A stretch of 64,000 nt of DNA from an uncultured delta proteobacterium (GTDB taxonomy: Bacteria > Desulfobacterota > RBG-13-43-22). Positions within the stretch are counted from its first letter, which is position 1, and every line of letters starts with the position of its first letter. A program made the translations under genes and the position numbers. Of this stretch, positions 1 to 64,000 are shown one piece after another. A model generated the notes under the pieces. It searched no databases and was not told where the DNA came from. It saw only the letters and a program-made list of their open reading frames with translations. The DNA is taken from the NCBI GenBank assembly GCA_963843145.1, contig CAWJJC010000027.1, positions 421,829 to 485,828 on the forward strand. Reading direction: 5' to 3'.

Positions 1-1608
1 GCTCCAGTCCCCGACCCATATCCTCGTTTCCGGTGAGTTCCTGGGGGTTCCGGGTCGATTCCCGCTCGAAGGCCTCGATCTTTTCACCGACCAGACGCCG
101 CAGCCAGACATAGCAGAAATCCATCAGTTCCGCATATTGCACATTACCAAAATACGGCGGATCGGTAAAAACCGCATCCAGGGAGGAAGACGGCAGCTTC
201 ACTTTGGCCGCGTCCCGGCATTGAATGTCCACCCACCGCTGCATTTTTGATTTGTCGCCGTTAAGGTGGTCACCGATCCATTCGCCCTGGATGGGCACCA
301 TTTCCTTTCGAAATCCGTGGTGCCTGATCTCGAAAGGAGCCTCACAGTAGGCCTTGGCTTTGCGAAACTTATCGGTGATATTGGCCCAGCCGCCGCTTCC
401 CACACACATATTCTTGTTGGGGTCCCTGATGCCCATAAAATTGGACTCGCATTGAATCAGCCCCACCGGAAAGCCGTGGACGGAGAATATATCCAGTGAT
501 TTCAAAGCCATGGTGTCGTAGCGGCAGAGCATATTCTGATAGCGCAACAAGTCGGAGAGGTTCGTTGCCAGGGCGTTACGGACGCGTTCATTCGCCGTTT
601 TGGAAATGATTCGCGCCGAAAGTTCAAGCCCCAGAAGCTGTCGGGCGTTGAACATTTCCCGGTAGTGTCGGTATCCCCATCGATGCAGGCGATTGGTTTC
701 ATCGCCCGACGGAATCTCATCGTCCGGGACAAATCGCGAGCGCAATCCCTTCCATCGTTCCTCGGCTTCCGTCACCCGTCTTCAGGTCAGGCCCATCGGG
801 GACCTTAAAGAACCGCCCCGCATGGCCTTTTTTGCAGGACGGACAGTGATATTCGATGGCGAAAAGCCGGTGCCGCGGCGGTCCCAGGCTGCTGTTGGGA
901 TAAAAATTGTCGGTTTCACAATGAGGGCAACGGCATCGGTTTCGGCCGGCAGGACCATGCATCGACAGCCCGGTACCGCAATGCCGGCAGTTGCCCGGAT
1001 TAATCCGGTCTCCGGTCTCCGTCAATTGACCGCAACCAGAGCAGACAAAGACATTTTTGGGGATGCCGTCTGTCCGTGGAAATCAGGTAGCCGGGGAACA
1101 GATCGATATCCTTCTCGCACTGACTACAGGAAATGACCTTGACCCACAAAAAATACTTAACGGAGGCGTCCTGCTTTCCGCAAAGAACACATTCCGTGTG
1201 GTACAAATGTCCGATGTCGTTTTCCAGCCTTCGGTTCAGGGATTCGACCGCCTGGTCATAGGCTCCAAGGTCCAGATGCTCGATTTCCTGTTTGACGATC
1301 CAATACGACATGGGGTTGATATCGAAGCCGGTCACGTGGCAGCCCAAGCGGTTCGCTTCCAGGAGAGGCGTCCCGCCCCCCATGAAGGGATCGGCAATCC
1401 GGAGAGCCTTCAAATCGTTCGCCTGATAAAAGGCCTCGCGAAGCGGAAGACCCGAGAATTCGGACAGCAACAGTCCCCGAAACAGGGTCCCCGGACGCCG
1501 GGCGAACCACTTATGCACCGCAATGATCGGCCGGTAGTTCTGCTGAATCTGCTTCTCCCGCAGCGCCAGATCGGCGATGAAGGCTATGTCGAAGTTTTTT
1601 TCAATCAT
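1..1608 (-). pseudogene. Adenine-specific DNA methyltransferase with Zn-ribbon insert (COG1743/DUF1156-like); two frameshifts, runs off the left edge
   Basis: N-terminus HKWFARRPG and motif I DPFMGGGT in ORF 1000..1608; CxxC pairs in 717..1025; shifting frame near 1060 and 780 gives a continuous protein reaching FTDPPYFGNVQYAELMDF near 150-170. Frameshifts may be assembly indels. Confidence 0.85.
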
Positions 1609-1650
1609 GGATTTTATGACGGCTTCTACTTGGAGAGTATGATAGTTCTA

Positions 1651-2088
1651 TCATCGCAGATTTTCCAGATCGGCCAGATCCTGCAATCGCCCCGCCGCCT
1701 TCTTGGTCTTTTTCAGGTTTTCCCGGTCGATGAAATTTACCGGGACGCCGTCGATCACCACTTCCACCCGGGCCGCATAGGAACGTTCGAAATCGATCCC
1801 TGGCGGTGATATGATCAGGTCGATGCGGTTGGGCGGGTAGCCCAGTTGGATAATCTGTTCCGGTTCCAGGAAATCCTCCGCCGTGAGATCCAGGGACCCG
1901 AATCCGAAATGCACCAGGGCCTTCATCAGCTTCGCCGCATTCTCCGGGTCCCGCTCAATCCACACATCCAGGTCCTTGGTATAGCGGGGATAGCCGTGCA
2001 GCGCCACCGCATACGCCCCGATCACCAGGTAGCGGACATCGTTATCGTTTAACGATCGAATAAACTCTTTGAAATCCGGGTTCAGCAT
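1651..2088 (-). CDS. Nucleotidyltransferase family protein (minimal NTase, DUF6036-like)
   Basis: MLNPDFKEFIRSLNDNDVRYLVIGAYAVALHGYPRYTKDLDVWI...KKAAGRLQDLADLE; ATG at 2088 preferred over the track start. Confidence 0.8.
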   Translation of the reverse strand: MLNPDFKEFIRSLNDNDVRYLVIGAYAVALHGYPRYTKDLDVWIERDPENAAKLMKALVHFGFGSLDLTAEDFLEPEQIIQLGYPPNRIDLIISPPGIDFERSYAARVEVVIDGVPVNFIDRENLKKTKKAAGRLQDLADLENLR

Positions 2089-2239
2089 CGTATTTCCACC
2101 TGTGGAATTCCTGCCGGATCTGTTCCAGGGCGGCCAGCCGGCGGGCATAGGGCTGGGTCTGCCAGTAGGCAAAATCGGTTTTCTGTTCGCCGATTTTTAC
2201 TTTGGTCCAGACCTTGGCAATGGAGGGAGACGGTTCCAT
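2042..2239 (-). CDS. Small hypothetical protein overlapping the NTase gene (probable partner/antitoxin)
   Basis: 65 aa with D-x-x-YW...RLAALEQIRQ...FQRV pattern; overlaps the NTase start by 47 bp. Confidence 0.6.
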   Translation of the reverse strand: MEPSPSIAKVWTKVKIGEQKTDFAYWQTQPYARRLAALEQIRQEFHRWKYDAEPGFQRVYSIVKR

Positions 2240-2332
2240 ATTTAATTTCCTGATACTCCTTTTTTTGTTTATAACTATCACATTTTACAAAAATAATCCA
2301 ACAGACTCCCAAGGCAATCATTCCCGAAAAGC

Positions 2333-2520
2333 AGGGAACACCACGAGCGCCTCCGGGTCCGGGTGGATCTCTTCGAAAAACTGGCCGTCGCCCAGGCGCA
2401 ATCGGCCTCCGACGCCAAGGGGTTTACCCCCACGCAGGTGATGAAAAAACTTCGGCAGCGTCTGCATGGCCGGTAAGGTTTCCCTGTTCACGGCTCCCGC
2501 GACCTGGCCGATATCATCTA
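2333..2520 (+). pseudogene. Relic of a Phd/YefM-like antitoxin C-terminus plus start of a ParE/RelE-like toxin
   Basis: Frame reads REHHERLRVRVDLFEKLAVAQAQSASDAKGFTPTQVMKKLRQRLHGR* (stop 2474-2476) without a start codon; overlapping ATG at 2466 gives MAGKVSLFTA then, shifted, RDLADII. Confidence 0.5.
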
Positions 2521-2787
2521 AAAACCAGCCCCCTCTTTTCGTACCACTTCGAGCTTCCCCCGCAGCTCCGCCAGTTCCTTCTCCTGCTCCAGGAGGATGG
2601 AGACCAGGATGGTCTCCAGGGGCCAGGGCCGGGAGGCGTAGCTGCCGGCCTGGACGTGGATCCGGGCCCGGTCGAAGAGCCGGTCCAGGACCTGCTGGTC
2701 TTCCCGGCGCAGGGCCCGGCGGAATTTCTTCCAGTCTTCGTATTCCCGCTCCAGGGCTTGGCTGAATGGCAGTACCGTCCTTCCCAT
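2518..2787 (-). CDS. Small alpha-helical protein of the type found in PolB2/RadA-like cassettes (arCOG07300-like)
   Basis: MGRTVLPFSQALEREYEDWKKFRRALRREDQQVLDRLFDRAR...RPWPLETILVSILLEQEK; lies downstream of lexA and the RecA-like gene. Confidence 0.7.
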   Translation of the reverse strand: MGRTVLPFSQALEREYEDWKKFRRALRREDQQVLDRLFDRARIHVQAGSYASRPWPLETILVSILLEQEKELAELRGKLEVVRKEGAGF

Positions 2788-2803
2788 ACACTCCTCAAAG
2801 TCG

Positions 2804-2936
2804 AAATTGCACCGCAAAGACGCAAAGAAGGAGTTTTTTCCGGCTGTCGCCGGAGAAAAAATTCCTTTGCGCTCTTTGCGCCTTGAGCGAAGCGGGCGGT
2901 GAAAATTTTCGTCCGCGTGTGTCTGCGGTTAAAAAA
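2804..2936. repeat. Palindromic REP/MITE-like element (CACCGCAAAGACGCAAAG family)
   Basis: aaattgcaccgcaaagacgcaaag...ctttgcgctctttgcg...gagcgaagcgggcggtg; identical left end at ~55791; GAGCGAAGCGGGCG shared with 21750..21960. Confidence 0.7.
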
Positions 2937-2938
2937 GA

Positions 2939-3532
2939 TTACCCTCTACGGGGCACCACGGCGGCCGGGTGCTGCAGCATCCCTTCGATGCCCTGCTCGC
3001 CGTAGCGCACCTGGATCACCAGTTCCACCCGGGCGGCCAGTTCCCGGCCGTAAAAGAGGTTTTTGACCCGCGACGATACCGGCCCCTGGAAAAGGAATAC
3101 CCCCCTTCCCCGCCGCCCCAGGATGGCCAGGGAGGCCGCCACTTGTTTAAAAAGGTTCCGGCGCTCCGTCAAGGCCACCTGATCGTCGTAGAACAGGGCG
3201 CAGGGTCCGAGGACGAAGAGGGGTTCCCCCGGCCCGGTCGCGGGCAGGGTCTCGCAGAGCAGGGTAACCAACTGATGGCAGGTAAAGGCCCGGCTCAGAC
3301 GGATACGCTCGAGCAGCGCCCGGGGGTCCAGCTCCCGGTAGCGGCTCATGCGGGCCACCAAGTAAGGGTCGAAAGACTGGGCGGCATCCACCAGGGTCAC
3401 GGGACTCCCCTGCAGGGCAACCCGGCCGATGAGGTAGGCGGCCAGGCGGGGCATGGCCTCCCCGAAAAAAAGGATGCTCCGGCCGGTAAGGGCCAGACGG
3501 CAAATCTGAGGCAGCAGGACTAAGGCGTTCAT
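2939..3532 (-). CDS. Inactivated RecA/RadA-fold protein (ImuA-like analogue)
   Basis: VTLVDAAQSFDPY and LERIRLSRAFTCHQL resemble RadA/Rad51 core segments; no GxxGxGKT Walker A; directly downstream of lexA. Confidence 0.7.
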   Translation of the reverse strand: MNALVLLPQICRLALTGRSILFFGEAMPRLAAYLIGRVALQGSPVTLVDAAQSFDPYLVARMSRYRELDPRALLERIRLSRAFTCHQLVTLLCETLPATGPGEPLFVLGPCALFYDDQVALTERRNLFKQVAASLAILGRRGRGVFLFQGPVSSRVKNLFYGRELAARVELVIQVRYGEQGIEGMLQHPAAVVPRRG

Positions 3533-3541
3533 ACCTGAAAG

Positions 3542-3748
3542 CCGTGAGGCGTAAAACGTAAGGCGTAAGGGGTAAGCGCCATAACGGTTGAAATTGACAA
3601 CAAAAAATTCGTGAAGATATTTTCCCCAAAGGCCATCATGATTGAGCCAGGTGGCCGCCGGCCCTTTTCCCCGCCATTTCTTCTTTTACGCTTTACTCCT
3701 CACGCCTTGCGCCTTACGCTCCGCGCCCTGCGCTCAGCGCTCCGCGTC
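3542..3748. repeat. Inverted arrays of degenerate 7-mers (GCGTAAG / CTTACGC)
   Basis: ccgtgaggcgtaaaacgtaaggcgtaaggggtaag ... ttacgctttactcctcacgccttgcgccttacgc; same family at 49916..50012. Confidence 0.7.
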
Positions 3749-3750
3749 TT

Positions 3751-4356
3751 TTACAAAACCGGCCGGTAGATCCCGATCACCTGCCCGATGACCCCCAAAT
3801 CGGCCAGATTTTTCCGTTCGATGGTCAAGGGCTCGAATTCCGGATTGTCTCCTTTGAGGACCACCCGATCCCCTTCCCGGTGCCAGCGCTTCAAGGTCAC
3901 CTCGTTATCCAGGCGGAAGACCCCCACCGCCCCTTCGGGCAGGCGCTCCTGACGGCGGACGATCACCTGGTCTCCCGAGAGAATGGTGGGACGCATGCTC
4001 TCGCCCTGGACCCGCAGCAGGAAGACCTCCTCGCCTTTGGCCCAGTCCGCCGGCAGGGTCACCTGGTCTTCCGCTTCTTCGAGGACCAGCCGGGGGCCGC
4101 CGGCGGCAACGGCCCCGTACCGTGAAATGGTGCGCAGCGGACCAGGAACCGGCTTCAAGCTCAGGCCCCGGGAGCGGTTCGGCTCCCGCTTCAGACGGCC
4201 CTTCCGAATCAGGGCCTTCAGGTGGTCCTGGACAGAGCCCGGGTAGATCCGGAAGTGGCCGGCCACCTCCCGCCGTGAAGGCGGATACCCGTGCCGTTCC
4301 TGGAAATCCCGGATAAATTCCAAAATCTCCTGTTGCCGCGGAGTCAATTCATCCAT
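3751..4356 (-). CDS. lexA: LexA SOS repressor
   Basis: LTPRQQEILEFI...GYPPSRREVA wHTH; VAAG cleavage site; GESM catalytic Ser; VTLKR catalytic Lys. Confidence 0.95.
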   Translation of the reverse strand: MDELTPRQQEILEFIRDFQERHGYPPSRREVAGHFRIYPGSVQDHLKALIRKGRLKREPNRSRGLSLKPVPGPLRTISRYGAVAAGGPRLVLEEAEDQVTLPADWAKGEEVFLLRVQGESMRPTILSGDQVIVRRQERLPEGAVGVFRLDNEVTLKRWHREGDRVVLKGDNPEFEPLTIERKNLADLGVIGQVIGIYRPVL

Positions 4357-4363
4357 GGCTTGT

Positions 4364-4392
4364 CATATACCATACATTTGTATGGTTGTCAA
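4364..4392 (-). promoter_or_regulatory. sigma70-like lexA promoter with palindromic candidate SOS box ACCATACA-N2-TGTATGGT (4369..4386)
   Basis: Minus strand TTGACA-17 nt-TATATG, 7 nt before the ATG; the spacer is filled by a perfect 8+8 inverted repeat. Confidence 0.7.
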
Positions 4393-4489
4393 CGGAAAAT
4401 CATATTTTTCTGGAGGGGGCGTATTAACCCCCCCCCATGCCCGGGGCGGGCACCCCGAATGATGAAAATATTTCAAGTTTTTGTTTTTC

Positions 4490-4613
4490 GTAGGGCAGGC
4501 GACCCCGCCTGCCGGTTGAATGAGGGATAAGGTTTCCTGCACATCCAGGGTAAGGCTACGGCGACGATGGCGAAATCCGGCCCCGGTTTGGGCGGCGGGG
4601 TCGCCGCCCCTAC
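4490..4613. repeat. REPIN-like inverted pair of GTAG-type REP sequences
   Basis: GTAGGGCAGGCGACCCCGCCTGCC ... GGGCGGCGGGGTCGCCGCCCCTAC. Confidence 0.65.
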
Positions 4614-4657
4614 CTTTCTGGTCATTCGAGCTCGATTAAACCCCGAATCTAATTTTT

Positions 4658-5147
4658 TTAGAGGAGGGTAGAATTGATAACCTCGCAATGACAGCCTGGA
4701 GGACTTTTTGCGAAGTTATCAGAATTAAGCCAGTCAATGATCAGTCCGGCCGTTTCTTCGGGGAGTTCTTCCTGAGGGGCATGGCCGCAGTGGGGGATGA
4801 TGCGCAGGGTGGAATGGGGGAGATCCCGCTCCAAACGCCGGCCGACGGGGAGTTTTACCCAGGGGTCATCCTCCCCCCAGATCAGCAAGGTGGGGATATC
4901 AATGGCGGGAAGGCGTTGGTCGTACCGGCTCAAAATTTTGAAATCCAGAGCCGGCACCTTTCAGGTCGAGGGCATAGACCCGGTAGCCCGCCGCCTGCAG
5001 CAACGGGGCCAGCGCTTCCCAGGAGTAGGTCGAGGAACCCAGGCCGTGCAACAGGAAGAGCGTTTGCCCGGCTGCCGGGTATTCCAGGTAATGATAGTTC
5101 ACTCCCCGGATGGTAATAAATTGGCTCTGGGGATGGCTCTTTTTCAT
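4658..5147 (-). pseudogene. Alpha/beta hydrolase with internal deletion
   Basis: N-part LLHGLGSS...ALDLKGAG joins out of frame to C-part PTLLIWGEDD...CGHAPQEE; nucleophile GxSxG region and cap domain absent; 3' end runs into a repeat fragment (4681..4712). Confidence 0.8.
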
Positions 5148-5431
5148 TTCTGACGCTTCGCCCTTTGGGGTGGGTACCCCCGCCTATCTGGTATGGCCGT
5201 TGGGTCTCGGCGGCCACGAAGGTGCGATTTCAGGCTAAACCCCCGTGCCCGGGGCGGGCACCCCGAAGAACAAAGGGGTAGACATAACCCTAACTGGTTG
5301 ACATTAATAATTAATAATCAATTGTTAATTATCAATTGATTATTGATTATTGGCCCTTTGCAGGTCATGGAGTTTATTTTCGCACTAAACTACTCTGTAT
5401 TGTGACCACCCACCCCAAAGGGAGAACAACC

Positions 5432-7138
5432 TCATTTCTGTCCGGGCCGCAGGGCTTTCTTGTCCACCTTCCCCACGGGGGTCAGCGGGAGGGAATCAAC
5501 GAATTCAATGATCTTGGGAACCTTGTAGGGAGACAGGTTCTCCCGGGCGAAATTCAAGATTTCCCGTTTGAGCGTCTCTTCCGGCCGGTCCTTGGCAGCC
5601 GGGGATCTTTGAATCACCAGCTTGACCAGTTCACTGCCCGGCCGCTGGGGATTGGGAACACCGACGATGGCGCACAGGTCCACCGCCGGGTGGTCATAGA
5701 GTTTTTCTTCCACTTCCCGGGAGAAGACCTTAAAGCCCCCCACGTTGAGCATATCCTTGGCCCGGTCCACCAGGGTGAAATACCCGGCTTCATCCATGCG
5801 GGCCACGTCGCCGGTATGCATCCAGACTTCTCCTTGAAATTCACGCAGGGCATGGGCGGTTTCCTCCGGCCGGTTGAGATAGCCTTTCATCACCTGCGGG
5901 CCTTGAATGATAAGCTCCCCTTCCTCCCCGATGGGCACTTCCAGGCTCCCGGTTTCCAGGTCGGCCAGTTTCACTCGCGTATTAACTATGGGTAACCCGA
6001 CGGTGCCGATCTTCTTTTGGCCTAAATGAGGGTTGCAGGTGATCAGCGGACTGGTTTCCGTCATCCCGTACACTTCCACGACTTTCCCGACGCCCACGAT
6101 TGCTTCCAGCGCCCGGATGGATTCCACCGGAAAAGGAGCGGCCCCGGACAGACAGAAAGTCAATTGGCTGTAATCAAGTTTCCGGAACTTCGGGTTATCC
6201 ATCAACATCAAATAGAGTGTCGGGACATTGACCAGGATAGTGGGCCGGTACTGGGCAATCTCCCGGCAGATGTGGTTCGTATCCCGGGGGTTGGGAATCA
6301 GGACCTGGGTGCCGCCCAGGGCCAGGGTGGTCATGGCCAGCATTAATCCCGCCAGATGAAAAAAGGGGAACCCGGATAAAAAGACCTCCTTTCCCGCTTC
6401 CATATGAAACCAGGTTCTGGCTTGAACGATATTGGCCACCAGATTGCGATGGGTCAGCATGGTCCCTTTGGGGAGACCGGTGGTGCCTCCCGTGTATTGA
6501 ATCAGACAGACGGCCTCCACCGGGATCTTTAAATCTAAGGGCAAAGAAGGGTATCGGTCCATGACGCGCATAAAAGGGATCACGGTTTTTTCCGGCAGGT
6601 CGAAGATCCTTCCCGTGGGGACCTTTTTTATCTTTTTCCCCAGGAGCTGTTTCCAACGGGGGAGGAAATCCAAGATCCCGGTTGGGCAGATCGTGCGGAG
6701 GTCCGGCAGTTCCTGGTGGATGGGGGCCAGGCGCTTTTCAAAGATGGCATCCAGCGTCACCAGCACCTTGGCGCGGCTGTCTTTCAATTGGTAGGCCATT
6801 TCCTTCCCGGTATGAAGGGGCGAAAGGCCGGTGACGGCGCACCCGGCCAGGATGGCGCCGATATGGGCAATGAGGTACTGAGGGGTATTGGGTAAATTGA
6901 CGGCCACCACGTCCCCGGGTTGGCAACCCTGCTCCCGGAGCATATGGGCGAATCTTAGGGCCCGGTTTTGGAATTCCTGGAAGGTGGTGGTCAAACCGAG
7001 GAAATGGTAGGCGTTCTTCTGGGGGAAACGCTGGAAGGTTTCCTGAAGCAGATCCGTATAGGATTGATCGGGGATGGGGATTTCAGGTCGAACATCCGCG
7101 TCATAAGAAGACAGCCACGGCCGGTCGTCGTAGTTCAT
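5432..7138 (-). CDS. Long-chain fatty acid-CoA ligase (FadD-like)
   Basis: YTGGTTGLPKG, YGMTE, HTGD and GKVDKK adenylation motifs. Confidence 0.9.
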   Translation of the reverse strand: MNYDDRPWLSSYDADVRPEIPIPDQSYTDLLQETFQRFPQKNAYHFLGLTTTFQEFQNRALRFAHMLREQGCQPGDVVAVNLPNTPQYLIAHIGAILAGCAVTGLSPLHTGKEMAYQLKDSRAKVLVTLDAIFEKRLAPIHQELPDLRTICPTGILDFLPRWKQLLGKKIKKVPTGRIFDLPEKTVIPFMRVMDRYPSLPLDLKIPVEAVCLIQYTGGTTGLPKGTMLTHRNLVANIVQARTWFHMEAGKEVFLSGFPFFHLAGLMLAMTTLALGGTQVLIPNPRDTNHICREIAQYRPTILVNVPTLYLMLMDNPKFRKLDYSQLTFCLSGAAPFPVESIRALEAIVGVGKVVEVYGMTETSPLITCNPHLGQKKIGTVGLPIVNTRVKLADLETGSLEVPIGEEGELIIQGPQVMKGYLNRPEETAHALREFQGEVWMHTGDVARMDEAGYFTLVDRAKDMLNVGGFKVFSREVEEKLYDHPAVDLCAIVGVPNPQRPGSELVKLVIQRSPAAKDRPEETLKREILNFARENLSPYKVPKIIEFVDSLPLTPVGKVDKKALRPGQK

Positions 7139-7332
7139 AGGTGCCCTCCTGGGAAAAGGGAAGCGGTTGACTACGAAATAAGCGGATGGAATGCTGGATG
7201 ACGGTTTAGATTAGACACATTTTGTCTGGGTTATCAATAAAAATTATACAGACCGATGACCGGTCTTTTCCTTTCCAGATCATTATGATACGATAAGAAA
7301 AAATCCGGTGGGCATAGGCAACAGAGGCGAAC

Positions 7333-8748
7333 ATGAAAAAATGGCAACGAAGATCCCTTCGGGGTCTGCTGATTATCATGATTCTCTTCGTCGGCGGGCT
7401 GGGGTGGTATGTTTATAAGGCCGTCCCCATCGGCACCGGTTATGCGGCGAAATACCTCTGTTCCAGCGTTTTTATTTCCCAGCGGGACCCGGCAGCGGTC
7501 TTTAAGGAAGACATTATACCGGTGGATAAAACGCTGACCCGGGTGATTGACGTAGCGGTGGACTATAACCGCAAAACCGTAACAGCCACGGCTTTGGGCC
7601 CATTGAAATCCAAAGCCATCTACCGCGAAGGCTGCGGCTGCACCCTGGTGGTCGGCGCCACCGAGGATGAACTTCGGAGGCAGCCCCGGCCCGCCTTTAC
7701 TCCCCGACGTCTCCCGATAAATCAACCTTGGCCCACTGGTGAAGAAGGACCGGACAGGACCCGGCCCGCGGGCTGGGACGACGAAAAGCTGCGGCAGGCC
7801 ATCGACCGGCACTTTGCCGAGCCGGGTCCCGACAAGAAAAAGCAAACCCGGGCCGTAGTGGTGGTTTACGACGGCCGCCTGGCGGCGGAACGCTACGCAC
7901 CCGGTTTTCGCCAGGACATGCCGCTCCTCGGCTGGTCCATGGCCAAGAGCGTGACCAGCGCGATCCTGGGGATCATGGTGCAAAAAGGGCTCATCGACAT
8001 CCACCGCCCGGCCCCGGTATCCGAATGGCAAAATCCCGGGGATCCCCGCCGGGCCATCACCATCGACCAATTGCTGCGCATGGCCAGCGGCCTTAAATTT
8101 GATGAGGTGTACCAACCGCTGCGCGGGGTGACTACCATGCTTTACGGCTCCCGTGACTTCGGGGCCTTTGCCGCCGGCCAACCCCTGGAAATTCCCCCGG
8201 ACCAAGAATGGCACTATTCCAGCGGTACGACCAATATCTTGGCCAAAATTATTCGCCTCCGACTGGAGGCGGCCGGCCTGCGCTCCCTGGATTTTATCCG
8301 CCGGGAGTTGTTCGACCCTTTGGGCATGTCCAGCGCCGTCTTTGAGCCGGATCCTTCCGGGACCTTCGTCGGGTCTTCCTACCTGTGGGCCACCCCCCGG
8401 GATTGGGCGCGCTTCGGGCTCTTTTATTTGCAGGACGGGGTCTGGCAGGGCCAGCGGATTCTTCCCGAAGGCTGGGTCACGTATTCATCTACTCCAACGC
8501 CGCTAGCGCCACTAGGTCAATACGGCGCCCATTTCTGGCTGAATGCCGGATCGGCTTCCAACCCAGCGGATCGGGTCTGGCCGCAGGTGCCGACGGATGC
8601 TTTTTTCGCCGAAGGCTATCAGGGCCAGCGGGTGGTCATCATTCCTTCCAGGAAACTGGTTGTGGTCCGGTTCGGCCTGACCCCGAATCCGGCCGACATG
8701 GATTTTGAGGCCTTTCTGGTTGACGTCCTGAAGGCCTTTTCTGGTTGA
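7333..8748 (+). CDS. Serine hydrolase, beta-lactamase class C/amidase-like, N-terminal membrane anchor
   Basis: SMAK (SxxK), YSS, LLRMASGL and ARFG motifs; hydrophobic N-terminus. Confidence 0.85.
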   Translation: MKKWQRRSLRGLLIIMILFVGGLGWYVYKAVPIGTGYAAKYLCSSVFISQRDPAAVFKEDIIPVDKTLTRVIDVAVDYNRKTVTATALGPLKSKAIYREGCGCTLVVGATEDELRRQPRPAFTPRRLPINQPWPTGEEGPDRTRPAGWDDEKLRQAIDRHFAEPGPDKKKQTRAVVVVYDGRLAAERYAPGFRQDMPLLGWSMAKSVTSAILGIMVQKGLIDIHRPAPVSEWQNPGDPRRAITIDQLLRMASGLKFDEVYQPLRGVTTMLYGSRDFGAFAAGQPLEIPPDQEWHYSSGTTNILAKIIRLRLEAAGLRSLDFIRRELFDPLGMSSAVFEPDPSGTFVGSSYLWATPRDWARFGLFYLQDGVWQGQRILPEGWVTYSSTPTPLAPLGQYGAHFWLNAGSASNPADRVWPQVPTDAFFAEGYQGQRVVIIPSRKLVVVRFGLTPNPADMDFEAFLVDVLKAFSG

Positions 8749-8841
8749 GAAATAGCGGTTCTTCTCTCCCCAAAGGGTAAGACGAATAAACGTTTCCACA
8801 TGGTCCGAATATGGGCTCCCTCTGCTGGCGCTAAATCTTGA

Positions 8842-9648
8842 TTAGGGCCGCTGACTTAGTATTCCCCGATGATAGGCTTCAATGTACTTGAGGCAGTAAC
8901 GGTCCTTAGCTAGCAGGACCTCGGCAGCGTAAATGAGGGCTACCATGGGGCGGTCTAACGGGTCCATAATAACGGCATCCAGTCCGCCTGCCACGCTAAG
9001 GACAACAAAGGCTCGGTTAAGCTGGCGCCGTTCCGGCAGACCATAAGATACATTGCTGAGGCCGGAAATAAAGTGCAAACCCGCAAAGTGCGAGCCCAGG
9101 ATCTTCATCAGGTCCAACGTGGCCAACACGCCGCCCGGACTGGTAGCAATAGAACGCACGAGGGGATCAAAATAGATGTCTTCCAGGGGAACGCCATCGG
9201 CCAACAGATCCTTTACCAATGCTAAGCCTACCTCCAGGGCCAGATTCTTGTCCTGGGGTACACCTCGGTCATCCATGCATAAGGCCACCACAGAGGCACC
9301 GTATTGCTTCACCAACGGTAATACCTGTTCATATCGTCGTTTCTCTCCGCTGATTGAATTGACCATTGGCTTGCCCTGATGAACGGCCAGTCCTGCGGCC
9401 AGAGCCAACGGATTGGGACTGTCCAGGCAGAGCGGCAAACCTACTGCTGACTGGACAATCCCAACTAGCCAGGCAAGCGCCTCAGGCTCGGTTTCGGCCG
9501 GCAAGGTGCCGCAATTTACATCCAGACTTTGTGCTCCGGCCCGAACCTGTCGAATGGCCTCCTCCCGGATTACGTCACTCTTTCTCCCTTCAACCGCACT
9601 ACTTATGCTTTTCCGGGTGGAATTAATCTTCTCGCCTATGATTAACAT
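8842..9648 (-). CDS. Methyltetrahydrofolate:corrinoid methyltransferase (AcsE/MT2-like, pterin-binding TIM barrel)
   Basis: MLIIGEKINSTRK, LDVN, CLDS, NSISGE, GLSNVSYGLP motifs. Confidence 0.9.
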   Translation of the reverse strand: MLIIGEKINSTRKSISSAVEGRKSDVIREEAIRQVRAGAQSLDVNCGTLPAETEPEALAWLVGIVQSAVGLPLCLDSPNPLALAAGLAVHQGKPMVNSISGEKRRYEQVLPLVKQYGASVVALCMDDRGVPQDKNLALEVGLALVKDLLADGVPLEDIYFDPLVRSIATSPGGVLATLDLMKILGSHFAGLHFISGLSNVSYGLPERRQLNRAFVVLSVAGGLDAVIMDPLDRPMVALIYAAEVLLAKDRYCLKYIEAYHRGILSQRP

Positions 9649-10280
9649 CAGCGCTCCTCAGCATAAATCCGTTTGCAAATATTCAACCCGGCCACGGCAT
9701 CCTCTGCATAAAAATCAGCGCCGGCAAACTGCCTCACCTGCTCATTGCAAGGTGTTCCGCCGATGATCACCTTAACGCAATCTTTGAGACCGGCCTGGCC
9801 GACCGCCTCCACCACAGCCTTCATCTGAGGATAGGCAAAATTCAATAAGGCGCTTAGGCCCAGGACCTTGGATCCCGTCTCTCGGAGAGCGGCCACAAAT
9901 TTTTCGGCCGGCACATCGACACCGAGATCAACGACTTCGAAACCAGACCCGCGCAGGAGCGTTATGACGATGTTCTTGCCAATATCATGGATGTCGCCTT
10001 TCACCGTTCCGATAACGACCTTTCCCAAAGAAGAGCTACCGCCTGCCTCTCGGAGCAATGGCTCCAATCGTTTCATGACGGTTTTGAGGATCTCCGCGGA
10101 GAAAATAAGCTGGCTGATAAAATACGTGCCGATGGAGAAAAGCTCTCCTACCGCAATCATGCCCTCGTCGCAGGCCTTGATTATTTCAAATGCCGGCACG
10201 CCTTCTTTGATCCTCTCCTCAACGAGATCGTAAAACTTCTTCTCGTCTAAATCGCGCAATGCCTGAGCAAGTTCATCCAT
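9648..10280 (-). CDS. Corrinoid (B12-binding) protein
   Basis: GTVKGDIHDIGKNIV (DxHxxG), DLGVDV, GLSALL, IIGG. Confidence 0.95.
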   Translation of the reverse strand: MDELAQALRDLDEKKFYDLVEERIKEGVPAFEIIKACDEGMIAVGELFSIGTYFISQLIFSAEILKTVMKRLEPLLREAGGSSSLGKVVIGTVKGDIHDIGKNIVITLLRGSGFEVVDLGVDVPAEKFVAALRETGSKVLGLSALLNFAYPQMKAVVEAVGQAGLKDCVKVIIGGTPCNEQVRQFAGADFYAEDAVAGLNICKRIYAEER

Positions 10281-10306
10281 TTTGCTTCCTCCCTTATATC
10301 AATTTC

Positions 10307-11671
10307 TTACAACGCCCACTGCCAGAGCCAGATGTAGGCCATACTCTCGAACATTTCCCAAGGCTTCTGGATCAAACCTTCTTCACCCATAACCCCACCG
10401 ATTTCGGTTGATTTCACCTCCCAGGGTGTAACCATTTTCGGGAACTTGAAGGCCCTGATTTCACCTGGAGGAGCTGCCTTGGGCTTAGGTTTAATACTTT
10501 TGTCGTAAACCCCGAATTCCATCACTCCATCGATCATGGCGCGAAAATTTTCAGGCTTTGTGGTGTAAGGGATGCCGCAACCTCCGTTGACTATAAAGCC
10601 GCCTCCCTGGCCCACGATTTCACATAAGTGCTTCACCTGCTGGCGCATCTCTTCTGGAGTCCCGAGGATAAACTGGGAATCCTTAATCCCGCCCGCTAAA
10701 CACTGGTGATGACCGATCTCTTTCTTGGCATTAAAAATATCGCCCTGATTGTCGATGTCGCAAAGGACCTTGCCCCTGGGCAGTTCCAGCATATGATGCC
10801 AGTGATGACTCCAGTCACCTTCCAGGTAGGCGCGGACTGTGTGGCCTGCCCCAATTATTATCTCCAGGACCCTCTTAAAGGAAGGCCAGTAGAACCTGTC
10901 GAACTCCTGGGGTGAGAGGAAGCAGGCCTTGTGGGTGGGCACGAAAATGGGCCACCGTCTGAGCGGATCGGCCATGGCCAGCGCGAGATTGGCCATTTCA
11001 TTAACCAGGACGTCACAGGCGGCTACGACCTTATCTGGCTGCCGGTAACAGTCCATGAGGGTGCCCGTCAACCCGCGCATACCATCGGCCAGAACATCAA
11101 AGGGGGCTAGGAAGAAGCCCGCCATGGGTTGGGGCATGCCTACCTCGTTTTGCAAATGGATGGCCCGGTTCCTCATGATCTGGCCCAGCATCACTTGGGC
11201 CATTCCGCCCTTGAGGAAGGCCAGGTAAGAGCGTATGGAACCTCTCTCTCCATATTCGCCAAGTATCCTGGGCAACCAGCGGTCAAAAAGGAATTCAACG
11301 GGATTGTTAATCAGCAGGCCGTACTCGTCGGCCTTCATGTATTCCTCTTCCACAAATTGAAACTGGTTTCGAGGTGGCAGGTCCCGGCCCGGCAGCTTGT
11401 AGGTTTTCAATCCGACGGCGTCAAAGAGCGGACCATAAATGCGGTTGTCCCTCAGCACATCTACCTCGGGAAAAGCGCGGCAGAAATCCACTTCCGCCTG
11501 GAGCCACTTTTCACTATCGTAGATCGTTTCTTGGTTCGTGTTGCCAGAGTAGACCTCAGCAAAATAGTTGCTGCCAGGTGCGATCGGCACGCGATCTGTC
11601 GGCTCCAGGGCAACGGCCGCCTGGTAGCGGCCCAATCTTTCGTCAAAAAGTGCTTTTGCATCTTGGGACAT
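10307..11671 (-). CDS. Uroporphyrinogen decarboxylase-fold substrate:corrinoid methyltransferase (MT1, O-demethylase-like)
   Basis: DRVP at the N-terminus, FLSPQEFDRFYWPSFK, YLEGDW, GGGFIVNGGCGIP...KPEN; adjacent to corrinoid and MT2 genes; ATG at 11671 has a GGAGG RBS. Confidence 0.85.
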   Translation of the reverse strand: MSQDAKALFDERLGRYQAAVALEPTDRVPIAPGSNYFAEVYSGNTNQETIYDSEKWLQAEVDFCRAFPEVDVLRDNRIYGPLFDAVGLKTYKLPGRDLPPRNQFQFVEEEYMKADEYGLLINNPVEFLFDRWLPRILGEYGERGSIRSYLAFLKGGMAQVMLGQIMRNRAIHLQNEVGMPQPMAGFFLAPFDVLADGMRGLTGTLMDCYRQPDKVVAACDVLVNEMANLALAMADPLRRWPIFVPTHKACFLSPQEFDRFYWPSFKRVLEIIIGAGHTVRAYLEGDWSHHWHHMLELPRGKVLCDIDNQGDIFNAKKEIGHHQCLAGGIKDSQFILGTPEEMRQQVKHLCEIVGQGGGFIVNGGCGIPYTTKPENFRAMIDGVMEFGVYDKSIKPKPKAAPPGEIRAFKFPKMVTPWEVKSTEIGGVMGEEGLIQKPWEMFESMAYIWLWQWAL

Positions 11672-11836
11672 GGCATCGCCTCCTCCATTTTTTTTAGGAT
11701 AACCCCTAGCCAAAAAGTTTTGAAATTTTTTTGGCTGTAACCAGAACTACTTTAAAAGGTTCAAGGAACGTTCTTTTATATTAGATTCTCACATCCATGG
11801 TTAGAGACGAATCATCAGAGCAATGGATAAAAGAAT

Positions 11837-12631
11837 CTACCACGATTCGTTCCCACTGAACGCCTTATCCCCCGAATAGATTCTGATTACCTCTGGGTTG
11901 TTCAATACTACTTCGGGTTTTCCCTCTGTAATTTTGGTGCCAAAGTTAAGCACGACGATCCAATCGGCAAGGTCGCTCACCATCTGCATATCATGTTCAA
12001 CCCAAACCATGGTCATCCCCATCTCATGTTTGATCCTGAGCATGAAGCGGGCAAGGTCTTCCTTTTCCTGGCGGTTCATCCCAGCAGATGGCTCATCCAG
12101 TAAAAGTATCTGAGGTTCTATGGCCAGGGCCCTCCCAAGGCCTATGATCTTCTGAATGCCATAAGGTAAGTCCGAGACCATTCTCTTACGGTACCTCTGC
12201 AGTTCGAGAAAATAGATAATTTCCTCTGCCGCCTCCCGCTGCTCCAGCTCTTCCTTCAAAGTCTTTCCCCAGAAGAGGCCGTTCGATAGGAGACCTCCCC
12301 GTATTTTCAGGTGTCTGCCTATGAGAAGGTTGTCGAGAACCGTCAGATGCGGGAAGAGCTCTACATGCTGAAAAGTTCGTGCGATGCCAGCCTTGGCCAC
12401 TTCGTGGGGCTTTGCTTTCGCCAGGTTGATGCCGTTGAAGATAATTGTCCCCTCCGTAGGAGGGTAAATGCCGCTTATACAGTTGAAGGCGCTCGTTTTC
12501 CCTGCGCCATTCGGACCTATGAGGGCGAGCAACTCCCCACTGTGGACATCCATAGAGATATTATTGAGGATCCCCAGGCCCCGCACAGAGAAACTTAAGG
12601 ACTTTAGGCTCAAATGGATCGGCCTATCCAT
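11837..12631 (-). CDS. ABC transporter ATP-binding protein (LivG-like)
   Basis: GPNGAGKT, ARTFQ, LPYG, LLLDEP, VEHDM. Confidence 0.9.
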   Translation of the reverse strand: MDRPIHLSLKSLSFSVRGLGILNNISMDVHSGELLALIGPNGAGKTSAFNCISGIYPPTEGTIIFNGINLAKAKPHEVAKAGIARTFQHVELFPHLTVLDNLLIGRHLKIRGGLLSNGLFWGKTLKEELEQREAAEEIIYFLELQRYRKRMVSDLPYGIQKIIGLGRALAIEPQILLLDEPSAGMNRQEKEDLARFMLRIKHEMGMTMVWVEHDMQMVSDLADWIVVLNFGTKITEGKPEVVLNNPEVIRIYSGDKAFSGNESW

Positions 12632-13439
12632 AGCATCTCCTGGTACGCCGGTACTGTTTCACCGCGGCATAGCTCCTCCTTGAGTCCTTTTGTCCTTGTC
12701 CCAAGTAAAAGTCCTTGATATTTTGATCATTTTTGAGCATATCCCGATTCCCGGCTAGGACGATGCGGCCGTTTTCAATTACATAGCCATAGTCGGCTAT
12801 TTCGAGAGCGGCCACCGCATTCTGTTCCACCAGGAGTATGGAAATTCCCTGCTCATTGCAGATCAACTTGAGGAGATTCATGAGTTCCCTTACTATGATG
12901 GGTGCCAGCCCAAGAGAAAGCTCATCAACGAGCAACAATCGGGGCTGGCAGAGAAGCGCCGTTGCCAGGGCCAACATCTGTCGTTCCCCTCCGCTTAGAT
13001 AGCCGGCCAGGCGGTTTCGGACCTTTCCGAGAAGTGGAAAATATTCAAAGACGCGTTGGTGGAGGATGGGGTTATGCGCCTTTCCGGTGCAGGGAACAGC
13101 AATTTCGAGGTTTTCTTCGACGGTGAGGCTTTCGAACACCTTATCGCGCTCCGGTACGAGGACAAGACCTTTCTGGGCGATTTGGTGGGGGAACTTTCCT
13201 TGAATCTGCTCTCCTCGAAAAGTTATAAACCCCTCGGTTACCTTGGCATTATCCACCCCGAGGAACCCCGATATGGCCCGCAGGGTCGTCGTCTTCCCCG
13301 CCCCGTTGACACCCAGAAGGGCCACAATCCGATTTCTTGCTACACCGAGGGATACACCCTGAACAGCAGTTGACACGTTATGGTAGACCACTTCCAGGTT
13401 TTCCACGGCGAGAAGGATTTCGTCCCTATCGTCAGTCAT
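12624..13439 (-). CDS. ABC transporter ATP-binding protein (LivF-like)
   Basis: GVNGAGKT, LSGGERQ, DELSLGLAP, VEQN. Confidence 0.9.
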   Translation of the reverse strand: MTDDRDEILLAVENLEVVYHNVSTAVQGVSLGVARNRIVALLGVNGAGKTTTLRAISGFLGVDNAKVTEGFITFRGEQIQGKFPHQIAQKGLVLVPERDKVFESLTVEENLEIAVPCTGKAHNPILHQRVFEYFPLLGKVRNRLAGYLSGGERQMLALATALLCQPRLLLVDELSLGLAPIIVRELMNLLKLICNEQGISILLVEQNAVAALEIADYGYVIENGRIVLAGNRDMLKNDQNIKDFYLGQGQKDSRRSYAAVKQYRRTRRCYG

Positions 13440-13444
13440 CGGCG

Positions 13445-14506
13445 CTATCTTCCTAAAGGTTTGTATTTGAACGGCCACATCAGGAAATAATTCTTGATCC
13501 GATTCCAGATGCCCACAAGGCCGCTCGGCTCAAGAAGAAGAAAAATAATCATGATGAGCCCGAAACTCCCATACTTGACGGCAGAAATATAGGTAGTGAA
13601 CCGCGTCGGGATCGAAAACGTACTGGCCGCCATATCGATGAGATAGGGGAGGAGCACAATAAAGATTGTGCCGAATATGGTCCCGAGAATGGAGCCCAGA
13701 CCTCCAATAATGATGATGGCAACATACTCGATGGTGGTGAACAGTGAAAAGGCCTCAACGGACACGAACCCCCGATAATAGGCGAAGAGACCTCCCGCGA
13801 TAGAGGTAATGGTCGAACTGACCATAAACGCCGAAACCTTATAGAAGGAAACATTGACTCCCAAGGCTTCGGCAGCTACGTCCCTGTCCCGGATGGCCAC
13901 CCAGGCCCGACCTGTTTTGGATCGGAGCAGGTTCATCGAAAAAAGAATAAGCAAAAGGTCTGCAGCCAGAAACGCAAAGTACCAGACTACGGGGTTTTCT
14001 ATGATGAAAGGCCCTATTTTCGGTGGGTCTATCACAACGCCGGTGGCGAACTCTCTTCGTGTCTGGTACTCGGAGCCAAGATAAATGACGATAAAATGGA
14101 GCGCCATGGTACTCAGCGCTAGATACAACCCTTTAAGGCGCAACGAGGGAAAACCAAAAATGAACCCCAGAATGGCCCCTATCAATCCAGAGGCGGGCAG
14201 CGTAATCCAGATGGGTGCCTGCACCTCTTTGAAAAGTATGGCTGTGGTGAACGCACCCGCTGCCAGCAATCCAGCATGCCCTAACGATATCTGTCCCGCA
14301 TATCCCGTCAGAAGCATCAGGGCAAGCGCCCCGATCAGAGTAAGAAAAATCTGGGCAGCTAGGTCAATTCCAAAGGCAGTAGTGAAAAAGGGGAAGGCCA
14401 GAAGGCCCGTGCCCAGTAATGCCAGCAGTACCCACCTGTTCCTCGTTTCCACCAAGGACAAATCTTCTCGATAACTTGTCTTCACACCTCCGTTTGAATA
14501 GGCCAT
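13445..14506 (-). CDS. ABC transporter permease (LivM-like)
   Basis: GYAGQISLGHA, LRLKGLYLAL, IIIGGLGS; multiple TM segments. Confidence 0.9.
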   Translation of the reverse strand: MAYSNGGVKTSYREDLSLVETRNRWVLLALLGTGLLAFPFFTTAFGIDLAAQIFLTLIGALALMLLTGYAGQISLGHAGLLAAGAFTTAILFKEVQAPIWITLPASGLIGAILGFIFGFPSLRLKGLYLALSTMALHFIVIYLGSEYQTRREFATGVVIDPPKIGPFIIENPVVWYFAFLAADLLLILFSMNLLRSKTGRAWVAIRDRDVAAEALGVNVSFYKVSAFMVSSTITSIAGGLFAYYRGFVSVEAFSLFTTIEYVAIIIIGGLGSILGTIFGTIFIVLLPYLIDMAASTFSIPTRFTTYISAVKYGSFGLIMIIFLLLEPSGLVGIWNRIKNYFLMWPFKYKPLGR

Positions 14507-15385
14507 TTATACCCTGTCCAATTCTTCCTTAGTGCCGAAAAGCCCCCATGGTCTGACAAGCAGCATGCACAAGAGCACAAAAAAAGGAGCAGCTTCGCTT
14601 ACTTCGGGACTTATATAATTTATAGCTAGAATCTCCGCCAGGGCAACAATGAGGGCGCCGGGGATTACTCCTGCCAGACTGTCCAGTCCACCGACGAGGA
14701 CAACAGGGAAGGCCTTAAGCCCGATGACAAACAGGTTTGGCTCAAGACCGCTGTCGCAGGCCTGGATCATCCCGGCAAAACCTGCTGCAAAGACAGCTAT
14801 CGCCCAAGAGATGGCATAGTAAAGATGGAGCCTTATGCCCCTCTGGGAGGATAGCAGGGGGTTTTCTCCTACGGCACGCATTCGGAGACCCCATCGGGTA
14901 AATTTCAAGCCGAAGAAAAGACCTGTATACAGCACAATGGAGCTGACGACGGTGACCAAACCGAAGGTGGAAACAACGGCCCCCTTCATCAGGGTATAGG
15001 AGACGTTCTTAAGGCCAAGCTGCTCAAGGGGATGCAAGGCCTGGGCGGTCCAGATCAGCGTGATGAGGCCCCGCAGGAGAATTCCCAGTGATATGGTGAC
15101 GAGAACGCCTGCGAAAATAGATTTACCCGAGATAAAACGCATGAGAAAAAAATAAATGAGGAAACCCAGTACCAAGCTAAGGATACAGGCTCCTACAAAA
15201 GCAACCATGGGGTGAACCCCCACCCACAGTGCCGAGGTAAAAAGAAAGTAACCGCCCATGGCCATGAGTTCTCCGTGGGCTAGGTTCAACACACGGCTCA
15301 CTTTGTATATGAGAACATAGCCACAACAGATCAGAGAATAAAGTGCGGTAAGCACGACGACATTGACGGCTAATTGCATAAACAT
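14507..15385 (-). CDS. ABC transporter permease (LivH-like)
   Basis: LNLAHGE, GLRMRAVGEN, VLVGGLDS, LLVRPWGLFG. Confidence 0.9.
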   Translation of the reverse strand: MFMQLAVNVVVLTALYSLICCGYVLIYKVSRVLNLAHGELMAMGGYFLFTSALWVGVHPMVAFVGACILSLVLGFLIYFFLMRFISGKSIFAGVLVTISLGILLRGLITLIWTAQALHPLEQLGLKNVSYTLMKGAVVSTFGLVTVVSSIVLYTGLFFGLKFTRWGLRMRAVGENPLLSSQRGIRLHLYYAISWAIAVFAAGFAGMIQACDSGLEPNLFVIGLKAFPVVLVGGLDSLAGVIPGALIVALAEILAINYISPEVSEAAPFFVLLCMLLVRPWGLFGTKEELDRV

Positions 15386-15454
15386 AATGGATTAATATAG
15401 TTATAAATCATTACAGTTTTTCGCCTACGACCTGGAGATATTCAACCTAATTGA

Positions 15455-15554
15455 ATTATAATTTACATGATATTGATATGTCAATAACTTTTTTTAACAT
15501 AAATCCTAATATCCTCTTTTTTTCTTGACATATTATAATTTTATTAGGTAATAT
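15455..15554. promoter_or_regulatory. Back-to-back sigma70 promoters in an AT-rich divergent spacer; palindrome TATTGA-N4-TCAATA (15471..15486) is a candidate TetR operator
   Basis: Minus strand TTGACA-18-TATAAT toward livH; plus strand TTGACA(15525)-18-TAATAT toward tetR. Confidence 0.55.
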
Positions 15555-15695
15555 GTATTTAAATAGATAGATTATTCATTTTTTATTAATAAATTATAAT
15601 ATTATTAGGAATAGTTTATTTAAAAAGACAATTATATCTTAAAGATCCTGGAATGTTAGGTAACTATATTATTTAATTAGCTTAGGAATAGACCG

Positions 15696-16295
15696 ATGCC
15701 AACTGACAAGTCTTCAAAAGACAGTACGAAGGACCGAATTCTGAAGGCCGCCACAAAGCTCTTCGCTGAACAGGGATACCAGGCCACTATTGTCGACATT
15801 TCCAAAGAGGCAGGCTATTCCGAGGCAGCTCTGTACGAGTATTTTCAGGGCAAGGAAGAGTTGCTCCTTACCATCCCCCACATGTGGGTCGTTGATGGGA
15901 TTGAGGAATTGAAAGAACAGTTGTTCGGTATAAAAGGAGCCTTTAATAAGCTTAGAAAGTTCCTCTGGTGGTATATGCGGTATATTGAAAAGGCCCCGCT
16001 CACCGCCAAGGTGGTTTTTCTCCATATTAAAGTGAACCGGAATTTTGTTGATACCGAGGTCTACTCCCACGTAAAGACCTTTTATGCCTCCCTTATCGAC
16101 ATATTTGAAGAGGGGAAGCAGTCAGGTGAGATTAGGAGCGATTTGAACCCCTTCGTGGCGAGAAGCATCTTCATCGGGACCATCGAGCATATGACTATCC
16201 GCTGGCTGCTGAAAGATATGACCTATTCACTTTTCGATACACTTGAGGAGACCTTTGACCTCCTTGTGGATGGCTTACGACCGCCGAACTCATGA
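15696..16295 (+). CDS. TetR/AcrR family regulator (FadR/YsiA-like)
   Basis: ILKAATKLFAEQGY...ISKEAGYSEAALYEYFQGKEELL HTH. Confidence 0.9.
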   Translation: MPTDKSSKDSTKDRILKAATKLFAEQGYQATIVDISKEAGYSEAALYEYFQGKEELLLTIPHMWVVDGIEELKEQLFGIKGAFNKLRKFLWWYMRYIEKAPLTAKVVFLHIKVNRNFVDTEVYSHVKTFYASLIDIFEEGKQSGEIRSDLNPFVARSIFIGTIEHMTIRWLLKDMTYSLFDTLEETFDLLVDGLRPPNS

Positions 16296-16341
16296 GCGGA
16301 CTCCATAGGATGCAGGAGGATTGGGGTTTAAAAAGAGAGAA

Positions 16342-18243
16342 ATGGAAGCACTGAAAAAGTATGAGGAACTGAGAAATAAGACAGTTCCTGGGCTCTTGCG
16401 AGAGCGGGCACGCACCAGGCCAGATGGAGTTGCCTATCTTTCAAAGAAAAAAGGGATCTACCAGAAACGGACCTGGTCGGAATTCCACGGGATGGTTGCT
16501 GGCTGTGCCATAGCTTTCATGGGTCTAGGCCTTCGGAAAGGCCATCGTCTTGCCCTTATGGGAGACCCCTCGGCGGAATATGTTATTGCAGAACTGGCAG
16601 CCCAATGCCTCGGGGCCGTTACCTACGGCATTTACCCCACCTCCTCACAAAAAGAGCTTTGTTACCTCCTGGGGGACGGCGGCGCATCCATTTTTGTGGC
16701 AGAAAACCATGAATATGTGGATAGGCTCTTACCCATCCTTGAAGGTCTGAAACAACTGAAACAGATCATAGTGATCGATACGAAGGGGATGTTCACTTAC
16801 CGCCACCCTCTGCTTACCTCCTTTGAGGACCTCATGCTCGAAGGCAAGAATCGACTCTCATCGGAACAAAAGGCCTTTGACGAATATGTGAGTAGGGTGG
16901 CCCCCACTGACGGACTCTCCATCATCTATACATCGGGCACTACGGGAAATCCCAAAGGGGTACTGGTCAGCCACGGCAAGCATCTTGCCGCCGCTTATAC
17001 TTTTTTAGACCGTTACCCGATCCTGGCCAAGTGCCCGCATAGGACCGTTGTTTATCTCCCCCTCTGCCACATCGTCGGGAAGGTGGTGGCTATAACGCTG
17101 CCCCTTTTGGCTGACCTGATTCCTCATTACGGCGAGGACATCGTAGATCTCGAGCAGACGATTTTCGATACGGGTCCTACCGTGTTGTTTACCGTACCTA
17201 GGTACGTTCAGAAGTTTGCTTCCAAAGTACTTGTGGGGATTCAGAACACCAGTGGCTTCAAGAAGATTTTGTACCATCTTGCACTTGCCCTCGGCCGAAA
17301 GTACGCAAGAAACCTTTGGGAGGGCAGACAGAGTATCCTGGTTTCATTGGGATATTTCCTAGCCTCTTGGACCATCTTCAAGCCCATCTTAAACCAGATC
17401 GGCTTCGACAAGGTCAGGCTCCTCCTCTCCGTAGGTGCACCCCTCTCGCCAGAACTCGCCGTATTATGGCAGATTTACGGTGTCAATCTTTCGGATATTT
17501 ATGGGCAGACTGAAACTGGCGGCGCTATCATAGCCTCCCAAGGGCAAAGTTTCCCCAGACCCGGCGATGTGGGAGTGCCACCGACGGGATGGGAGGTCGG
17601 GCTGGGCGAGAATCGAGAGATTCTAGTAAGAGGACAGGATCTCTTCGAAGGATACTGGAATAATCCGACCATGACACAGGCCGTATTAGATAATGACGGA
17701 TGGCTCCATACCGGCGATACCGGTGAATGGACACCAAAGGGACAGTTACGTATTCTTGACCGCCTCCGGGACATCATAGTTACTTCCGGAGGGAAGACCT
17801 TGAGTCCCACTTCGATAGAAAGCTCGCTACGGGCAAGCCCCTATATCAATGAGGCTGTCGTCTTTGGTCATAATCGGAATTACATAACCGCCCTCATCGA
17901 AATTGACTTTGAAACCGTCTCCGCCTGGGCTAGGCTTCACAATGTTACGTATACGGGTTTTAGTGATCTAAGCGGGAATGCGCAAATACTCCGCCTGGTC
18001 GACGATGAGATAGACAAGGCCAATGCGGACCTGGCCCGGGTGGCCCAGGTAAAGGATTTCCGTATCTTGCCTCAGGAACTCGATCCCTGGCACGATGAGG
18101 AGCCCATAACACCTACCAGAAAGGTGAAGCGGGACCTTATGTATCAGAAGTATGAAAAGCTGATCGAGTCGATGTACACTGATAAACAGGAGGAAGGGCT
18201 GGTTACCTCCGAAATCGGGGATCTGCTGTTGTCGAACTCCTGA
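16342..18243 (+). CDS. Long-chain acyl-CoA synthetase (AMP-binding, ABC-transporter-associated type)
   Basis: YTSGTTGNPKG, YGQTE, WLHTGD, TPTRKVKR; start uncertain (16321 or 16342). Confidence 0.88.
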   Translation: MEALKKYEELRNKTVPGLLRERARTRPDGVAYLSKKKGIYQKRTWSEFHGMVAGCAIAFMGLGLRKGHRLALMGDPSAEYVIAELAAQCLGAVTYGIYPTSSQKELCYLLGDGGASIFVAENHEYVDRLLPILEGLKQLKQIIVIDTKGMFTYRHPLLTSFEDLMLEGKNRLSSEQKAFDEYVSRVAPTDGLSIIYTSGTTGNPKGVLVSHGKHLAAAYTFLDRYPILAKCPHRTVVYLPLCHIVGKVVAITLPLLADLIPHYGEDIVDLEQTIFDTGPTVLFTVPRYVQKFASKVLVGIQNTSGFKKILYHLALALGRKYARNLWEGRQSILVSLGYFLASWTIFKPILNQIGFDKVRLLLSVGAPLSPELAVLWQIYGVNLSDIYGQTETGGAIIASQGQSFPRPGDVGVPPTGWEVGLGENREILVRGQDLFEGYWNNPTMTQAVLDNDGWLHTGDTGEWTPKGQLRILDRLRDIIVTSGGKTLSPTSIESSLRASPYINEAVVFGHNRNYITALIEIDFETVSAWARLHNVTYTGFSDLSGNAQILRLVDDEIDKANADLARVAQVKDFRILPQELDPWHDEEPITPTRKVKRDLMYQKYEKLIESMYTDKQEEGLVTSEIGDLLLSNS

Positions 18244-18328
18244 TAGTGTGCCTTGAGCGATCAGGGAGGTCAATAGCAAACTGCTGGTTGATTTCAGACA
18301 ATAAAAAAATATTAAGGAGGACTGAACC

Positions 18329-19504
18329 ATGTTACGGAAAGGAATGTATGGATTTTTGCTGGTGGTATGTCTCTTGGCTTTGTGCTGGGGTCCTGCCTAC
18401 GCGCAGGAAGGCTATGTCGTCGGATTCAATCTCGCCATAACAGGTTTCGGTGCTGAGACCTATGCACCGATAAAGGATGCATTTGACGCCTATTTCAAGG
18501 ACGTAAATGCCAGGGGGGGCATAAACGGACATCCCGTCAAAATTATCTATGAGGACGACACTTCACAGCCATCCAAGGCGGCGGCCAATGCAAAAAAGCT
18601 AATCTACCAGGATAAAGTCATTCTGCTCATGAACGCCAGTTTGTCCAGTACCTTTCCGCCCACGGTCAGCACTGCAAAACAGGCGAAGGTGCCCGTCTTT
18701 TTCGCCGGCGCGGTCTGTCCGCCGGAGGTATATCCTCCACACCCTGACCCTTATCAATTCTGCTCTACGGCATTCTCCATGAAGAATGACAGTCGATTTG
18801 CCATTTCTTTCATTAAGCAGCAGACCAAACCGCCTTTCAAGCTTGGACTTGTCGCGATGAACATACCTATCTCTCGGGGAGAGATTGATTTTGCAGAGGA
18901 GCTCTCCAAGACGATGAATATCACGGTGGCAGATAAAGAGATAATCCCGCCGCCGACTGCCGATTTTACACCCTTTGCCACTAAACTAAAAAACGCAGAC
19001 CCTGAGTGGGTTTATGCCTGGGCTCCCTGGGGACACGAAATAAAGACCTTGGAAGCCCTTCGCAAACTCGGTTGGAAGGGCGAATATTTGTCCTGGGCCC
19101 ATTTACAAGCGGAAGATGAACTTGCCAGATTGAAGGACGACAACCTCTACGTATTTGGAACGAATGCCTTTTTTTCGGAAAACCTCGAAGTGCACAAGAA
19201 AATAAAGTCCGCGGCGAGTAGCCAGAAAACGATCTACCCATTTACCCAGTTGACCGAAGGATGGGTCGGGGCTACCGTCCTTGAGGACATTCTAAAGAAT
19301 ACATCTTGGCCGCCGACTCCGGAAAAGGTGCGACTTGCCATGAATCATGTTAAGGCTGATATGAAGGGGCTCAAGGGCGGACCCCTCGTATGGACGGAGA
19401 ACAACCATTTCCGAACAGTAAATTATTATAGGGTTTACAAATGGGACTCTAAGAAGAACGGAATCGTAATAATCAAAGACTGGACACCGATGGAGATTAA
19501 ATAA
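18329..19504 (+). CDS. ABC transporter substrate-binding protein (LivJ/Peripla_BP_6 type)
   Basis: Signal peptide; NARGGINGHPVKIIYEDD; DFTPFATKLK. Confidence 0.9.
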   Translation: MLRKGMYGFLLVVCLLALCWGPAYAQEGYVVGFNLAITGFGAETYAPIKDAFDAYFKDVNARGGINGHPVKIIYEDDTSQPSKAAANAKKLIYQDKVILLMNASLSSTFPPTVSTAKQAKVPVFFAGAVCPPEVYPPHPDPYQFCSTAFSMKNDSRFAISFIKQQTKPPFKLGLVAMNIPISRGEIDFAEELSKTMNITVADKEIIPPPTADFTPFATKLKNADPEWVYAWAPWGHEIKTLEALRKLGWKGEYLSWAHLQAEDELARLKDDNLYVFGTNAFFSENLEVHKKIKSAASSQKTIYPFTQLTEGWVGATVLEDILKNTSWPPTPEKVRLAMNHVKADMKGLKGGPLVWTENNHFRTVNYYRVYKWDSKKNGIVIIKDWTPMEIK

Positions 19505-19538
19505 CCTATTGGACCCTTTAAATGATCCCTGGCAGATA

Positions 19539-19570
19539 GGGAGTGATCCTTCGATCACTCCCCACTTTTT
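19539..19570 (+). terminator. Intrinsic terminator after the substrate-binding protein gene
   Basis: GGGAGTGATC-cttc-GATCACTCCC followed by a T-run. Confidence 0.75.
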
Positions 19571-20012
19571 GAAATAGGCAGAATACCAGGCCGGCTGCCA
19601 TTATCCGAAGAGAGATAAGATGTCCAAATCGGGGGCAAAATAGGCACTTAAAGGATATTGAGCATCAGGGTGTTGCTATCGCTCGCTATCACCGCTTATT
19701 AACCGAGCAACGGCGCTGCCCCTTAATGTATCCGGGATTTTTTTTATTAAAGCCTCTTCCTCCCACGGCTATCCGATTTTGAACGTCTGATGGCCGGGTT
19801 GGAGTACATCGGCCAGAAAGGGGCCTACCGCTACCCAGTCCCGAACCTGTCGGCCCTGTCCGAGCCGAAGATTCCTCAAAACTATTTTCAGATCGCTCCG
19901 GCGGCCGGATGAGCTGAAAGCCGGCCGGCGTATTGGATGATTTCGGAAGTTTCTCAGGGATAGGTGGCCAGACACTTATGCGGGGCCGACTGGAGTTCCC
20001 TCTGCCGCGTAG

Positions 20013-20999
20013 TTATCCGGCCACCTTTCTCAACTCTTCCAGGAGATTGTCCTCGAGCTCAATGGTTCCGGAGGCCCGGCTTTCGGCGGCCTGACGGTTG
20101 CCCCGTTCCCCGGGCACGAAGATTTCCTGGACTCCGGGCAGCTTTGCCGTCGCCTTTACCTTTTCAATCAGGGTGCTCACGTTGCGGATGAAGGCTTCGC
20201 GATCCCCAAAGAGATCGGGATCGATAGCCAGCACGAGGTGCCCCCAATTCTTCCCGGGGTCCCCTACCCCCGCGCAGGCGGCGCCCACCAGCGGACCGGC
20301 GAGGATCTCGATAATCAGGGCCAGGCCGGCCCCTTTATACCCCCGGTCGAAAGACCGGATCGCCCCTTTGATCGCCAGGGCCGGATCGGTGGTGAGGCTG
20401 CCGTCCGGATCATAGGCCACATCATCGGGGATGCTTTTACCGGCCGTTTGGGCCTCGACTAGCCCGTAAAAGGCCATGGCGGCCGTGGACATGTCCAGAA
20501 CGATCGGACCGGGTTTCGCGGGAATCCCCACGGCCAGGGGATTGGTGCCGAAGATCGGCTGAAAGGACCCGGCCGTAGCCACCCGCGGCGGCGAACTGGC
20601 AAAGACCAGCCCCACGAGGCCCTGGCTGGCGATCTCGGAGGCGACATAGCCGATGGCGCCCGAGGACGTGGAAGTGTTGAAAGTACCGACGATGCCGATA
20701 CCGCCGGCCTTGGCCTTTTCCAACACCACGTCCAACGCCTTTTTGACCACCACCATGGCCTGGTTCTGGTTTCCGTTTATTTTGGCCGACAGGGCGGTTT
20801 CCTTTTCGATCGTTATGGCCCCGGCCTTCGGGTCTTTGGGTATGCCTTTGCCGATGAGCTTGACCACCCCTTGATTGTTGCCCCGCAGTTGCGCGTAAAG
20901 CAGCATCTCCCGGATGGTGGCGGTTTCGGCGTCGTCATAGCCGTAGTGTTTAAGGGCCTTGTCGGTCAGGGCTTCCAATTCTTTCAGTTCAATCTTCAT
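20013..20999 (-). CDS. Ldh_2 family oxidoreductase (malate/L-sulfolactate dehydrogenase-like)
   Basis: FGTNPLAVGIP, LDMSTA, GYKGAGL, VPGERG. Confidence 0.88.
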   Translation of the reverse strand: MKIELKELEALTDKALKHYGYDDAETATIREMLLYAQLRGNNQGVVKLIGKGIPKDPKAGAITIEKETALSAKINGNQNQAMVVVKKALDVVLEKAKAGGIGIVGTFNTSTSSGAIGYVASEIASQGLVGLVFASSPPRVATAGSFQPIFGTNPLAVGIPAKPGPIVLDMSTAAMAFYGLVEAQTAGKSIPDDVAYDPDGSLTTDPALAIKGAIRSFDRGYKGAGLALIIEILAGPLVGAACAGVGDPGKNWGHLVLAIDPDLFGDREAFIRNVSTLIEKVKATAKLPGVQEIFVPGERGNRQAAESRASGTIELEDNLLEELRKVAG

Positions 21000-21063
21000 C
21001 CAAATTTCCTCGCTTTACCTGCTTGGCGCAGTTTTGCCACGTCCGGCGCAGTTTCTTTTCGCT

Positions 21064-21321
21064 TCAGCGATAAATATCCTTTCGATGACCAACCTTCACT
21101 ACCCAGATAGCAAGTAGCTCGTCTAAAACGGAATACACCATGCGATATCGGCCATGACGGAGGCGATACCTTTCCTGGCCGGTTAGTTTTTCGCAGCCTG
21201 GCGGCCTCGGGTCAATAGCCAGCGATTGGATACGGCGCAGAATCTTCGTCAGATCTTTCTTCGGTATGGCATTGAAGTCTTTCTGAACGGATTCCCTGAA
21301 ATAGACCTTATATGCGGCCAT
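21064..21321 (-). CDS. RelE/ParE family toxin
   Basis: SVQKDF...PRPPGCEKLTGQERYRLRHGRYRMVY...KVGHRKDIYR. Confidence 0.9.
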   Translation of the reverse strand: MAAYKVYFRESVQKDFNAIPKKDLTKILRRIQSLAIDPRPPGCEKLTGQERYRLRHGRYRMVYSVLDELLAIWVVKVGHRKDIYR

Positions 21322-21544
21322 CGCGCTTTAGCCGTTTGACCATTTCATCATAAGCGATCAATGGTTCACCGACTCTTTGCTCGAAGGCCGCAATATCTTC
21401 GGCATCTTCCGCCAGGGCTTCCCTTACGGCGTCATTGATAAGTTCTGATACCGACCGGGAAGTCTCGACCGCTTTCAGCTTTAACGCCTTATGCAGGTTG
21501 GGGTCCAAATAGACGGTGGCTCGCCTTGTTGTTTGTAAGGTCAC
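21308..21544 (-). CDS. CopG/RHH antitoxin
   Basis: RATVYLDPNLHKALKLKAVETSRSVSELINDAVR; GTG start with GGAGG; overlaps the toxin. Confidence 0.88.
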   Translation of the reverse strand: MTLQTTRRATVYLDPNLHKALKLKAVETSRSVSELINDAVREALAEDAEDIAAFEQRVGEPLIAYDEMVKRLKRDGRI

Positions 21545-21566
21545 GATAGGTCCTCCCCCAAATGAA

Positions 21567-21603
21567 ACTATAAAACTATAACACTATAACGTCTTAGCGT
21601 CAA
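21567..21603 (-). promoter_or_regulatory. TA cassette promoter with three TTATAGT direct repeats (candidate RHH operator)
   Basis: TTGACG-17-TATAGT; ttatagtgttatagttttatagt. Confidence 0.65.
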
Positions 21604-21605
21604 GA

Positions 21606-21673
21606 CTCCAACCTCCACAAGTTTGAGGCGAATGTCGTATCGATCCGTGGCCCGCCACTTGAACTGGTTCGAC
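21606..21673 (-). mobile_element. attC-like integron recombination site (end of VOC cassette)
   Basis: Minus strand GTCGAAC cagtTCAAGT ... ACTTGtggag GTTGGAG; R'' complements the (G/A)TTCGAC at the start of the VOC cassette. Confidence 0.6.
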
Positions 21674-21749
21674 GTTTTTATTAACGGTCTCAAAATAATA
21701 TTGAACGGATTTCTTAACCCCGCCCAGTCACAAAGAAAGGCAAAAGACG

Positions 21750-21960
21750 ATCTCTCACAGAGCACACAGAGATCGCAGAGAATAGTTAATTTCTGATTGC
21801 CGCTGAGAGGCCGGCAATCAGAAAAAATCTCCCGCTCCGCGAATAAGACCCCGCCGGAGGCGTGAGTTGTTTTGAAAAATCGGCGTCTCAGCGATTTTTC
21901 AAAAAATAACTTGGTCTTTCTCTGTGCCCTCGGCGAACTCGAGCGAAGCGGGCGAGAGAT
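21750..21960. repeat. MITE-like palindromic element inside the VOC cassette 3' region
   Basis: Terminal ATCTCTC/GAGAGAT; cacagagcacacagag arm; internal hairpins ctgattgccg/cggcaatcag and ttgaaaaatcg/cgatttttcaa. Confidence 0.7.
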
Positions 21961-21997
21961 AAAAATAACACCCTGTGTAAATACAATTATGGGACTG

Positions 21998-22450
21998 TTA
22001 ATATCTCCAACTCTGCAACTCAATGATGTTGCCTTCCGGGTCGGCGCAATAAATAAAGGTCAAGAGCCCCACCCCCTTCACCTCAGCGGAGGTAATTTCG
22101 CCTATCTTCCTGCCGCCATGGCCTAGGACGAGAGCCAATGTCTCCTTCACATCGTCTACCTCAAAGGCCAGGTGCATGATCCCTTCCCGGTTGGCGATGC
22201 TAGGCGATCTCGGCGCATTCTCGGAATACTGGTAGATTTCGAGCGTCGGCCCTTCTTCTCCGTACCCGGGAAACCTCAAATGCACGCCCGAGAATTGAGC
22301 ATTGGCCACCCCGGTCCCCTTACTCAGCCACTCGCCCCCGAGATGGCGTTCCGGCGGTACCGGGGCACAGCCGAACACCTCCTCATAAAATCGGGAAAGC
22401 CGGCGCCAATCCGCTGCTACTATATTCGTATGCTTGTATTTTGTTTTCAT
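21998..22450 (-). CDS. VOC/glyoxalase family protein
   Basis: HTNIVAADW...FYEEVFG, LEIYQY, HLAFEVDD, DPEGNIIEL. Confidence 0.9.
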   Translation of the reverse strand: MKTKYKHTNIVAADWRRLSRFYEEVFGCAPVPPERHLGGEWLSKGTGVANAQFSGVHLRFPGYGEEGPTLEIYQYSENAPRSPSIANREGIMHLAFEVDDVKETLALVLGHGGRKIGEITSAEVKGVGLLTFIYCADPEGNIIELQSWRY

Positions 22451-22456
22451 ATTTTC

Positions 22457-22544
22457 GTCGAATGCGGCGTTGACCCTTAGCCCGCAGCGTGTGGGGGTGG
22501 CCCGTGTGCGCAAGGGACATCGTGGTCCAATGTCCTGGTTGGAA
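22457..22544 (-). mobile_element. Degenerate attC-like site (end of Rap1a cassette)
   Basis: Minus strand TTCCAAC caggaca TTGGACC ... GGTCAA cgccgc ATTCGAC; L'' has one extra G relative to L'; R' has A instead of G. Confidence 0.55.
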
Positions 22545-22579
22545 GCAGTCGAACGTACCCCCGCTGGTGTCGTCAGCTA

Positions 22580-22972
22580 CTATTTCTTCTGGCAAGGCCA
22601 GGCTGTCTTGATAGCTTCTATGACCAGTTTGGCCGCTGGCAAATGTAATTTTTCAGGATGGTCCTCAAGATATCTTCTAACAACTCGAATTGCCTGGGCA
22701 AGATTTACTATAGAAGGAATGCAAAGCAAAGACGGATTCTTTATTGACTGGCCGACGGCCCCGAGGTTATATGTATCAATCGCACCTTCCACAAGTCCTT
22801 GACAAATTCCAGCAGCTTCGGTTGCCCTTCCTTTAACAAAATCATCGCAGAACTGAAGAAGATTTTTGCCATAAGTACTGTAAGTCACCACGACCTCTTC
22901 TTCTCCAGCATAAACCGGTGTTGCTGCTAAAACAGCAAAACAAGCAAGAACTGTTATAATCATTTGTTTCAT
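22580..22972 (-). CDS. Rap1a/Tai-family T6SS immunity-like secreted protein
   Basis: Signal peptide; GKNLLQFC...CQGLVEGAID...CIP...QAIRVVRRYLEDHPEKLHLPAAKLVIEAIKTAWPC. Confidence 0.85.
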   Translation of the reverse strand: MKQMIITVLACFAVLAATPVYAGEEEVVVTYSTYGKNLLQFCDDFVKGRATEAAGICQGLVEGAIDTYNLGAVGQSIKNPSLLCIPSIVNLAQAIRVVRRYLEDHPEKLHLPAAKLVIEAIKTAWPCQKK

Positions 22973-23010
22973 TTTTCAACCTTCTTCCTGTTGAACAGTC
23001 GGTGTTGTCA

Positions 23011-23076
23011 TTTCAACGCAGAGCTAACCCGGAGTGGCCCGCCAGGGACACGATCCGGTTCATGCGGTTGTTAAAA
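23011..23076 (-). mobile_element. attC-like site (end of 408-aa cassette)
   Basis: Minus strand TTTTAAC aaccgcATGAACCgg ... ccgGGTTAgctctgc GTTGAAA; R'' overlaps the TAA stop codon. Confidence 0.65.
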
Positions 23077-24297
23077 ATCTCGCTTTTCCTCAGTAGTCCC
23101 CGGGTACTCGTCTTCATGAACTTTAATAAGTCTTGGATTTGCGAAGTAGCCAAATTCCTTTTGAGAATAGTCCATCCGTCCCTGCAACTCATAAGTCCAT
23201 TGGGGGATATGCATGTGTATCAGATCAAAAGAATAACCCTTTCCATTCTCATATCTTTCCGTTGTCAAGCCTATGACCGTACTGCGGTCTTGATGGAGCC
23301 CTCTGGCAACCAGACATCTGCTAAAGAGTTCAGCTTTCCGGAAATTTCTGTCTTCGTCGTGCGGGACGGCCAAGAAGACGTACGTTACGTCCGAATTTCC
23401 GAGAATCATCCTGGACCTGACTTTCTTTTCACGCGCAAGCTCATAGAACTCAACAAAGGATTTTCCTAGAAGCCGCCTGCCGAATCTATTCTCACGAGCC
23501 ATCGTACGGACCGCTATTTCGGACTCGTTCAGGTCTGGACCAAATTCCAGATTACCATGCAGTATGTCATTGCTCAGAGTCTCAACAAGGCGGTCCCATG
23601 CATAGCTTACAGAATCGGCCTCCTTTTTTGCCTTATAGTACTCATTCTCTTTGAACCCTGCCCACAGGTTATCGTCGATAACGAACAGGTCAACCTTCTC
23701 CGGGAATTGACGACCATTATGCAGATAGAAAGCCAGAAGATCCTCCTCTCCGCCTTGGAATAATGTTGTCTTTCCGGAAATATATAGTGCTTCTTTTGCA
23801 GACAGATAAGCAACAAAATCCTCTACCGTGTCCAATTCACCCATGATTACGTCCAGAGAGGTTTTATCAAAAACGTGAACAAATCCTTTTCCGAAGTCCC
23901 CGAAGCTGATAGGAGCTTTGTCTTGGTCTCCAAGGGCGATAGCGACTCGATGAACCCGCCTGACCTCCCGACTGGGTAGTTTTATCCCGGGGCTACCGTC
24001 GCTACGGATAACCTGGGATGACCCTACGAGCCATCTTTCTGCGCCGTATATCTGCTTGGCTGAGGCGTCAATTGCCCGCTTCCTCCAGCGCTTCCAATCG
24101 ACCGAGAAGTCACCACTTTCCGTCAGACCAATGTCTTTGACGCTGAATATTATGATATCGGGTTCGCACACCACCAGTGTATCGCATAGTTCTTTTCCGT
24201 CCTTTCCAAGAGGATTTGGGTAGCTCCAAAGACACAAGAATGATCCTTTGCAGATATCGTAGACAAGCTGTTCAGACGCGTTGAAGAGTTCGCTCAT
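23071..24297 (-). CDS. Hypothetical protein with NERD-like PD-(D/E)XK N-terminal domain
   Basis: GKELCDTLVVCEPDIIIFSVKD...ASAKQIYGAERWL; 408-aa ORF with atypical composition. Confidence 0.65.
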   Translation of the reverse strand: MSELFNASEQLVYDICKGSFLCLWSYPNPLGKDGKELCDTLVVCEPDIIIFSVKDIGLTESGDFSVDWKRWRKRAIDASAKQIYGAERWLVGSSQVIRSDGSPGIKLPSREVRRVHRVAIALGDQDKAPISFGDFGKGFVHVFDKTSLDVIMGELDTVEDFVAYLSAKEALYISGKTTLFQGGEEDLLAFYLHNGRQFPEKVDLFVIDDNLWAGFKENEYYKAKKEADSVSYAWDRLVETLSNDILHGNLEFGPDLNESEIAVRTMARENRFGRRLLGKSFVEFYELAREKKVRSRMILGNSDVTYVFLAVPHDEDRNFRKAELFSRCLVARGLHQDRSTVIGLTTERYENGKGYSFDLIHMHIPQWTYELQGRMDYSQKEFGYFANPRLIKVHEDEYPGTTEEKRDF

Positions 24298-24518
24298 ATC
24301 ATCTCATTGATTTCTAACAAGTTATTCTATTGTTTCTTCTAATTTACCAAAACCGGAAAATCTCCCAATAGAAGTAGACAAGGCGCGCACCCCGTATTAG
24401 TTGCCAAAAATTTCCGTATCCATTTAATAACATGAATATTTTCAACAATCCAATAGGAGATCAACGGCAATCCAATAGCGGGGATCATTCCGGATATCAT
24501 GATTCTCACGAGACAACC

Positions 24519-24647
24519 TCGCAAAAAGTCCAAAAACCTGTCATTGCGAGCGATGCGAAGCAATCCCCACCATAGTAACTAGCTGATTCTGGGGGATTGC
24601 TTCGTCGCTTCACTCCTCGCAATGACAGCACTGGGGGCTTTTTGCGA
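24519..24647. repeat. Palindromic MITE-like element (GTCATTGCGAG/GCAAAAAGTC family)
   Basis: tcgcaaaaag...gtcattgcgag...gaagcaatccc...gggattgcttc...ctcgcaatgac...ctttttgcga; inverted copy at 30412..30539; fragment at 4681..4712. Confidence 0.8.
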
Positions 24648-24702
24648 ACATATCTCACGAAATCAATAATATTCGAGTGATTCCTGATGCCGATCCACCC
24701 AA

Positions 24703-24963
24703 TTATGACCCCTTCTCCCGCCTCCAGATCAGATCGCCGTCTTTATAGACTTCCCTGATCCGGTGGAAGGGGATGGTGACCACCTCCCCTTCAGGCGTTT
24801 GCAGATCAAAAGAGAAGCTGTTTCCCTGCTCGAAGTGGAGCTCCCCCAGGGGAACCCGGATTACGATTCCCTCTCGGTGATCGAAGTAGCCGATCTCGAA
24901 GCGGCCCCGGCCGAAGTCCCTATCCCAGCGGATCCGGCTTAGAAGCTCGTGTATCGGTATCAT
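24703..24963 (-). CDS. DUF504/MJ1316-type small protein
   Basis: MIPIHELLSRIRWD...IGYFD...IPFHRIREVYKDGDLIWRR. Confidence 0.8.
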   Translation of the reverse strand: MIPIHELLSRIRWDRDFGRGRFEIGYFDHREGIVIRVPLGELHFEQGNSFSFDLQTPEGEVVTIPFHRIREVYKDGDLIWRREKGS

Positions 24964-25069
24964 GGTTTTATGAATTTTAAAAGCGGCCCTCTCGGAGGCC
25001 ATAAAAAGTCTTTTTTTCAATGGATGAATAAATTATTATAGCGAGAGATACGATTCAGCCATTATAAGA

Positions 25070-25642
25070 ATGAACGGCCAGCCTATGGAAAAAACGGTTT
25101 CCCTGCAATCCCACAAGATGAAAAAAGCGGCCCTGCGGGGCTTTCGGGAATGGAAACGACTGCTCCCTTCCCTGTCCTATCTGGATGAAACCACCCGTTT
25201 GCTGGACCTCCCCGATGACCTGATTCTTTTTTTCTGTGAAGATACCCCCCGGAGCCGGGTCCTGATCTACGACCTGCTCATGGGAATTTACGGGTTGGGC
25301 AGCGGCTATGAATTCGAGTCCTTGCCGCCGGAAACGGTGAGCGCCCTGCTGGACCCTTATTTCCTGATTACCGACCAGATTCGCTTTGATTGCCTGCGTC
25401 GTCTGAACTGGACCCTGCCCTCCCCTGCTGCGGAAAGACCGATCGTCGAGTTGGTCCTGGAGATCCGGAATAAAATACCATCTGAATTTCTGGAAATTCC
25501 GCAGGCCACCCCGCAACATCCGGCCTACCCGCTGCTGAAGCCCGACAGCCTGATGGAACAGGCGGTGCTGATCCGCAGGCTCCTGCCGGAGGCCATCAGC
25601 CAATTCCGGGAAAAAATCAGGGCTGAAGTCCCTAGAGGTTGA
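25070..25642 (+). CDS. Hypothetical protein
   Basis: 190-aa ORF with host-like codon usage filling the gap; start 25070 or 25085. Confidence 0.7.
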   Translation: MNGQPMEKTVSLQSHKMKKAALRGFREWKRLLPSLSYLDETTRLLDLPDDLILFFCEDTPRSRVLIYDLLMGIYGLGSGYEFESLPPETVSALLDPYFLITDQIRFDCLRRLNWTLPSPAAERPIVELVLEIRNKIPSEFLEIPQATPQHPAYPLLKPDSLMEQAVLIRRLLPEAISQFREKIRAEVPRG

Positions 25643-26695
25643 TCAAGGCATAACGGTGATGGTTCCCGGCGGGCCCGCGGTCACTTCTCCGATCACGGCG
25701 GCCTCCCGGATTCCCCGGGCCTTTAACCGGTTCAGCATTTCCGCCGCCCGGTTTTCCTTGACGGAAATCAGTAATCCCCCCGAGGTCTGGGCATCGGCCA
25801 GAATATCCAATAGGTGGGAAGGGATGGCTGGATCCACCGTCAGCGAATGGTGGCAAAAGTTGCGATTGGCATACGTCCCGGCCGGCACTAGACCCATTTG
25901 CGCATATTCTCGGGCAAAGGAAAGAATGGGTACCCGGGAGACCCGTAACACCATCCCGCATTGACTGGCGTTGGCCATTTCCAGCGCATGGCCCAGCAGA
26001 CCGAACCCGGTGATATCGGTGCAGGCCTGGGCCCCCACCTCTTCCATTACTTCAGCCCCTACCCGATTCAATTCCACCATGACGGCGATCATCGCCTCTT
26101 CCGCTTCCGGCGAGGAGAATTTACCCTTCAGGGCCGTGGAAATAATCCCGGTCCCGATGGGTTTGGTCAAAAGAAGGCGATCCCCGGGCCGGGCCCCGGC
26201 ATTGGTCATCACCCGGTCCGGATGAACAAGTCCCGTGACGGAAAGCCCGTATTTCAGCTCCGCGTCATCAATACTGTGCCCCCCCACCAGCAACGCGCCG
26301 GCCTCATGGATTTTTTCCAAGCCGCCCCGCAGGATCTCCTTGAGAATCCATTTATCCATGGTCTTTTTCGGAAAGCCCACGATGTTCATGGCGGTCAGCG
26401 GCCTCCCCCCCATGGCATAGACGTCGCTCAGGGCATTGACGGCGGCGATCTGCCCGAACCGGTAGGGATCGTTGACGATGGGGGTAAAGAAATCGAGGGT
26501 CTGGATTAACGCCAGGTCGTCCCGGATTTTGTAGACTCCCGCGTCGTCGGAGGTTTCTCTCCCTACCAGGAGGTTGGGATCGGTCTCCAAAGGAAGATCG
26601 GCTAATATCTCCTGCAGGTCGCCCGGACCCAACTTGGAGGCTCAGCCGGCGGCCCGGGTGGCGTCGACCAACCGGATTGCTTTCGGGTCACTCAT
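25643..26695 (-). CDS. selD: Selenide, water dikinase, selenocysteine-containing (UGA at 26642..26644)
   Basis: Read-through gives MSDPKAIRLVDATRAAG-U-ASKLGPGDL; DDAGVY, DFFTPIV, NALSDVYAMGG, DITGFGLLGH, DAQTSGGLL; GGTC-cgggc-GACC hairpin 3' of the UGA. Confidence 0.95.
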
Positions 26696-27593
26696 TATTC
26701 CTATTACCTTCCCTAAGTAAAAATTCCTTGAACTCCTCCGCCAGAGGGGAAAGAGTTCTTTGTTTCAGGTGAATCAGATAAAAATTCCGAAACAGAGGAA
26801 ACTGCTTAATCTTAATTTCTTTTACCAGCCCGGCGGCCAGATCTTCCGTCACCGACCGGCGGGAGAGTATGGAGACCCCCAAGCCGGCCTTGACCGCTTG
26901 CCGAACGGCCTCGCTGCTTCCCAGTTCGGCCACGGCCGTCAGTTCGTCCGGATTCAAGTCAATTTTCGCCAAAGCCTTTTCGATCGACCGGCGGGTCCCT
27001 GAACCCGGCTCACGAAGAATAAAGGGCAGCCTTAAAAGTTCCCGGGGATCGAGGCCCTGCTTCCCTCCTGGAGGGAAATCCGCCGGCTGGATACAAACCA
27101 ATTCGTCTTTGGTCAAGAGTTGACAGAAAATATGCCGCTGCTCCACCCGGGCGCCGACCACCCCTATTTCGATCGCCCCCGCCAAGACCTGTTCGACGAT
27201 ATTTCGCGTGTCACCAATCAAGACTTGAACCCGGACCCGGGGATACTTTTTCTTGAACTTTCCCAGGATGCCGGGCAACAGGTACTGGCCGGGGATGTTG
27301 CTGCCGCCGATCAGCAGTTCCCCCTGTCCTTTGTCCAGAAATTGCTGCATGGCCCGGAGGGCCTCCTGACGTAATCCGCTTAATTGTCTGGAATAGCCGT
27401 AAAGCAACTCTCCGGCTTTGGTGGGGATCACCTCCCGACCCTGGCGGTCGAAAAGAGTGAGTCTCAGGTCCTCTTCCAGCAGGCGGATATGCTCACTAAT
27501 GGTGGGCTGGGCCAGCAGCAGGGCCTGGCCGGCCCGCGAAAAACTTTTTAGTTCAAAAACCTTCTGAAAGACTTCCAGGCGTCGAAAATCCAT
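26688..27593 (-). CDS. LysR family regulator adjacent to selD (selenium-associated type)
   Basis: MDFRRLEVF...SFSRAGQALLLAQPTISEHIRLLEE; ILREPGSGTR; overlaps the selD start. Confidence 0.88.
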   Translation of the reverse strand: MDFRRLEVFQKVFELKSFSRAGQALLLAQPTISEHIRLLEEDLRLTLFDRQGREVIPTKAGELLYGYSRQLSGLRQEALRAMQQFLDKGQGELLIGGSNIPGQYLLPGILGKFKKKYPRVRVQVLIGDTRNIVEQVLAGAIEIGVVGARVEQRHIFCQLLTKDELVCIQPADFPPGGKQGLDPRELLRLPFILREPGSGTRRSIEKALAKIDLNPDELTAVAELGSSEAVRQAVKAGLGVSILSRRSVTEDLAAGLVKEIKIKQFPLFRNFYLIHLKQRTLSPLAEEFKEFLLREGNRNNE

Positions 27594-29242
27594 TAAAACT
27601 TTCTTTTTCTCCACATAGTAAATATCAATCCCAGACCCAAAAGACCGGAAATCAGGTACCCGATCACCCCCAAAACCGGAAAGCCGAAGAGCAGGGGTTT
27701 GACCCCGGTGGTGATAATCATGGACGATCCCACAATCAAGGCGGCGATAATTATTCCAAAGGTGACCCGGTTGCTGCTTCTTTCCAAGGTATTGTTCAGG
27801 CTGGTTAGCCCGGTATGCTTAAAGGTCAGGGTCAGGTCCCCTTTGTCCACCTTCCAGAAAAAGGCCTTCAGCCGGGCGGGAAGGTCGTGGAGCAGGTCAT
27901 AGAGGTCCCAGGCCTGGGACTGGAGGGATTCCGAAAGATGCTTTACCGACCAGCGCTCCTTGACCAGTTCAGCCAGCAAGGGCCGGGCTTCTTCTACGGT
28001 ATTGAACTCCGGAAACAGTTGTTTGCCCATCCCCTCCAGGGAGAGCAGGGCACGTCCCAGAAGGGCGAAATCAGACCGGAGCCGCAACCGATGGTCCTTG
28101 AGCAGCCCCATCAGGGAATAAATCAGTTCACCGACCTGGATCTCCTGCAAGGAGATTCCATAATAGGAATCCATCAAATCCAGGACGTCCCTTTCCAACC
28201 GTTGGAGATTTACGTCGGCGGGCATGTCGGCGGTCAGATGAGGGATCAACCGCAGGATGGTTTCACTGTCTTTTTCAACCAAAGCCAGAATCAAGTCGAC
28301 CAGGGTTCCGCGCAGCTCCTTGCTGATGCGACCGGTCATACCCCAATCCAGAAAACACAAACGGCCGTCGTCCATGACCAACAGGTTGCCCTGATGGGGA
28401 TCGGCGTGGAAATAGCCTTGACGTAGCATCTGATCCAGCATGATCTTGGCCCCGTTTCGAGCCAAGGTTTCCCGGCGGGCCTTATCCGGCGGCAACTGAT
28501 CCAGGCGAATCCCTTTCACCAGTTCCATGGTCAAGACAAAGGGGTTCGTGGCCTCCTCATAGACTTCGGGAAGGTACATCAAGTCCGGGAAGGTCAGGTT
28601 CTTTCGAAAGATTTTCATATTCCTGGCTTCCAGGGTAAAATCCAATTCTCGAACCAGGCTGAAACGTAATTCCTCTACCAGACCCGGGAAATCGTACATT
28701 TGGTAATTTTTCAGCTCATTGAGCTGCTCGGCAATGAAAGCCAAAATATCGAGGTCGGAATTAATCATCCGGCGGATACCCGGACGCTGCACCTTGACGG
28801 CCACCGGGCGGTCATCCCCCACTAACTTGGCCCGATGTACCTGGGCCAGGGAAGCCGATCCCAGCGGTTCCCAATCAAAATCGGCGAAGACTTCCTCCAT
28901 CGGCCGTTTCAGGGTTCGGGTCAGCAGGTTTTGGACTTCCGGGGTGGGTGAGGGGGGAACCTGATCCTGGAGTTTCTTCAATTCCAACAGCAGGGGACCC
29001 GGGATCAGGTCCGGACGCATACTGAGCACTTGGCCGAACTTGATAAAGGTAGGGCCCAATTCCTGAAAAACCAGCCGGATACGCTCATTGGTCGTCAGCG
29101 GAGTTTTAGTCCGGTTGATCCGCCTCAGAATAAAGGAACCGGGAAGGTCCAGACGGTGGACCACATCGTCGAAGCCGTATTTAAACAGGACCCAGACGAT
29201 TTTCTTAAAGCGGTTGAGGTTGCGGATGGATTTGATTTCCAT
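27593..29242 (-). CDS. ABC1/UbiB (AarF) family kinase-like protein
   Basis: ELGPTFIKFGQ, SASLAQVH, VAVKVQRP, FHADPHQGN, DWGM; C-terminal TM helices. Confidence 0.92.
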   Translation of the reverse strand: MEIKSIRNLNRFKKIVWVLFKYGFDDVVHRLDLPGSFILRRINRTKTPLTTNERIRLVFQELGPTFIKFGQVLSMRPDLIPGPLLLELKKLQDQVPPSPTPEVQNLLTRTLKRPMEEVFADFDWEPLGSASLAQVHRAKLVGDDRPVAVKVQRPGIRRMINSDLDILAFIAEQLNELKNYQMYDFPGLVEELRFSLVRELDFTLEARNMKIFRKNLTFPDLMYLPEVYEEATNPFVLTMELVKGIRLDQLPPDKARRETLARNGAKIMLDQMLRQGYFHADPHQGNLLVMDDGRLCFLDWGMTGRISKELRGTLVDLILALVEKDSETILRLIPHLTADMPADVNLQRLERDVLDLMDSYYGISLQEIQVGELIYSLMGLLKDHRLRLRSDFALLGRALLSLEGMGKQLFPEFNTVEEARPLLAELVKERWSVKHLSESLQSQAWDLYDLLHDLPARLKAFFWKVDKGDLTLTFKHTGLTSLNNTLERSSNRVTFGIIIAALIVGSSMIITTGVKPLLFGFPVLGVIGYLISGLLGLGLIFTMWRKRKF

Positions 29243-29268
29243 TTTCTTTTGTGCTAAGTAAAGGCCTC

Positions 29269-30426
29269 ATGATCAACGCGCTGCCCCCTTACCGGCTCAT
29301 TGAAACCCCCCAGGACCTGGAAAACCTGGGGCTGCGGTTAAATCAGGAAACCTCCGTGGCCCTGGATTTAGAGGGCGATTCCCTTTACCATTACCGGGAA
29401 AAAATCTGCCTGATCCAAATCGCCGCCGGGGATGATTTTTTTCTTATCGATCCTTTAATATTCTCCGACCTTTCCCCCTTGGCATTATTCCTTAATAATC
29501 CGAATATCCGAAAAATTCTTCACGGAGCGGATTATGATATTCGATCTCTTTACCGGGACTATCAGTTCCAAATCCATAATCTCTTTGATACGGAAAGCGC
29601 CGCTCGATTTCTGGGGCTCAAGGAAACCGGACTGGGGTCCCTCCTGAGCGCCCGGTTTCAAATCCAATTGGATAAACGTTTTCAAAAAACGGATTGGTCC
29701 AAGAGACCCCTGAGCGATCCCATGTTGTCCTATGCCGCGGCTGACGTGGCCTATTTGATCCCCCTGGCTCAATCCTTGATGGCGGATTTGGAAGCCTTGG
29801 GAAGACTCCCTTGGGTCCTGGAAGAAGGGGACCGCCTTTGTCGGGTCCGCTTCAATCCCCCCTATCAGGGACCGCTGTTCCTGCAGTTTAAAGGCGGACG
29901 GCGCCTGGATTCCCGTTCCTTGGGACTGCTGGAGAATCTGCTTCAATTTCGCAAGACCCTGGCTGAAAAACGGGACCGGCCTTTGTTCAAAATATTGGGG
30001 GCCGATGTCCTTAAAACCCTGGCCTTGGAGAAACCCCTAACCCTCGATCAATTAAAAGGCATTAAGGGCTTGAGCGCCAAACTAATCGATCGCCTGGGCG
30101 GGGAGCTGATTGAATGCCTGAAACAGGGACTGGCTCTTCCCGAAACCGATCTGCCCCGCTTCCCGCCGTCGATCCGGCACCAGGTTAAACCGGCCGTGGC
30201 CGCCAGGGTCAAGGCCCTCAAAGAGTGGCGGGAGAAGAAAGCCCGGGAATTGAATCTGGACCCGGGGGTCGTAATCAGCAATTCCCTGATCGATCAAATC
30301 GGAGAAAAACATCCGACCGGACCGGAAGACCTGGAGTTAATCCCGGAATTAAGACAGTGGCAACAGCAGGCCTTTGGCCCGGAAATCCTGCAAGCCCTCC
30401 ATGACAAACCGGCAAAAAGTCCCTAG
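29269..30426 (+). CDS. rnd: Ribonuclease D (DEDDy 3'-5' exonuclease plus HRDC domains)
   Basis: ALDLE, CLIQI, KILHGADYD, FDT, DWSKRPL, YAAADV. Confidence 0.9.
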   Translation: MINALPPYRLIETPQDLENLGLRLNQETSVALDLEGDSLYHYREKICLIQIAAGDDFFLIDPLIFSDLSPLALFLNNPNIRKILHGADYDIRSLYRDYQFQIHNLFDTESAARFLGLKETGLGSLLSARFQIQLDKRFQKTDWSKRPLSDPMLSYAAADVAYLIPLAQSLMADLEALGRLPWVLEEGDRLCRVRFNPPYQGPLFLQFKGGRRLDSRSLGLLENLLQFRKTLAEKRDRPLFKILGADVLKTLALEKPLTLDQLKGIKGLSAKLIDRLGGELIECLKQGLALPETDLPRFPPSIRHQVKPAVAARVKALKEWREKKARELNLDPGVVISNSLIDQIGEKHPTGPEDLELIPELRQWQQQAFGPEILQALHDKPAKSP

Positions 30427-30539
30427 GGCTGTCATTGCGAGAAGTGAAACGACGAAGCAATCCCTAAGAATCAAGCTACTTACCAAGGTGGGGATTGCTT
30501 CGCGGCGCTCGCAATGACAAGTTCTTCGACTTTTTGCGA
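30412..30539. repeat. Palindromic MITE-like element, same family as 24519..24647; provides the rnd stop codon
   Basis: gcaaaaagtc...gtcattgcgag...gaagcaatccc...gggattgcttc...ctcgcaatgac...gactttttgcga. Confidence 0.8.
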
Positions 30540-30551
30540 CTCCGTCATCCC

Positions 30552-31049
30552 TCAAAGAGCATATCCAGCCTGAAAAGCCTTAATATTCTGCTCTCGAAAT
30601 TTGGCCGGGGATAATCGTTCAATAGCCTCCTGATACTTTGATTTTTCCAAACCTAGCTTCGATTGCTTGGCCGAATAGCCCAAAAAGACCATATTCCCGG
30701 ATCGGGGCAGGCCCATCTTGCGGGCCAAGCCATCAGCGTCAATCATTCCTTTACCCTGGTCAGGCGAATTGATCACTTGGATGCCCTGATCCTTCAGGTA
30801 ATAGCCATAGGCCTGGGCTTCCTCGGGGGTCAGACCCAGTAGCACATCCGCCCGGCCCTGCTCGATGGCCGGGCTCAAGTATTTACCTATTTTCACCTGG
30901 GAAATGACCGACCCGCCGCGCATAGCCATGCCATGGGTTTCGGAAGAAATGACCGGTTGCCCGGATAGAAAAGCCGCCTCCACGATCACCCGGGTAACAA
31001 AGAGGACCCCCTGCCCACCCGTTCCAACGATCAAAATCTGTTTTTTCAT
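30552..31049 (-). CDS. iorB: Indolepyruvate:ferredoxin oxidoreductase beta subunit
   Basis: IVGTGGQGV, SETHGMAMRGGSV, NMVFLG, NIKAFQAG. Confidence 0.88.
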   Translation of the reverse strand: MKKQILIVGTGGQGVLFVTRVIVEAAFLSGQPVISSETHGMAMRGGSVISQVKIGKYLSPAIEQGRADVLLGLTPEEAQAYGYYLKDQGIQVINSPDQGKGMIDADGLARKMGLPRSGNMVFLGYSAKQSKLGLEKSKYQEAIERLSPAKFREQNIKAFQAGYAL

Positions 31050-32890
31050 GAGGCCTCCCGGAGAATATGTTTTTTAGGACAGACGGTTATGCAGGTCCCG
31101 CAGTTCGTGCAGAATTCCTCCAGGATTCGAGCCGGCTGTTTCTTCACTTCCTGGACGATCGCCGGACAATCAAACTGGGTAACGCAGAAACCGCAGCCGT
31201 CGCATTCCTCTTTATCGATCACGACGCGCCCTTTCGGCCTCTCCTGCGGGAGATGCCTTCCATAGACCATACAGGGATGCCTGGCGATAATTACGGCTAC
31301 ACCGTGGTTATCCCCCTGAATATAGGCGCCAGCCTTTTTCAGCACAGCGGTCATCTGCTGAAAATCATAGGGATCCACGACTTCGAGAAATTCCACCCCG
31401 CAGGCCCGCACCAGGGGTTCAAGAAGAATAGCCTCGGCCGGGCTGCCATCGGACAGGACCGGCAGGTTGGGGGCCGGCTGCCCGCCGGTCATGGCTACGG
31501 TGGAATTATCCAGGATAACCAGTATAAATTTGGCCTTTTGGTGCACCGCGTTGACCAGGGCCGGGAGGCCGGCATGAAAAAAGGTGGAATCGCCGATAGT
31601 GGCCACAATAGGCGGAACCTCTTGGCCCGAGGCGTTGTACCCCTGGTAAAGGCCGGCGGCAGTGGAGATGCTGGCCCCCATACACAAACAGGTATCCACC
31701 ACCCCCATATTGATCCCCAGGGTGTAGCAGCCGATGTCCCCGGGAAAGATCCCCTTGGGAAAGGTCTTTTTGATGGCCCAGAAGGCCGACCGATGGCCGC
31801 ACCCCGGGCAGAGAGAGGGTCGCCGCCCTTTGGGTTCAGGCAACGCCTCGACCTTTTTCTCCCAGCCCAAGAGCTCCGCCAGCACTCGGTGGATCACGTC
31901 GACCGTGAGTTCACCTTCGGCGGGGATCAAACCGTCCCGCCTTCCCCGGAGCCGGAGGCCGTCGGCCAGTTGCATCTCGATCAAGGGATAGGTTTCTTCC
32001 AGGACCAGCACCGTTTTAAATGGCTTCAGAAACCTCTTCATTTCCTTGACCGGAAGGGGGAAGGGTTGATCCACCTTAAACAAAGGAACCTGGCCCAGCA
32101 TTTTTTTATCCAAAAGAAGATCATGAACCAAGGCGTAGGGAACCCCCGAGGCCAGGATGGCCAGGGGTTTCTTTTCAGGGAGTTCCTTCCAGTTCTTGAG
32201 GACCGGATTCTCCTTGGCCAGGTCCTCGAGTTTTCGGTTCAACTCTTGATGTAGTTTAAAGCGAAAACCCGGGGTGGCCGCCCAGCGCCCGGGGTTCTTA
32301 TCAAAGGAAGCCTCCGGATTCGGTTCCGGGAGGGGATAGAGGGGGATGGGCTGCCGAGAGTGACAGACTCGGGTGGTGGGCCGCAATAATACCGGAAGGG
32401 CGTATTTCTCCGAAAGCGCCAGGGCCCGGGGAACCATTTCCTTGGCCTCCTGGGGTGAACTGGGATCAAAAACCGGGATCTTGGCAAAGAAGGCCTGGAA
32501 CCGACTGTCCTGTTCGGTCTGGGAGCTTTTCGGTCCCGGGTCATCCGCCGAGATGATCAGAAACCCGCCCTTGACCCCGATATAGGCGGCGCTCATCAGG
32601 GGATCCGAGGCCACGTTCAACCCCACCTGCTTCATGGAAACGGCCGCCCGGCGACCCAGGTAACTCTGGGCCAGGGCCTGTTCAAAGGCCACTTTTTCAT
32701 TGATCGCCCATTCGGCGAACAGGGACGCCTTTTCCTGTTTCTTGAAACGGATCACCGCTTCCAGAATCTCCGAAGCCGGGGTCCCGGGATAGGAGGTGGC
32801 GCATTGGACGCCCGACTCCAACAATCCCCTGGCCATGGCCTCATTGCCCATCATGACTATTTCACCGATTTTTTTCCTCTTAGCTGCCAT
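31046..32890 (-). CDS. iorA: Indolepyruvate:ferredoxin oxidoreductase alpha subunit
   Basis: GNEAMARG, YPGTPASE, MKQVGLNVA, LCPGCGHR, GDIGCY, IGDSTF, two C-terminal ferredoxin motifs. Confidence 0.92.
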   Translation of the reverse strand: MAAKRKKIGEIVMMGNEAMARGLLESGVQCATSYPGTPASEILEAVIRFKKQEKASLFAEWAINEKVAFEQALAQSYLGRRAAVSMKQVGLNVASDPLMSAAYIGVKGGFLIISADDPGPKSSQTEQDSRFQAFFAKIPVFDPSSPQEAKEMVPRALALSEKYALPVLLRPTTRVCHSRQPIPLYPLPEPNPEASFDKNPGRWAATPGFRFKLHQELNRKLEDLAKENPVLKNWKELPEKKPLAILASGVPYALVHDLLLDKKMLGQVPLFKVDQPFPLPVKEMKRFLKPFKTVLVLEETYPLIEMQLADGLRLRGRRDGLIPAEGELTVDVIHRVLAELLGWEKKVEALPEPKGRRPSLCPGCGHRSAFWAIKKTFPKGIFPGDIGCYTLGINMGVVDTCLCMGASISTAAGLYQGYNASGQEVPPIVATIGDSTFFHAGLPALVNAVHQKAKFILVILDNSTVAMTGGQPAPNLPVLSDGSPAEAILLEPLVRACGVEFLEVVDPYDFQQMTAVLKKAGAYIQGDNHGVAVIIARHPCMVYGRHLPQERPKGRVVIDKEECDGCGFCVTQFDCPAIVQEVKKQPARILEEFCTNCGTCITVCPKKHILREAS

Positions 32891-32913
32891 AGAAATTATC
32901 CCTTTCCCTAATA

Positions 32914-33921
32914 TTATAGAAAGTACTTTTCCGGCACAAAATCTTCCGGCCTGACGGACTCCAGGGTTATGGCCTCCACCGGACAAACCACTCGGCACAA
33001 ACCGCAGCCGATACACTTCTCCCCTTCCACCCGCGTCTGGCCCTCTTCATCGACCTGCAGCGCTCCAAAATAACACCGTTCCAAACAGGCCCCGCAGCCA
33101 GTGCATAGATCCATATCCACCCGGGCCTGAAAACGGCTGGGGTCGATCACCCGGATACCGCCTTTAATCAGAATGGGCATGGTCTGGCAGCAGCAGGGGC
33201 AGCAGTTGCAAATAAAGTGATCCACCTGGTGCTTGTTCATGGTCACATGGATCAGGCCCGCCTCTTCGGCCTCCCTTAAAATTTTCAGGGCCTCTTCCTT
33301 GCTGACTTCCCGGCCGGTTCCCCGGTCAATGCTGTACTGGGCGGCTCGGTTGACCTGCAGACAGGATTCCAGAGGCCGGTCGCATTTATGGGCCGTCAGC
33401 CGGCAGGTGCATTTGGTCACGGCCAACGTTTTGGCCTGGTCGATGATCTCCTGGACATTTTCATAACTCATAACCTGGGTGGAAGCCGGAACCGAGACGC
33501 CCACGGGGATCACCCGGGTAAAGGGCCGGGGCAGCAGGGCGCTGAAATTCTTGGCCATCTCCGGCCATTCGTTTTCCATGATGTCCTGCCATTGATCCAG
33601 AAAGGCCTGAGGGGCCTCCGGCCAAAGGATGGTGGCGTCGTGAAGCTGAACGAAATCGCGCCCCATACGCCAGGTGGGAGGATCGGTTTTCGGGCTGGGA
33701 AAAGCCAGACCCTTGATATAAAGGACCCGGATCATTTCATCCGCCACATCCAGCGGCAGACCCATTTTCCGGGCCAGATCAGCCGACTGGCCGGGCATGG
33801 CCAGCAGCAGACGGCCCTCCTCCTGATTGATGATCATCCCCATCAGCTTAAGAAATCGATCACTGGCCGGGACAAACATCTTTTCCAGGATCTGAACAAA
33901 CTCGGGAATTTTGCTTTCCAT
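32914..33921 (-). CDS. 4Fe-4S dicluster-domain iron-sulfur protein
   Basis: CTCR, ICNCCPCCC, CTGCGACLERC, CIGCGLCRVVCP. Confidence 0.85.
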   Translation of the reverse strand: MESKIPEFVQILEKMFVPASDRFLKLMGMIINQEEGRLLLAMPGQSADLARKMGLPLDVADEMIRVLYIKGLAFPSPKTDPPTWRMGRDFVQLHDATILWPEAPQAFLDQWQDIMENEWPEMAKNFSALLPRPFTRVIPVGVSVPASTQVMSYENVQEIIDQAKTLAVTKCTCRLTAHKCDRPLESCLQVNRAAQYSIDRGTGREVSKEEALKILREAEEAGLIHVTMNKHQVDHFICNCCPCCCQTMPILIKGGIRVIDPSRFQARVDMDLCTGCGACLERCYFGALQVDEEGQTRVEGEKCIGCGLCRVVCPVEAITLESVRPEDFVPEKYFL

Positions 33922-34148
33922 TAGACCTCCGAGATTATTTAATCGGATATATCCTCAGCCCCGGAACGTACAGTCGCAAAGCATGAGAATAGATTCTTCC
34001 ATTCATTGTTTTGAGAATTTGTCTCTTTATCTCTAACAATGGATGGAACTATCTAAATTAAAAGACGTTTTCTTTGAACCTATTAAAGTGCTTTTTATTA
34101 CAGCCAAAAATATTTCAAATATTTTTGGCTAGGGATTAACCCAGGCTC

Positions 34149-34236
34149 GTCATTCCGGACAAGCGAAGTGCGATCCGGAATCCAGGCCCCGGCTAAGCTT
34201 CGAAGGACCTGGATGCCGGATCGAGTCCGGCAGGAC
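34149..34236. repeat. Palindromic element (GTCATTCCGG...CCGGAATCCAG type)
   Basis: gtcattccggac...gatccggaatccagg...cctggatgccggatc...gtccggcaggac. Confidence 0.65.
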
Positions 34237-34289
34237 AGCAAAAACAAATGCCCAATCTGGTGCCTGATATTATTTTGCTATTAAGACGT

Positions 34290-35483
34290 TTAGAGCCCCG
34301 AAAGATCAAAACGGGAAAGCGGATCTTTTAACGCCTGGATATCCAGTTGCCCGTCAATGGCCTTCAGCAGCTTCACCCGTCCCTCCAGTTTTCCAAATAA
34401 TAGGACCCCGGCCAAATGATTATCCTTGACCACCAGTTTGCGATAGGTCCCGGCCTGGATATCTTTTTCCACAAACGATTCCAGCTTGCCGTCCGGATCG
34501 ATATCCCCGGTGGCCAGCAGATCAATACCCACCACCTTCAGTTGGTTGGAAAAGGTCGTTCCCTGATATTCAGCGTCCCCTCCGGCCATCACGGTTCCGG
34601 CCACCTCACCCTGCTGTTCGGCCGCCGGCCAGATACCGTAGACGGTCCCTCGGTGTTCAATCGAGTCCCCGGCGGCGTAGATTCCCGGCGACTCGGTTTC
34701 CATCCGATCCGTCACCGGGATCCCCTTGCCCACTTTGATCCCCAATTTTTGGGCCAACTCCATTTGGGGACGAACCCCGGCCGAAACAATAACCAGATCG
34801 GCGGGGATTTGGCGGCCGTCTTCGAGAACCAGTTCTCGGGCCGTTTCTTCCCCCAGAATTTCCTTGGAAACCACCCCCAAGTAAAATACAAAACCCATTT
34901 TCTCCAAACGGCCCCTCAGCAGCTCGGCGCAGGCCGGGTCGGTTTGCCGGGGCAGCAGCCTGGGGAAAAATTCGGCTACCGAAACGGTCAGCCCTGCCTT
35001 GCGCAGGCTGTTGCCGACCTCCAGTCCCAGGAGGCCTCCGCCGATCAGCAGAGCCTTTGATTTGTCCCGGGCATAGCTTTTGATGGACTCGGCATCCTGA
35101 ATGTTGCGCAGGGTGAAAACGCCTTTTTTTTCGACTCCCTTGATGGGCGGCAGAAAAGAAACGGCCCCGGTGGCCAGCAGCAGTTTATCGTAGGGGAACT
35201 TTTCTCCAGAGGGAGTCACCACCACCCGGGCGGCCGGATCAATTTCCGCCACCCGGCTGTTAAGCATTAATTGGATTTTGTTTTCCTCGTACCAGGCTTG
35301 ATTTTTGATCTGCAATTTGGGAAGATCCACCTCCCCGGCAATATACTCCATCAGCCGAATACGGCTGTAAAAAGGATAGGACTCCTCGGTGATCATCCGG
35401 ATTTCCCCGGTCGAATCGGTTTTCCGAATAGCCGCCGCCGCGGTAGTCCCGGCCACTCCATTGCCAATGATCACGTATTTCAT
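34290..35483 (-). CDS. FAD-dependent NAD(P)H oxidoreductase (NADH:rubredoxin oxidoreductase/NirB N-terminus-like)
   Basis: IIGNGVAG, LLLATG, IGGGLLGLE, IYAAGD. Confidence 0.88.
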   Translation of the reverse strand: MKYVIIGNGVAGTTAAAAIRKTDSTGEIRMITEESYPFYSRIRLMEYIAGEVDLPKLQIKNQAWYEENKIQLMLNSRVAEIDPAARVVVTPSGEKFPYDKLLLATGAVSFLPPIKGVEKKGVFTLRNIQDAESIKSYARDKSKALLIGGGLLGLEVGNSLRKAGLTVSVAEFFPRLLPRQTDPACAELLRGRLEKMGFVFYLGVVSKEILGEETARELVLEDGRQIPADLVIVSAGVRPQMELAQKLGIKVGKGIPVTDRMETESPGIYAAGDSIEHRGTVYGIWPAAEQQGEVAGTVMAGGDAEYQGTTFSNQLKVVGIDLLATGDIDPDGKLESFVEKDIQAGTYRKLVVKDNHLAGVLLFGKLEGRVKLLKAIDGQLDIQALKDPLSRFDLSGL

Positions 35484-35579
35484 ATACTCCTCCTTGGGGT
35501 CTGGATAATGTCATTTAGACTATGCTTTTGGTTTTTTTTTGTCAACACCCTTGCTTTCTTTCATGATAGAATTCACCTT

Positions 35580-36005
35580 ATGGAAACTAAAATTAGAGAT
35601 GCCATTTTTGATCAGGTGAAGAAGGAGCCCTTTGCCCGAAAGTTCGCTTTGACGCTGTCGGCGTTGGATGACGGCTATTCCCGGGTTGAGATGGCCTACA
35701 CGGCGGACATGAACAACATCTTCGGCCTGGCCCACGGGGGGGCGATCTTTGCCCTGATCGACGAAGCCTTTCAAACCGCCTGCAACTCCCACGGCACCCT
35801 GGCCGTAGCCTTGAACCTGAACATCACCTATATCGCCCCGGCCGTTTTAGGCCGTCGGTTGACCGCCGAAGCCCGGGAATACAGCCGTACCCGTAAAACC
35901 GCCAGCTACGAAATCAAAGTCACCGATGACCAGGGCAACCTGCTGGCCGTCTGCCAGGCCTTGGCTTATCGAAAAGGAATACCTTTGCCCTTTATGAACG
36001 AATGA
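35580..36005 (+). CDS. PaaI family hot-dog thioesterase
   Basis: NIFGLAHGGAIFALIDEAFQTACNS; ATG at 35580. Confidence 0.88.
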   Translation: METKIRDAIFDQVKKEPFARKFALTLSALDDGYSRVEMAYTADMNNIFGLAHGGAIFALIDEAFQTACNSHGTLAVALNLNITYIAPAVLGRRLTAEAREYSRTRKTASYEIKVTDDQGNLLAVCQALAYRKGIPLPFMNE

Positions 36006-36115
36006 GGGTTTACTATTAGCTTGATTATCCAAAATCGATCCACTAAATAACCAATGAGGAAGAACCGGCAAATACCAGGGGTCGGTACCCCAATATATTT
36101 AGAAAGGAGAGAAGG

Positions 36116-36445
36116 ATGATGAAAAAAATTGTTGTCTTATTGGCAGGAACGATGTTTGTATTAGGGTCAACCCTTTGCCTGGGACGTACTATCCCCAAAC
36201 AGGAACAGGACGCAACGATAGGCGGAATCCCTAAGCAGAATACCCTGCACGTTGGCGTGGAAGATAAAGATAAAAAAGACGCGCCTGCCGCTAAAACCGC
36301 CCCTAAAGCCCCGGCGGCTGCCGAACAAAAAGCCGTGACCGCGGAACCGCCCGCCCCGACGGATACCAAGGCTCCGGCCAAGGCTACTAAGAAGGCTACT
36401 AAAGGCAAAAAAACCAAGAAGACCAAGAAGACCAAGAAAAACTGA
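36116..36445 (+). CDS. Secreted low-complexity Lys/Ala/Pro-rich protein
   Basis: AGGAG RBS; signal peptide; tail KATKKATKGKKTKKTKKTKKN. Confidence 0.7.
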   Translation: MMKKIVVLLAGTMFVLGSTLCLGRTIPKQEQDATIGGIPKQNTLHVGVEDKDKKDAPAAKTAPKAPAAAEQKAVTAEPPAPTDTKAPAKATKKATKGKKTKKTKKTKKN

Positions 36446-36620
36446 TAACCAAGGAATCACCGACCCCCCTTGATGCCCTCCCTCTTTTACGGGGGAGGGT
36501 TCTCTTAAACCGGTACCAATAATTATTCCTATTTGACTTTTTTCTACCCAGTTCAGGACGCTTGAAACCCTCACCCCGCGTTTCTAATCAAATACTCTTA
36601 TCGATTCAGTTGGCCTGCGA

Positions 36621-36636
36621 AGGCACTAAACTTGCA
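36621..36636 (+). promoter_or_regulatory. Possible sigma54 (-24/-12) promoter upstream of the LysM-RlpA gene
   Basis: aGGCACtaaacTTGCA, GG-N10-GC spacing. Confidence 0.4.
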
Positions 36637-36805
36637 GAAATAAAAAGACGGCCACTAAACCTGAACAAGGTCAGCAAGACCTTCTTTTTTATTAACCATT
36701 CGATATAATTTTAAAAATACAATTTATGTCTCTCCGCCCCAGACCCAGAACGGGTGTCGGAAGTCAATAAATTGACAAATTAATAGAGAGGATAGGGTCA
36801 AACTG

Positions 36806-37429
36806 ATGGGGATAAATCCGGCAAAGCCTATTCCGGTGCAGGCGGAATTCAAAAACGGGGTGCAAATGTCCATTTCCAGAGGGGCGAAAGACTCCTTTTC
36901 GTCTTTATTGACTTCCCGGATGAAAGAAACGGGGGTAACCCCGGGCACTGAAAAGACCGAGGCCATCGAATACGAGGTTCGCCCCGGAGACAGCCTCTGG
37001 AAGATCGGGGTTCGCCTGTTCCATAAAGACCCTCAGCAGATTGCCCGCGACAACGGCCTGACCAACCCGGACATGATCCGGCCTGGACAGAAGTTGTTGA
37101 TTCATTTAGACCAAAAATGTGGGCACAACGAAGCCCGACCGGCTGAAAAGGTTACCGCGAGCTGGTACGGAAGGGAGCACCAAAACAAGATCACCGCCGG
37201 CGGCCGCCCCTTTGACGCCCACCAGAACACTGTGGCCCATCGGACCTTGCCCCTGGGAACAAAAGTACGTCTGATTAATCCGGAAAACGGTCACACGGCG
37301 GTCGGAAAAGTAGCGGACCGAGGCCCCTATATTCGGGGGCGGGATTTGGATGTCTCTCTGGCCCTGGCCCAAAAACTGGGTTTTGTCCGGAAAGGGGTGA
37401 CGGAACTGGAGATCCAGGTTATTTCTTAA
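36806..37429 (+). CDS. LysM plus RlpA (DPBB) lytic transglycosylase-like protein
   Basis: YEVRPGDSLWKI...IRPGQKL (LysM); ASWYG, AHRTLPLGT, DRGPY, DVS (RlpA). Confidence 0.88.
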   Translation: MGINPAKPIPVQAEFKNGVQMSISRGAKDSFSSLLTSRMKETGVTPGTEKTEAIEYEVRPGDSLWKIGVRLFHKDPQQIARDNGLTNPDMIRPGQKLLIHLDQKCGHNEARPAEKVTASWYGREHQNKITAGGRPFDAHQNTVAHRTLPLGTKVRLINPENGHTAVGKVADRGPYIRGRDLDVSLALAQKLGFVRKGVTELEIQVIS

Positions 37430-37442
37430 AGGCTATCCAAAC

Positions 37443-37479
37443 AAAAAGCCGTTCCGGAATGGAGCGGCTTTTTGTTTTT
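37443..37479. terminator. Bidirectional intrinsic terminator between the RlpA gene and metF
   Basis: AAAAAGCCGTTCC-ggaat-GGAGCGGCTTTTT. Confidence 0.8.
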
Positions 37480-37562
37480 ATTCTTTTGCCCAATGGCTAC
37501 CGCCAGGGTATTGGCTATTTTAAATTCTACACTTTACATTTAAATTTTGAATTTATGCTTTT

Positions 37563-38489
37563 TTAGTCTACCACCGGGCGCGGGAGCAGCCCGGCCATTT
37601 CCACGATCTCCGGGACCCGTTCCTCCCACTCGATGGCCATCACATGCACCCCGGCGATGCCTTTCATCTCTTTCAGGCGCTGAATGGTCTCCACGCAGAT
37701 CTTGATGCCTTCCTTGGCCTGGTCTTTCTTGTCGACCCCTCTCAGCCGGTTGATGACTTCATCGGGCACATCCATGCCGGGGACCGAGTTCTTCATGTAG
37801 CGGGCCATACCGACCGACTTCATGGGAGTCACCCCGCCCAGGATATAGACCTGTTTATCGATACCCAGGTCCCGGACCTGCTCCATGAACTTCTCCATGC
37901 GGTCCAGGTTATAGATGCACTGGGTCTGAACAAAATCCACCCCGGAAGCCGCCTTTTTCCCCAAGCGGACCGCCCGGAAATCGATGGGGTGGGCAAAAGG
38001 GTTGGCCGCCGCCCCGATGAACATCTTGGGAGGATAGGCGATCTCTTGATCGTTGATGAATTTTCCCTCGTCGCGCATCTTTTTGACGGTCATGATCAAC
38101 TGCATCGAATCCAGGTCAAAGACATTTTTAGCCGCCGGATGGTCGCCGAATTTCTGGTGGTCCCCGGAAAGACAGAGCATGTTGCGGATGCCCAGGGCAT
38201 AGGCCCCCAGAATGTCGCTCTGCAGGGCGATCCGGTTCCGATCCCTAACTACCATCTGTAGATTGGGCTCCAACCCTTCCTGCAGCAGCAGCAGACAGCC
38301 GGCCAGACTAGACATACGGACCACGGCCGTCTGGTTGTCGGTCACGTTGACCGAATCGACGACCCCCTTCAAATGTCCCGCCTTTTTCCGGACATGTTCC
38401 GCATCGGCGCTGCGGGGAGGACCGCATTCTCCGGTTACGGCAAACTGTCCACTGGCTAAAATCTTTTCTAATTTGCTTCCCGCTTTCAT
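37563..38489 (-). CDS. metF: Methylenetetrahydrofolate reductase large subunit
   Basis: VTGECGPP, NVTDN, RDRNRIALQS, LSGDH, FVQTQ. Confidence 0.93.
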   Translation of the reverse strand: MKAGSKLEKILASGQFAVTGECGPPRSADAEHVRKKAGHLKGVVDSVNVTDNQTAVVRMSSLAGCLLLLQEGLEPNLQMVVRDRNRIALQSDILGAYALGIRNMLCLSGDHQKFGDHPAAKNVFDLDSMQLIMTVKKMRDEGKFINDQEIAYPPKMFIGAAANPFAHPIDFRAVRLGKKAASGVDFVQTQCIYNLDRMEKFMEQVRDLGIDKQVYILGGVTPMKSVGMARYMKNSVPGMDVPDEVINRLRGVDKKDQAKEGIKICVETIQRLKEMKGIAGVHVMAIEWEERVPEIVEMAGLLPRPVVD

Positions 38490-39155
38490 AGTCTCAAGTC
38501 CTCCCTGGTCATCTTTCGGGGCCCCCCATCCCGACTGGTCGACCAGTCCTTGCAGGGAATGACCCGCGTTAATTTATCCAACTGGCCCAACCCTTTCAGC
38601 CGGTCGTGGATCAACTGCCAGACACAGTCCACGTCTTTGCTGATCTCGCACTTGCCGTCGGCCGAACCGCCGCAAGGCCCGTTGAGCAGACTTTTCGAAC
38701 AGCGGGCGATAGGGCACAGGCCCGCCGAAATTATGAATCCCGCAAGCCCCGCAGGCCTGGCAGAATTCGGCAAAGACGCCGTGTTCCAGAGAGCCGCCGA
38801 TAAAGGTGGTGTTCAATCCCGGGAAGACCATCTGAGACGAGTACCGGCCGGCGATATATTGGGGACCCACGCTGCAGGCAATGGAAATCACCGCATCCCG
38901 GTCTTTCAGTGGACCCTCCAACAGTTCGATATATTCCGGATCGCATTGACGCTCTATGGTAATCTCCTGCACATCCGGTTCCTGGCCCTCTTTTTTCCGG
39001 GCGATCCGGATCTCCGCGGCCAGGACCTCCACTTCCTTCTTGCCGCCCGCGTTGCAGACGGTCACGCACCCCTTGCAGCCAGCCACCAGGATCTTTTTAT
39101 AAGGCTCGAGCATGGTCAGGATTTCTTTTAAGGGTTTTCTTTCGGCTACCACCAT
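38486..39155 (-). CDS. metV: MetV, Fe-S/Zn small subunit of MTHFR; single frameshift near 38722 (probable indel error)
   Basis: GCKGCVTVC, RQCDPE, ACSVG, CQACGAC, then after the shift GLCPIARCSKSLLNGPCGGS...CEI...CVW. Confidence 0.88.
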
Positions 39156-39231
39156 AATATTCATCCTCCAAAGTTAGGTTATTGGCTGATTTCCGGTTTC
39201 GGATCTCCAATAGGGATCGGAAGGATTTTTA

Positions 39232-39385
39232 AATTCGAAATTCGAAGCACGAAATCCGAAACAAACACGAAAATTTCAAAATTCAAATGACCAAAACGCC
39301 GGCCCATTTTTAACCAGGCCCGGAGAGCCCAACGTTTTGAATTTCGAATTTAGGTCATTTGAATTTGTTTCGGATTTCGGATTTT
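39232..39385. repeat. Inverted heptamer element (TTCGAAA/TCCGAAA family), copy 1
   Basis: aattcgaaattcgaagcacgaaatccgaaacaa...tttgaatttgtttcggatttcggattt. Confidence 0.8.
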
Positions 39386-39409
39386 GCTCAAAGATCCACA
39401 CCTTCTTCC

Positions 39410-39838
39410 TCAAGCGGCCTTAGCCTGCCGATTCAAGGGGCTGGGGCCCAGGGCCCTGATCTTTTCGGTCATCTCCCGGGCGATCTCGGCGAAACGGGGT
39501 CCCTGGGCGGCCGAAAGGTTGTACATGGCCACCCGGTCCTCTTCGAGGCCCAGATCGTTGAGTATCTTTTTTACCGCTTCCACCCGCTTGCGGGCCTTGA
39601 GATTGCCGGTCAGATAATGGCAATCCCCTTCCAGGCAGCCGGCCACATAGACCCCGTCGGCCCCATCTTCGATGGCTTTCAGCAGGTGGATCACATCCAC
39701 CCGGCCGGTGCAGGGCATCATGATCACCCGCACATTGCTCGGATATTGCAGTCGCATGGAACCTGCCAGGTCCGCAGCGCTGTAGGCTCAGTACTGGCAG
39801 CAGAAAGCAACGATTTTAGGTTCGAATGGTTCGCTCAT
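39410..39838 (-). CDS. mvhD: MvhD/FlpD [2Fe-2S] subunit, selenocysteine-containing (UGA at 39788..39790)
   Basis: Read-through gives MSEPFEPKIVAFCCQY-U-AYSAADLAGSMRLQYP...PCTGRVD...GCLEGDCHY..GN; AAGGAG RBS; GGACCT-ggc-AGGTTCC hairpin 3' of the UGA. Confidence 0.93.
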
Positions 39839-39872
39839 TTGGAACTCCTTTGATGAACAAGTTAAGATCCCT

Positions 39873-40010
39873 AAATCCGAAATTCGAAGCACGAAATCCG
39901 AAACAAGCACGAAGGTCCAAAATCCAAATGATCAAAACAAGAACGTTTCGAATTTTGAGATTGGATCATTTGAATTTGTTTCGAGTTTCGAAATTCGGAT
40001 TTCGAGTTTT
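39873..40010. repeat. Inverted heptamer element, copy 2
   Basis: aaatccgaaattcgaagcacgaaatccgaaacaa...tttgaatttgtttcgagtttcgaaattcggattt. Confidence 0.8.
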
Positions 40011-40047
40011 AATCAAGAATTCAGCTAGTTTTGGTTATTAGGTTTTA

Positions 40048-43000
40048 TCAGGCCGCTTCCTCCATCAAGGCATCCACCTTGGCTATGACCTGCTTGTCGG
40101 TAAAATGCTGCAGGGCAATGGCCTTGCCCGGGCATTCGGAGACGCAGACCCCGCAGCCCTGGCACTTAGAAACGTCGATCTCGGCCGCCCCGCTCTCGCC
40201 GATCACCGGCACGTTAAACGGGCAGGACCGGACGCAGGTCAGGCAAACCGCGCAGAGTTCCGGGTTGACCACGGCCACCACGCCGCCTACCTGGACGGAG
40301 TCTTTGGAGAGCAGGGTCAAAGCTCGCCCGGCGGCCGCCTGGGCCTGGGCAATACTTTCGTCGATAGGCTTGGGGTAATGGGCCAGGCCGCAGAGGTAAA
40401 TTCCTTCCGTGGTGAAGTCCACCGGCCGCAATTTCATGTGCGCTTCCAACAGGAACCCTTCGCTGTTCAATGAAATCTTATAGGCATCGACCAGTTCTTT
40501 GACCGGATTGGGGATGATGGCCGAGGCCAGGGTCAGCAGATCGGCCGACAAAGTAAGCGGCTGGCCCAAAACGTGGTCGATCACCGTCACCGTCAGCTTA
40601 TCCCCGTTCACCTGAACTTCCGGCTTATTCTCCAGATCATAGCGGACAAAGAAAATACCCTTGTCCCGGGCCTCCCGGTACAGGTCCTCCCGAGTTCCGA
40701 AGGTCCGGATGTCCCGGTAGATGATGAAGATATCCATCTCGGGATTGAGTTTCTTCAGGGTCAGGGCGCTCTCCACGCTGTGGGTGCAGCAGACCTTACT
40801 GCAATAGGGGCGCTCCGGCTCTCTTGAACCGACGCACTGGATGAATACCGCCGTCTGGGCCCCGGTTAACCGGGGATCATTCGCGGTAATAGCCTGGTCC
40901 AATTCCAGGGCGGTCATGATCCGCGGGTCTTGGCCATAGCCATAGACATCCGGTTGCCATTCCTGGGCCCCGGTGGCCAGGATGGCCACCCCGTGTTCGT
41001 ATTGTTGGGTCTGGCCGCCCTGATTAAGGACCGTGGTGTAGTTCCCCACAAAGCCCGACCCATGCTCCACCTCGGTATTAAAATGGACCTCGATCAGGGG
41101 GTGACTGCTGACCCGGGCGATCAAATCCCGCACAAAGGCCTGGATGTCTTCCCCCTTCCAGGTATGGCGGAGTTTTAGGGCGTTCCCGCCCAGGGTATCT
41201 GTTTTTTCAATTAATTTAACCTGGTATCCCTGCTGGGCCAGTTTGAGGGCCGACGTCATACCGGCCACGCCGCCGCCTACCACCAGGGCCGTTTTCTTTA
41301 AACCGAAGGAGACCTTATGCAGGGGCTCCAGCAGGGAAACCCGAGCCACCGCCATCCGGACCAGGTCTTTGGCCTTACTGGTGGCTTTTTCGGGGTCGCC
41401 CTGGTGGACCCAGGTGTCCTGGTCCCGAATATTGGCCATGTCAAATAGGTAGGTATTCAACCCGGCCTCGCGGATGGTCTGCTGAAAGAGGGGTTCGTGG
41501 GTCCGGGGGGAACAGGAGGCCACCACCACCCGGTTGATCCCCTTTTCCTGAATAACCTGCTTCATCTTCTCCTGGGTATCCTGGGAACAGGTAAAGAGAT
41601 TGTCCTCCACATGGACCACCTGGGGCAGGGTCTTGGCGTACTCCCGGACGGCCGGCACATCGGCCACCCCGCCGATATTGATCCCGCAGTTACAGACGAA
41701 GACCCCTACCTTAATGTCCTCTCCGGCGAAGTCTTTTTCCGGAGGCAATTCCTGGTAACGGATCAACTGGTTGCGGCTCTCGGCAATTCCCTCCGAGGCG
41801 GCACAGGCGGCGGCCGAGGCTTCCATCACCGCCTGGGGAATGTCCTTGGGCCCGTTAAAGGCCCCACAGGTAAAGACCCCCGGTCTTTCCGTGGCCACCG
41901 GGGTAAAACTGCTCACCTGAGCAAACTGGTTTTTATCGATGGGTACCCCCAGTATTCGCGCCAGGTCAACGGCCTCGGGGGCGGTTTCCAGCCCCACGGA
42001 GAGGACCACCATATCGAATTCTTCTTGCCGGACCTCCCCTTTTTCCGTGACATACTGCAGCAGGAGATTGTCGCTGCCCGGAATCGGATCGATGGTATGA
42101 ATCCGGGAACGGATGAATCGAACCCCCCGCTCGTTCTCGGCCCGGTTATAATATTTCTCAAAATCCTTGCCGTAGGTCCGCATATCCATAAAAAAGATGG
42201 CCGTGTCCAGAGGATGCGGGCTGTGTTCCTTGGCGATCACCGCCTCCTTGATGGCGTACATGCAACAGACGGCCGAACAATACCCGTGGTCGCAATGGTT
42301 GATATCCCGGGAACCCACGCATTGCAGCCAGGCGATCTTTTCCGGTTCCTTGTGGTCGGAAGGCCGGATCAGATGCCCTTCGTAAGGGCCCGAGGCGGAG
42401 AGGATCCGCTCGAACTCCATGCTGGTCACCACGTTGGGATGATGGGCATAATGATAGGCTTCATAGGCCGTAGGATCGAAGGGTCTGAACCCCGGGGCCA
42501 TGACGATCGATCCGACTTCGATGACCCGCTCGACGGGCTGCATTTCATGGACCACCGCCTCGGCCAGACAGGCCTTGACGCATTGGTAACACTCGGAACA
42601 GATCCCGCACTTCAGGCACCGTTCGGCCTCGGTCAGGGTGGTGGCTTCCTGGAACCCCTGGGCCACTTCCTGAAAGTTCCCTTCCCGGGCGGCCGGGGGG
42701 ATCTTGGTGATGGACAGGCGGGGCTTCTTGAGGACCCCCTCCGTGGAGGGCTTCTCGTAGGACCAATCCTCTTCCCGACCGGCTTTCAGGTCCACCCCGT
42801 TGAGGTAGCGGCGGATGCTTTCGGCGGCCTTCTTGCCGCTTTCCACGGCTTCGACCACCGACTTGGGGCCGTAAAAGACATCCCCGCCGCAAAATACGCC
42901 GGGGAGAGGGGTTTCGAGGGAAACCGGATCACCCTGAAGCCCTCCTCGAGGGGTTACGGAGACGCCCTGGCCGGAGGCGAAGGAGAGATCGGCCGCCTGC

Positions 43001-44478
43001 CCGATGGCCACGATGACCGTATCTCCGCTGAGTGTGGTCAGATCGCTCTCATCGTAAGTCGGCCGGAAGGCCTTCTGGGCATCAAAGACGGACGTACAGC
43101 GTTTGAATTCGACCCCGCTGACTTTACCGCCTTCTTGGAGAAACCGCTTCGGGCCCAGACTGTTGACGATTTCGATCCCCTCTTCGAGGGCCTCTTCGAT
43201 TTCGTACTCCCAGGCCGGCATTTCTTCCCGTTTTTCCAGACAGATCAGAGTGACCTGCTCCGCGCCTAAGCGTTTGGCGCTTAAAGCCACATCGACGGCC
43301 ACGTTGCCGCCGCCGATGACCAGTACTTTTTTACCCAGGGCCACCGGGTTCTTCAGGGCCGAGTCTTTGAGAAATTCCACCCCTTTGAGCACCCCGGGCA
43401 AATCCTCCCCTTCCACGTTCAGGCCCCGGCTCACATGAAGGCCGGTGGCCAGGAAGAAGGCCCGAAAGCCCTCGGCCTTCAGGGAATCCAGGGTAATATC
43501 CTGACCGAAAGTCACTCCGGTCTTGATCTCCACCCCCAGGGCCTCGATGGTCTGAATTTCGGAACGGAGAATGTCCCGGGGCAGACGGTACTCGGGGATG
43601 CCCACGGCCATCATGCCCCCGGCGACCGGAAGTTTTTCGTAAACGGTCACCGGATAGCCATCCTGGGCCAGAAAATAGGCGGCCCCCAGACCCGCCGGAC
43701 CGGAACCGATGATGGCGATTTTTTCGGACTTTCGTTCCTTGACTTCCGGAACGTAGCGTTCGGTCTGGGCCAGGTCCTCATCCGCCAGGAAGCGATGGAG
43801 GTACTGAATGGCCAGGGGTTGGTCCAGGTCTCCCCGGGTACAGATTCCCTCACAAGGGTGGTGACAGACCCGGCCGCAGATTCCGGGAAAAGGATGGGCC
43901 TCTTTGAATAGGGCCAGGGCCTCCCGGTATTTATTCTGGTTGATCAGGGCGATAAACCCCTGGACGCTGACGTGGGCCGGACAGGTGGCCTTGCAGGGGG
44001 CCGTCCCCCGCTTTTCGATGGCGAAAGCGCTGGGCATGGCCTGAGGATAAAATTTATAGGCAGCCTTGCGGTTTCGCATACCCATATCAAACAGGTTGGA
44101 AACCTCGATGGGACAGGCCTTGGCGCACTCCCCGCAGGCCGTGCATTTGCTTTTATCCACATAGCGGGGATGTTCGAGGATTTTTACCTGAAAATTTCCC
44201 GGGTCGCCGCTGACCTCCTGGACCTCCGTCAAGGTTAACAATTCGATATTCAGATGCCGGCCCGCTTCCACCAATTTGGGCGAGATGATACACATGGAGC
44301 AATCGTTAGTGGGAAAGGTCTTGTCCAGTTGGGCCATCACCCCGCCGATGGCCGATTTCTTTTCCACCAGATAGACGTAAAAACCGGAATTCGCCAGGTC
44401 CAGAGCCGTTTGGATTCCGGCAATCCCGGCCCCCGCCACCATCACCGCCCCTACTTTTTTATTTTCGCTGGCTGCCAT
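40048..44478 (-). CDS. hdrL: HdrL-type large heterodisulfide reductase A-like flavoprotein with inserted GltD-like NAD(P)H domain
   Basis: GAGIAG, LDKTFPTNDCSMC, CGRVCHHPCE, IGSGPAG, IGGGNVAVD, two QCVGSR...CS.VCC modules, several ferredoxin motifs; 1476 aa. Confidence 0.9.
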   Translation of the reverse strand: MAASENKKVGAVMVAGAGIAGIQTALDLANSGFYVYLVEKKSAIGGVMAQLDKTFPTNDCSMCIISPKLVEAGRHLNIELLTLTEVQEVSGDPGNFQVKILEHPRYVDKSKCTACGECAKACPIEVSNLFDMGMRNRKAAYKFYPQAMPSAFAIEKRGTAPCKATCPAHVSVQGFIALINQNKYREALALFKEAHPFPGICGRVCHHPCEGICTRGDLDQPLAIQYLHRFLADEDLAQTERYVPEVKERKSEKIAIIGSGPAGLGAAYFLAQDGYPVTVYEKLPVAGGMMAVGIPEYRLPRDILRSEIQTIEALGVEIKTGVTFGQDITLDSLKAEGFRAFFLATGLHVSRGLNVEGEDLPGVLKGVEFLKDSALKNPVALGKKVLVIGGGNVAVDVALSAKRLGAEQVTLICLEKREEMPAWEYEIEEALEEGIEIVNSLGPKRFLQEGGKVSGVEFKRCTSVFDAQKAFRPTYDESDLTTLSGDTVIVAIGQAADLSFASGQGVSVTPRGGLQGDPVSLETPLPGVFCGGDVFYGPKSVVEAVESGKKAAESIRRYLNGVDLKAGREEDWSYEKPSTEGVLKKPRLSITKIPPAAREGNFQEVAQGFQEATTLTEAERCLKCGICSECYQCVKACLAEAVVHEMQPVERVIEVGSIVMAPGFRPFDPTAYEAYHYAHHPNVVTSMEFERILSASGPYEGHLIRPSDHKEPEKIAWLQCVGSRDINHCDHGYCSAVCCMYAIKEAVIAKEHSPHPLDTAIFFMDMRTYGKDFEKYYNRAENERGVRFIRSRIHTIDPIPGSDNLLLQYVTEKGEVRQEEFDMVVLSVGLETAPEAVDLARILGVPIDKNQFAQVSSFTPVATERPGVFTCGAFNGPKDIPQAVMEASAAACAASEGIAESRNQLIRYQELPPEKDFAGEDIKVGVFVCNCGINIGGVADVPAVREYAKTLPQVVHVEDNLFTCSQDTQEKMKQVIQEKGINRVVVASCSPRTHEPLFQQTIREAGLNTYLFDMANIRDQDTWVHQGDPEKATSKAKDLVRMAVARVSLLEPLHKVSFGLKKTALVVGGGVAGMTSALKLAQQGYQVKLIEKTDTLGGNALKLRHTWKGEDIQAFVRDLIARVSSHPLIEVHFNTEVEHGSGFVGNYTTVLNQGGQTQQYEHGVAILATGAQEWQPDVYGYGQDPRIMTALELDQAITANDPRLTGAQTAVFIQCVGSREPERPYCSKVCCTHSVESALTLKKLNPEMDIFIIYRDIRTFGTREDLYREARDKGIFFVRYDLENKPEVQVNGDKLTVTVIDHVLGQPLTLSADLLTLASAIIPNPVKELVDAYKISLNSEGFLLEAHMKLRPVDFTTEGIYLCGLAHYPKPIDESIAQAQAAAGRALTLLSKDSVQVGGVVAVVNPELCAVCLTCVRSCPFNVPVIGESGAAEIDVSKCQGCGVCVSECPGKAIALQHFTDKQVIAKVDALMEEAA

Positions 44479-44534
44479 AAATCAATCCTTCTGTATCGTA
44501 AGTATTTTAGTCTGTGCCTTTGTGCTTGACCGGT

Positions 44535-44567
44535 AAAAAAACGCCCAGGGATGAGGCATCCCTGGGC
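44535..44567 (-). terminator. Intrinsic terminator after fhs
   Basis: GCCCAGGGATG/CATCCCTGGGC stem followed by a T-run on the minus strand. Confidence 0.8.
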
Positions 44568-44579
44568 ATTCGGGTTTAG

Positions 44580-46343
44580 TTAAAACAGGCCTTTCGTCTT
44601 ACCGGTTTTGACGTCCACGTCAATTCGGCGGAAGGCGGGATTGGAGGACGTTCCCGGCATCAGGGTGATGGTCCCGGCAATCGGGCAGAGGAATTTGGAG
44701 CCGGAATAGATCAACACGTCCCGGACAGGCAGGGTCCAACCCTTGGGCACCCCCTTCTTGGTCGGATCATGGGTGAGGCTCAAGTGGGTCTTGACCATCA
44801 TCGTGGCGTAGTCGGCGTATTTGGGATTGCTTTCCAGCATCTTGGCCTTGGCCTCGGCTTCGGCCGTCCAGGAGACCCCGTCGGCCCCATAGACCTCCTT
44901 GGCGATCTTGGCCACCCGGTCGCGAAGCTTCATTTCGATCGGGTAGAGGAACTTGAATTTGGATTTTTCCTTGCAGGCGTCGATAACCGCATCGGCCAAC
45001 TCCAGGGCCCCATCGCCGCCGTCGGCCCAATGGGTGGACAGGGCGCAGCGGGCGCCGGCTTTCTCGGCGTACTTGCGCACCATGGCGATTTCATCCTTGG
45101 TATCGGTGTGGAAGGCGTTGATGCAGACCACCGGATTCATGCCGGATTTGCGGATGACCTCGATGCAGTGGACCATATTGGCCACGCCCTTCTCCACCAG
45201 GCCCACGTTTTCCTTGGTGTATTCTTCGGGCAGGGCCAGCCCGGCCACGACCTTGGGACCGCCGCCGTGCATCTTCAGCGCCCGGATGGTGGTGGTCAGG
45301 ACCGACACGTGGGGCTTCAGGCCGCTATAGCGGCATTTGACATTCCAGAATTTCTCGAAGCCGATATCCGCCGCAAAACCGCTTTCGGTGACATGATAAT
45401 CAAAGAGTTTGAGCCCCACGCGGTCGGCGATAATGGAGGACTGGCCGACAGCGATATTGGCGAAAGGACCGGCGTGGACCATACAAGGCTGGTATTCGGC
45501 CGTGGACAGCAGGGTGGGGTTGATCGAATCGACCATGAAAGCCATCATGGCCCCGCCTACCTCGAGGTCGCCCGTGGTCACCGGATTGCCTTTTTTGTCG
45601 AAGGCCACGGTGATCTCGTCGAGGCGTTTCCGCATGTCGGCCAGATCGTTGACGATCGACAGAATAGCCATGACTTCCGAGGAGACGGCGATGCCGAATT
45701 TGGACTGCATCATGTAGCCGTCCAGACGACCCCCGATGCCGATGATGATATTACGCATGGCCTGAGCGCAGAAGTCGATGATCCAGCCCATCTCCACCCG
45801 CGTGGGGTCGATATCCAGCCGACGCATCTTGGTCAGCCGTTTCAACTGTTCGTCGTTGTAGTTGCGCTCGTGCTGCATCCGGGCGGTCATGGCCACCATG
45901 GCCAGGTTATGGGCGTTCATGATGTTGTTGATGTCGCCGGTCAGGCCCATGGAAAATTCGGTCATGGGGATAACCAGGGCGTTTCCGCCGCCGGCCGCCG
46001 TGCCTTTAATGTTCATGGTCGGCCCGCCCGAAGGCTGTCGCAGGGCGCCGCCCACGTTCATTCCCCGCTTGCCTAACCCTTCCATCAGCCCGACCGAGGT
46101 GGTGCTTTTTCCCTCTCCCAGGGGGGTGGGAGTGATGGCAGTCACTTCGATATATTTCCCGTCCGGTTTGTCCTTCAGGCGTTCCATAATCTTTAGAAAA
46201 TTCATCCTGGCCAGCCGCCCGTAGGGGATCAGTTCATCCCGATCCAGTCCCATTTTTTCCCGCCATTCTTCCGGCCGGGGCATCTTTTTCTCTGCAGCCT
46301 CGGAGATCTGCCAGTCCTTCATCTTCACCGCGTTGTACGCCAT
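44580..46343 (-). CDS. fhs: Formate-tetrahydrofolate ligase
   Basis: [50 protein letters not shown]. Confidence 0.95.
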
Positions 46344-46561
46344 CGTGGAATTCCTCCTTTTGCTCTATTTTTAGTAAACCCGTTCTTAAAATGAGAATAG
46401 TTGATAAACTTGGTTCTCTTATCACACCCGGCAAGCAACCGTCAAGCCAAAAAAATCCCTCCCCTTCCCGAGATAACCTTTTGAATTTATGTTTCTTTTA
46501 TCTTCTGACCGTCCTTCTCTCCCTTGAACCCGGTCCAGGGGCTGATATCAGGAGTTTTATT

Positions 46562-46590
46562 TTGACAGGACGGACCTTTTGTGCTAAGCA
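46562..46590 (+). promoter_or_regulatory. sigma70-like promoter for nfnA
   Basis: TTGACA-17-TAAGCA with TG upstream of the -10. Confidence 0.45.
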
Positions 46591-46629
46591 CCTTTATTTG
46601 TCTTAATAATTACCTAAAGGAGCGAAACC

Positions 46630-47472
46630 GTGTTTAAAATCCTGCAAAAAGAAGAAATGGCCCAGGGGACGGTGGTCAGCAATATCGTGGACGCCCCCTT
46701 GATCGCCAGGAAGGCCAAGCCCGGTCAATTTGTCATCATCCGGGCCAACGAAACCGGGGAACGGATTCCTTTAACCATGGCCGATACCGACCCCGAAACC
46801 GGGACCATCAACCTCATTTATCAGGTAGTGGGAAAATCGACCGCCCTGTTCAAGACCTTGAAGGTAGGGGATTATTTTCAGGACATCTGCGGTCCCCTCG
46901 GCCAGCCGACCCATGTAGAAAAACTGGGAACCGTTATTTGCGTGGGCGGTGGAACCGGAGTGGCCGTGCTGCATCCCATCACCAAGGGTCTGAAGGCCGC
47001 CGGCAACCACGTTATCGGGATTATCGGTTCGCGAAACAAGGACCTGTTAATCCTGGAGGAGAAAATGACCAAAGCCTCCCACGAACTGCGGGTCTGCACC
47101 GACGACGGCTCCTACGGCCATCACGGATTTGTCACCGATGTCCTCAAGGAATACCTGGATAAGAAAGAAAATCCCATCGCCCTGATCGTGGCCATCGGGC
47201 CGGTCCCCATGATGAAATTCACCTGCAAGTTGACCGCCGGATACGGGATCAAGACCATGGTCAGCCTCAACCCCATCATGGTGGACGGGACCGGCATGTG
47301 CGGCGCCTGCCGGGTGACGGTCAACGGCGTTACCCGCTTCGGCTGCGTGGACGGCCCCGAGTTCGACGGCCACGCGGTGAATTTTGACGAGTTGATCCAG
47401 CGGCAGCGGGCCTACCTGGAGCAGGAAAAGCAGTCCCTGGATCACTTTCACCAATGCCAGTGCCAGGCCTAA
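46630..47472 (+). CDS. nfnA: NfnA/SudB electron-bifurcating transhydrogenase small subunit
   Basis: KPGQFVI, GERIPLT, GPLG, GGGTG, MVDGTGMCGACRV, CVDGPEF. Confidence 0.93.
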   Translation: MFKILQKEEMAQGTVVSNIVDAPLIARKAKPGQFVIIRANETGERIPLTMADTDPETGTINLIYQVVGKSTALFKTLKVGDYFQDICGPLGQPTHVEKLGTVICVGGGTGVAVLHPITKGLKAAGNHVIGIIGSRNKDLLILEEKMTKASHELRVCTDDGSYGHHGFVTDVLKEYLDKKENPIALIVAIGPVPMMKFTCKLTAGYGIKTMVSLNPIMVDGTGMCGACRVTVNGVTRFGCVDGPEFDGHAVNFDELIQRQRAYLEQEKQSLDHFHQCQCQA

Positions 47473-47555
47473 GCCGAAAAATTCTTAATTTTTCGGCTAG
47501 AATAAAACACGTTTAAAATAAACCGCATAGTCAGGCTTAAGGGAGGAAAGGATAT

Positions 47556-48971
47556 ATGACTGAAGAACCTAAGAAAAAAGATAAGGTGCCTCGCCAGAAG
47601 ATGCCCGAACAGGAGCCCAAGGTCCGGGCCAGGAATTTCGAGGAAGTCCCCCTGGGATATTCCCCGGAAACGGCCCAGTTGGAGGCCAGCCGCTGCCTGC
47701 AGTGCAAGAAACCCTCCTGCGTAGAAGGTTGCCCGGTCCAGATCGACATCCCGGGTTTTATCCGGGAAATCAATAAGGGTGATTTTTCCGGGGCCATTAT
47801 GAAACTCTGGGAAAAGACCAGCCTCCCGGCGGTTTGCGGTCGGGTTTGCCCCCAGGAAGCCCAGTGCGAACAGTTGTGCATCCTGGGCAAGAAGGATGAA
47901 CCGGTGGCCATCGGCCGTCTGGAACGCTTTGCCTCGGACTATCAACGGACCAAGGGGGAATTCAAACTGCCCCACAAGGCCGAACCCACCGGCAAAAAGG
48001 TAGCCGTTATCGGGTCCGGTCCCTCCGGACTGACCGTGGCCGGGGACCTGATCCTCAAGGGGCACGACGTGACCATTTATGAGGCCTTTCATAAAGCCGG
48101 CGGGGTCCTGGTGTACGGTATCCCGGAATTCCGGCTGCCCAAGGCCATCGTCGAGGCCGAGGTCAATATACTGGAGAAACTGGGCGGTAAAATAGTTTGC
48201 AACGCCGTCATCGGCCGTACCCAGACTATTGAGGAGCTGATGACCGAGGAGGGGTTTGATGCCGTCTATGTGGGCGTGGGCGCCGGACTGCCGGTCTTCA
48301 TGAACCTCCCCGGCGAAAACCTGATCGGGATTTATTCCGCTAACGAATACCTGACCCGATCGAATCTGATGAAGGCCTACCTCTTTCCCCAATACGATAC
48401 CCCGATTATTTTCGGGAAGAATGTAGTCGTCCTGGGCGCCGGGAATGTGGCCATGGATTCAGCCCGCACGGCCTTGCGTTTGGGGGCCAAGAGCGTTAAG
48501 ATCGTCTATCGTCGTTCCCGAACGGAGATGCCCGCCCGGGGTGAGGAAATCCACCATGCCGAAGAAGAAGGGGTGGAATTGTTCCTGCTCACCAATCCCA
48601 CCAAGTTTTTGGGGGATGACCAGGGCCGAGTGGTGGCTATGGAATGCATCAAGATGGAACTGGGTGAACCGGATGCCTCCGGACGCCGGAGACCGGTCCC
48701 CCTAAAGGGATCGGAGTTTACCCTGGATACCGATCTGGTGGTGATCGCCATCGGAGCGGGCGCCAATCCTCTGATCACGGCCACCACCCCGGGACTGAAG
48801 ACCAACAAGCGCGGCTATATCGTGGCCGACGAGAAAACCGGCAAGACCCTCAAACGCGGGGTCTGGGCCGGCGGCGATATCGTCACCGGATCGGCCACGG
48901 TCATCCTGGCCATGGGGGCTGGACGACTGGCCGCCGACTCCATTCATGAGTATTTGTCCATCGGCTGGTAA
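47556..48971 (+). CDS. nfnB: NfnB/SudA (GltD-like) large subunit
   Basis: EASRCLQC, CGRVCPQEAQCE, GSGPSG, YGIPEFRLPK, GAGNVAMD, GGDIVTG. Confidence 0.93.
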   Translation: MTEEPKKKDKVPRQKMPEQEPKVRARNFEEVPLGYSPETAQLEASRCLQCKKPSCVEGCPVQIDIPGFIREINKGDFSGAIMKLWEKTSLPAVCGRVCPQEAQCEQLCILGKKDEPVAIGRLERFASDYQRTKGEFKLPHKAEPTGKKVAVIGSGPSGLTVAGDLILKGHDVTIYEAFHKAGGVLVYGIPEFRLPKAIVEAEVNILEKLGGKIVCNAVIGRTQTIEELMTEEGFDAVYVGVGAGLPVFMNLPGENLIGIYSANEYLTRSNLMKAYLFPQYDTPIIFGKNVVVLGAGNVAMDSARTALRLGAKSVKIVYRRSRTEMPARGEEIHHAEEEGVELFLLTNPTKFLGDDQGRVVAMECIKMELGEPDASGRRRPVPLKGSEFTLDTDLVVIAIGAGANPLITATTPGLKTNKRGYIVADEKTGKTLKRGVWAGGDIVTGSATVILAMGAGRLAADSIHEYLSIGW

Positions 48972-48979
48972 AGAAAGAA

Positions 48980-49110
48980 GGGCGCAAGGGTCAGGGGGCA
49001 GGGTACACGGTTACAACAGAAAACCTGAGTTTTTTGGTGAATCCGTGTACGGCCATCCCGATCCGATGATCGTTGGGGGTCTTTTCCTAGTGCCTTAACC
49101 CTTGCGCCTC
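48980..49110. repeat. Degenerate inverted heptamer element
   Basis: ggcgcaagggtcagggggcagggtacacgg ... gtgccttaacccttgcgcc. Confidence 0.5.
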
Positions 49111-49123
49111 AGGCCTGTTTTTT

Positions 49124-49909
49124 ATGATCGACGTCCAAAGCCAGAAAGACCACCGCAATATCGAGATCGACAAGGTTGGGGTCAAGAACATCCGCTATCC
49201 CATCACCGTCCGGGACAAGGAAAACGGCACGCAGCAGACGGTGGCCAGCATCAACATGTACGTGAACCTGCCCCATGATCACAAGGGGACCCACATGAGT
49301 CGGTTCATCGAGGTCCTGAGCGAATACCGCCGCCAGATTTCCCTGGAAAACTTCAGCCGGATTTTAGATGAATTGAAGAACCGTCTAAATGCCGAATCGG
49401 CCCACATGGAGATCACCTTCCCCTATTTTATCACCAAAAAGGCCCCGATCAGCGGGTCCGAGGGCCTGATGGAATATGTCTGCACCTTTACCGGTTCGGT
49501 CAACGGGACCAAGGGCCGGGACCTGGCCATCAAACTGCGGATCCCCATTGCCACGGTCTGCCCCTGTTCCAAAGAGATCAGCGAGTACGGGGCCCACAAC
49601 CAGCGGGGCGAAGTCCGGGTCAGCCTGCGTTTCAAAAAATTTCTCTGGATCGAGGATATCATCCGCCTGGTGGAGGAGTCCACCTCCTGCGAAGTTTTCT
49701 CGGTCCTGAAGCGAAATGACGAAAAATTCGTCACCGAAAAGGGCTATGAAAACCCAATGTTTGTGGAGGACGTGGTCCGGGAGATCGCCCTTAAGCTGGA
49801 AGCGGACCCGAATATTACCTGGTTTGCCATCGACTCGGAGAATTTCGAATCCATCCACAATCACAGCGCCTACGCTTATATCGAACGCCAGAAGACGCCG
49901 GGCGCTTAA
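49124..49909 (+). CDS. folE2: GTP cyclohydrolase IB
   Basis: DVQS, KVGVK, KGTHMSRF, TVCPCSKEIS, GAHNQR, NPMFVED, ESIHNH. Confidence 0.95.
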   Translation: MIDVQSQKDHRNIEIDKVGVKNIRYPITVRDKENGTQQTVASINMYVNLPHDHKGTHMSRFIEVLSEYRRQISLENFSRILDELKNRLNAESAHMEITFPYFITKKAPISGSEGLMEYVCTFTGSVNGTKGRDLAIKLRIPIATVCPCSKEISEYGAHNQRGEVRVSLRFKKFLWIEDIIRLVEESTSCEVFSVLKRNDEKFVTEKGYENPMFVEDVVREIALKLEADPNITWFAIDSENFESIHNHSAYAYIERQKTPGA

Positions 49910-49915
49910 CGCCTA

Positions 49916-50012
49916 ACGTGAGGCGTAAAGCGTGAGGCGCAAGGCGTAAGGTGACGGCGCTTCAAAAAACTCTTCCCTCTACGCCTCACCCCTCACGCCT
50001 AACGCCTCACGT
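49916..50012. repeat. Inverted heptamer element (GCGTGAG/GCGTAAG)
   Basis: acgtgaggcgtaaagcgtgaggcgcaaggcgtaag ... tacgcctcacccctcacgcctaacgcctcacgt. Confidence 0.8.
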
Positions 50013-50024
50013 CAAGGAGTATTT

Positions 50025-51308
50025 ATGGATGACTTAAAAAAGATGTACCGGACGGTCATGGCCGATCACTTTCCCTCCACCCTATCCATTTCCTTTGATG
50101 ACCAGACCCTGGTGTACAGGAAAAGGACCTGGAAACTGCCCCAGAAGGACGGGATCCTGGAAGAAAAAGGGCTGCGCTATGGGGAAAACCCGGGCCAGGA
50201 GGCGGCCCTTTATGAGCTGGTCAACGGGAACCTGGTTTTAGGCGCCTGCGCCTTCATTAAACCCGGCTGCGGTCTCGTTTCGGCCATCTCCGAGGCCGAG
50301 ATGATCCAGGAAGGCAAGCATCCGGGGAAGACCAACCTCACCGATGTGGACAACGCCTTAAATATCCTCAAGTTCCTGTTGGAAAAACCCGCCGCCGTGA
50401 TTGTCAAACACAACAATCCCTGCGGCGCGGCCTATGGGACGGCTCTTTCCGAGGCCTACTTCCGGGCCAATCGGGCCGACCGGATCGCCGCCTTTGGCGG
50501 GGCCGCTGTCTTTAACCGCGCCCTGGACAAATCCACCGCCGAATTGATCGCCCGGGATTACCTGGAGGTAGTGGCGGCACCGGATTACGAGGAGGGCGCC
50601 GTCTCCATCTTATCGAGCCGGGGCAACTTGCGCATCCTCCGGGTCCCGCGGATGGACCTCCTGGAAAAGCTCAGGCAGACCCGTTTCGTAGACTTTAAGA
50701 GCCTCCAGGATGGCGGCCTGATTGTTCAGCAGTCTCCCCTCAACGCCATTCAGAAGAAGGCTGATTTTAAGTCGGCGGCTTGCACCTACCAGGGAAAGGA
50801 ATTTCGGATTGAACGGCCGGCCTCCGAAAAAGAGCTGGAAGACATGTATTTCGGCTGGTCGGTCGAACAGGGGGTAACCTCCAATTCAGTCCTTTATATC
50901 AAAGACGAATGCACGGTCGGCATCGGTACCGGCGAACAGGACCGGGTGGGCGTGGCCGAGATAGCGGTCTTCAAGGCCTACACCAAGTATGCCGACTGGA
51001 TCTGTTTTGACGCCTACGGGATCCCCTACAAGGAACTCGAACTGGCCATCGACCAAGGGCGGCGGGACAACCTCGAAAAGGCGGCCATTGACCGGAGAAC
51101 CCAAGAGGACAGGGCCGGACTGCCCGGGGCCGTAATGGTCTCCGATGCCTTTTTCCCCTTCCGGGACGGTGTGGATGTGGGGCTGCGCCAGGGGATCAGC
51201 GGCGTGGTCCAGCCCGGCGGTTCCCTCCGAGATTACGAAGTGATCGAGGCCTGCAACCAGGCCGGGGCCGCCATGGTCTTTACCGGCCAGCGGGCCTTTA
51301 AGCATTAG
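50025..51308 (+). CDS. purH: AICAR transformylase-domain PurH-like protein (no N-terminal IMP cyclohydrolase domain recognised)
   Basis: [43 protein letters not shown]. Confidence 0.85.
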
Positions 51309-51600
51309 CCCGATTTCATCGACCTGTCCCGCGGCGATTAAACCTTTCAGAGCTTCCATCCGATATACCCAATAAAAGGGAAATTTGTGGGCATTCTTTT
51401 TGCGGGACATCGAAAACAGACCCAGGAACTAATCTCCATCTTAATGGAAAGTTGCTTTTATTTTGACTTATCGCCCAAGGATCGGTTGGGCCTGATTCGT
51501 TCGCTTATGGCCAAGATGAGTTATCTGAAGTGACAGCGGGCAATGGGAAGAGGAAACCTTAACTATCTCCCTGTGATCCGCGTATTTTTAAGGTCATCGG

Positions 51601-53109
51601 ATGTCGTTACCGCAAGAACCTACCGTCGAATAGTCTGGTCCAGTGGGTGCAACGTTTGACCAGCCGGGACATGCCGATTTTTGCTCAAACGGCTAAAAAT
51701 ATAGCGGTGGTCTCTTCCCTGAACCAGAGTACTCCCGCCGTGCTGGCCAACGCCATCCTTCAGGATGCCTTAATGACCTCCAGAGTTTTAAAGATGGCCA
51801 ATAGCGCTTTTTATATGGGCGGGCGTCGAAGCCCCTTGGCGGCGGGTACAATAATGTGAATACCGTGACCCGCGCCGTAATGATCTTGGGGTTTGATACC
51901 ATCCGCGCCATCTGCCAGACCAAGGCGGTGGTGGAGAGCCTTCTCCAGGGAACCCCGCGGGAACGCGTAACCCAGATAATGGCCTCTGCTTTTCACGCCG
52001 CCGTCCAAGCCCGCTGGCTGGCCGAAAAAAATCGCGACGAATCGCCGGAGGAAATTTTTATCGCCGCCTTCTTGTACTTGCTGGGGGAAATGGCCTTCTG
52101 GTGCTTTGCCGGGGAGGAACTGACCCAGCAGCTTGAAAAAATTCTGCTCTTGCCGCAGAACAACCGGATTAGGGCCGAGCAGGAACTCCTGGGGTTTTCC
52201 TTTGAACAGCTCACCTTGGCTTTGAGCAAGGATTGGCACTTGAGCCCTTTGCTTTTGGACGCCTTGGATTCTCGCCAGTCAACCAGCCCCCGGATCAAAA
52301 CCATCCTTTGGGGCCAAAAATTGGCCGGGACGGTTCAAAAAGGTTGGCACTCAACCGAGGTAAGGCAGCTTATCGATCAAGCCGCTGTTTCCCTGAATCT
52401 GCCACAGGAAATAGTCGCCCCCCTGGTTCACAAGAACGCCGCGGAAGCCGTACGTACTGCAGTTAGTTTTGGGGCCACCCAGGCCAGCCGACTCATCCCG
52501 CTGCCTCAGGAATCCTCCCCTCCCGAAACCCTGGTCCTCGAAACCGGAGATGAACTTCTCCCGCCGCTCCATCCGGATCCCAATCTGCAGTTGAAAATTC
52601 TTCACGACCTGGCCGGCCTGATGCTGGAGAAGAAGCCGGATTATGGTGTTTTTATTACCCTGGTGCTGGAGGGAATTTTCCGGGCGGTCAGCATGGATCG
52701 GGTTTTTTTCGCCCTGCGCACCCCGGATAGAAGCCGGCTGGAGATTAAATTTCAACTTGGCTGGCACGGGGAGGAACCGACGCTGCCCGCCTCTCTTAAA
52801 CCCATCCCCTTAAGCAACAATATTTTCAGCGAAGTCATGGAGAAGAAAGAACCCCTGTGGATCGGCGAGCATTCCGTGACCGACGTCTATCACCTCATTA
52901 CTGAAGACGTGGTTTCGCTGATCGGTACAACCCCCTTCTTTATTATGCCCATAGTGGCCCATGACAAATCCATCGCGCTGATCTATGCCGACCGCCGAAC
53001 GAGCGGCAGGGCCCTGGATGATGAAAGCTACAACGATTTCAGGCACTTTTGCCAGCAAGCGATCATCGGCCTGACCCTGATCACCCAACCGGGCACGGTC
53101 GTCAATTGA
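51601..53109 (+). pseudogene. HDOD plus GAF-like signalling protein; frameshifts near 51630 and 51850 (possible indel errors)
   Basis: DMPIF...ILQDALMTSRVLKMANSAFY / NTVTRAVMILGF...AAFLYLLGE...LSKDWHL; C-terminal ALIYADR. Confidence 0.75.
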
Positions 53110-53131
53110 AATATATACGGAGAAGACTCAG

Positions 53132-53533
53132 ATGAGAAATTCCATCGTCAGGCTGCTGGTCCTGATTGCGGCCGCCCTTTCGCTTTTCGGATGCGATTCG
53201 GATCCCGGCCTGGTTGAAGTAGAAAAATTTTATAGCGAAAAGATCATGGCCGTCAATGAGGCCGCCAACCAGATGGCGGCCGCAAAAAAAATCGATGAGG
53301 CCATCGCGGCCATGGAAAAGGGTTTTAAGGTGCTTAAAGGAGCCATAGGGCCGGAAGCGGCCCTGCTCAAGAAATATCCTGAAGCTGAAAAAAATCCGGC
53401 CATTAAAAAGTTACAGGATGATTACCTGTCCGCGAGTGATAAATTTTCCAGGGAAGTGGAGTTGCTCCCGAATCGATTCATAGCCGACTCTAAATTATTC
53501 GAAGCCCTGGGAAGGATGAAAAACAAATTCTAA
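53132..53533 (+). CDS. Putative lipoprotein
   Basis: Lipobox LFGC after a hydrophobic signal; GGAG RBS. Confidence 0.75.
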   Translation: MRNSIVRLLVLIAAALSLFGCDSDPGLVEVEKFYSEKIMAVNEAANQMAAAKKIDEAIAAMEKGFKVLKGAIGPEAALLKKYPEAEKNPAIKKLQDDYLSASDKFSREVELLPNRFIADSKLFEALGRMKNKF

Positions 53534-53541
53534 CAAAAGAT

Positions 53542-53611
53542 GAACATCGAACATCGAACGTCCAACATCCAATGAAAAAAAACCTCCGTCAAACATTCGA
53601 TGTTCGATGTT
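53542..53611. repeat. Inverted heptamer element (GAACATC family)
   Basis: gaacatcgaacatcgaacgtccaacatc ... ttcgatgttcgatgtt. Confidence 0.75.
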
Positions 53612-53704
53612 TATTTTAGTATCTAAATAAAAGTTGGTGGTTATTCCAGCTCCCTTGAAATCCCCTTAACTCCCCCCAATAAAAAACGACGGATCCTCAA
53701 ACTA

Positions 53705-54529
53705 TTAAACGGCGTGACAACTGAGGATGATAAAGCCGCCGGATTTCTCGTCCCGCTCCAGTTGCAGGATCCCCTGTGTTTCCGCCTCTTCCAAGAGTTG
53801 ACCGAAAGACCTAAAGCCATAATAGGATTCACTGAACCCGGGTTTGCGACGCTTCAAGGTCTGCTTGATCATGGATCCCCAGATCTTCTCCCCCTCCCCC
53901 CGTTCCTCGACCAGGGCTTCGTAGGTCTTGACCACCAGGTCCCAGGCCTCCCGCTTCTTGTCCCCGGCGGGCTTGACGGCGGCCTTCGCCGCCGGGCCCC
54001 GGGGCGGCTTGCGGGCGGTTGCGCTCCCTCCGGTCTTCGGGCGGGGTACCTGAGGTCGCACTAGGTCGTCGTAGAAGATGAAATCATCGCAATTGGCGAT
54101 CAGCAGGTCCGAAGTCGAATTTTTCACCCCCACCCCAATGACGACTTTATTGTTCTCCCGCAGTTTGCTGACCAGGGGGGAGAAATCCGAATCGCCGCTG
54201 ATGATGACGAAGGTGTCCACGTGCCCTTTCGTGTAACAAAGGTCGAGGGCGTCCACCACCATGCGAATATCGGCGGAGTTCTTGCCGGACTGGCGCACAT
54301 GCGGGATCTCGATCAACTCAAAGGAGGCCTCGTGCATGGCTTTCTTAAATTCTTTGTAGCGCTCCCAGTCGCAGTAGGCCTTTTTGACCACGATATTCCC
54401 TTTGAGCAGGAGCCGTTCGATGACCTGGTCAATGTTGAACTGGGCGTAGTTGGCGTCTCGAACACCCAAGGCGATGTTCTCGAAGTCGCAAAAAAGCGCC
54501 ATGTTTTTGGTTTCCGCCTGGTGAGTCAT
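53705..54529 (-). CDS. NYN (LabA/DUF88) domain protein with C-terminal OST-HTH
   Basis: FCDFENI, KNSADIRMVVDA, ISGDSDFSPL, YYGFRSFGQLLE. Confidence 0.9.
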   Translation of the reverse strand: MTHQAETKNMALFCDFENIALGVRDANYAQFNIDQVIERLLLKGNIVVKKAYCDWERYKEFKKAMHEASFELIEIPHVRQSGKNSADIRMVVDALDLCYTKGHVDTFVIISGDSDFSPLVSKLRENNKVVIGVGVKNSTSDLLIANCDDFIFYDDLVRPQVPRPKTGGSATARKPPRGPAAKAAVKPAGDKKREAWDLVVKTYEALVEERGEGEKIWGSMIKQTLKRRKPGFSESYYGFRSFGQLLEEAETQGILQLERDEKSGGFIILSCHAV

Positions 54530-54568
54530 GGGTCTTGATCCTCCTCTGGATTCATCGATTTTCAGGAT

Positions 54569-54810
54569 TTACTTTCCGGGTAGGGGTTGCCGGCGGACTT
54601 TGAGCATGTGGTTGAAATGATGCTCAACGATAAACCGAGAACAGTTATTTTGAATCGCCCCGCAGGAATTCGTAATCCACGGGTCCGGTGATGCGGATAT
54701 CGCCCCCCTTGAATAAGTCCCGGTAAGGCATCGGAGACAGGGCCTTGATTAAATCGTCGATCGAACGATCCGGAATATTTAGCGTGGCGCGCGCCCGGGA
54801 TGCCGTCCTC
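54569..54810 (-). pseudogene. Eroded vapBC-like toxin-antitoxin relic
   Basis: RATLNIPD (VapB-like N-terminus), DIRITGPVDYEFLRG (PIN middle), then in another frame AIQNNCSRFIVEHHFNHM (PIN C-terminus); RBS but no ATG. Confidence 0.45.
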
Positions 54811-54821
54811 CTACGTATAAA

Positions 54822-54850
54822 ATTGTATGCCACTACTATATACTTGTCAA
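54822..54850 (-). promoter_or_regulatory. Near-consensus sigma70 promoter
   Basis: TTGACA-17-TACAAT followed by AGGAGG. Confidence 0.7.
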
Positions 54851-54946
54851 TGGCGAGAATTAAAGTTAACCTACCTCAATACATTCGCGTTGAAGTCAAG
54901 GATCCCGCAGGGCGAAGAAAGGCTTTTCATTTGATGTGGAGGAATC

Positions 54947-55258
54947 ATGAAAATTAAAGTACGGGATGAAAAGATCACCAAGGCTATCAAAAAATTGGAA
55001 GGGATTGATATCATCCTTGAGACCGCCGAAGATGCCCAAAAAGCCATGCATCTCATTCTCCACAAAACGGCCATATCCCGTACTAAAGATTTTGAAGGCC
55101 TCAAGGATATGGCCATCACTAAAGCCACCGAGCATGCCTCCAGTGCCGTTGAATACCAAACCTATTTCGAGATAGAATTTATCCTCAGCGATGACCGCTT
55201 CATCGAAATGGAGATAGCTTTGATTAAGGAACTTCAGACTTTGTTTGAAACATTATAA
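54947..55258 (+). CDS. Hypothetical protein
   Basis: 103 aa with GGAGG RBS; no recognisable motif. Confidence 0.65.
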   Translation: MKIKVRDEKITKAIKKLEGIDIILETAEDAQKAMHLILHKTAISRTKDFEGLKDMAITKATEHASSAVEYQTYFEIEFILSDDRFIEMEIALIKELQTLFETL

Positions 55259-55389
55259 CTGAAACTCGGGGGATGTTCCAGCGCAGGCCTCAAACGCTGC
55301 CAGCCGGGCATCGGTCGCCTCTCATTGCGGAGCCATTTTCAGGAAGAGATCCGGATGTTCTTCCAGCTATCTGGTTAGGGTTTTGGGCT

Positions 55390-55770
55390 CTACAGATCGT
55401 CGTCAAACCCTCCCGGGCCTCCGCCCTCGCCGCCTGGGCCTTCCCCCCCTTCAGCCCCATCCATGGCCTCATCCACCATCTGATCGAAATCCTCCCCCAT
55501 CTCCTCCCCCATTTCCTTACCCATCTTTTTCATCCAGCGGGCCATGCTTTTGGGGTCGTTTTCGTCCAGTCCGCCCAGTTTAGACGGATCGGCCAGGCTC
55601 TCCATCCGGGCTTCTTCGGACTTGACTACATTGACCCGAGAAACCAGACGGCCTAGATTGGAACCGCCGCACTTCTTGCAGCGCAGTTCAGGCAGCTCCC
55701 GCGTCGGGTTCATGATCAGAAAGGATTGTTTCCGGCGGCAGTCCGCGCATTCGTACTCGTATATGGGCAT
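55390..55770 (-). CDS. FmdB-family zinc-ribbon protein with acidic tail
   Basis: MPIYEYECADC...CKKCGG...RLVS. Confidence 0.85.
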   Translation of the reverse strand: MPIYEYECADCRRKQSFLIMNPTRELPELRCKKCGGSNLGRLVSRVNVVKSEEARMESLADPSKLGGLDENDPKSMARWMKKMGKEMGEEMGEDFDQMVDEAMDGAEGGEGPGGEGGGPGGFDDDL

Positions 55771-55860
55771 GGTGAATCTCCAAAAGGGTTAAATTGCACC
55801 GCAAAGACGCAAAGGTCGCAAAGAATGATTATTTTTTTATTGGACATTGCCGCCTTTTTG

Positions 55861-58749
55861 TCAAGTCGATTTTAACAGGCTGCGAATTCGCTCCGGGCTC
55901 CAGTCCACCGGGACCCGGACCGCCTGATGGTCCCGGGTTTCAAACAGCAGATGGCCTTCCCGCCGGCCGAATTCAAACAGGGATTTGGTGATCTCCACGT
56001 CCTGCCGGCAATAGGCGGTCAGCTCCCCCAGCTTCCCTTCCCGAAAATAGCGGACCGCCAGAAGGCCATCCCCGCTCTTCTGGGCCCCCAGGGTTTTCTG
56101 GGCCAGGTGGTCCAGACTCAGCCGAAACCCCAGGCACTGATAGACATCCTCCAGGAGATCCAGCGTGGGAAATTCCTTAAAATTAAAATTGGAATAGGCC
56201 TTCAGCACACTGTAATCAAATCGTTTGATATTGAAGCCGATCAGCAGATCGCATTTTTTCAAATGTTCAATCAGGGCGTTCACTTGACTTTCCTGATAGT
56301 CAAAAAAGCGATTCTCCCGGGAGTCATAAACCACCCCCACCGACAAGCGCATCAGGTGGGTGTTCCCCCAGCCGCCCACCTCTTCGGCCAGACGCTGGGT
56401 TTCCAGATCAAAGAACCCCAGGCGGGGAGGCTCCGGCTCCCGTCCCGGAAGCTTCGCCGGAGGGGTCAAGGAGAAATCCTGCTCCGAGGATTTGGCCGCC
56501 GGCAGGGAAATCTGCCCCAACAGCAGTCCGGCCAGATGGCGGGCCCCCCGCTTGTCCAGGGGTTTATTGCCCGACCCGCATTGCGGAGAGTGGATGCAGG
56601 ACGGGCAGCCTTCCTCGCAATCGCACTCGGCGATCAGATCGATGGTCCGTTGGAGGAGGTCCTCGATGATCTCGAAGCCCCTTTCGGCCAGCCCGACGCC
56701 GCCGGGAACCCCGTCATAGATAAAAATAGCGCCCTTTTCCACTTGGGGATGATGCACGTAGCAGATTCCGCCGATGTCGCCCCGATCGCAGAGGGCATAA
56801 AGGGGAAACATACTGATAGCCGCATGCTCCAGGGCGTGGAGGCTGCCCATAACCTGGAAATGGCCGGCCAGGAGCTGTTCCTGCAGCGCTCCTTCCACCT
56901 CGATCCACAAACCGCGGGTCTCGAAGGTCTGGGAGGGCAGCTCCAACGGATAGGTCCCCAACAGCTCCTGGCCGTAGATGGCCCGCTTTTCATAACTGGT
57001 GAAAGTTTCGGTGACTAATACCCGGCCGAAGTTGATCAGGAAATTCCCGACCGGCCGGACCTTTTCCTTCTCGATGATCTCCGTTTCCTTCTGGGCCAGG
57101 ATCCGGGTGTAATAGGTGACCTCCCTTGGCTTGACATAGACATTCTTTTCGAAGAGGTCGAGTTCCTCCACCAGAAACTGAACGGCCCGGTGGAGGTAGA
57201 TGGCCCCGGGGTGGCACTCGCGAAAGGCCCGCAACCGGTCCAGGGTCCCGACGACCCTCCCCTTCCGCCCTTCCATGATGGTAAAGGACTCGCCCAGGGA
57301 GCGGATGTTGACCTCCCGGTGCGGCTTTTTACGGGACGAGATCCAGCCGTCTCCCGCGGCATTCCGCAGCAGCTTGCCCTCCTTCTCCAGGGCGGATATT
57401 TCCGGACCGCAGCGCTCCGCGGTGAAAAAGGGGTCCTCCCGGGACAGGGGCAGCTCGGCCGCGGCGCAGGTCAGGTGAGCCTTGAGGATCGGGCTGTTGC
57501 CCGGATCCACTACGGCCGCTTCAAAGCCCCGTTCAAAAAAGTTCTCCGGATGGCGGATGAAATACTGGTCCAGGGCGTCCGGCTGGGCCACGAAAAATAT
57601 AGTCGATTCCTGCTGGGACCGACCCACCCGGCCGCCCCGCTGCCAGGTGTTGATGATGCTGCCCGGATAGCCGACCAGGATACAAACATCCAGGGAGCCG
57701 ATGTCGATACCCATTTCCAGGGCGCTGGTGGAGATCACCCCCAGCAATTCCCCGGAGGACAGCTTCCGTTCTATCGTTCGCCGCTCCTCCGGCAGGAATC
57801 CGGCCCGGTAGGAGCTGATCCGGCCTTTCAGGGCCGGGGCCATCTGCTCCACCCATTTGTGAATCAATTCCGTCTGACGTCGGCCTTGGCTGAAGAGAAT
57901 GGTCTTTTTCCCTTTGGCCAGGCAGTGGCTGAACAGCCGGGAAGCGACCACGGCCGGACTGATGTCGGGGTTGATGAAGAGGAAGTGTTTGCCCGGTGAG
58001 GGGAAGCCGCTGGACTCCACCACCTGGAAGGGCATTCCGGCCAGGGCCTGGGAGAAGTGCTCCGGACGGGCGATGGTGGCCGAACAGAGGATAAAGCGGG
58101 GATCGCTCCCGTAGAGCCGGCAGATCCGTTTCAGACGACGGATGATCTGGACCACGTGACTGCCCAGGATCCCTTTGTAGGTGTGGGCCTCATCGATGAC
58201 CACCCAGCGCAGGTTTTTAAAAAATTCCTTCCAACTCTCGTGAAAAGGTAAGAGCCCCAGATGAAGCATATCGGGGTTGGAAATCACGATCGGCGGCGGC
58301 TTTTGGCGGATTTTCTTGCGATCACTCGGGGGGGTGTCGCCGTCGTAGATGGCCGATAGCCCCTCGGGGCAATCCGGAAAAAGGAAAGCCCATTCCTCCA
58401 TGGCCTTACGCTGGTCCTGTTCCAGGGCTTTAATCGGAAAAAGGAACAAGGCCTTGGAGGCGGGATCGGTTAGAAGCTGTTCCAGGCAGGACAGGGCATA
58501 GATCAGGGTCTTGCCGCTGGCCGTGGGGGTGGCCACAATGGTATGCCGACCCTGGTGGATCGCTTCCAGGGCCTCCACCTGGTGGCTGTAAAGGCGGGAA
58601 ATCCCCTTTTGCTCCAGGGCCCGGTTTAAAATCCCAGGCAGCGAATAAGAGAGTCGACCGAAATGCGCCGGCCGGGCCGGAATGGTCTGATGGTGGACGA
58701 TCCCCTCACCCAGGGGAGTTCTCTTCAGACTGGCTAAAAAACGTTGCAT
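55861..58749 (-). CDS. DEAH helicase with DUF1998 (MrfA/YprA/SftH type) fused to an RNase H-like DEDD exonuclease (MrfB/YprB type)
   Basis: TPTASGKT, DEAH, SAT, QRGGRVGR, CD...CDCEEGCPSC, then FFDLETQ...GFNIKRFD...YCRQDV. Confidence 0.9.
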   Translation of the reverse strand: MQRFLASLKRTPLGEGIVHHQTIPARPAHFGRLSYSLPGILNRALEQKGISRLYSHQVEALEAIHQGRHTIVATPTASGKTLIYALSCLEQLLTDPASKALFLFPIKALEQDQRKAMEEWAFLFPDCPEGLSAIYDGDTPPSDRKKIRQKPPPIVISNPDMLHLGLLPFHESWKEFFKNLRWVVIDEAHTYKGILGSHVVQIIRRLKRICRLYGSDPRFILCSATIARPEHFSQALAGMPFQVVESSGFPSPGKHFLFINPDISPAVVASRLFSHCLAKGKKTILFSQGRRQTELIHKWVEQMAPALKGRISSYRAGFLPEERRTIERKLSSGELLGVISTSALEMGIDIGSLDVCILVGYPGSIINTWQRGGRVGRSQQESTIFFVAQPDALDQYFIRHPENFFERGFEAAVVDPGNSPILKAHLTCAAAELPLSREDPFFTAERCGPEISALEKEGKLLRNAAGDGWISSRKKPHREVNIRSLGESFTIMEGRKGRVVGTLDRLRAFRECHPGAIYLHRAVQFLVEELDLFEKNVYVKPREVTYYTRILAQKETEIIEKEKVRPVGNFLINFGRVLVTETFTSYEKRAIYGQELLGTYPLELPSQTFETRGLWIEVEGALQEQLLAGHFQVMGSLHALEHAAISMFPLYALCDRGDIGGICYVHHPQVEKGAIFIYDGVPGGVGLAERGFEIIEDLLQRTIDLIAECDCEEGCPSCIHSPQCGSGNKPLDKRGARHLAGLLLGQISLPAAKSSEQDFSLTPPAKLPGREPEPPRLGFFDLETQRLAEEVGGWGNTHLMRLSVGVVYDSRENRFFDYQESQVNALIEHLKKCDLLIGFNIKRFDYSVLKAYSNFNFKEFPTLDLLEDVYQCLGFRLSLDHLAQKTLGAQKSGDGLLAVRYFREGKLGELTAYCRQDVEITKSLFEFGRREGHLLFETRDHQAVRVPVDWSPERIRSLLKST

Positions 58750-58756
58750 ATTGTCT

Positions 58757-59545
58757 CTAATCGCCCGTAAAGACCGGTTTTCTTTTTTCCAGGAAGGCCT
58801 TAACCGCCTCTTGATGGTCGTGGGTCTGGGTTAAGAGGCCCAGTTGGGAGGAGACGAAATCCAGATGGCCACGCAGGCTGCTGTTCAGGCCCTGATAAAC
58901 CGACCGTTTCATCATCCGGACCGCCTGAGGCGGCTTGGAGGCCAGCTTTTCGGCCAAGTGTCGGGTCTCCTTCATCAGGTGTTCCCGGGGAACCACCCGG
59001 TTGACCAGACCGATTCGATAGGCCTCCTCCGCCGAAACCAAATCCCCGGTCAGCAGAATTTCCAGGGCCTGGGGCAGGCCGACCAGGCGGGGAAGAAAAT
59101 AGGCCCCCCCATCCCCGGCCAGTAACCCGATATTGATAAAGGAAGCCGAAAACTTGGCCCTATTTGAGCAAATCCGGAAATCGCACATGAGGGCCATGTC
59201 CAGCCCAGCCCCGGCCGCCGCCCCATTGACGGCGGCAATAACCGGTTTGTCCAGGGATTCCATAATAAACGCCACGGGATAAACCGTTTCCCAGAGGAAT
59301 CGTTTCATGTCCCAGCCCCTAAATTTGCCCCGGTCCATGTCCTGTAGATCTCCCCCGGCGCAGAAGGCATCCCCCTGGCCGGTCAGGATGATTACCCGAA
59401 CCCGGTCATTCTCTCGGGCCTGTTCCAGGGCTTGACGCCAAAGGGTCAACATTTCCAGACTGAAGGCATTTTTGACCCCGGGGCGGTTCAGGGTGATAAG
59501 GGCCGTGGTCCCTTCCACTTCATATTTTAGGTGCGGCTCATCCAT
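58757..59545 (-). CDS. Enoyl-CoA hydratase/isomerase family protein
   Basis: TLNRP, AFCAGGDL, KPVIAAVNGAAAGAG, AFLEKRKPVF. Confidence 0.9.
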   Translation of the reverse strand: MDEPHLKYEVEGTTALITLNRPGVKNAFSLEMLTLWRQALEQARENDRVRVIILTGQGDAFCAGGDLQDMDRGKFRGWDMKRFLWETVYPVAFIMESLDKPVIAAVNGAAAGAGLDMALMCDFRICSNRAKFSASFINIGLLAGDGGAYFLPRLVGLPQALEILLTGDLVSAEEAYRIGLVNRVVPREHLMKETRHLAEKLASKPPQAVRMMKRSVYQGLNSSLRGHLDFVSSQLGLLTQTHDHQEAVKAFLEKRKPVFTGD

Positions 59546-59671
59546 GACGACCTCTTCTAGGTTAAACTGCCCTTTTGTAGCCGCCCACCCAAAGGGCGAA
59601 CAACCTTACCTAAAATGGACTGGAAGTATTCGAGCTGTCAAGGGTTTTCAATCCTCAGCCAATAACGGACC

Positions 59672-59700
59672 TTGACAGAGCCGAGGAAATTTGCTATTAA
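59672..59700 (+). promoter_or_regulatory. sigma70-like xerD promoter, probably leaderless
   Basis: TTGACA-17-TATTAA, 6 nt before the ATG, no SD sequence. Confidence 0.55.
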
Positions 59701-59706
59701 TTTTGA

Positions 59707-60597
59707 ATGTTTGATGAACTCCTGGACCGTTTTATCAATTTCCTGCGGGTTGAAAAAGGCCTGTCTCCCAATACACTGGAATCCTATAGCCGGGACCTGA
59801 TCGGGTATCTGCGGTTCCTGAAAACACAGGGGATCACTTCCGTTTTGCAAACTCAGACCGATACCTTGTACGAGTATCTGAAAAAACTTCGGGCCCGAGA
59901 CCTTTCCAGCCGTTCACAGGCCCGAGCCCTTTCAGCCCTTCGCTCTTTTTATCGATTTTTACAAGAAGAAGGACTGCGAACCGACAATCCGCTCCTGCCC
60001 CTCCAATCTCCAAAGCCTAAGCGAACCCTGCCCAAAACCCTTTCCGGGATGGAGGTGGAAAAACTCCTGGACCAGCCACGAAGCACCTCTCCCCGGGGCC
60101 TTCGGGACGCGGCCATGCTGGAAGTCCTCTATGCCGCCGGGCTGAGGGTCTCCGAGATTATTTCCCTGACCCTGGACCAACTGGAGATGGAAAGCCAATT
60201 GATTCGGGCCATGGGAAAAGGGTCAAAGGAACGGCTGATCCCCATCAGTTCCCTGGCCCTCCGACGCTTGGGGGAGTATTTGGCCTCCGGCAGGAAGCCC
60301 CTGCTCCAGGGACGTTCCTCTCCTTATGTTTTTTTAAACCATCGGGGCCGACGCCTGACCCGCCAGGGATTCTGGAAAATTTTGAAACAATACAGCCGGC
60401 AGGCCGGTATCCAGCGCTCGATTTCTCCCCATACCCTGCGGCATTCCTTTGCGACTCATCTCCTGGAGGGGGGGGCGGATTTACGGTCCATTCAAACCCT
60501 GCTGGGTCACGCGGACATCTCCACCACTCAGATTTACACCTCGGTAACTTCCGAACACCTGCGTGAAGTCTATCGTCGCTATCATCCCCGAGCGTAA
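59707..60597 (+). CDS. xerD: Site-specific tyrosine recombinase XerD
   Basis: EKGLSPNT, GLRVSE, GKGSKER, SPHTLRHSFATHLL, LGHADISTTQIYT, HPRA. Confidence 0.93.
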   Translation: MFDELLDRFINFLRVEKGLSPNTLESYSRDLIGYLRFLKTQGITSVLQTQTDTLYEYLKKLRARDLSSRSQARALSALRSFYRFLQEEGLRTDNPLLPLQSPKPKRTLPKTLSGMEVEKLLDQPRSTSPRGLRDAAMLEVLYAAGLRVSEIISLTLDQLEMESQLIRAMGKGSKERLIPISSLALRRLGEYLASGRKPLLQGRSSPYVFLNHRGRRLTRQGFWKILKQYSRQAGIQRSISPHTLRHSFATHLLEGGADLRSIQTLLGHADISTTQIYTSVTSEHLREVYRRYHPRA

Positions 60598-60604
60598 ACC
60601 ACCC

Positions 60605-63274
60605 ATGGATGTGCAGACTCGTGGTTTGTCCGAAATACCCGAAACCGGAGGCCTTCAGGTAATTACCACCCACCTGAACGCCGACTTTGACGGACTGGCC
60701 TCCATGCTGGCCGCCAAAAAATTGTATCCCGAGGCCCTGCTGGTCTTCCCCGGTTCCCAGGAGCAGAACCTGCGCAATTTTTTCCTCCAATCCACCGTTT
60801 ACCTCTATAATTTCATCAAACTGAAACAGGTCCCGCTGGAACGAATCGAACGACTGATTCTGGTCGATACCCGCCAACCGGACCGTATCGGAAAATTCGC
60901 CGAGATTTTAGATCACCCGGGGTTGGAAATCCACATCTATGATCACCACCCCCTGGTAGACGGTGCGATCAAGGGATCCCTGGAAATCATCCGCGCGGTC
61001 GGATCCACCATGACCATCATGACCCAACTCCTGGAAGAGAAGGAAATCTCCCTGACTCCCGAGGAGGCCACCCTCATGGCCCTGGGCATCTACGAAGACA
61101 CCGGTTCCTTTACCTTTGGCTCCACCACCACCCAGGACCTGCAGGCGGCCGCTTACCTCCTCCAGCAGGGGGCAAATCTGAATCTGATCTCCGACCTGCT
61201 GACCCGGGAACTGACAGTCGAGCAGGTTTCCCTGCTCAACCAACTTCTGGAATCGGCCACCAAACATACGATCAACAACGTGGAAATCGTGGTGGCCAAG
61301 GCCTCCACGGACAATTACGTCGGGGATTTCGCTGTCCTGGTCCATAAGCTGATGGACATGGAAAATCTCCACTGCCTGTTTGCCATCGCCCGGATGGAGG
61401 ACCGCGTCTATATCGTGGCCCGCAGCCGTCTGCGGGAAGTCAACGTGGGGGAAATCCTGTTGGCCTTCGGGGGCGGAGGGCACCCCTTTGCCGCTTCGGC
61501 CACCGTCAAGGACCAGACGATGGTGCAGGTGGAAGACACCCTCTTCCTGCACCTTAAAAGCCGGATCAATCCCCTGCGCAAGGCCCGGGATATGATGACC
61601 TATCCGGTGAAGTCGATTTTGCCGGGCGAAACCATCGAGCATGCCAACGAGTTGCTGACCCGCTACAACATCAACGTCCTGCTGGTCATGGAAAATGAAA
61701 AAATGGTGGGCTGGATGTCCCGGCAGGTAGTGGAAAAGGCCATTTTTCATGGGCTTAAGGATCTGTCCGTCCGGGAATACATGCACACCGAATTTTCAAC
61801 CGTCGATCCGGAAACTTCCCTGTTCCAGATCCAGGAATTCATCGTGGAAAACAAGCAGCGGATTCTGCCGGTCGTTCGGGACGGAAAAGTGCTGGGGGTG
61901 ATCACCCGGACCGACCTGCTCAACATCCTGATGGCCAGCCCCCCCATGCAGGAGTACCTCTATGACTCCCGCAAGGCCCCTCACTTTGTCCGGAAGAAAA
62001 ACATTGCCTATTTACTGGAGGAACGGCTCGAGGCCCGGGTTATTGAGATTCTTAAATCTCTGGGGCAGGTGGCCGACCAGTTGGGTTACAATGCCTATGT
62101 GGTGGGAGGCTTTGTTCGAGATCTCTTCCTGAAATTCGACAATCTGGATATCGATGTGGTCATTGAAGGGGACGGCATCAAATTCGCCCTGGAATTTGCC
62201 CAGCATTTTGAAGTACGGGTCCGCACCCACAGCAAGTTCAAAACCGCCGTTTTGATCTTTCCGGACGGTTTCAAGGTGGATGTGGCCACCGCCCGCCTGG
62301 AATATTACGAATCGCCGGCCGCCCTGCCGGTGGTGGAAATCAGTTCGGTCAAGATGGACCTCTACCGGCGGGATTTCACCATCAACACCCTGGCCGTAAA
62401 ACTGAATGCCCGCCATTACGGCATCCTGATTGATTTCTTCGGCGCGCAGAAGGACCTCAAGGAAAAAACCCTCCGGGTCCTGCATAACTTGAGTTTCGTT
62501 GAGGATCCGACCCGGGTTTTCCGGGCGGTCCGTTTCGAGCAGCGCTTCGGTTTTAAGATCGGAAAACTGACGGCCAACCTGATCGAAAACGCCCTCCGGA
62601 TCGGAGGGATTGATAAACTGGCGCCCAAAAGAATTTTTTCCGAGTTTTACCTTATCCTTAACGAAGAAAACCCCTTACCGATCATTCGCCGCCTGGCGGA
62701 TTTAAAAATCCTCCAGGCCATCGACCCGGACCTGGTCTTATCCCCCAAAACCGAAATTCTGCTGGAAGAAATCCGCCGCATCCTGTCCTGGTTCAATCTG
62801 CTTTACTTGAACGAATCCTGCCAGCGCTGGCTGGTTTTCTTCTTAGCCCTGACCCAGCCCTTAAGCGACCTGAATCGGATCCGGCAGCGCCTGGGTTTAC
62901 CCAAGAGAGTCGTCGAACTGGTCTCCTTATGCCGAGGGGAAGGAGAAAAGGCCCTGATCACCCTGAACCGCAAAAAGAAAATAACCCGGTCTGAAGTGTA
63001 TGCCTTACTCTCTCCTTTTCCCAATGAGATCCTCTTGTACTTTATGGCTCGCACCAACCAGGAGGCCGCCCGCAAGGCCATCTCCCTTTACTTCACTAAG
63101 CTCAAAGGAATCAAGCTTTCCGTGGGCGGGGAGGACCTGAAGACACTGGGTTTACCTCCAAGCCCGCTATTCAAGACGATCTTGAACGATTTACTGGAAG
63201 CCCGAATCAATGAAAAGGTATTGACCCGCAACGATGAAATCGCCTATGTTAAAGAACGCTATCTTAAACCCTGA
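60605..63274 (+). CDS. DHH-DHHA1-CBS-tRNA nucleotidyltransferase (A-adding type)
   Basis: HLNADFD, YDHH, GGGH, two CBS domains, VGGFVRD..DIDVV, DLYRRDFTIN, EDPTR. Confidence 0.9.
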   Translation: MDVQTRGLSEIPETGGLQVITTHLNADFDGLASMLAAKKLYPEALLVFPGSQEQNLRNFFLQSTVYLYNFIKLKQVPLERIERLILVDTRQPDRIGKFAEILDHPGLEIHIYDHHPLVDGAIKGSLEIIRAVGSTMTIMTQLLEEKEISLTPEEATLMALGIYEDTGSFTFGSTTTQDLQAAAYLLQQGANLNLISDLLTRELTVEQVSLLNQLLESATKHTINNVEIVVAKASTDNYVGDFAVLVHKLMDMENLHCLFAIARMEDRVYIVARSRLREVNVGEILLAFGGGGHPFAASATVKDQTMVQVEDTLFLHLKSRINPLRKARDMMTYPVKSILPGETIEHANELLTRYNINVLLVMENEKMVGWMSRQVVEKAIFHGLKDLSVREYMHTEFSTVDPETSLFQIQEFIVENKQRILPVVRDGKVLGVITRTDLLNILMASPPMQEYLYDSRKAPHFVRKKNIAYLLEERLEARVIEILKSLGQVADQLGYNAYVVGGFVRDLFLKFDNLDIDVVIEGDGIKFALEFAQHFEVRVRTHSKFKTAVLIFPDGFKVDVATARLEYYESPAALPVVEISSVKMDLYRRDFTINTLAVKLNARHYGILIDFFGAQKDLKEKTLRVLHNLSFVEDPTRVFRAVRFEQRFGFKIGKLTANLIENALRIGGIDKLAPKRIFSEFYLILNEENPLPIIRRLADLKILQAIDPDLVLSPKTEILLEEIRRILSWFNLLYLNESCQRWLVFFLALTQPLSDLNRIRQRLGLPKRVVELVSLCRGEGEKALITLNRKKKITRSEVYALLSPFPNEILLYFMARTNQEAARKAISLYFTKLKGIKLSVGGEDLKTLGLPPSPLFKTILNDLLEARINEKVLTRNDEIAYVKERYLKP

Positions 63275-63288
63275 ACCCTGGCGGACCC

Positions 63289-63958
63289 ATGAGTGAAACC
63301 ATTCAACAAATCAGCATCATGGCCATTCCCTTGCTTCTGGCCATCATCCTCCATGAAGTTGCTCACGGCTGGGTAGCTAACCGTTTAGGCGATCCCACGG
63401 CCAAAATGGCCGGGCGTCTGACCCTCAACCCCCTGGCCCATATCGATCCCATCGGCACCCTGCTGCTCCCGGGCCTGCTGATCCTGTCCCACGCCCCTTT
63501 TTTGTTTGGTTATGCCAAACCGGTGCCGGTCAACTTTAACAACTTAAGGAATCCCAAACGGGATATGGTTTGGGTGGCCGTGCTCGGGGGCCTTGGCCAA
63601 CTTTCTCTTGGCCTTTATCTTCTCTCTTTTCTTTCGATTGTTATTACTTGGGCTCCCCCTGCTTCCGGTCGAGGCGGTCCAGATGCTTTTTAAGCCGTTG
63701 ATCTTGATCTGCCAATATGGCGTTTTCATCAACGTGGCCCTGGCCGTTTTTAATCTCATTCCCATCCCTCCCCTGGATGGAGGCAAGGTTTTAGCCGGAC
63801 TTTTATCTCCCCGGGCGGCTTACCAGTACAGCCGGATCGAACCTTTTGGTTTTCTGATTCTCCTGGCGCTGTTATTCACCCATATCCTGGACTGGGTTAT
63901 TACGCCCTTCATTTTCTTATTTGCCCGGTTATTCCTGGGGAGCTCGATGCTGTTGTAA
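63289..63958 (+). CDS. Site-2 protease (M50) family; frameshift near 63585 (probable sequence error)
   Basis: HEVAHG, GRLTLNPLAHIDP, then FNLIPIPPLDGG in the second frame. Confidence 0.85.
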
Positions 63959-64000
63959 GGGGGGGAGACACAAGGTAACTTCTTTTCTTTAATAATCAAT

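Follow-up and report, generated by a model that had tools for sequence, protein, structure and literature searches.

A ten-gene accessory island joining a Liv-type importer and an acyl-CoA synthetase to genes of a putative corrinoid-dependent O-demethylase

Ten genes at positions 8842 to 19504 of the window, the whole stretch of 64,000 nt that was analysed, form one accessory block that was gained or lost together. With somewhat more belief than doubt, this block is explained as a horizontally gained island for the catabolism of a carboxylic acid that is methoxylated and most likely aromatic. The free acid would be imported and O-demethylated, the methyl group would be passed to tetrahydrofolate, and the ring acid would be activated by an acyl-CoA synthetase (ACS). 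The parts are known individually, and their fixed combination of importer, ACS and B12-dependent demethylase set is apparently undescribed; no description of the ten-gene combination was found in the literature searched.

Open reading frame and family checks confirmed all ten genes, with the order, strands and positions that the earlier note had given. The minus strand carries LivHMFG, a URO-D-family MT1, a corrinoid protein and a pterin-type MT2, divergent from TetR, the 640-aa ACS and the substrate-binding protein (SBP) on the plus strand. The host is an uncultured soil anaerobe. The features are as follows.

8842..9648, minus strand: MT2, methyl-corrinoid:tetrahydrofolate methyltransferase, pterin-binding; PF00809 (Pterin_bind) 5.5e-21, NF005719
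9648..10280, minus strand: corrinoid (B12) carrier protein; PF02607 (B12-binding_2) and PF02310 (B12-binding)
10307..11671, minus strand: MT1, substrate:corrinoid methyltransferase, URO-D superfamily, 454-aa clade; PF01208, 97.7 bits
11672..11836, minus strand: LivG-MT1 spacer of 165 nt with stem-loop; RNA fold -39.7 kcal/mol, z -2.3
11837..12631, minus strand: LivG-like ABC ATPase; PF00005 and BCA_ABC_TP_C
12624..13478, minus strand: LivF-like ABC ATPase; PF00005
13445..14506, minus strand: LivM-like ABC permease; PF02653, 142 bits
14507..15385, minus strand: LivH-like ABC permease; PF02653, 106 bits
15386..15695, unstranded: AT-rich divergent control region; promoter-like sites on both strands, imperfect inverted repeat
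15696..16295, plus strand: TetR-family regulator with YsiA/FadR-like ligand domain; PF00440 (TetR_N) and PF08359 (TetR_C_4)
16321..18243, plus strand: AMP-forming ACS, 640 aa, long-chain/FadD11-like type; PF00501 (AMP-binding) and PF23562 (AMP-binding_C_3)
18329..19504, plus strand: periplasmic SBP of the Liv-type importer; PF13458 (Peripla_BP_6), 145 bits, signal peptide
19539..19562, plus strand: terminator-like hairpin closing the TetR-ACS-SBP unit; 10-bp stem with 6 GC pairs, followed by CACTTTTTGA

The order ACS-SBP-LivHMFG, followed after 46 to 165 nt by a URO-D methyltransferase gene, was found in all five genomes that had an SBP ortholog and readable flanks (G000, G011, G259, G445 and G423). 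The pairing of transporter/ligase and methyltransferase genes, which the earlier note had proposed and would have given up if the genes were not linked in other genomes, was thus borne out by cluster conservation. The URO-D gene belonged to the 454-461-aa clade in four of the five; in G011 a short, MtaA-sized URO-D gene of 352 aa with CoP replaced the 454-aa MT1. All ten genes formed one co-directional row in G445, and the linkage persisted through an inversion and no fewer than three distinct sets of MT genes. Identities of the orthologs in the linked genomes were 65-69% for LivG (G011, G259, G445 and G423), 64-70% for LivF, 65-71% for LivM, 65-72% for LivH and 64-73% for SBP. ACS orthologs were 58-64% identical in G011, G259 and G445, and a 41% identical ACS occupied the same position in G423. 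TetR orthologs headed the ACS-SBP-Liv unit in G011 (62.5%) and G445 (71%).

Across the phylum, 3 of 401 genomes had an ACS ortholog. SBP orthologs occurred in 2 of 21 genomes from the class and 4 of 55 from the order of G259; for MT1, an ortholog was found in 1 of 20 further genomes from the family and in none of 3 from the genus. Two same-genus genomes, G001 and G002, kept the flanks at 85-95% identity and lacked the island, and no island proteins were found at the corresponding site in either. In G002, collinear segments matched window positions 2534-7247 and 19772-21010 at 93-95% identity, separated by 4.3 kb of other DNA, while in G001 position 8738 directly joined position 25092. Between conserved flanks the ten genes were thus either all there or all missing, in keeping with the island having been proposed as a unit. 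Together with the recurrence in four other genomes, this places the arrangement beyond chance.

The MT1 gene likely starts at the ATG at 11671, which is preceded by GGAGGAGG; a TTG at 11713 was disfavoured. Its product matched 989 homologs, of which the best 120 were at least 63% identical. The 454-aa clade (38 rows, SH-aLRT 100 in a quick tree) was tightly conserved with members from many anaerobic phyla, and two of these carry the automatic JGI name methoxylated-aromatic:corrinoid methyltransferase. The best solved relative was CdmB (PDB 9rui; E 2.2e-41, identity about 30%), aligned over residues 2-67 and 92-389, and a C-terminal extension of about 65 aa starts where CdmB ends. The paper on CdmB places it beside the O-demethylases MtvB, OdmB and VdmB; its conservation set, by the legend of Fig. 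3G, consisted of homologues sharing 40% identity or more with CdmB, and no cut-off for membership is given (PMC13222342). Assignment of MT1 to the MtaA/CmuA family was rejected (TIGR01463, 39 bits against a cut-off of 235). Within conserved motifs, Gly197 and Gly366 were found in all four ACS-linked MT1s, including that of the window, and also in L015, a second, MFS-linked MT1 copy of Bacillota. The remaining clade rows had A, V, T or C at position 197, and 31 of 34 had Asn at position 366, as does CdmB at the aligned residue. Control sets of four MT1 rows gave 0 and 1 positions set apart in this way. The window's MT1 may therefore act on another substrate than its nearest relatives do.

The corrinoid protein combines B12-binding domains with a DIHDIG sequence, corresponding to the DxHxxG motif, and its start shares 1 nt with the start region of MT2. 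MT2 scored 311 bits with NF005719, above the cut-off of 259, and MT2 orthologs of 55-72% identity came after CoP in 16 of 34 MT1 loci. Methyl transfer to tetrahydrofolate, as had been claimed from the sequence, is consistent with this set of genes. As the earlier note had also observed for the window, neither the island nor the rest of the window's contig yielded a RACo-type corrinoid activator; five PF14574 genes above cut-off lie on other contigs of the genome, and such an activator stood beside the MT genes in 12 of 28 annotated ortholog loci. GntR(UTRA)-CoP pairs were seen in Bacillota loci and in G423.

The importer has a complete LIV-I/HAAT-type make-up with two BPD_transp_2 permeases, two ATPases and a Peripla_BP_6 SBP. 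Branched-chain amino acid LivHMGF/LivJ proper was rejected at the equivalog cut-offs (LivG 233 against 362 bits, LivF 181 against 441, LivM 139 against 366, LivH 74 against 379, binding protein 30 against 477). The SBP matched solved binding proteins, amino-acid binders among them, weakly and with no clear preference (E 3e-10 to 2e-8). Both ACS and TetR resembled fatty-acid types and not benzoate-CoA ligases. [quoted passage not shown] TetR, with TetR_N and a YsiA-like TetR_C_4 domain, had Bacillus FadR as its best model and reached 99.6 bits against a cut-off of 200 (NF053878), so it is not a Bacillus-type FadR (YsiA) proper and is FadR-like only, the term used in the earlier note. Paralogous ACS genes of 33-36% identity were found in this genome and its relatives within LivGF/LivMH operons with their own SBPs (L094-L097). 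Like the island, these units hold the ACS inside a Liv operon; unlike it, none of the four examined had URO-D, corrinoid or MT2 genes, which indicates that ACS goes with the importer and not with MT1.

With MT1 as the anchor, a Liv system adjoined it in only 1 of 34 ortholog loci. Importers of any kind were beside the MT genes in 16 of 28 annotated loci (MFS 9, TRAP 7, both 1, Liv 1), which argues against a gaseous substrate. UbiD decarboxylase and PaaK-like ligases were near MT1 orthologs in L013, L016 and L030, the last also with a Mo enzyme whose best match was the alpha subunit of 4-hydroxybenzoyl-CoA reductase (753 bits). Amidohydro_2 proteins were present in L014 and L027. Just upstream in G445 were two acyl-CoA-dehydratase-activase ATPases and two BCR/HAD-family subunits. 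All aromatic-type neighbours scored under their equivalog cut-offs. The substrate is probably an imported carboxylate, as the earlier note had supposed, and the neighbourhoods of the MT1 orthologs narrow its methylated acid of any kind to a methoxylated aromatic acid as the likelier choice.

The suggestion that the acid is demethylated as a CoA thioester, made by ACS from the imported methoxylated acid, fared less well. It would match the usual removal of substituents at the CoA level by anaerobic aromatic degraders, and the acyl-CoA type of the TetR ligand domain, the acyl-CoA-radical-enzyme-family genes adjoining the G445 unit and the two glycines of the ACS-linked MT1s point the same way. 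ACS also immediately precedes the SBP gene in all five linked genomes, even where it has been swapped for the 41% relative. However, Bacillota clusters (Sporomusa, Desulfofundulus, Desulfosporosinus and others) hold clade members of 65-72% identity together with an MFS importer, and in none of 10 such loci was a CoA ligase found within about 4 kb; in L004 one AMP-binding gene lay 5 kb away. The Gly/Gly state is shared by the MFS-linked L015, and the Liv-operon ACS genes without MT genes tie ACS to the importer. No corrinoid methyltransferase known to us uses a CoA ester as its substrate, and demethylation at this level is considered unlikely. A non-aromatic acid, such as a methoxy- or methylthio-aliphatic one that is demethylated, activated and then degraded by a beta-oxidation-type route, is doubtful but deserves somewhat more weight. 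The best models FadD11 and FadR suggest it, as do the short URO-D of G011 and the aliphatic-looking neighbours of G259 (AOR, Fe-ADH, 3-hydroxyacyl-CoA dehydrogenase and MaoC) and G423 (an SCFA transporter). Against it, all fatty-acid model scores were far under their cut-offs, UbiD, PaaK-like, HCR-like and BCR-family genes occur in the ortholog neighbourhoods, and the characterised close relatives of the MT1 group, according to the CdmB paper, use methoxylated aromatics or haloalkanes (PMC13222342).

It is very improbable that the island merely places a fatty- or organic-acid importer-ligase unit beside unrelated methyltransferase genes that serve a diffusing methyl donor, for example chloromethane. 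The sole solved MT1 relative is a chloromethane enzyme, a gap of 165 nt separates LivG from MT1, and Liv and ACS units exist without MT genes. Yet the identity to CdmB is low, the linkage in all five genomes survived inversion and exchange of MT gene sets, the ten genes were gained or lost jointly, and the organic-anion importers beside MT1 would be superfluous for a gas. The CdmBCA system of Acetobacterium dehalogenans follows the same three-gene logic, but CdmB, the closest solved MT1, admits gaseous haloalkanes via hydrophobic channels and needs no importer.

With Moorella MtvABC, Acetobacterium Odm/Vdm and archaeal MtoABCD the island has in common a UroD-superfamily MT1, a DxHxxG B12 carrier, a pterin-binding MT2 and a separate RACo-type activator. 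It differs in an MT1 from the 454-aa clade with the C-terminal extension, in the joining of the MT genes to a Liv-type ABC importer, ACS and TetR, and in a host that has ring-degradation genes and may use the ring too. Published Mto operons include MFS transporters and a regulator (PMC8630106, PMC8359953). A known ABC importer operon with a CoA ligase has a TetR-family repressor that is induced by the aryl-CoA made by that ligase (PMC4424350). It resembles the island in importer, CoA ligase and TetR, by gene content alone, whereas it is without methyltransferase genes and the island's ligase is of the 640-aa AMP-binding_C_3 type.

For the favoured island for a methoxylated aromatic acid, the secreted SBP and LivHMFG would import the acid. 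Judging from the gene set, MT1 would transfer its O-methyl group to the Co(I) corrinoid protein and MT2 would pass it on to tetrahydrofolate, with one of the five RACo activators encoded outside the island re-reducing the corrinoid. Methyl-THF would enter the Wood-Ljungdahl enzymes of the genome, which also encodes acetyl-CoA synthase. The MetFV/Fhs genes that the earlier note had placed at 37-46 kb lie outside the island; MetF and Fhs are real (MTHFR at 37563-38489, FTHFS at 44580-46343), while no Pfam or NCBIfam model matched the possible MetV ORF at 38574-39164. ACS would activate the ring acid as a CoA thioester, ready for anaerobic degradation of the ring, acting mainly on the hydroxylated product and perhaps on the substrate too. 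A ring-opening hydrolase BamA/Oah is present in the genome (537 bits against a cut-off of 464). By analogy, the resulting acyl-CoA would be the likely inducer, freeing the divergent promoters from the FadR/YsiA-like TetR.

Between the divergent units, promoter-like sigma-70-type sites were found on the minus strand at 15484-15455 (12/12) and on the plus strand at 15525-15554 (10/12). A 32-nt imperfect inverted repeat with 75% complementarity has one arm by each start codon (15385-16 and 15648-79). The LivG-MT1 spacer at 11672-11836 gave no promoter-like or terminator-like match; the junction measures 165 nt in the window versus 46-69 nt in the four other genomes.

Ten intact genes were found in two divergent groups between 8842 and 19570. 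What the earlier note had observed here was borne out in every point, the ten genes being found again in the same two groups, and its statement that the window holds no corrinoid activator (RACo) also stood; the genome carries five RACo genes, all on contigs other than the window's.

Features of the island (window coordinates)
8842-9648, minus strand: MT2, pterin-binding methyl-corrinoid:tetrahydrofolate methyltransferase (NF005719, 311 bits against a cut-off of 259)
9648-10280, minus strand: CoP, corrinoid protein with a DIHDIG motif
10307-11671, minus strand: MT1, substrate:corrinoid methyltransferase, URO-D family
10574-10576 and 11081-11083 (coordinate order), minus strand: Gly codons, MT1 residues 197 and 366
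11672-11836, minus strand: spacer of 165 nt between LivG and MT1
11837-12631, minus strand: LivG, ABC ATPase
12624-13478, minus strand: LivF, ABC ATPase
13445-14506, minus strand: LivM, permease, BPD_transp_2 family
14507-15385, minus strand: LivH, permease, BPD_transp_2 family
15696-16295, plus strand: TetR, regulator with a YsiA/FadR-like ligand domain
16321-18243, plus strand: ACS, AMP-forming acyl-CoA synthetase, 640 aa
18329-19504, plus strand: SBP, periplasmic binding protein (Peripla_BP_6) with a signal peptide, secreted
After SBP, plus-strand group: terminator-like hairpin

The start of MT1 is most likely the ATG at 11671, preceded by GGAGGAGG, rather than an upstream TTG. The window lies at the end of a 486-kb contig in a 5.3-Mb metagenome-assembled genome (98% complete, 6.9% contaminated), and its DNA was present in three soil metagenome DNA runs of one study; relatives are labelled delta proteobacterium or Thermodesulfobacteriota in public records. 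Sinks for methyl groups are encoded by MTHFR and FTHFS genes in the window and by acetyl-CoA synthase in the genome, which also encodes BamA/Oah for ring opening. Between the MTHFR and FTHFS genes, 40048-44478 encodes a 1476-aa fusion protein with several pyridine-nucleotide-disulfide-oxidoreductase domains, Fer4_20 and ferredoxin, which is probably the electron-transfer partner of MetF.

The 310-nt intergenic region between the divergent groups is AT-rich and carries promoter-like sites on either strand. An imperfect inverted repeat of 32 nt (15385-15416 against 15648-15679, 75% complementary) places similar sequence just 5' of the start codon of each divergent group; the two copies are candidate regulator sites. 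In the window and in two genomes with related clusters, G011 and G445, the control regions were all AT-rich, each with its own palindrome (ACTATAAT-A-ATTATAGT in G011, ATTAGTAT-A-ATACTAAT in G445); a common TetR operator was sought in the three, and no motif rose above promoter-like sequence. Because an Rfam scan of the whole window gave zero matches, the window was taken to hold no cobalamin riboswitch.

Comparison with genomes of the same genus delimited the island. In G002, window positions 2534-7247 and 19772-21010 were collinear at 93-95% nucleotide identity, and 4.3 kb of other DNA stood in place of 7248-19771. In G001, window 8738, where the beta-lactamase-like gene ends, joined position 25092 directly. 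None of the ten island proteins was encoded in the corresponding stretches of G001 or G002. The block gained or lost is therefore about 8740-19770, boundaries which match the coordinates first assigned to the island in the earlier note. An MT1 ortholog was present in 1 of 20 other genomes of the family and in none of three of the genus, and G+C was 0.46-0.52 in the island against 0.55-0.59 in the flanks. Flanking direct repeats and mobility genes were sought at the island borders, and none were seen. Four intergenic stretches of about 130-330 nt flanking the island (4432-4613, 5136-5389, 21678-22003 and 24512-24648) had dozens of matches at 70-96% identity in three same-genus genomes and look, from their sequence, like a family of dispersed small repeats. 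Just outside the island, in DNA likewise missing from G001, 22580-22972 encodes a Rap1a-family immunity protein (type VI secretion immunity).

The linkage of the genes was followed from both sides. The MT1-anchored set comprised 34 full-length loci with orthologs 63-80% identical; the CoP gene lay directly 3' of MT1 in 25 of these, and the order MT1-CoP-MT2 was kept in 16. A Liv-type system stood directly upstream of MT1 in a single locus (L033, from genome G018 of the same family) and differed from that of the island, the ATPases being 33-39% identical. Within L033:1291-3990 a LivG-like gene lies in two different frames, and the stretch between SBP and the ATPases gave no permease ORFs; these broken genes are probably sequencing indels in the G018 assembly. 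Orthologs of the island ACS, SBP or TetR were found in none of the 34 loci. The methyltransferase set is therefore not tied to the island's importer.

Orthologs of ACS (58-64% identity) were present in 3 of 401 genomes sampled from the phylum, and those of SBP in 2 of 21 genomes of the class and 4 of 55 genomes of the order of G259. In all five genomes with readable flanks, which fall in two families, the row ACS-SBP-LivH-LivM-LivF-LivG was followed directly by a gene for a URO-D-family methyltransferase. The linkage of Liv/ligase and methyltransferase genes, for which the earlier note had named conservation as a check, thus holds.

Gene order at the importer-ligase loci
Window: same gene set, with an inversion dividing it into two divergent units
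G445: TetR-ACS-SBP-LivHMFG-MT1-CoP-MT2, all in one direction in a single row, no gap above about 110 nt
G259: ACS-SBP-LivHMFG-MT1-CoP, followed by the gene for a CLP1-type P-loop protein
G423: ACS (41% replacement)-SBP-LivHMFG-MT1; upstream, a divergent GntR-CoP pair
G011: TetR-ACS-SBP-LivHMFG, next a URO-D protein of 352 aa and, last on the contig, a CoP of 35% identity

The Liv and ACS proteins were 58-73% identical throughout the linked genomes, and the methyltransferase sets were of at least three kinds. The importer-ligase unit was thus kept adjoining a corrinoid methyltransferase set while that set was exchanged, which argues for function and not for an inherited chance neighbour. Genome G443 and three metagenome contigs of 1.5-3.6 kb from the SBP search also carry orthologs, on pieces that end before the methyltransferase position. 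The CLP1-type protein of G259 (301 aa, L099:18954-19859) takes the position of MT2 directly after CoP and matched none of the NCBIfam models. The island is a real, conserved, accessory catabolic island.

A search with MT1 found 989 homologs, the best 120 of which were at least 63% identical; the homologs came from Bacillota, Thermodesulfobacteriota, Actinomycetota, Acidobacteriota and Spirochaetota, many from peat, bog and soil. A quick maximum-likelihood tree was computed with IQ-TREE (61 rows; two short rows were dropped and distant tandem arrays thinned to one copy per locus). In this tree MT1 belonged to a 454-aa clade of 38 rows with an SH-aLRT support of 100, grouping with L033, L003 and L005-L007; the MT1s of G259 and G445, and that of G423, branched at the base of the clade. 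Ninety-one of the 454 positions were invariant across the 38 members. MT1 fell short of the MtaA/CmuA family model (39 bits against a cut-off of 235). Its only solved relative was CdmB (E 2.2e-41, about 30% identity), the chloromethane:corrinoid methyltransferase of Acetobacterium dehalogenans; according to PMC13222342, which describes CdmB, many clades of the superfamily are uncharacterised. While CdmB ends at the residue aligned to MT1 position 389, the 454-aa clade runs 65 residues further. This C-terminal extension (MT1 residues 390-454, window 10307-10501), with a conserved aromatic tail that reads YIWLWQW in the window, is missing from CdmB and from relatives of 390-415 aa.

The neighbours of clade members were annotated at 28 ortholog loci (10 and 18 in two batches); as ORFs were picked by a greedy longest-ORF rule, only Pfam-positive calls were used. 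An importer stood beside the methyltransferase genes in 16 loci (MFS in nine, TRAP in seven, both in L024, and Liv-type in one), and RACo was present in 12. Importers of the TRAP and MFS types speak for an organic anion as substrate and against a gas. The usual order in Bacillota was MFS-MT1-CoP-MT2-x-GntR(UTRA)-CoP-RACo-short URO-D. Genes of aromatic-acid type were found near the methyltransferase genes in L013 (UbiD decarboxylase and PaaK-like ligase), L016 (PaaK-like ligase with TRAP), L030, L014 and L027. L030 had the order IclR, PaaK-like ligase, TRAP, MT1-CoP-MT2-RACo and a three-subunit Mo enzyme, whose best match was the 4-hydroxybenzoyl-CoA reductase alpha subunit at 753 bits against a cut-off of 994. 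Amidohydro_2 proteins adjoined the methyltransferase genes in L014 and L027. Just upstream of the ten-gene row of G445 lay genes for two acyl-CoA-dehydratase-activase ATPases and for two subunits of the benzoyl-CoA-reductase / 2-hydroxyacyl-CoA-dehydratase / double-cubane family, all below equivalog cut-offs. Known methoxybenzoate demethylators include Desulfofundulus thermobenzoicus, Desulfomonile and Sporomusa.

Two paralogs of the ACS type (about 600-660 aa, AMP-binding_C_3) occur in the window genome. Both of these are located in Liv operons that have SBPs of their own and lack methyltransferase genes, as are two further ones in relatives; ACS within a Liv operon is thus a general uptake-and-activate design of the lineage, and one such copy is joined to a demethylase. 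A comparable arrangement is the Mbd operon, in which, according to PMC4424350, an ABC transporter and the ligase MbdA are repressed by the TetR-family MbdR, which is released by 3-methylbenzoyl-CoA. Matches to solved structures were weak for both SBP and ACS; for SBP they did not separate amino-acid binders from other binding proteins, and for ACS they did not discriminate between substrates.

The gene set was observed to be conserved as a unit and to come or go as one block. The following scheme is put, as a whole, at slightly better than even. SBP and LivHMFG would import a methoxylated aromatic acid, whose methyl group would be passed by MT1, CoP and MT2 to tetrahydrofolate; ACS would prepare the ring acid for CoA-dependent breakdown by activating it, and the acyl-CoA so formed would induce both divergent promoters via TetR. 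A non-aromatic acid as the substrate is considered unlikely. Model scores placed ACS nearest FadD11 and TetR nearest Bacillus FadR, both far below cut-offs.

Less probable still is that the importer-linked MT1s demethylate a methoxy-aroyl-CoA thioester and not the free acid. Gly was present at positions 197 (LADG) and 366 (GGCG) in all four ACS-linked MT1s (window, G259, G445 and G423). Only 1 of the 34 other clade members had Gly at either site; it carried both and is the second of the MT1 copies in L015, a Bacillota locus linked to MFS. These 34 include the nearest relatives of the window MT1 (78-80% identity), and apart from the L015 copy they have A, V, T or C at 197 and, in 31, Asn at 366; CdmB likewise has Asn at the site aligned to 366. 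In control sets, also of four rows each, the number of positions shared in this way was 0 and 1. The small sample suggests that importer-serving MT1s share a specificity unlike that of their relatives. As the closest relatives of the window MT1 carry Ala or Thr and Asn while the basal ACS-linked MT1s carry Gly, a convergent change of specificity is possible on the alignment. If the thioester were the substrate, the two Gly residues would open the pocket for a larger molecule. However, in each of the ten Bacillota loci with clade members 65-72% identical to MT1 there was an MFS importer, and the nearest 4 kb or so held no CoA ligase; the one AMP-binding gene in this set, in L004, was 5 kb away.

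Each half of the island is known, namely the three-component corrinoid O-demethylase and the Liv-type importer with a CoA ligase under TetR. Open-access text yielded no description of their fixed union, as in these five genomes of two families, or of the 454-aa clade, and open-access papers yielded no mention of Desku_2712-2715, around the clade member of Desulfofundulus kuznetsovii. Growth of Archaeoglobus fulgidus on a methoxy compound raises the expression of Liv and fatty-acid ligase genes; these sit elsewhere in the genome, and the rise was read as mixotrophy.

Anoxic O-demethylation of lignin-derived aromatics is mostly credited to acetogens and, more recently, to some archaea, organisms that use the methyl group but not the ring. 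A soil anaerobe with BamA, acetyl-CoA-synthase genes and this fixed unit suggests that one organism can use both methyl group and ring. The unit offers a handle on a large, highly conserved MT1 clade and a clean way to test corrinoid demethylases for activity on CoA esters. Anaerobic aromatic degradation follows the rule 'activate first, strip substituents later'; demethylation of the thioester, if true, would extend this rule to methoxy groups and be the first case of a corrinoid O-demethylase working at the CoA level.

Two further arrangements were seen around MT1 homologs. In many clade clusters (L001, L002, L004, L011, L015, L019, L022, L023, L026, L031 and L126, the last from G423) a GntR(UTRA) gene is directly followed by a second CoP gene, often with RACo next. 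In the Dehalococcoidia / Chloroflexota loci L052, L053 and L054, URO-D MT1 paralogs stand in tandem arrays of five to eight, at 27-33% identity to the window MT1, and each array shares one CoP and one MT2.
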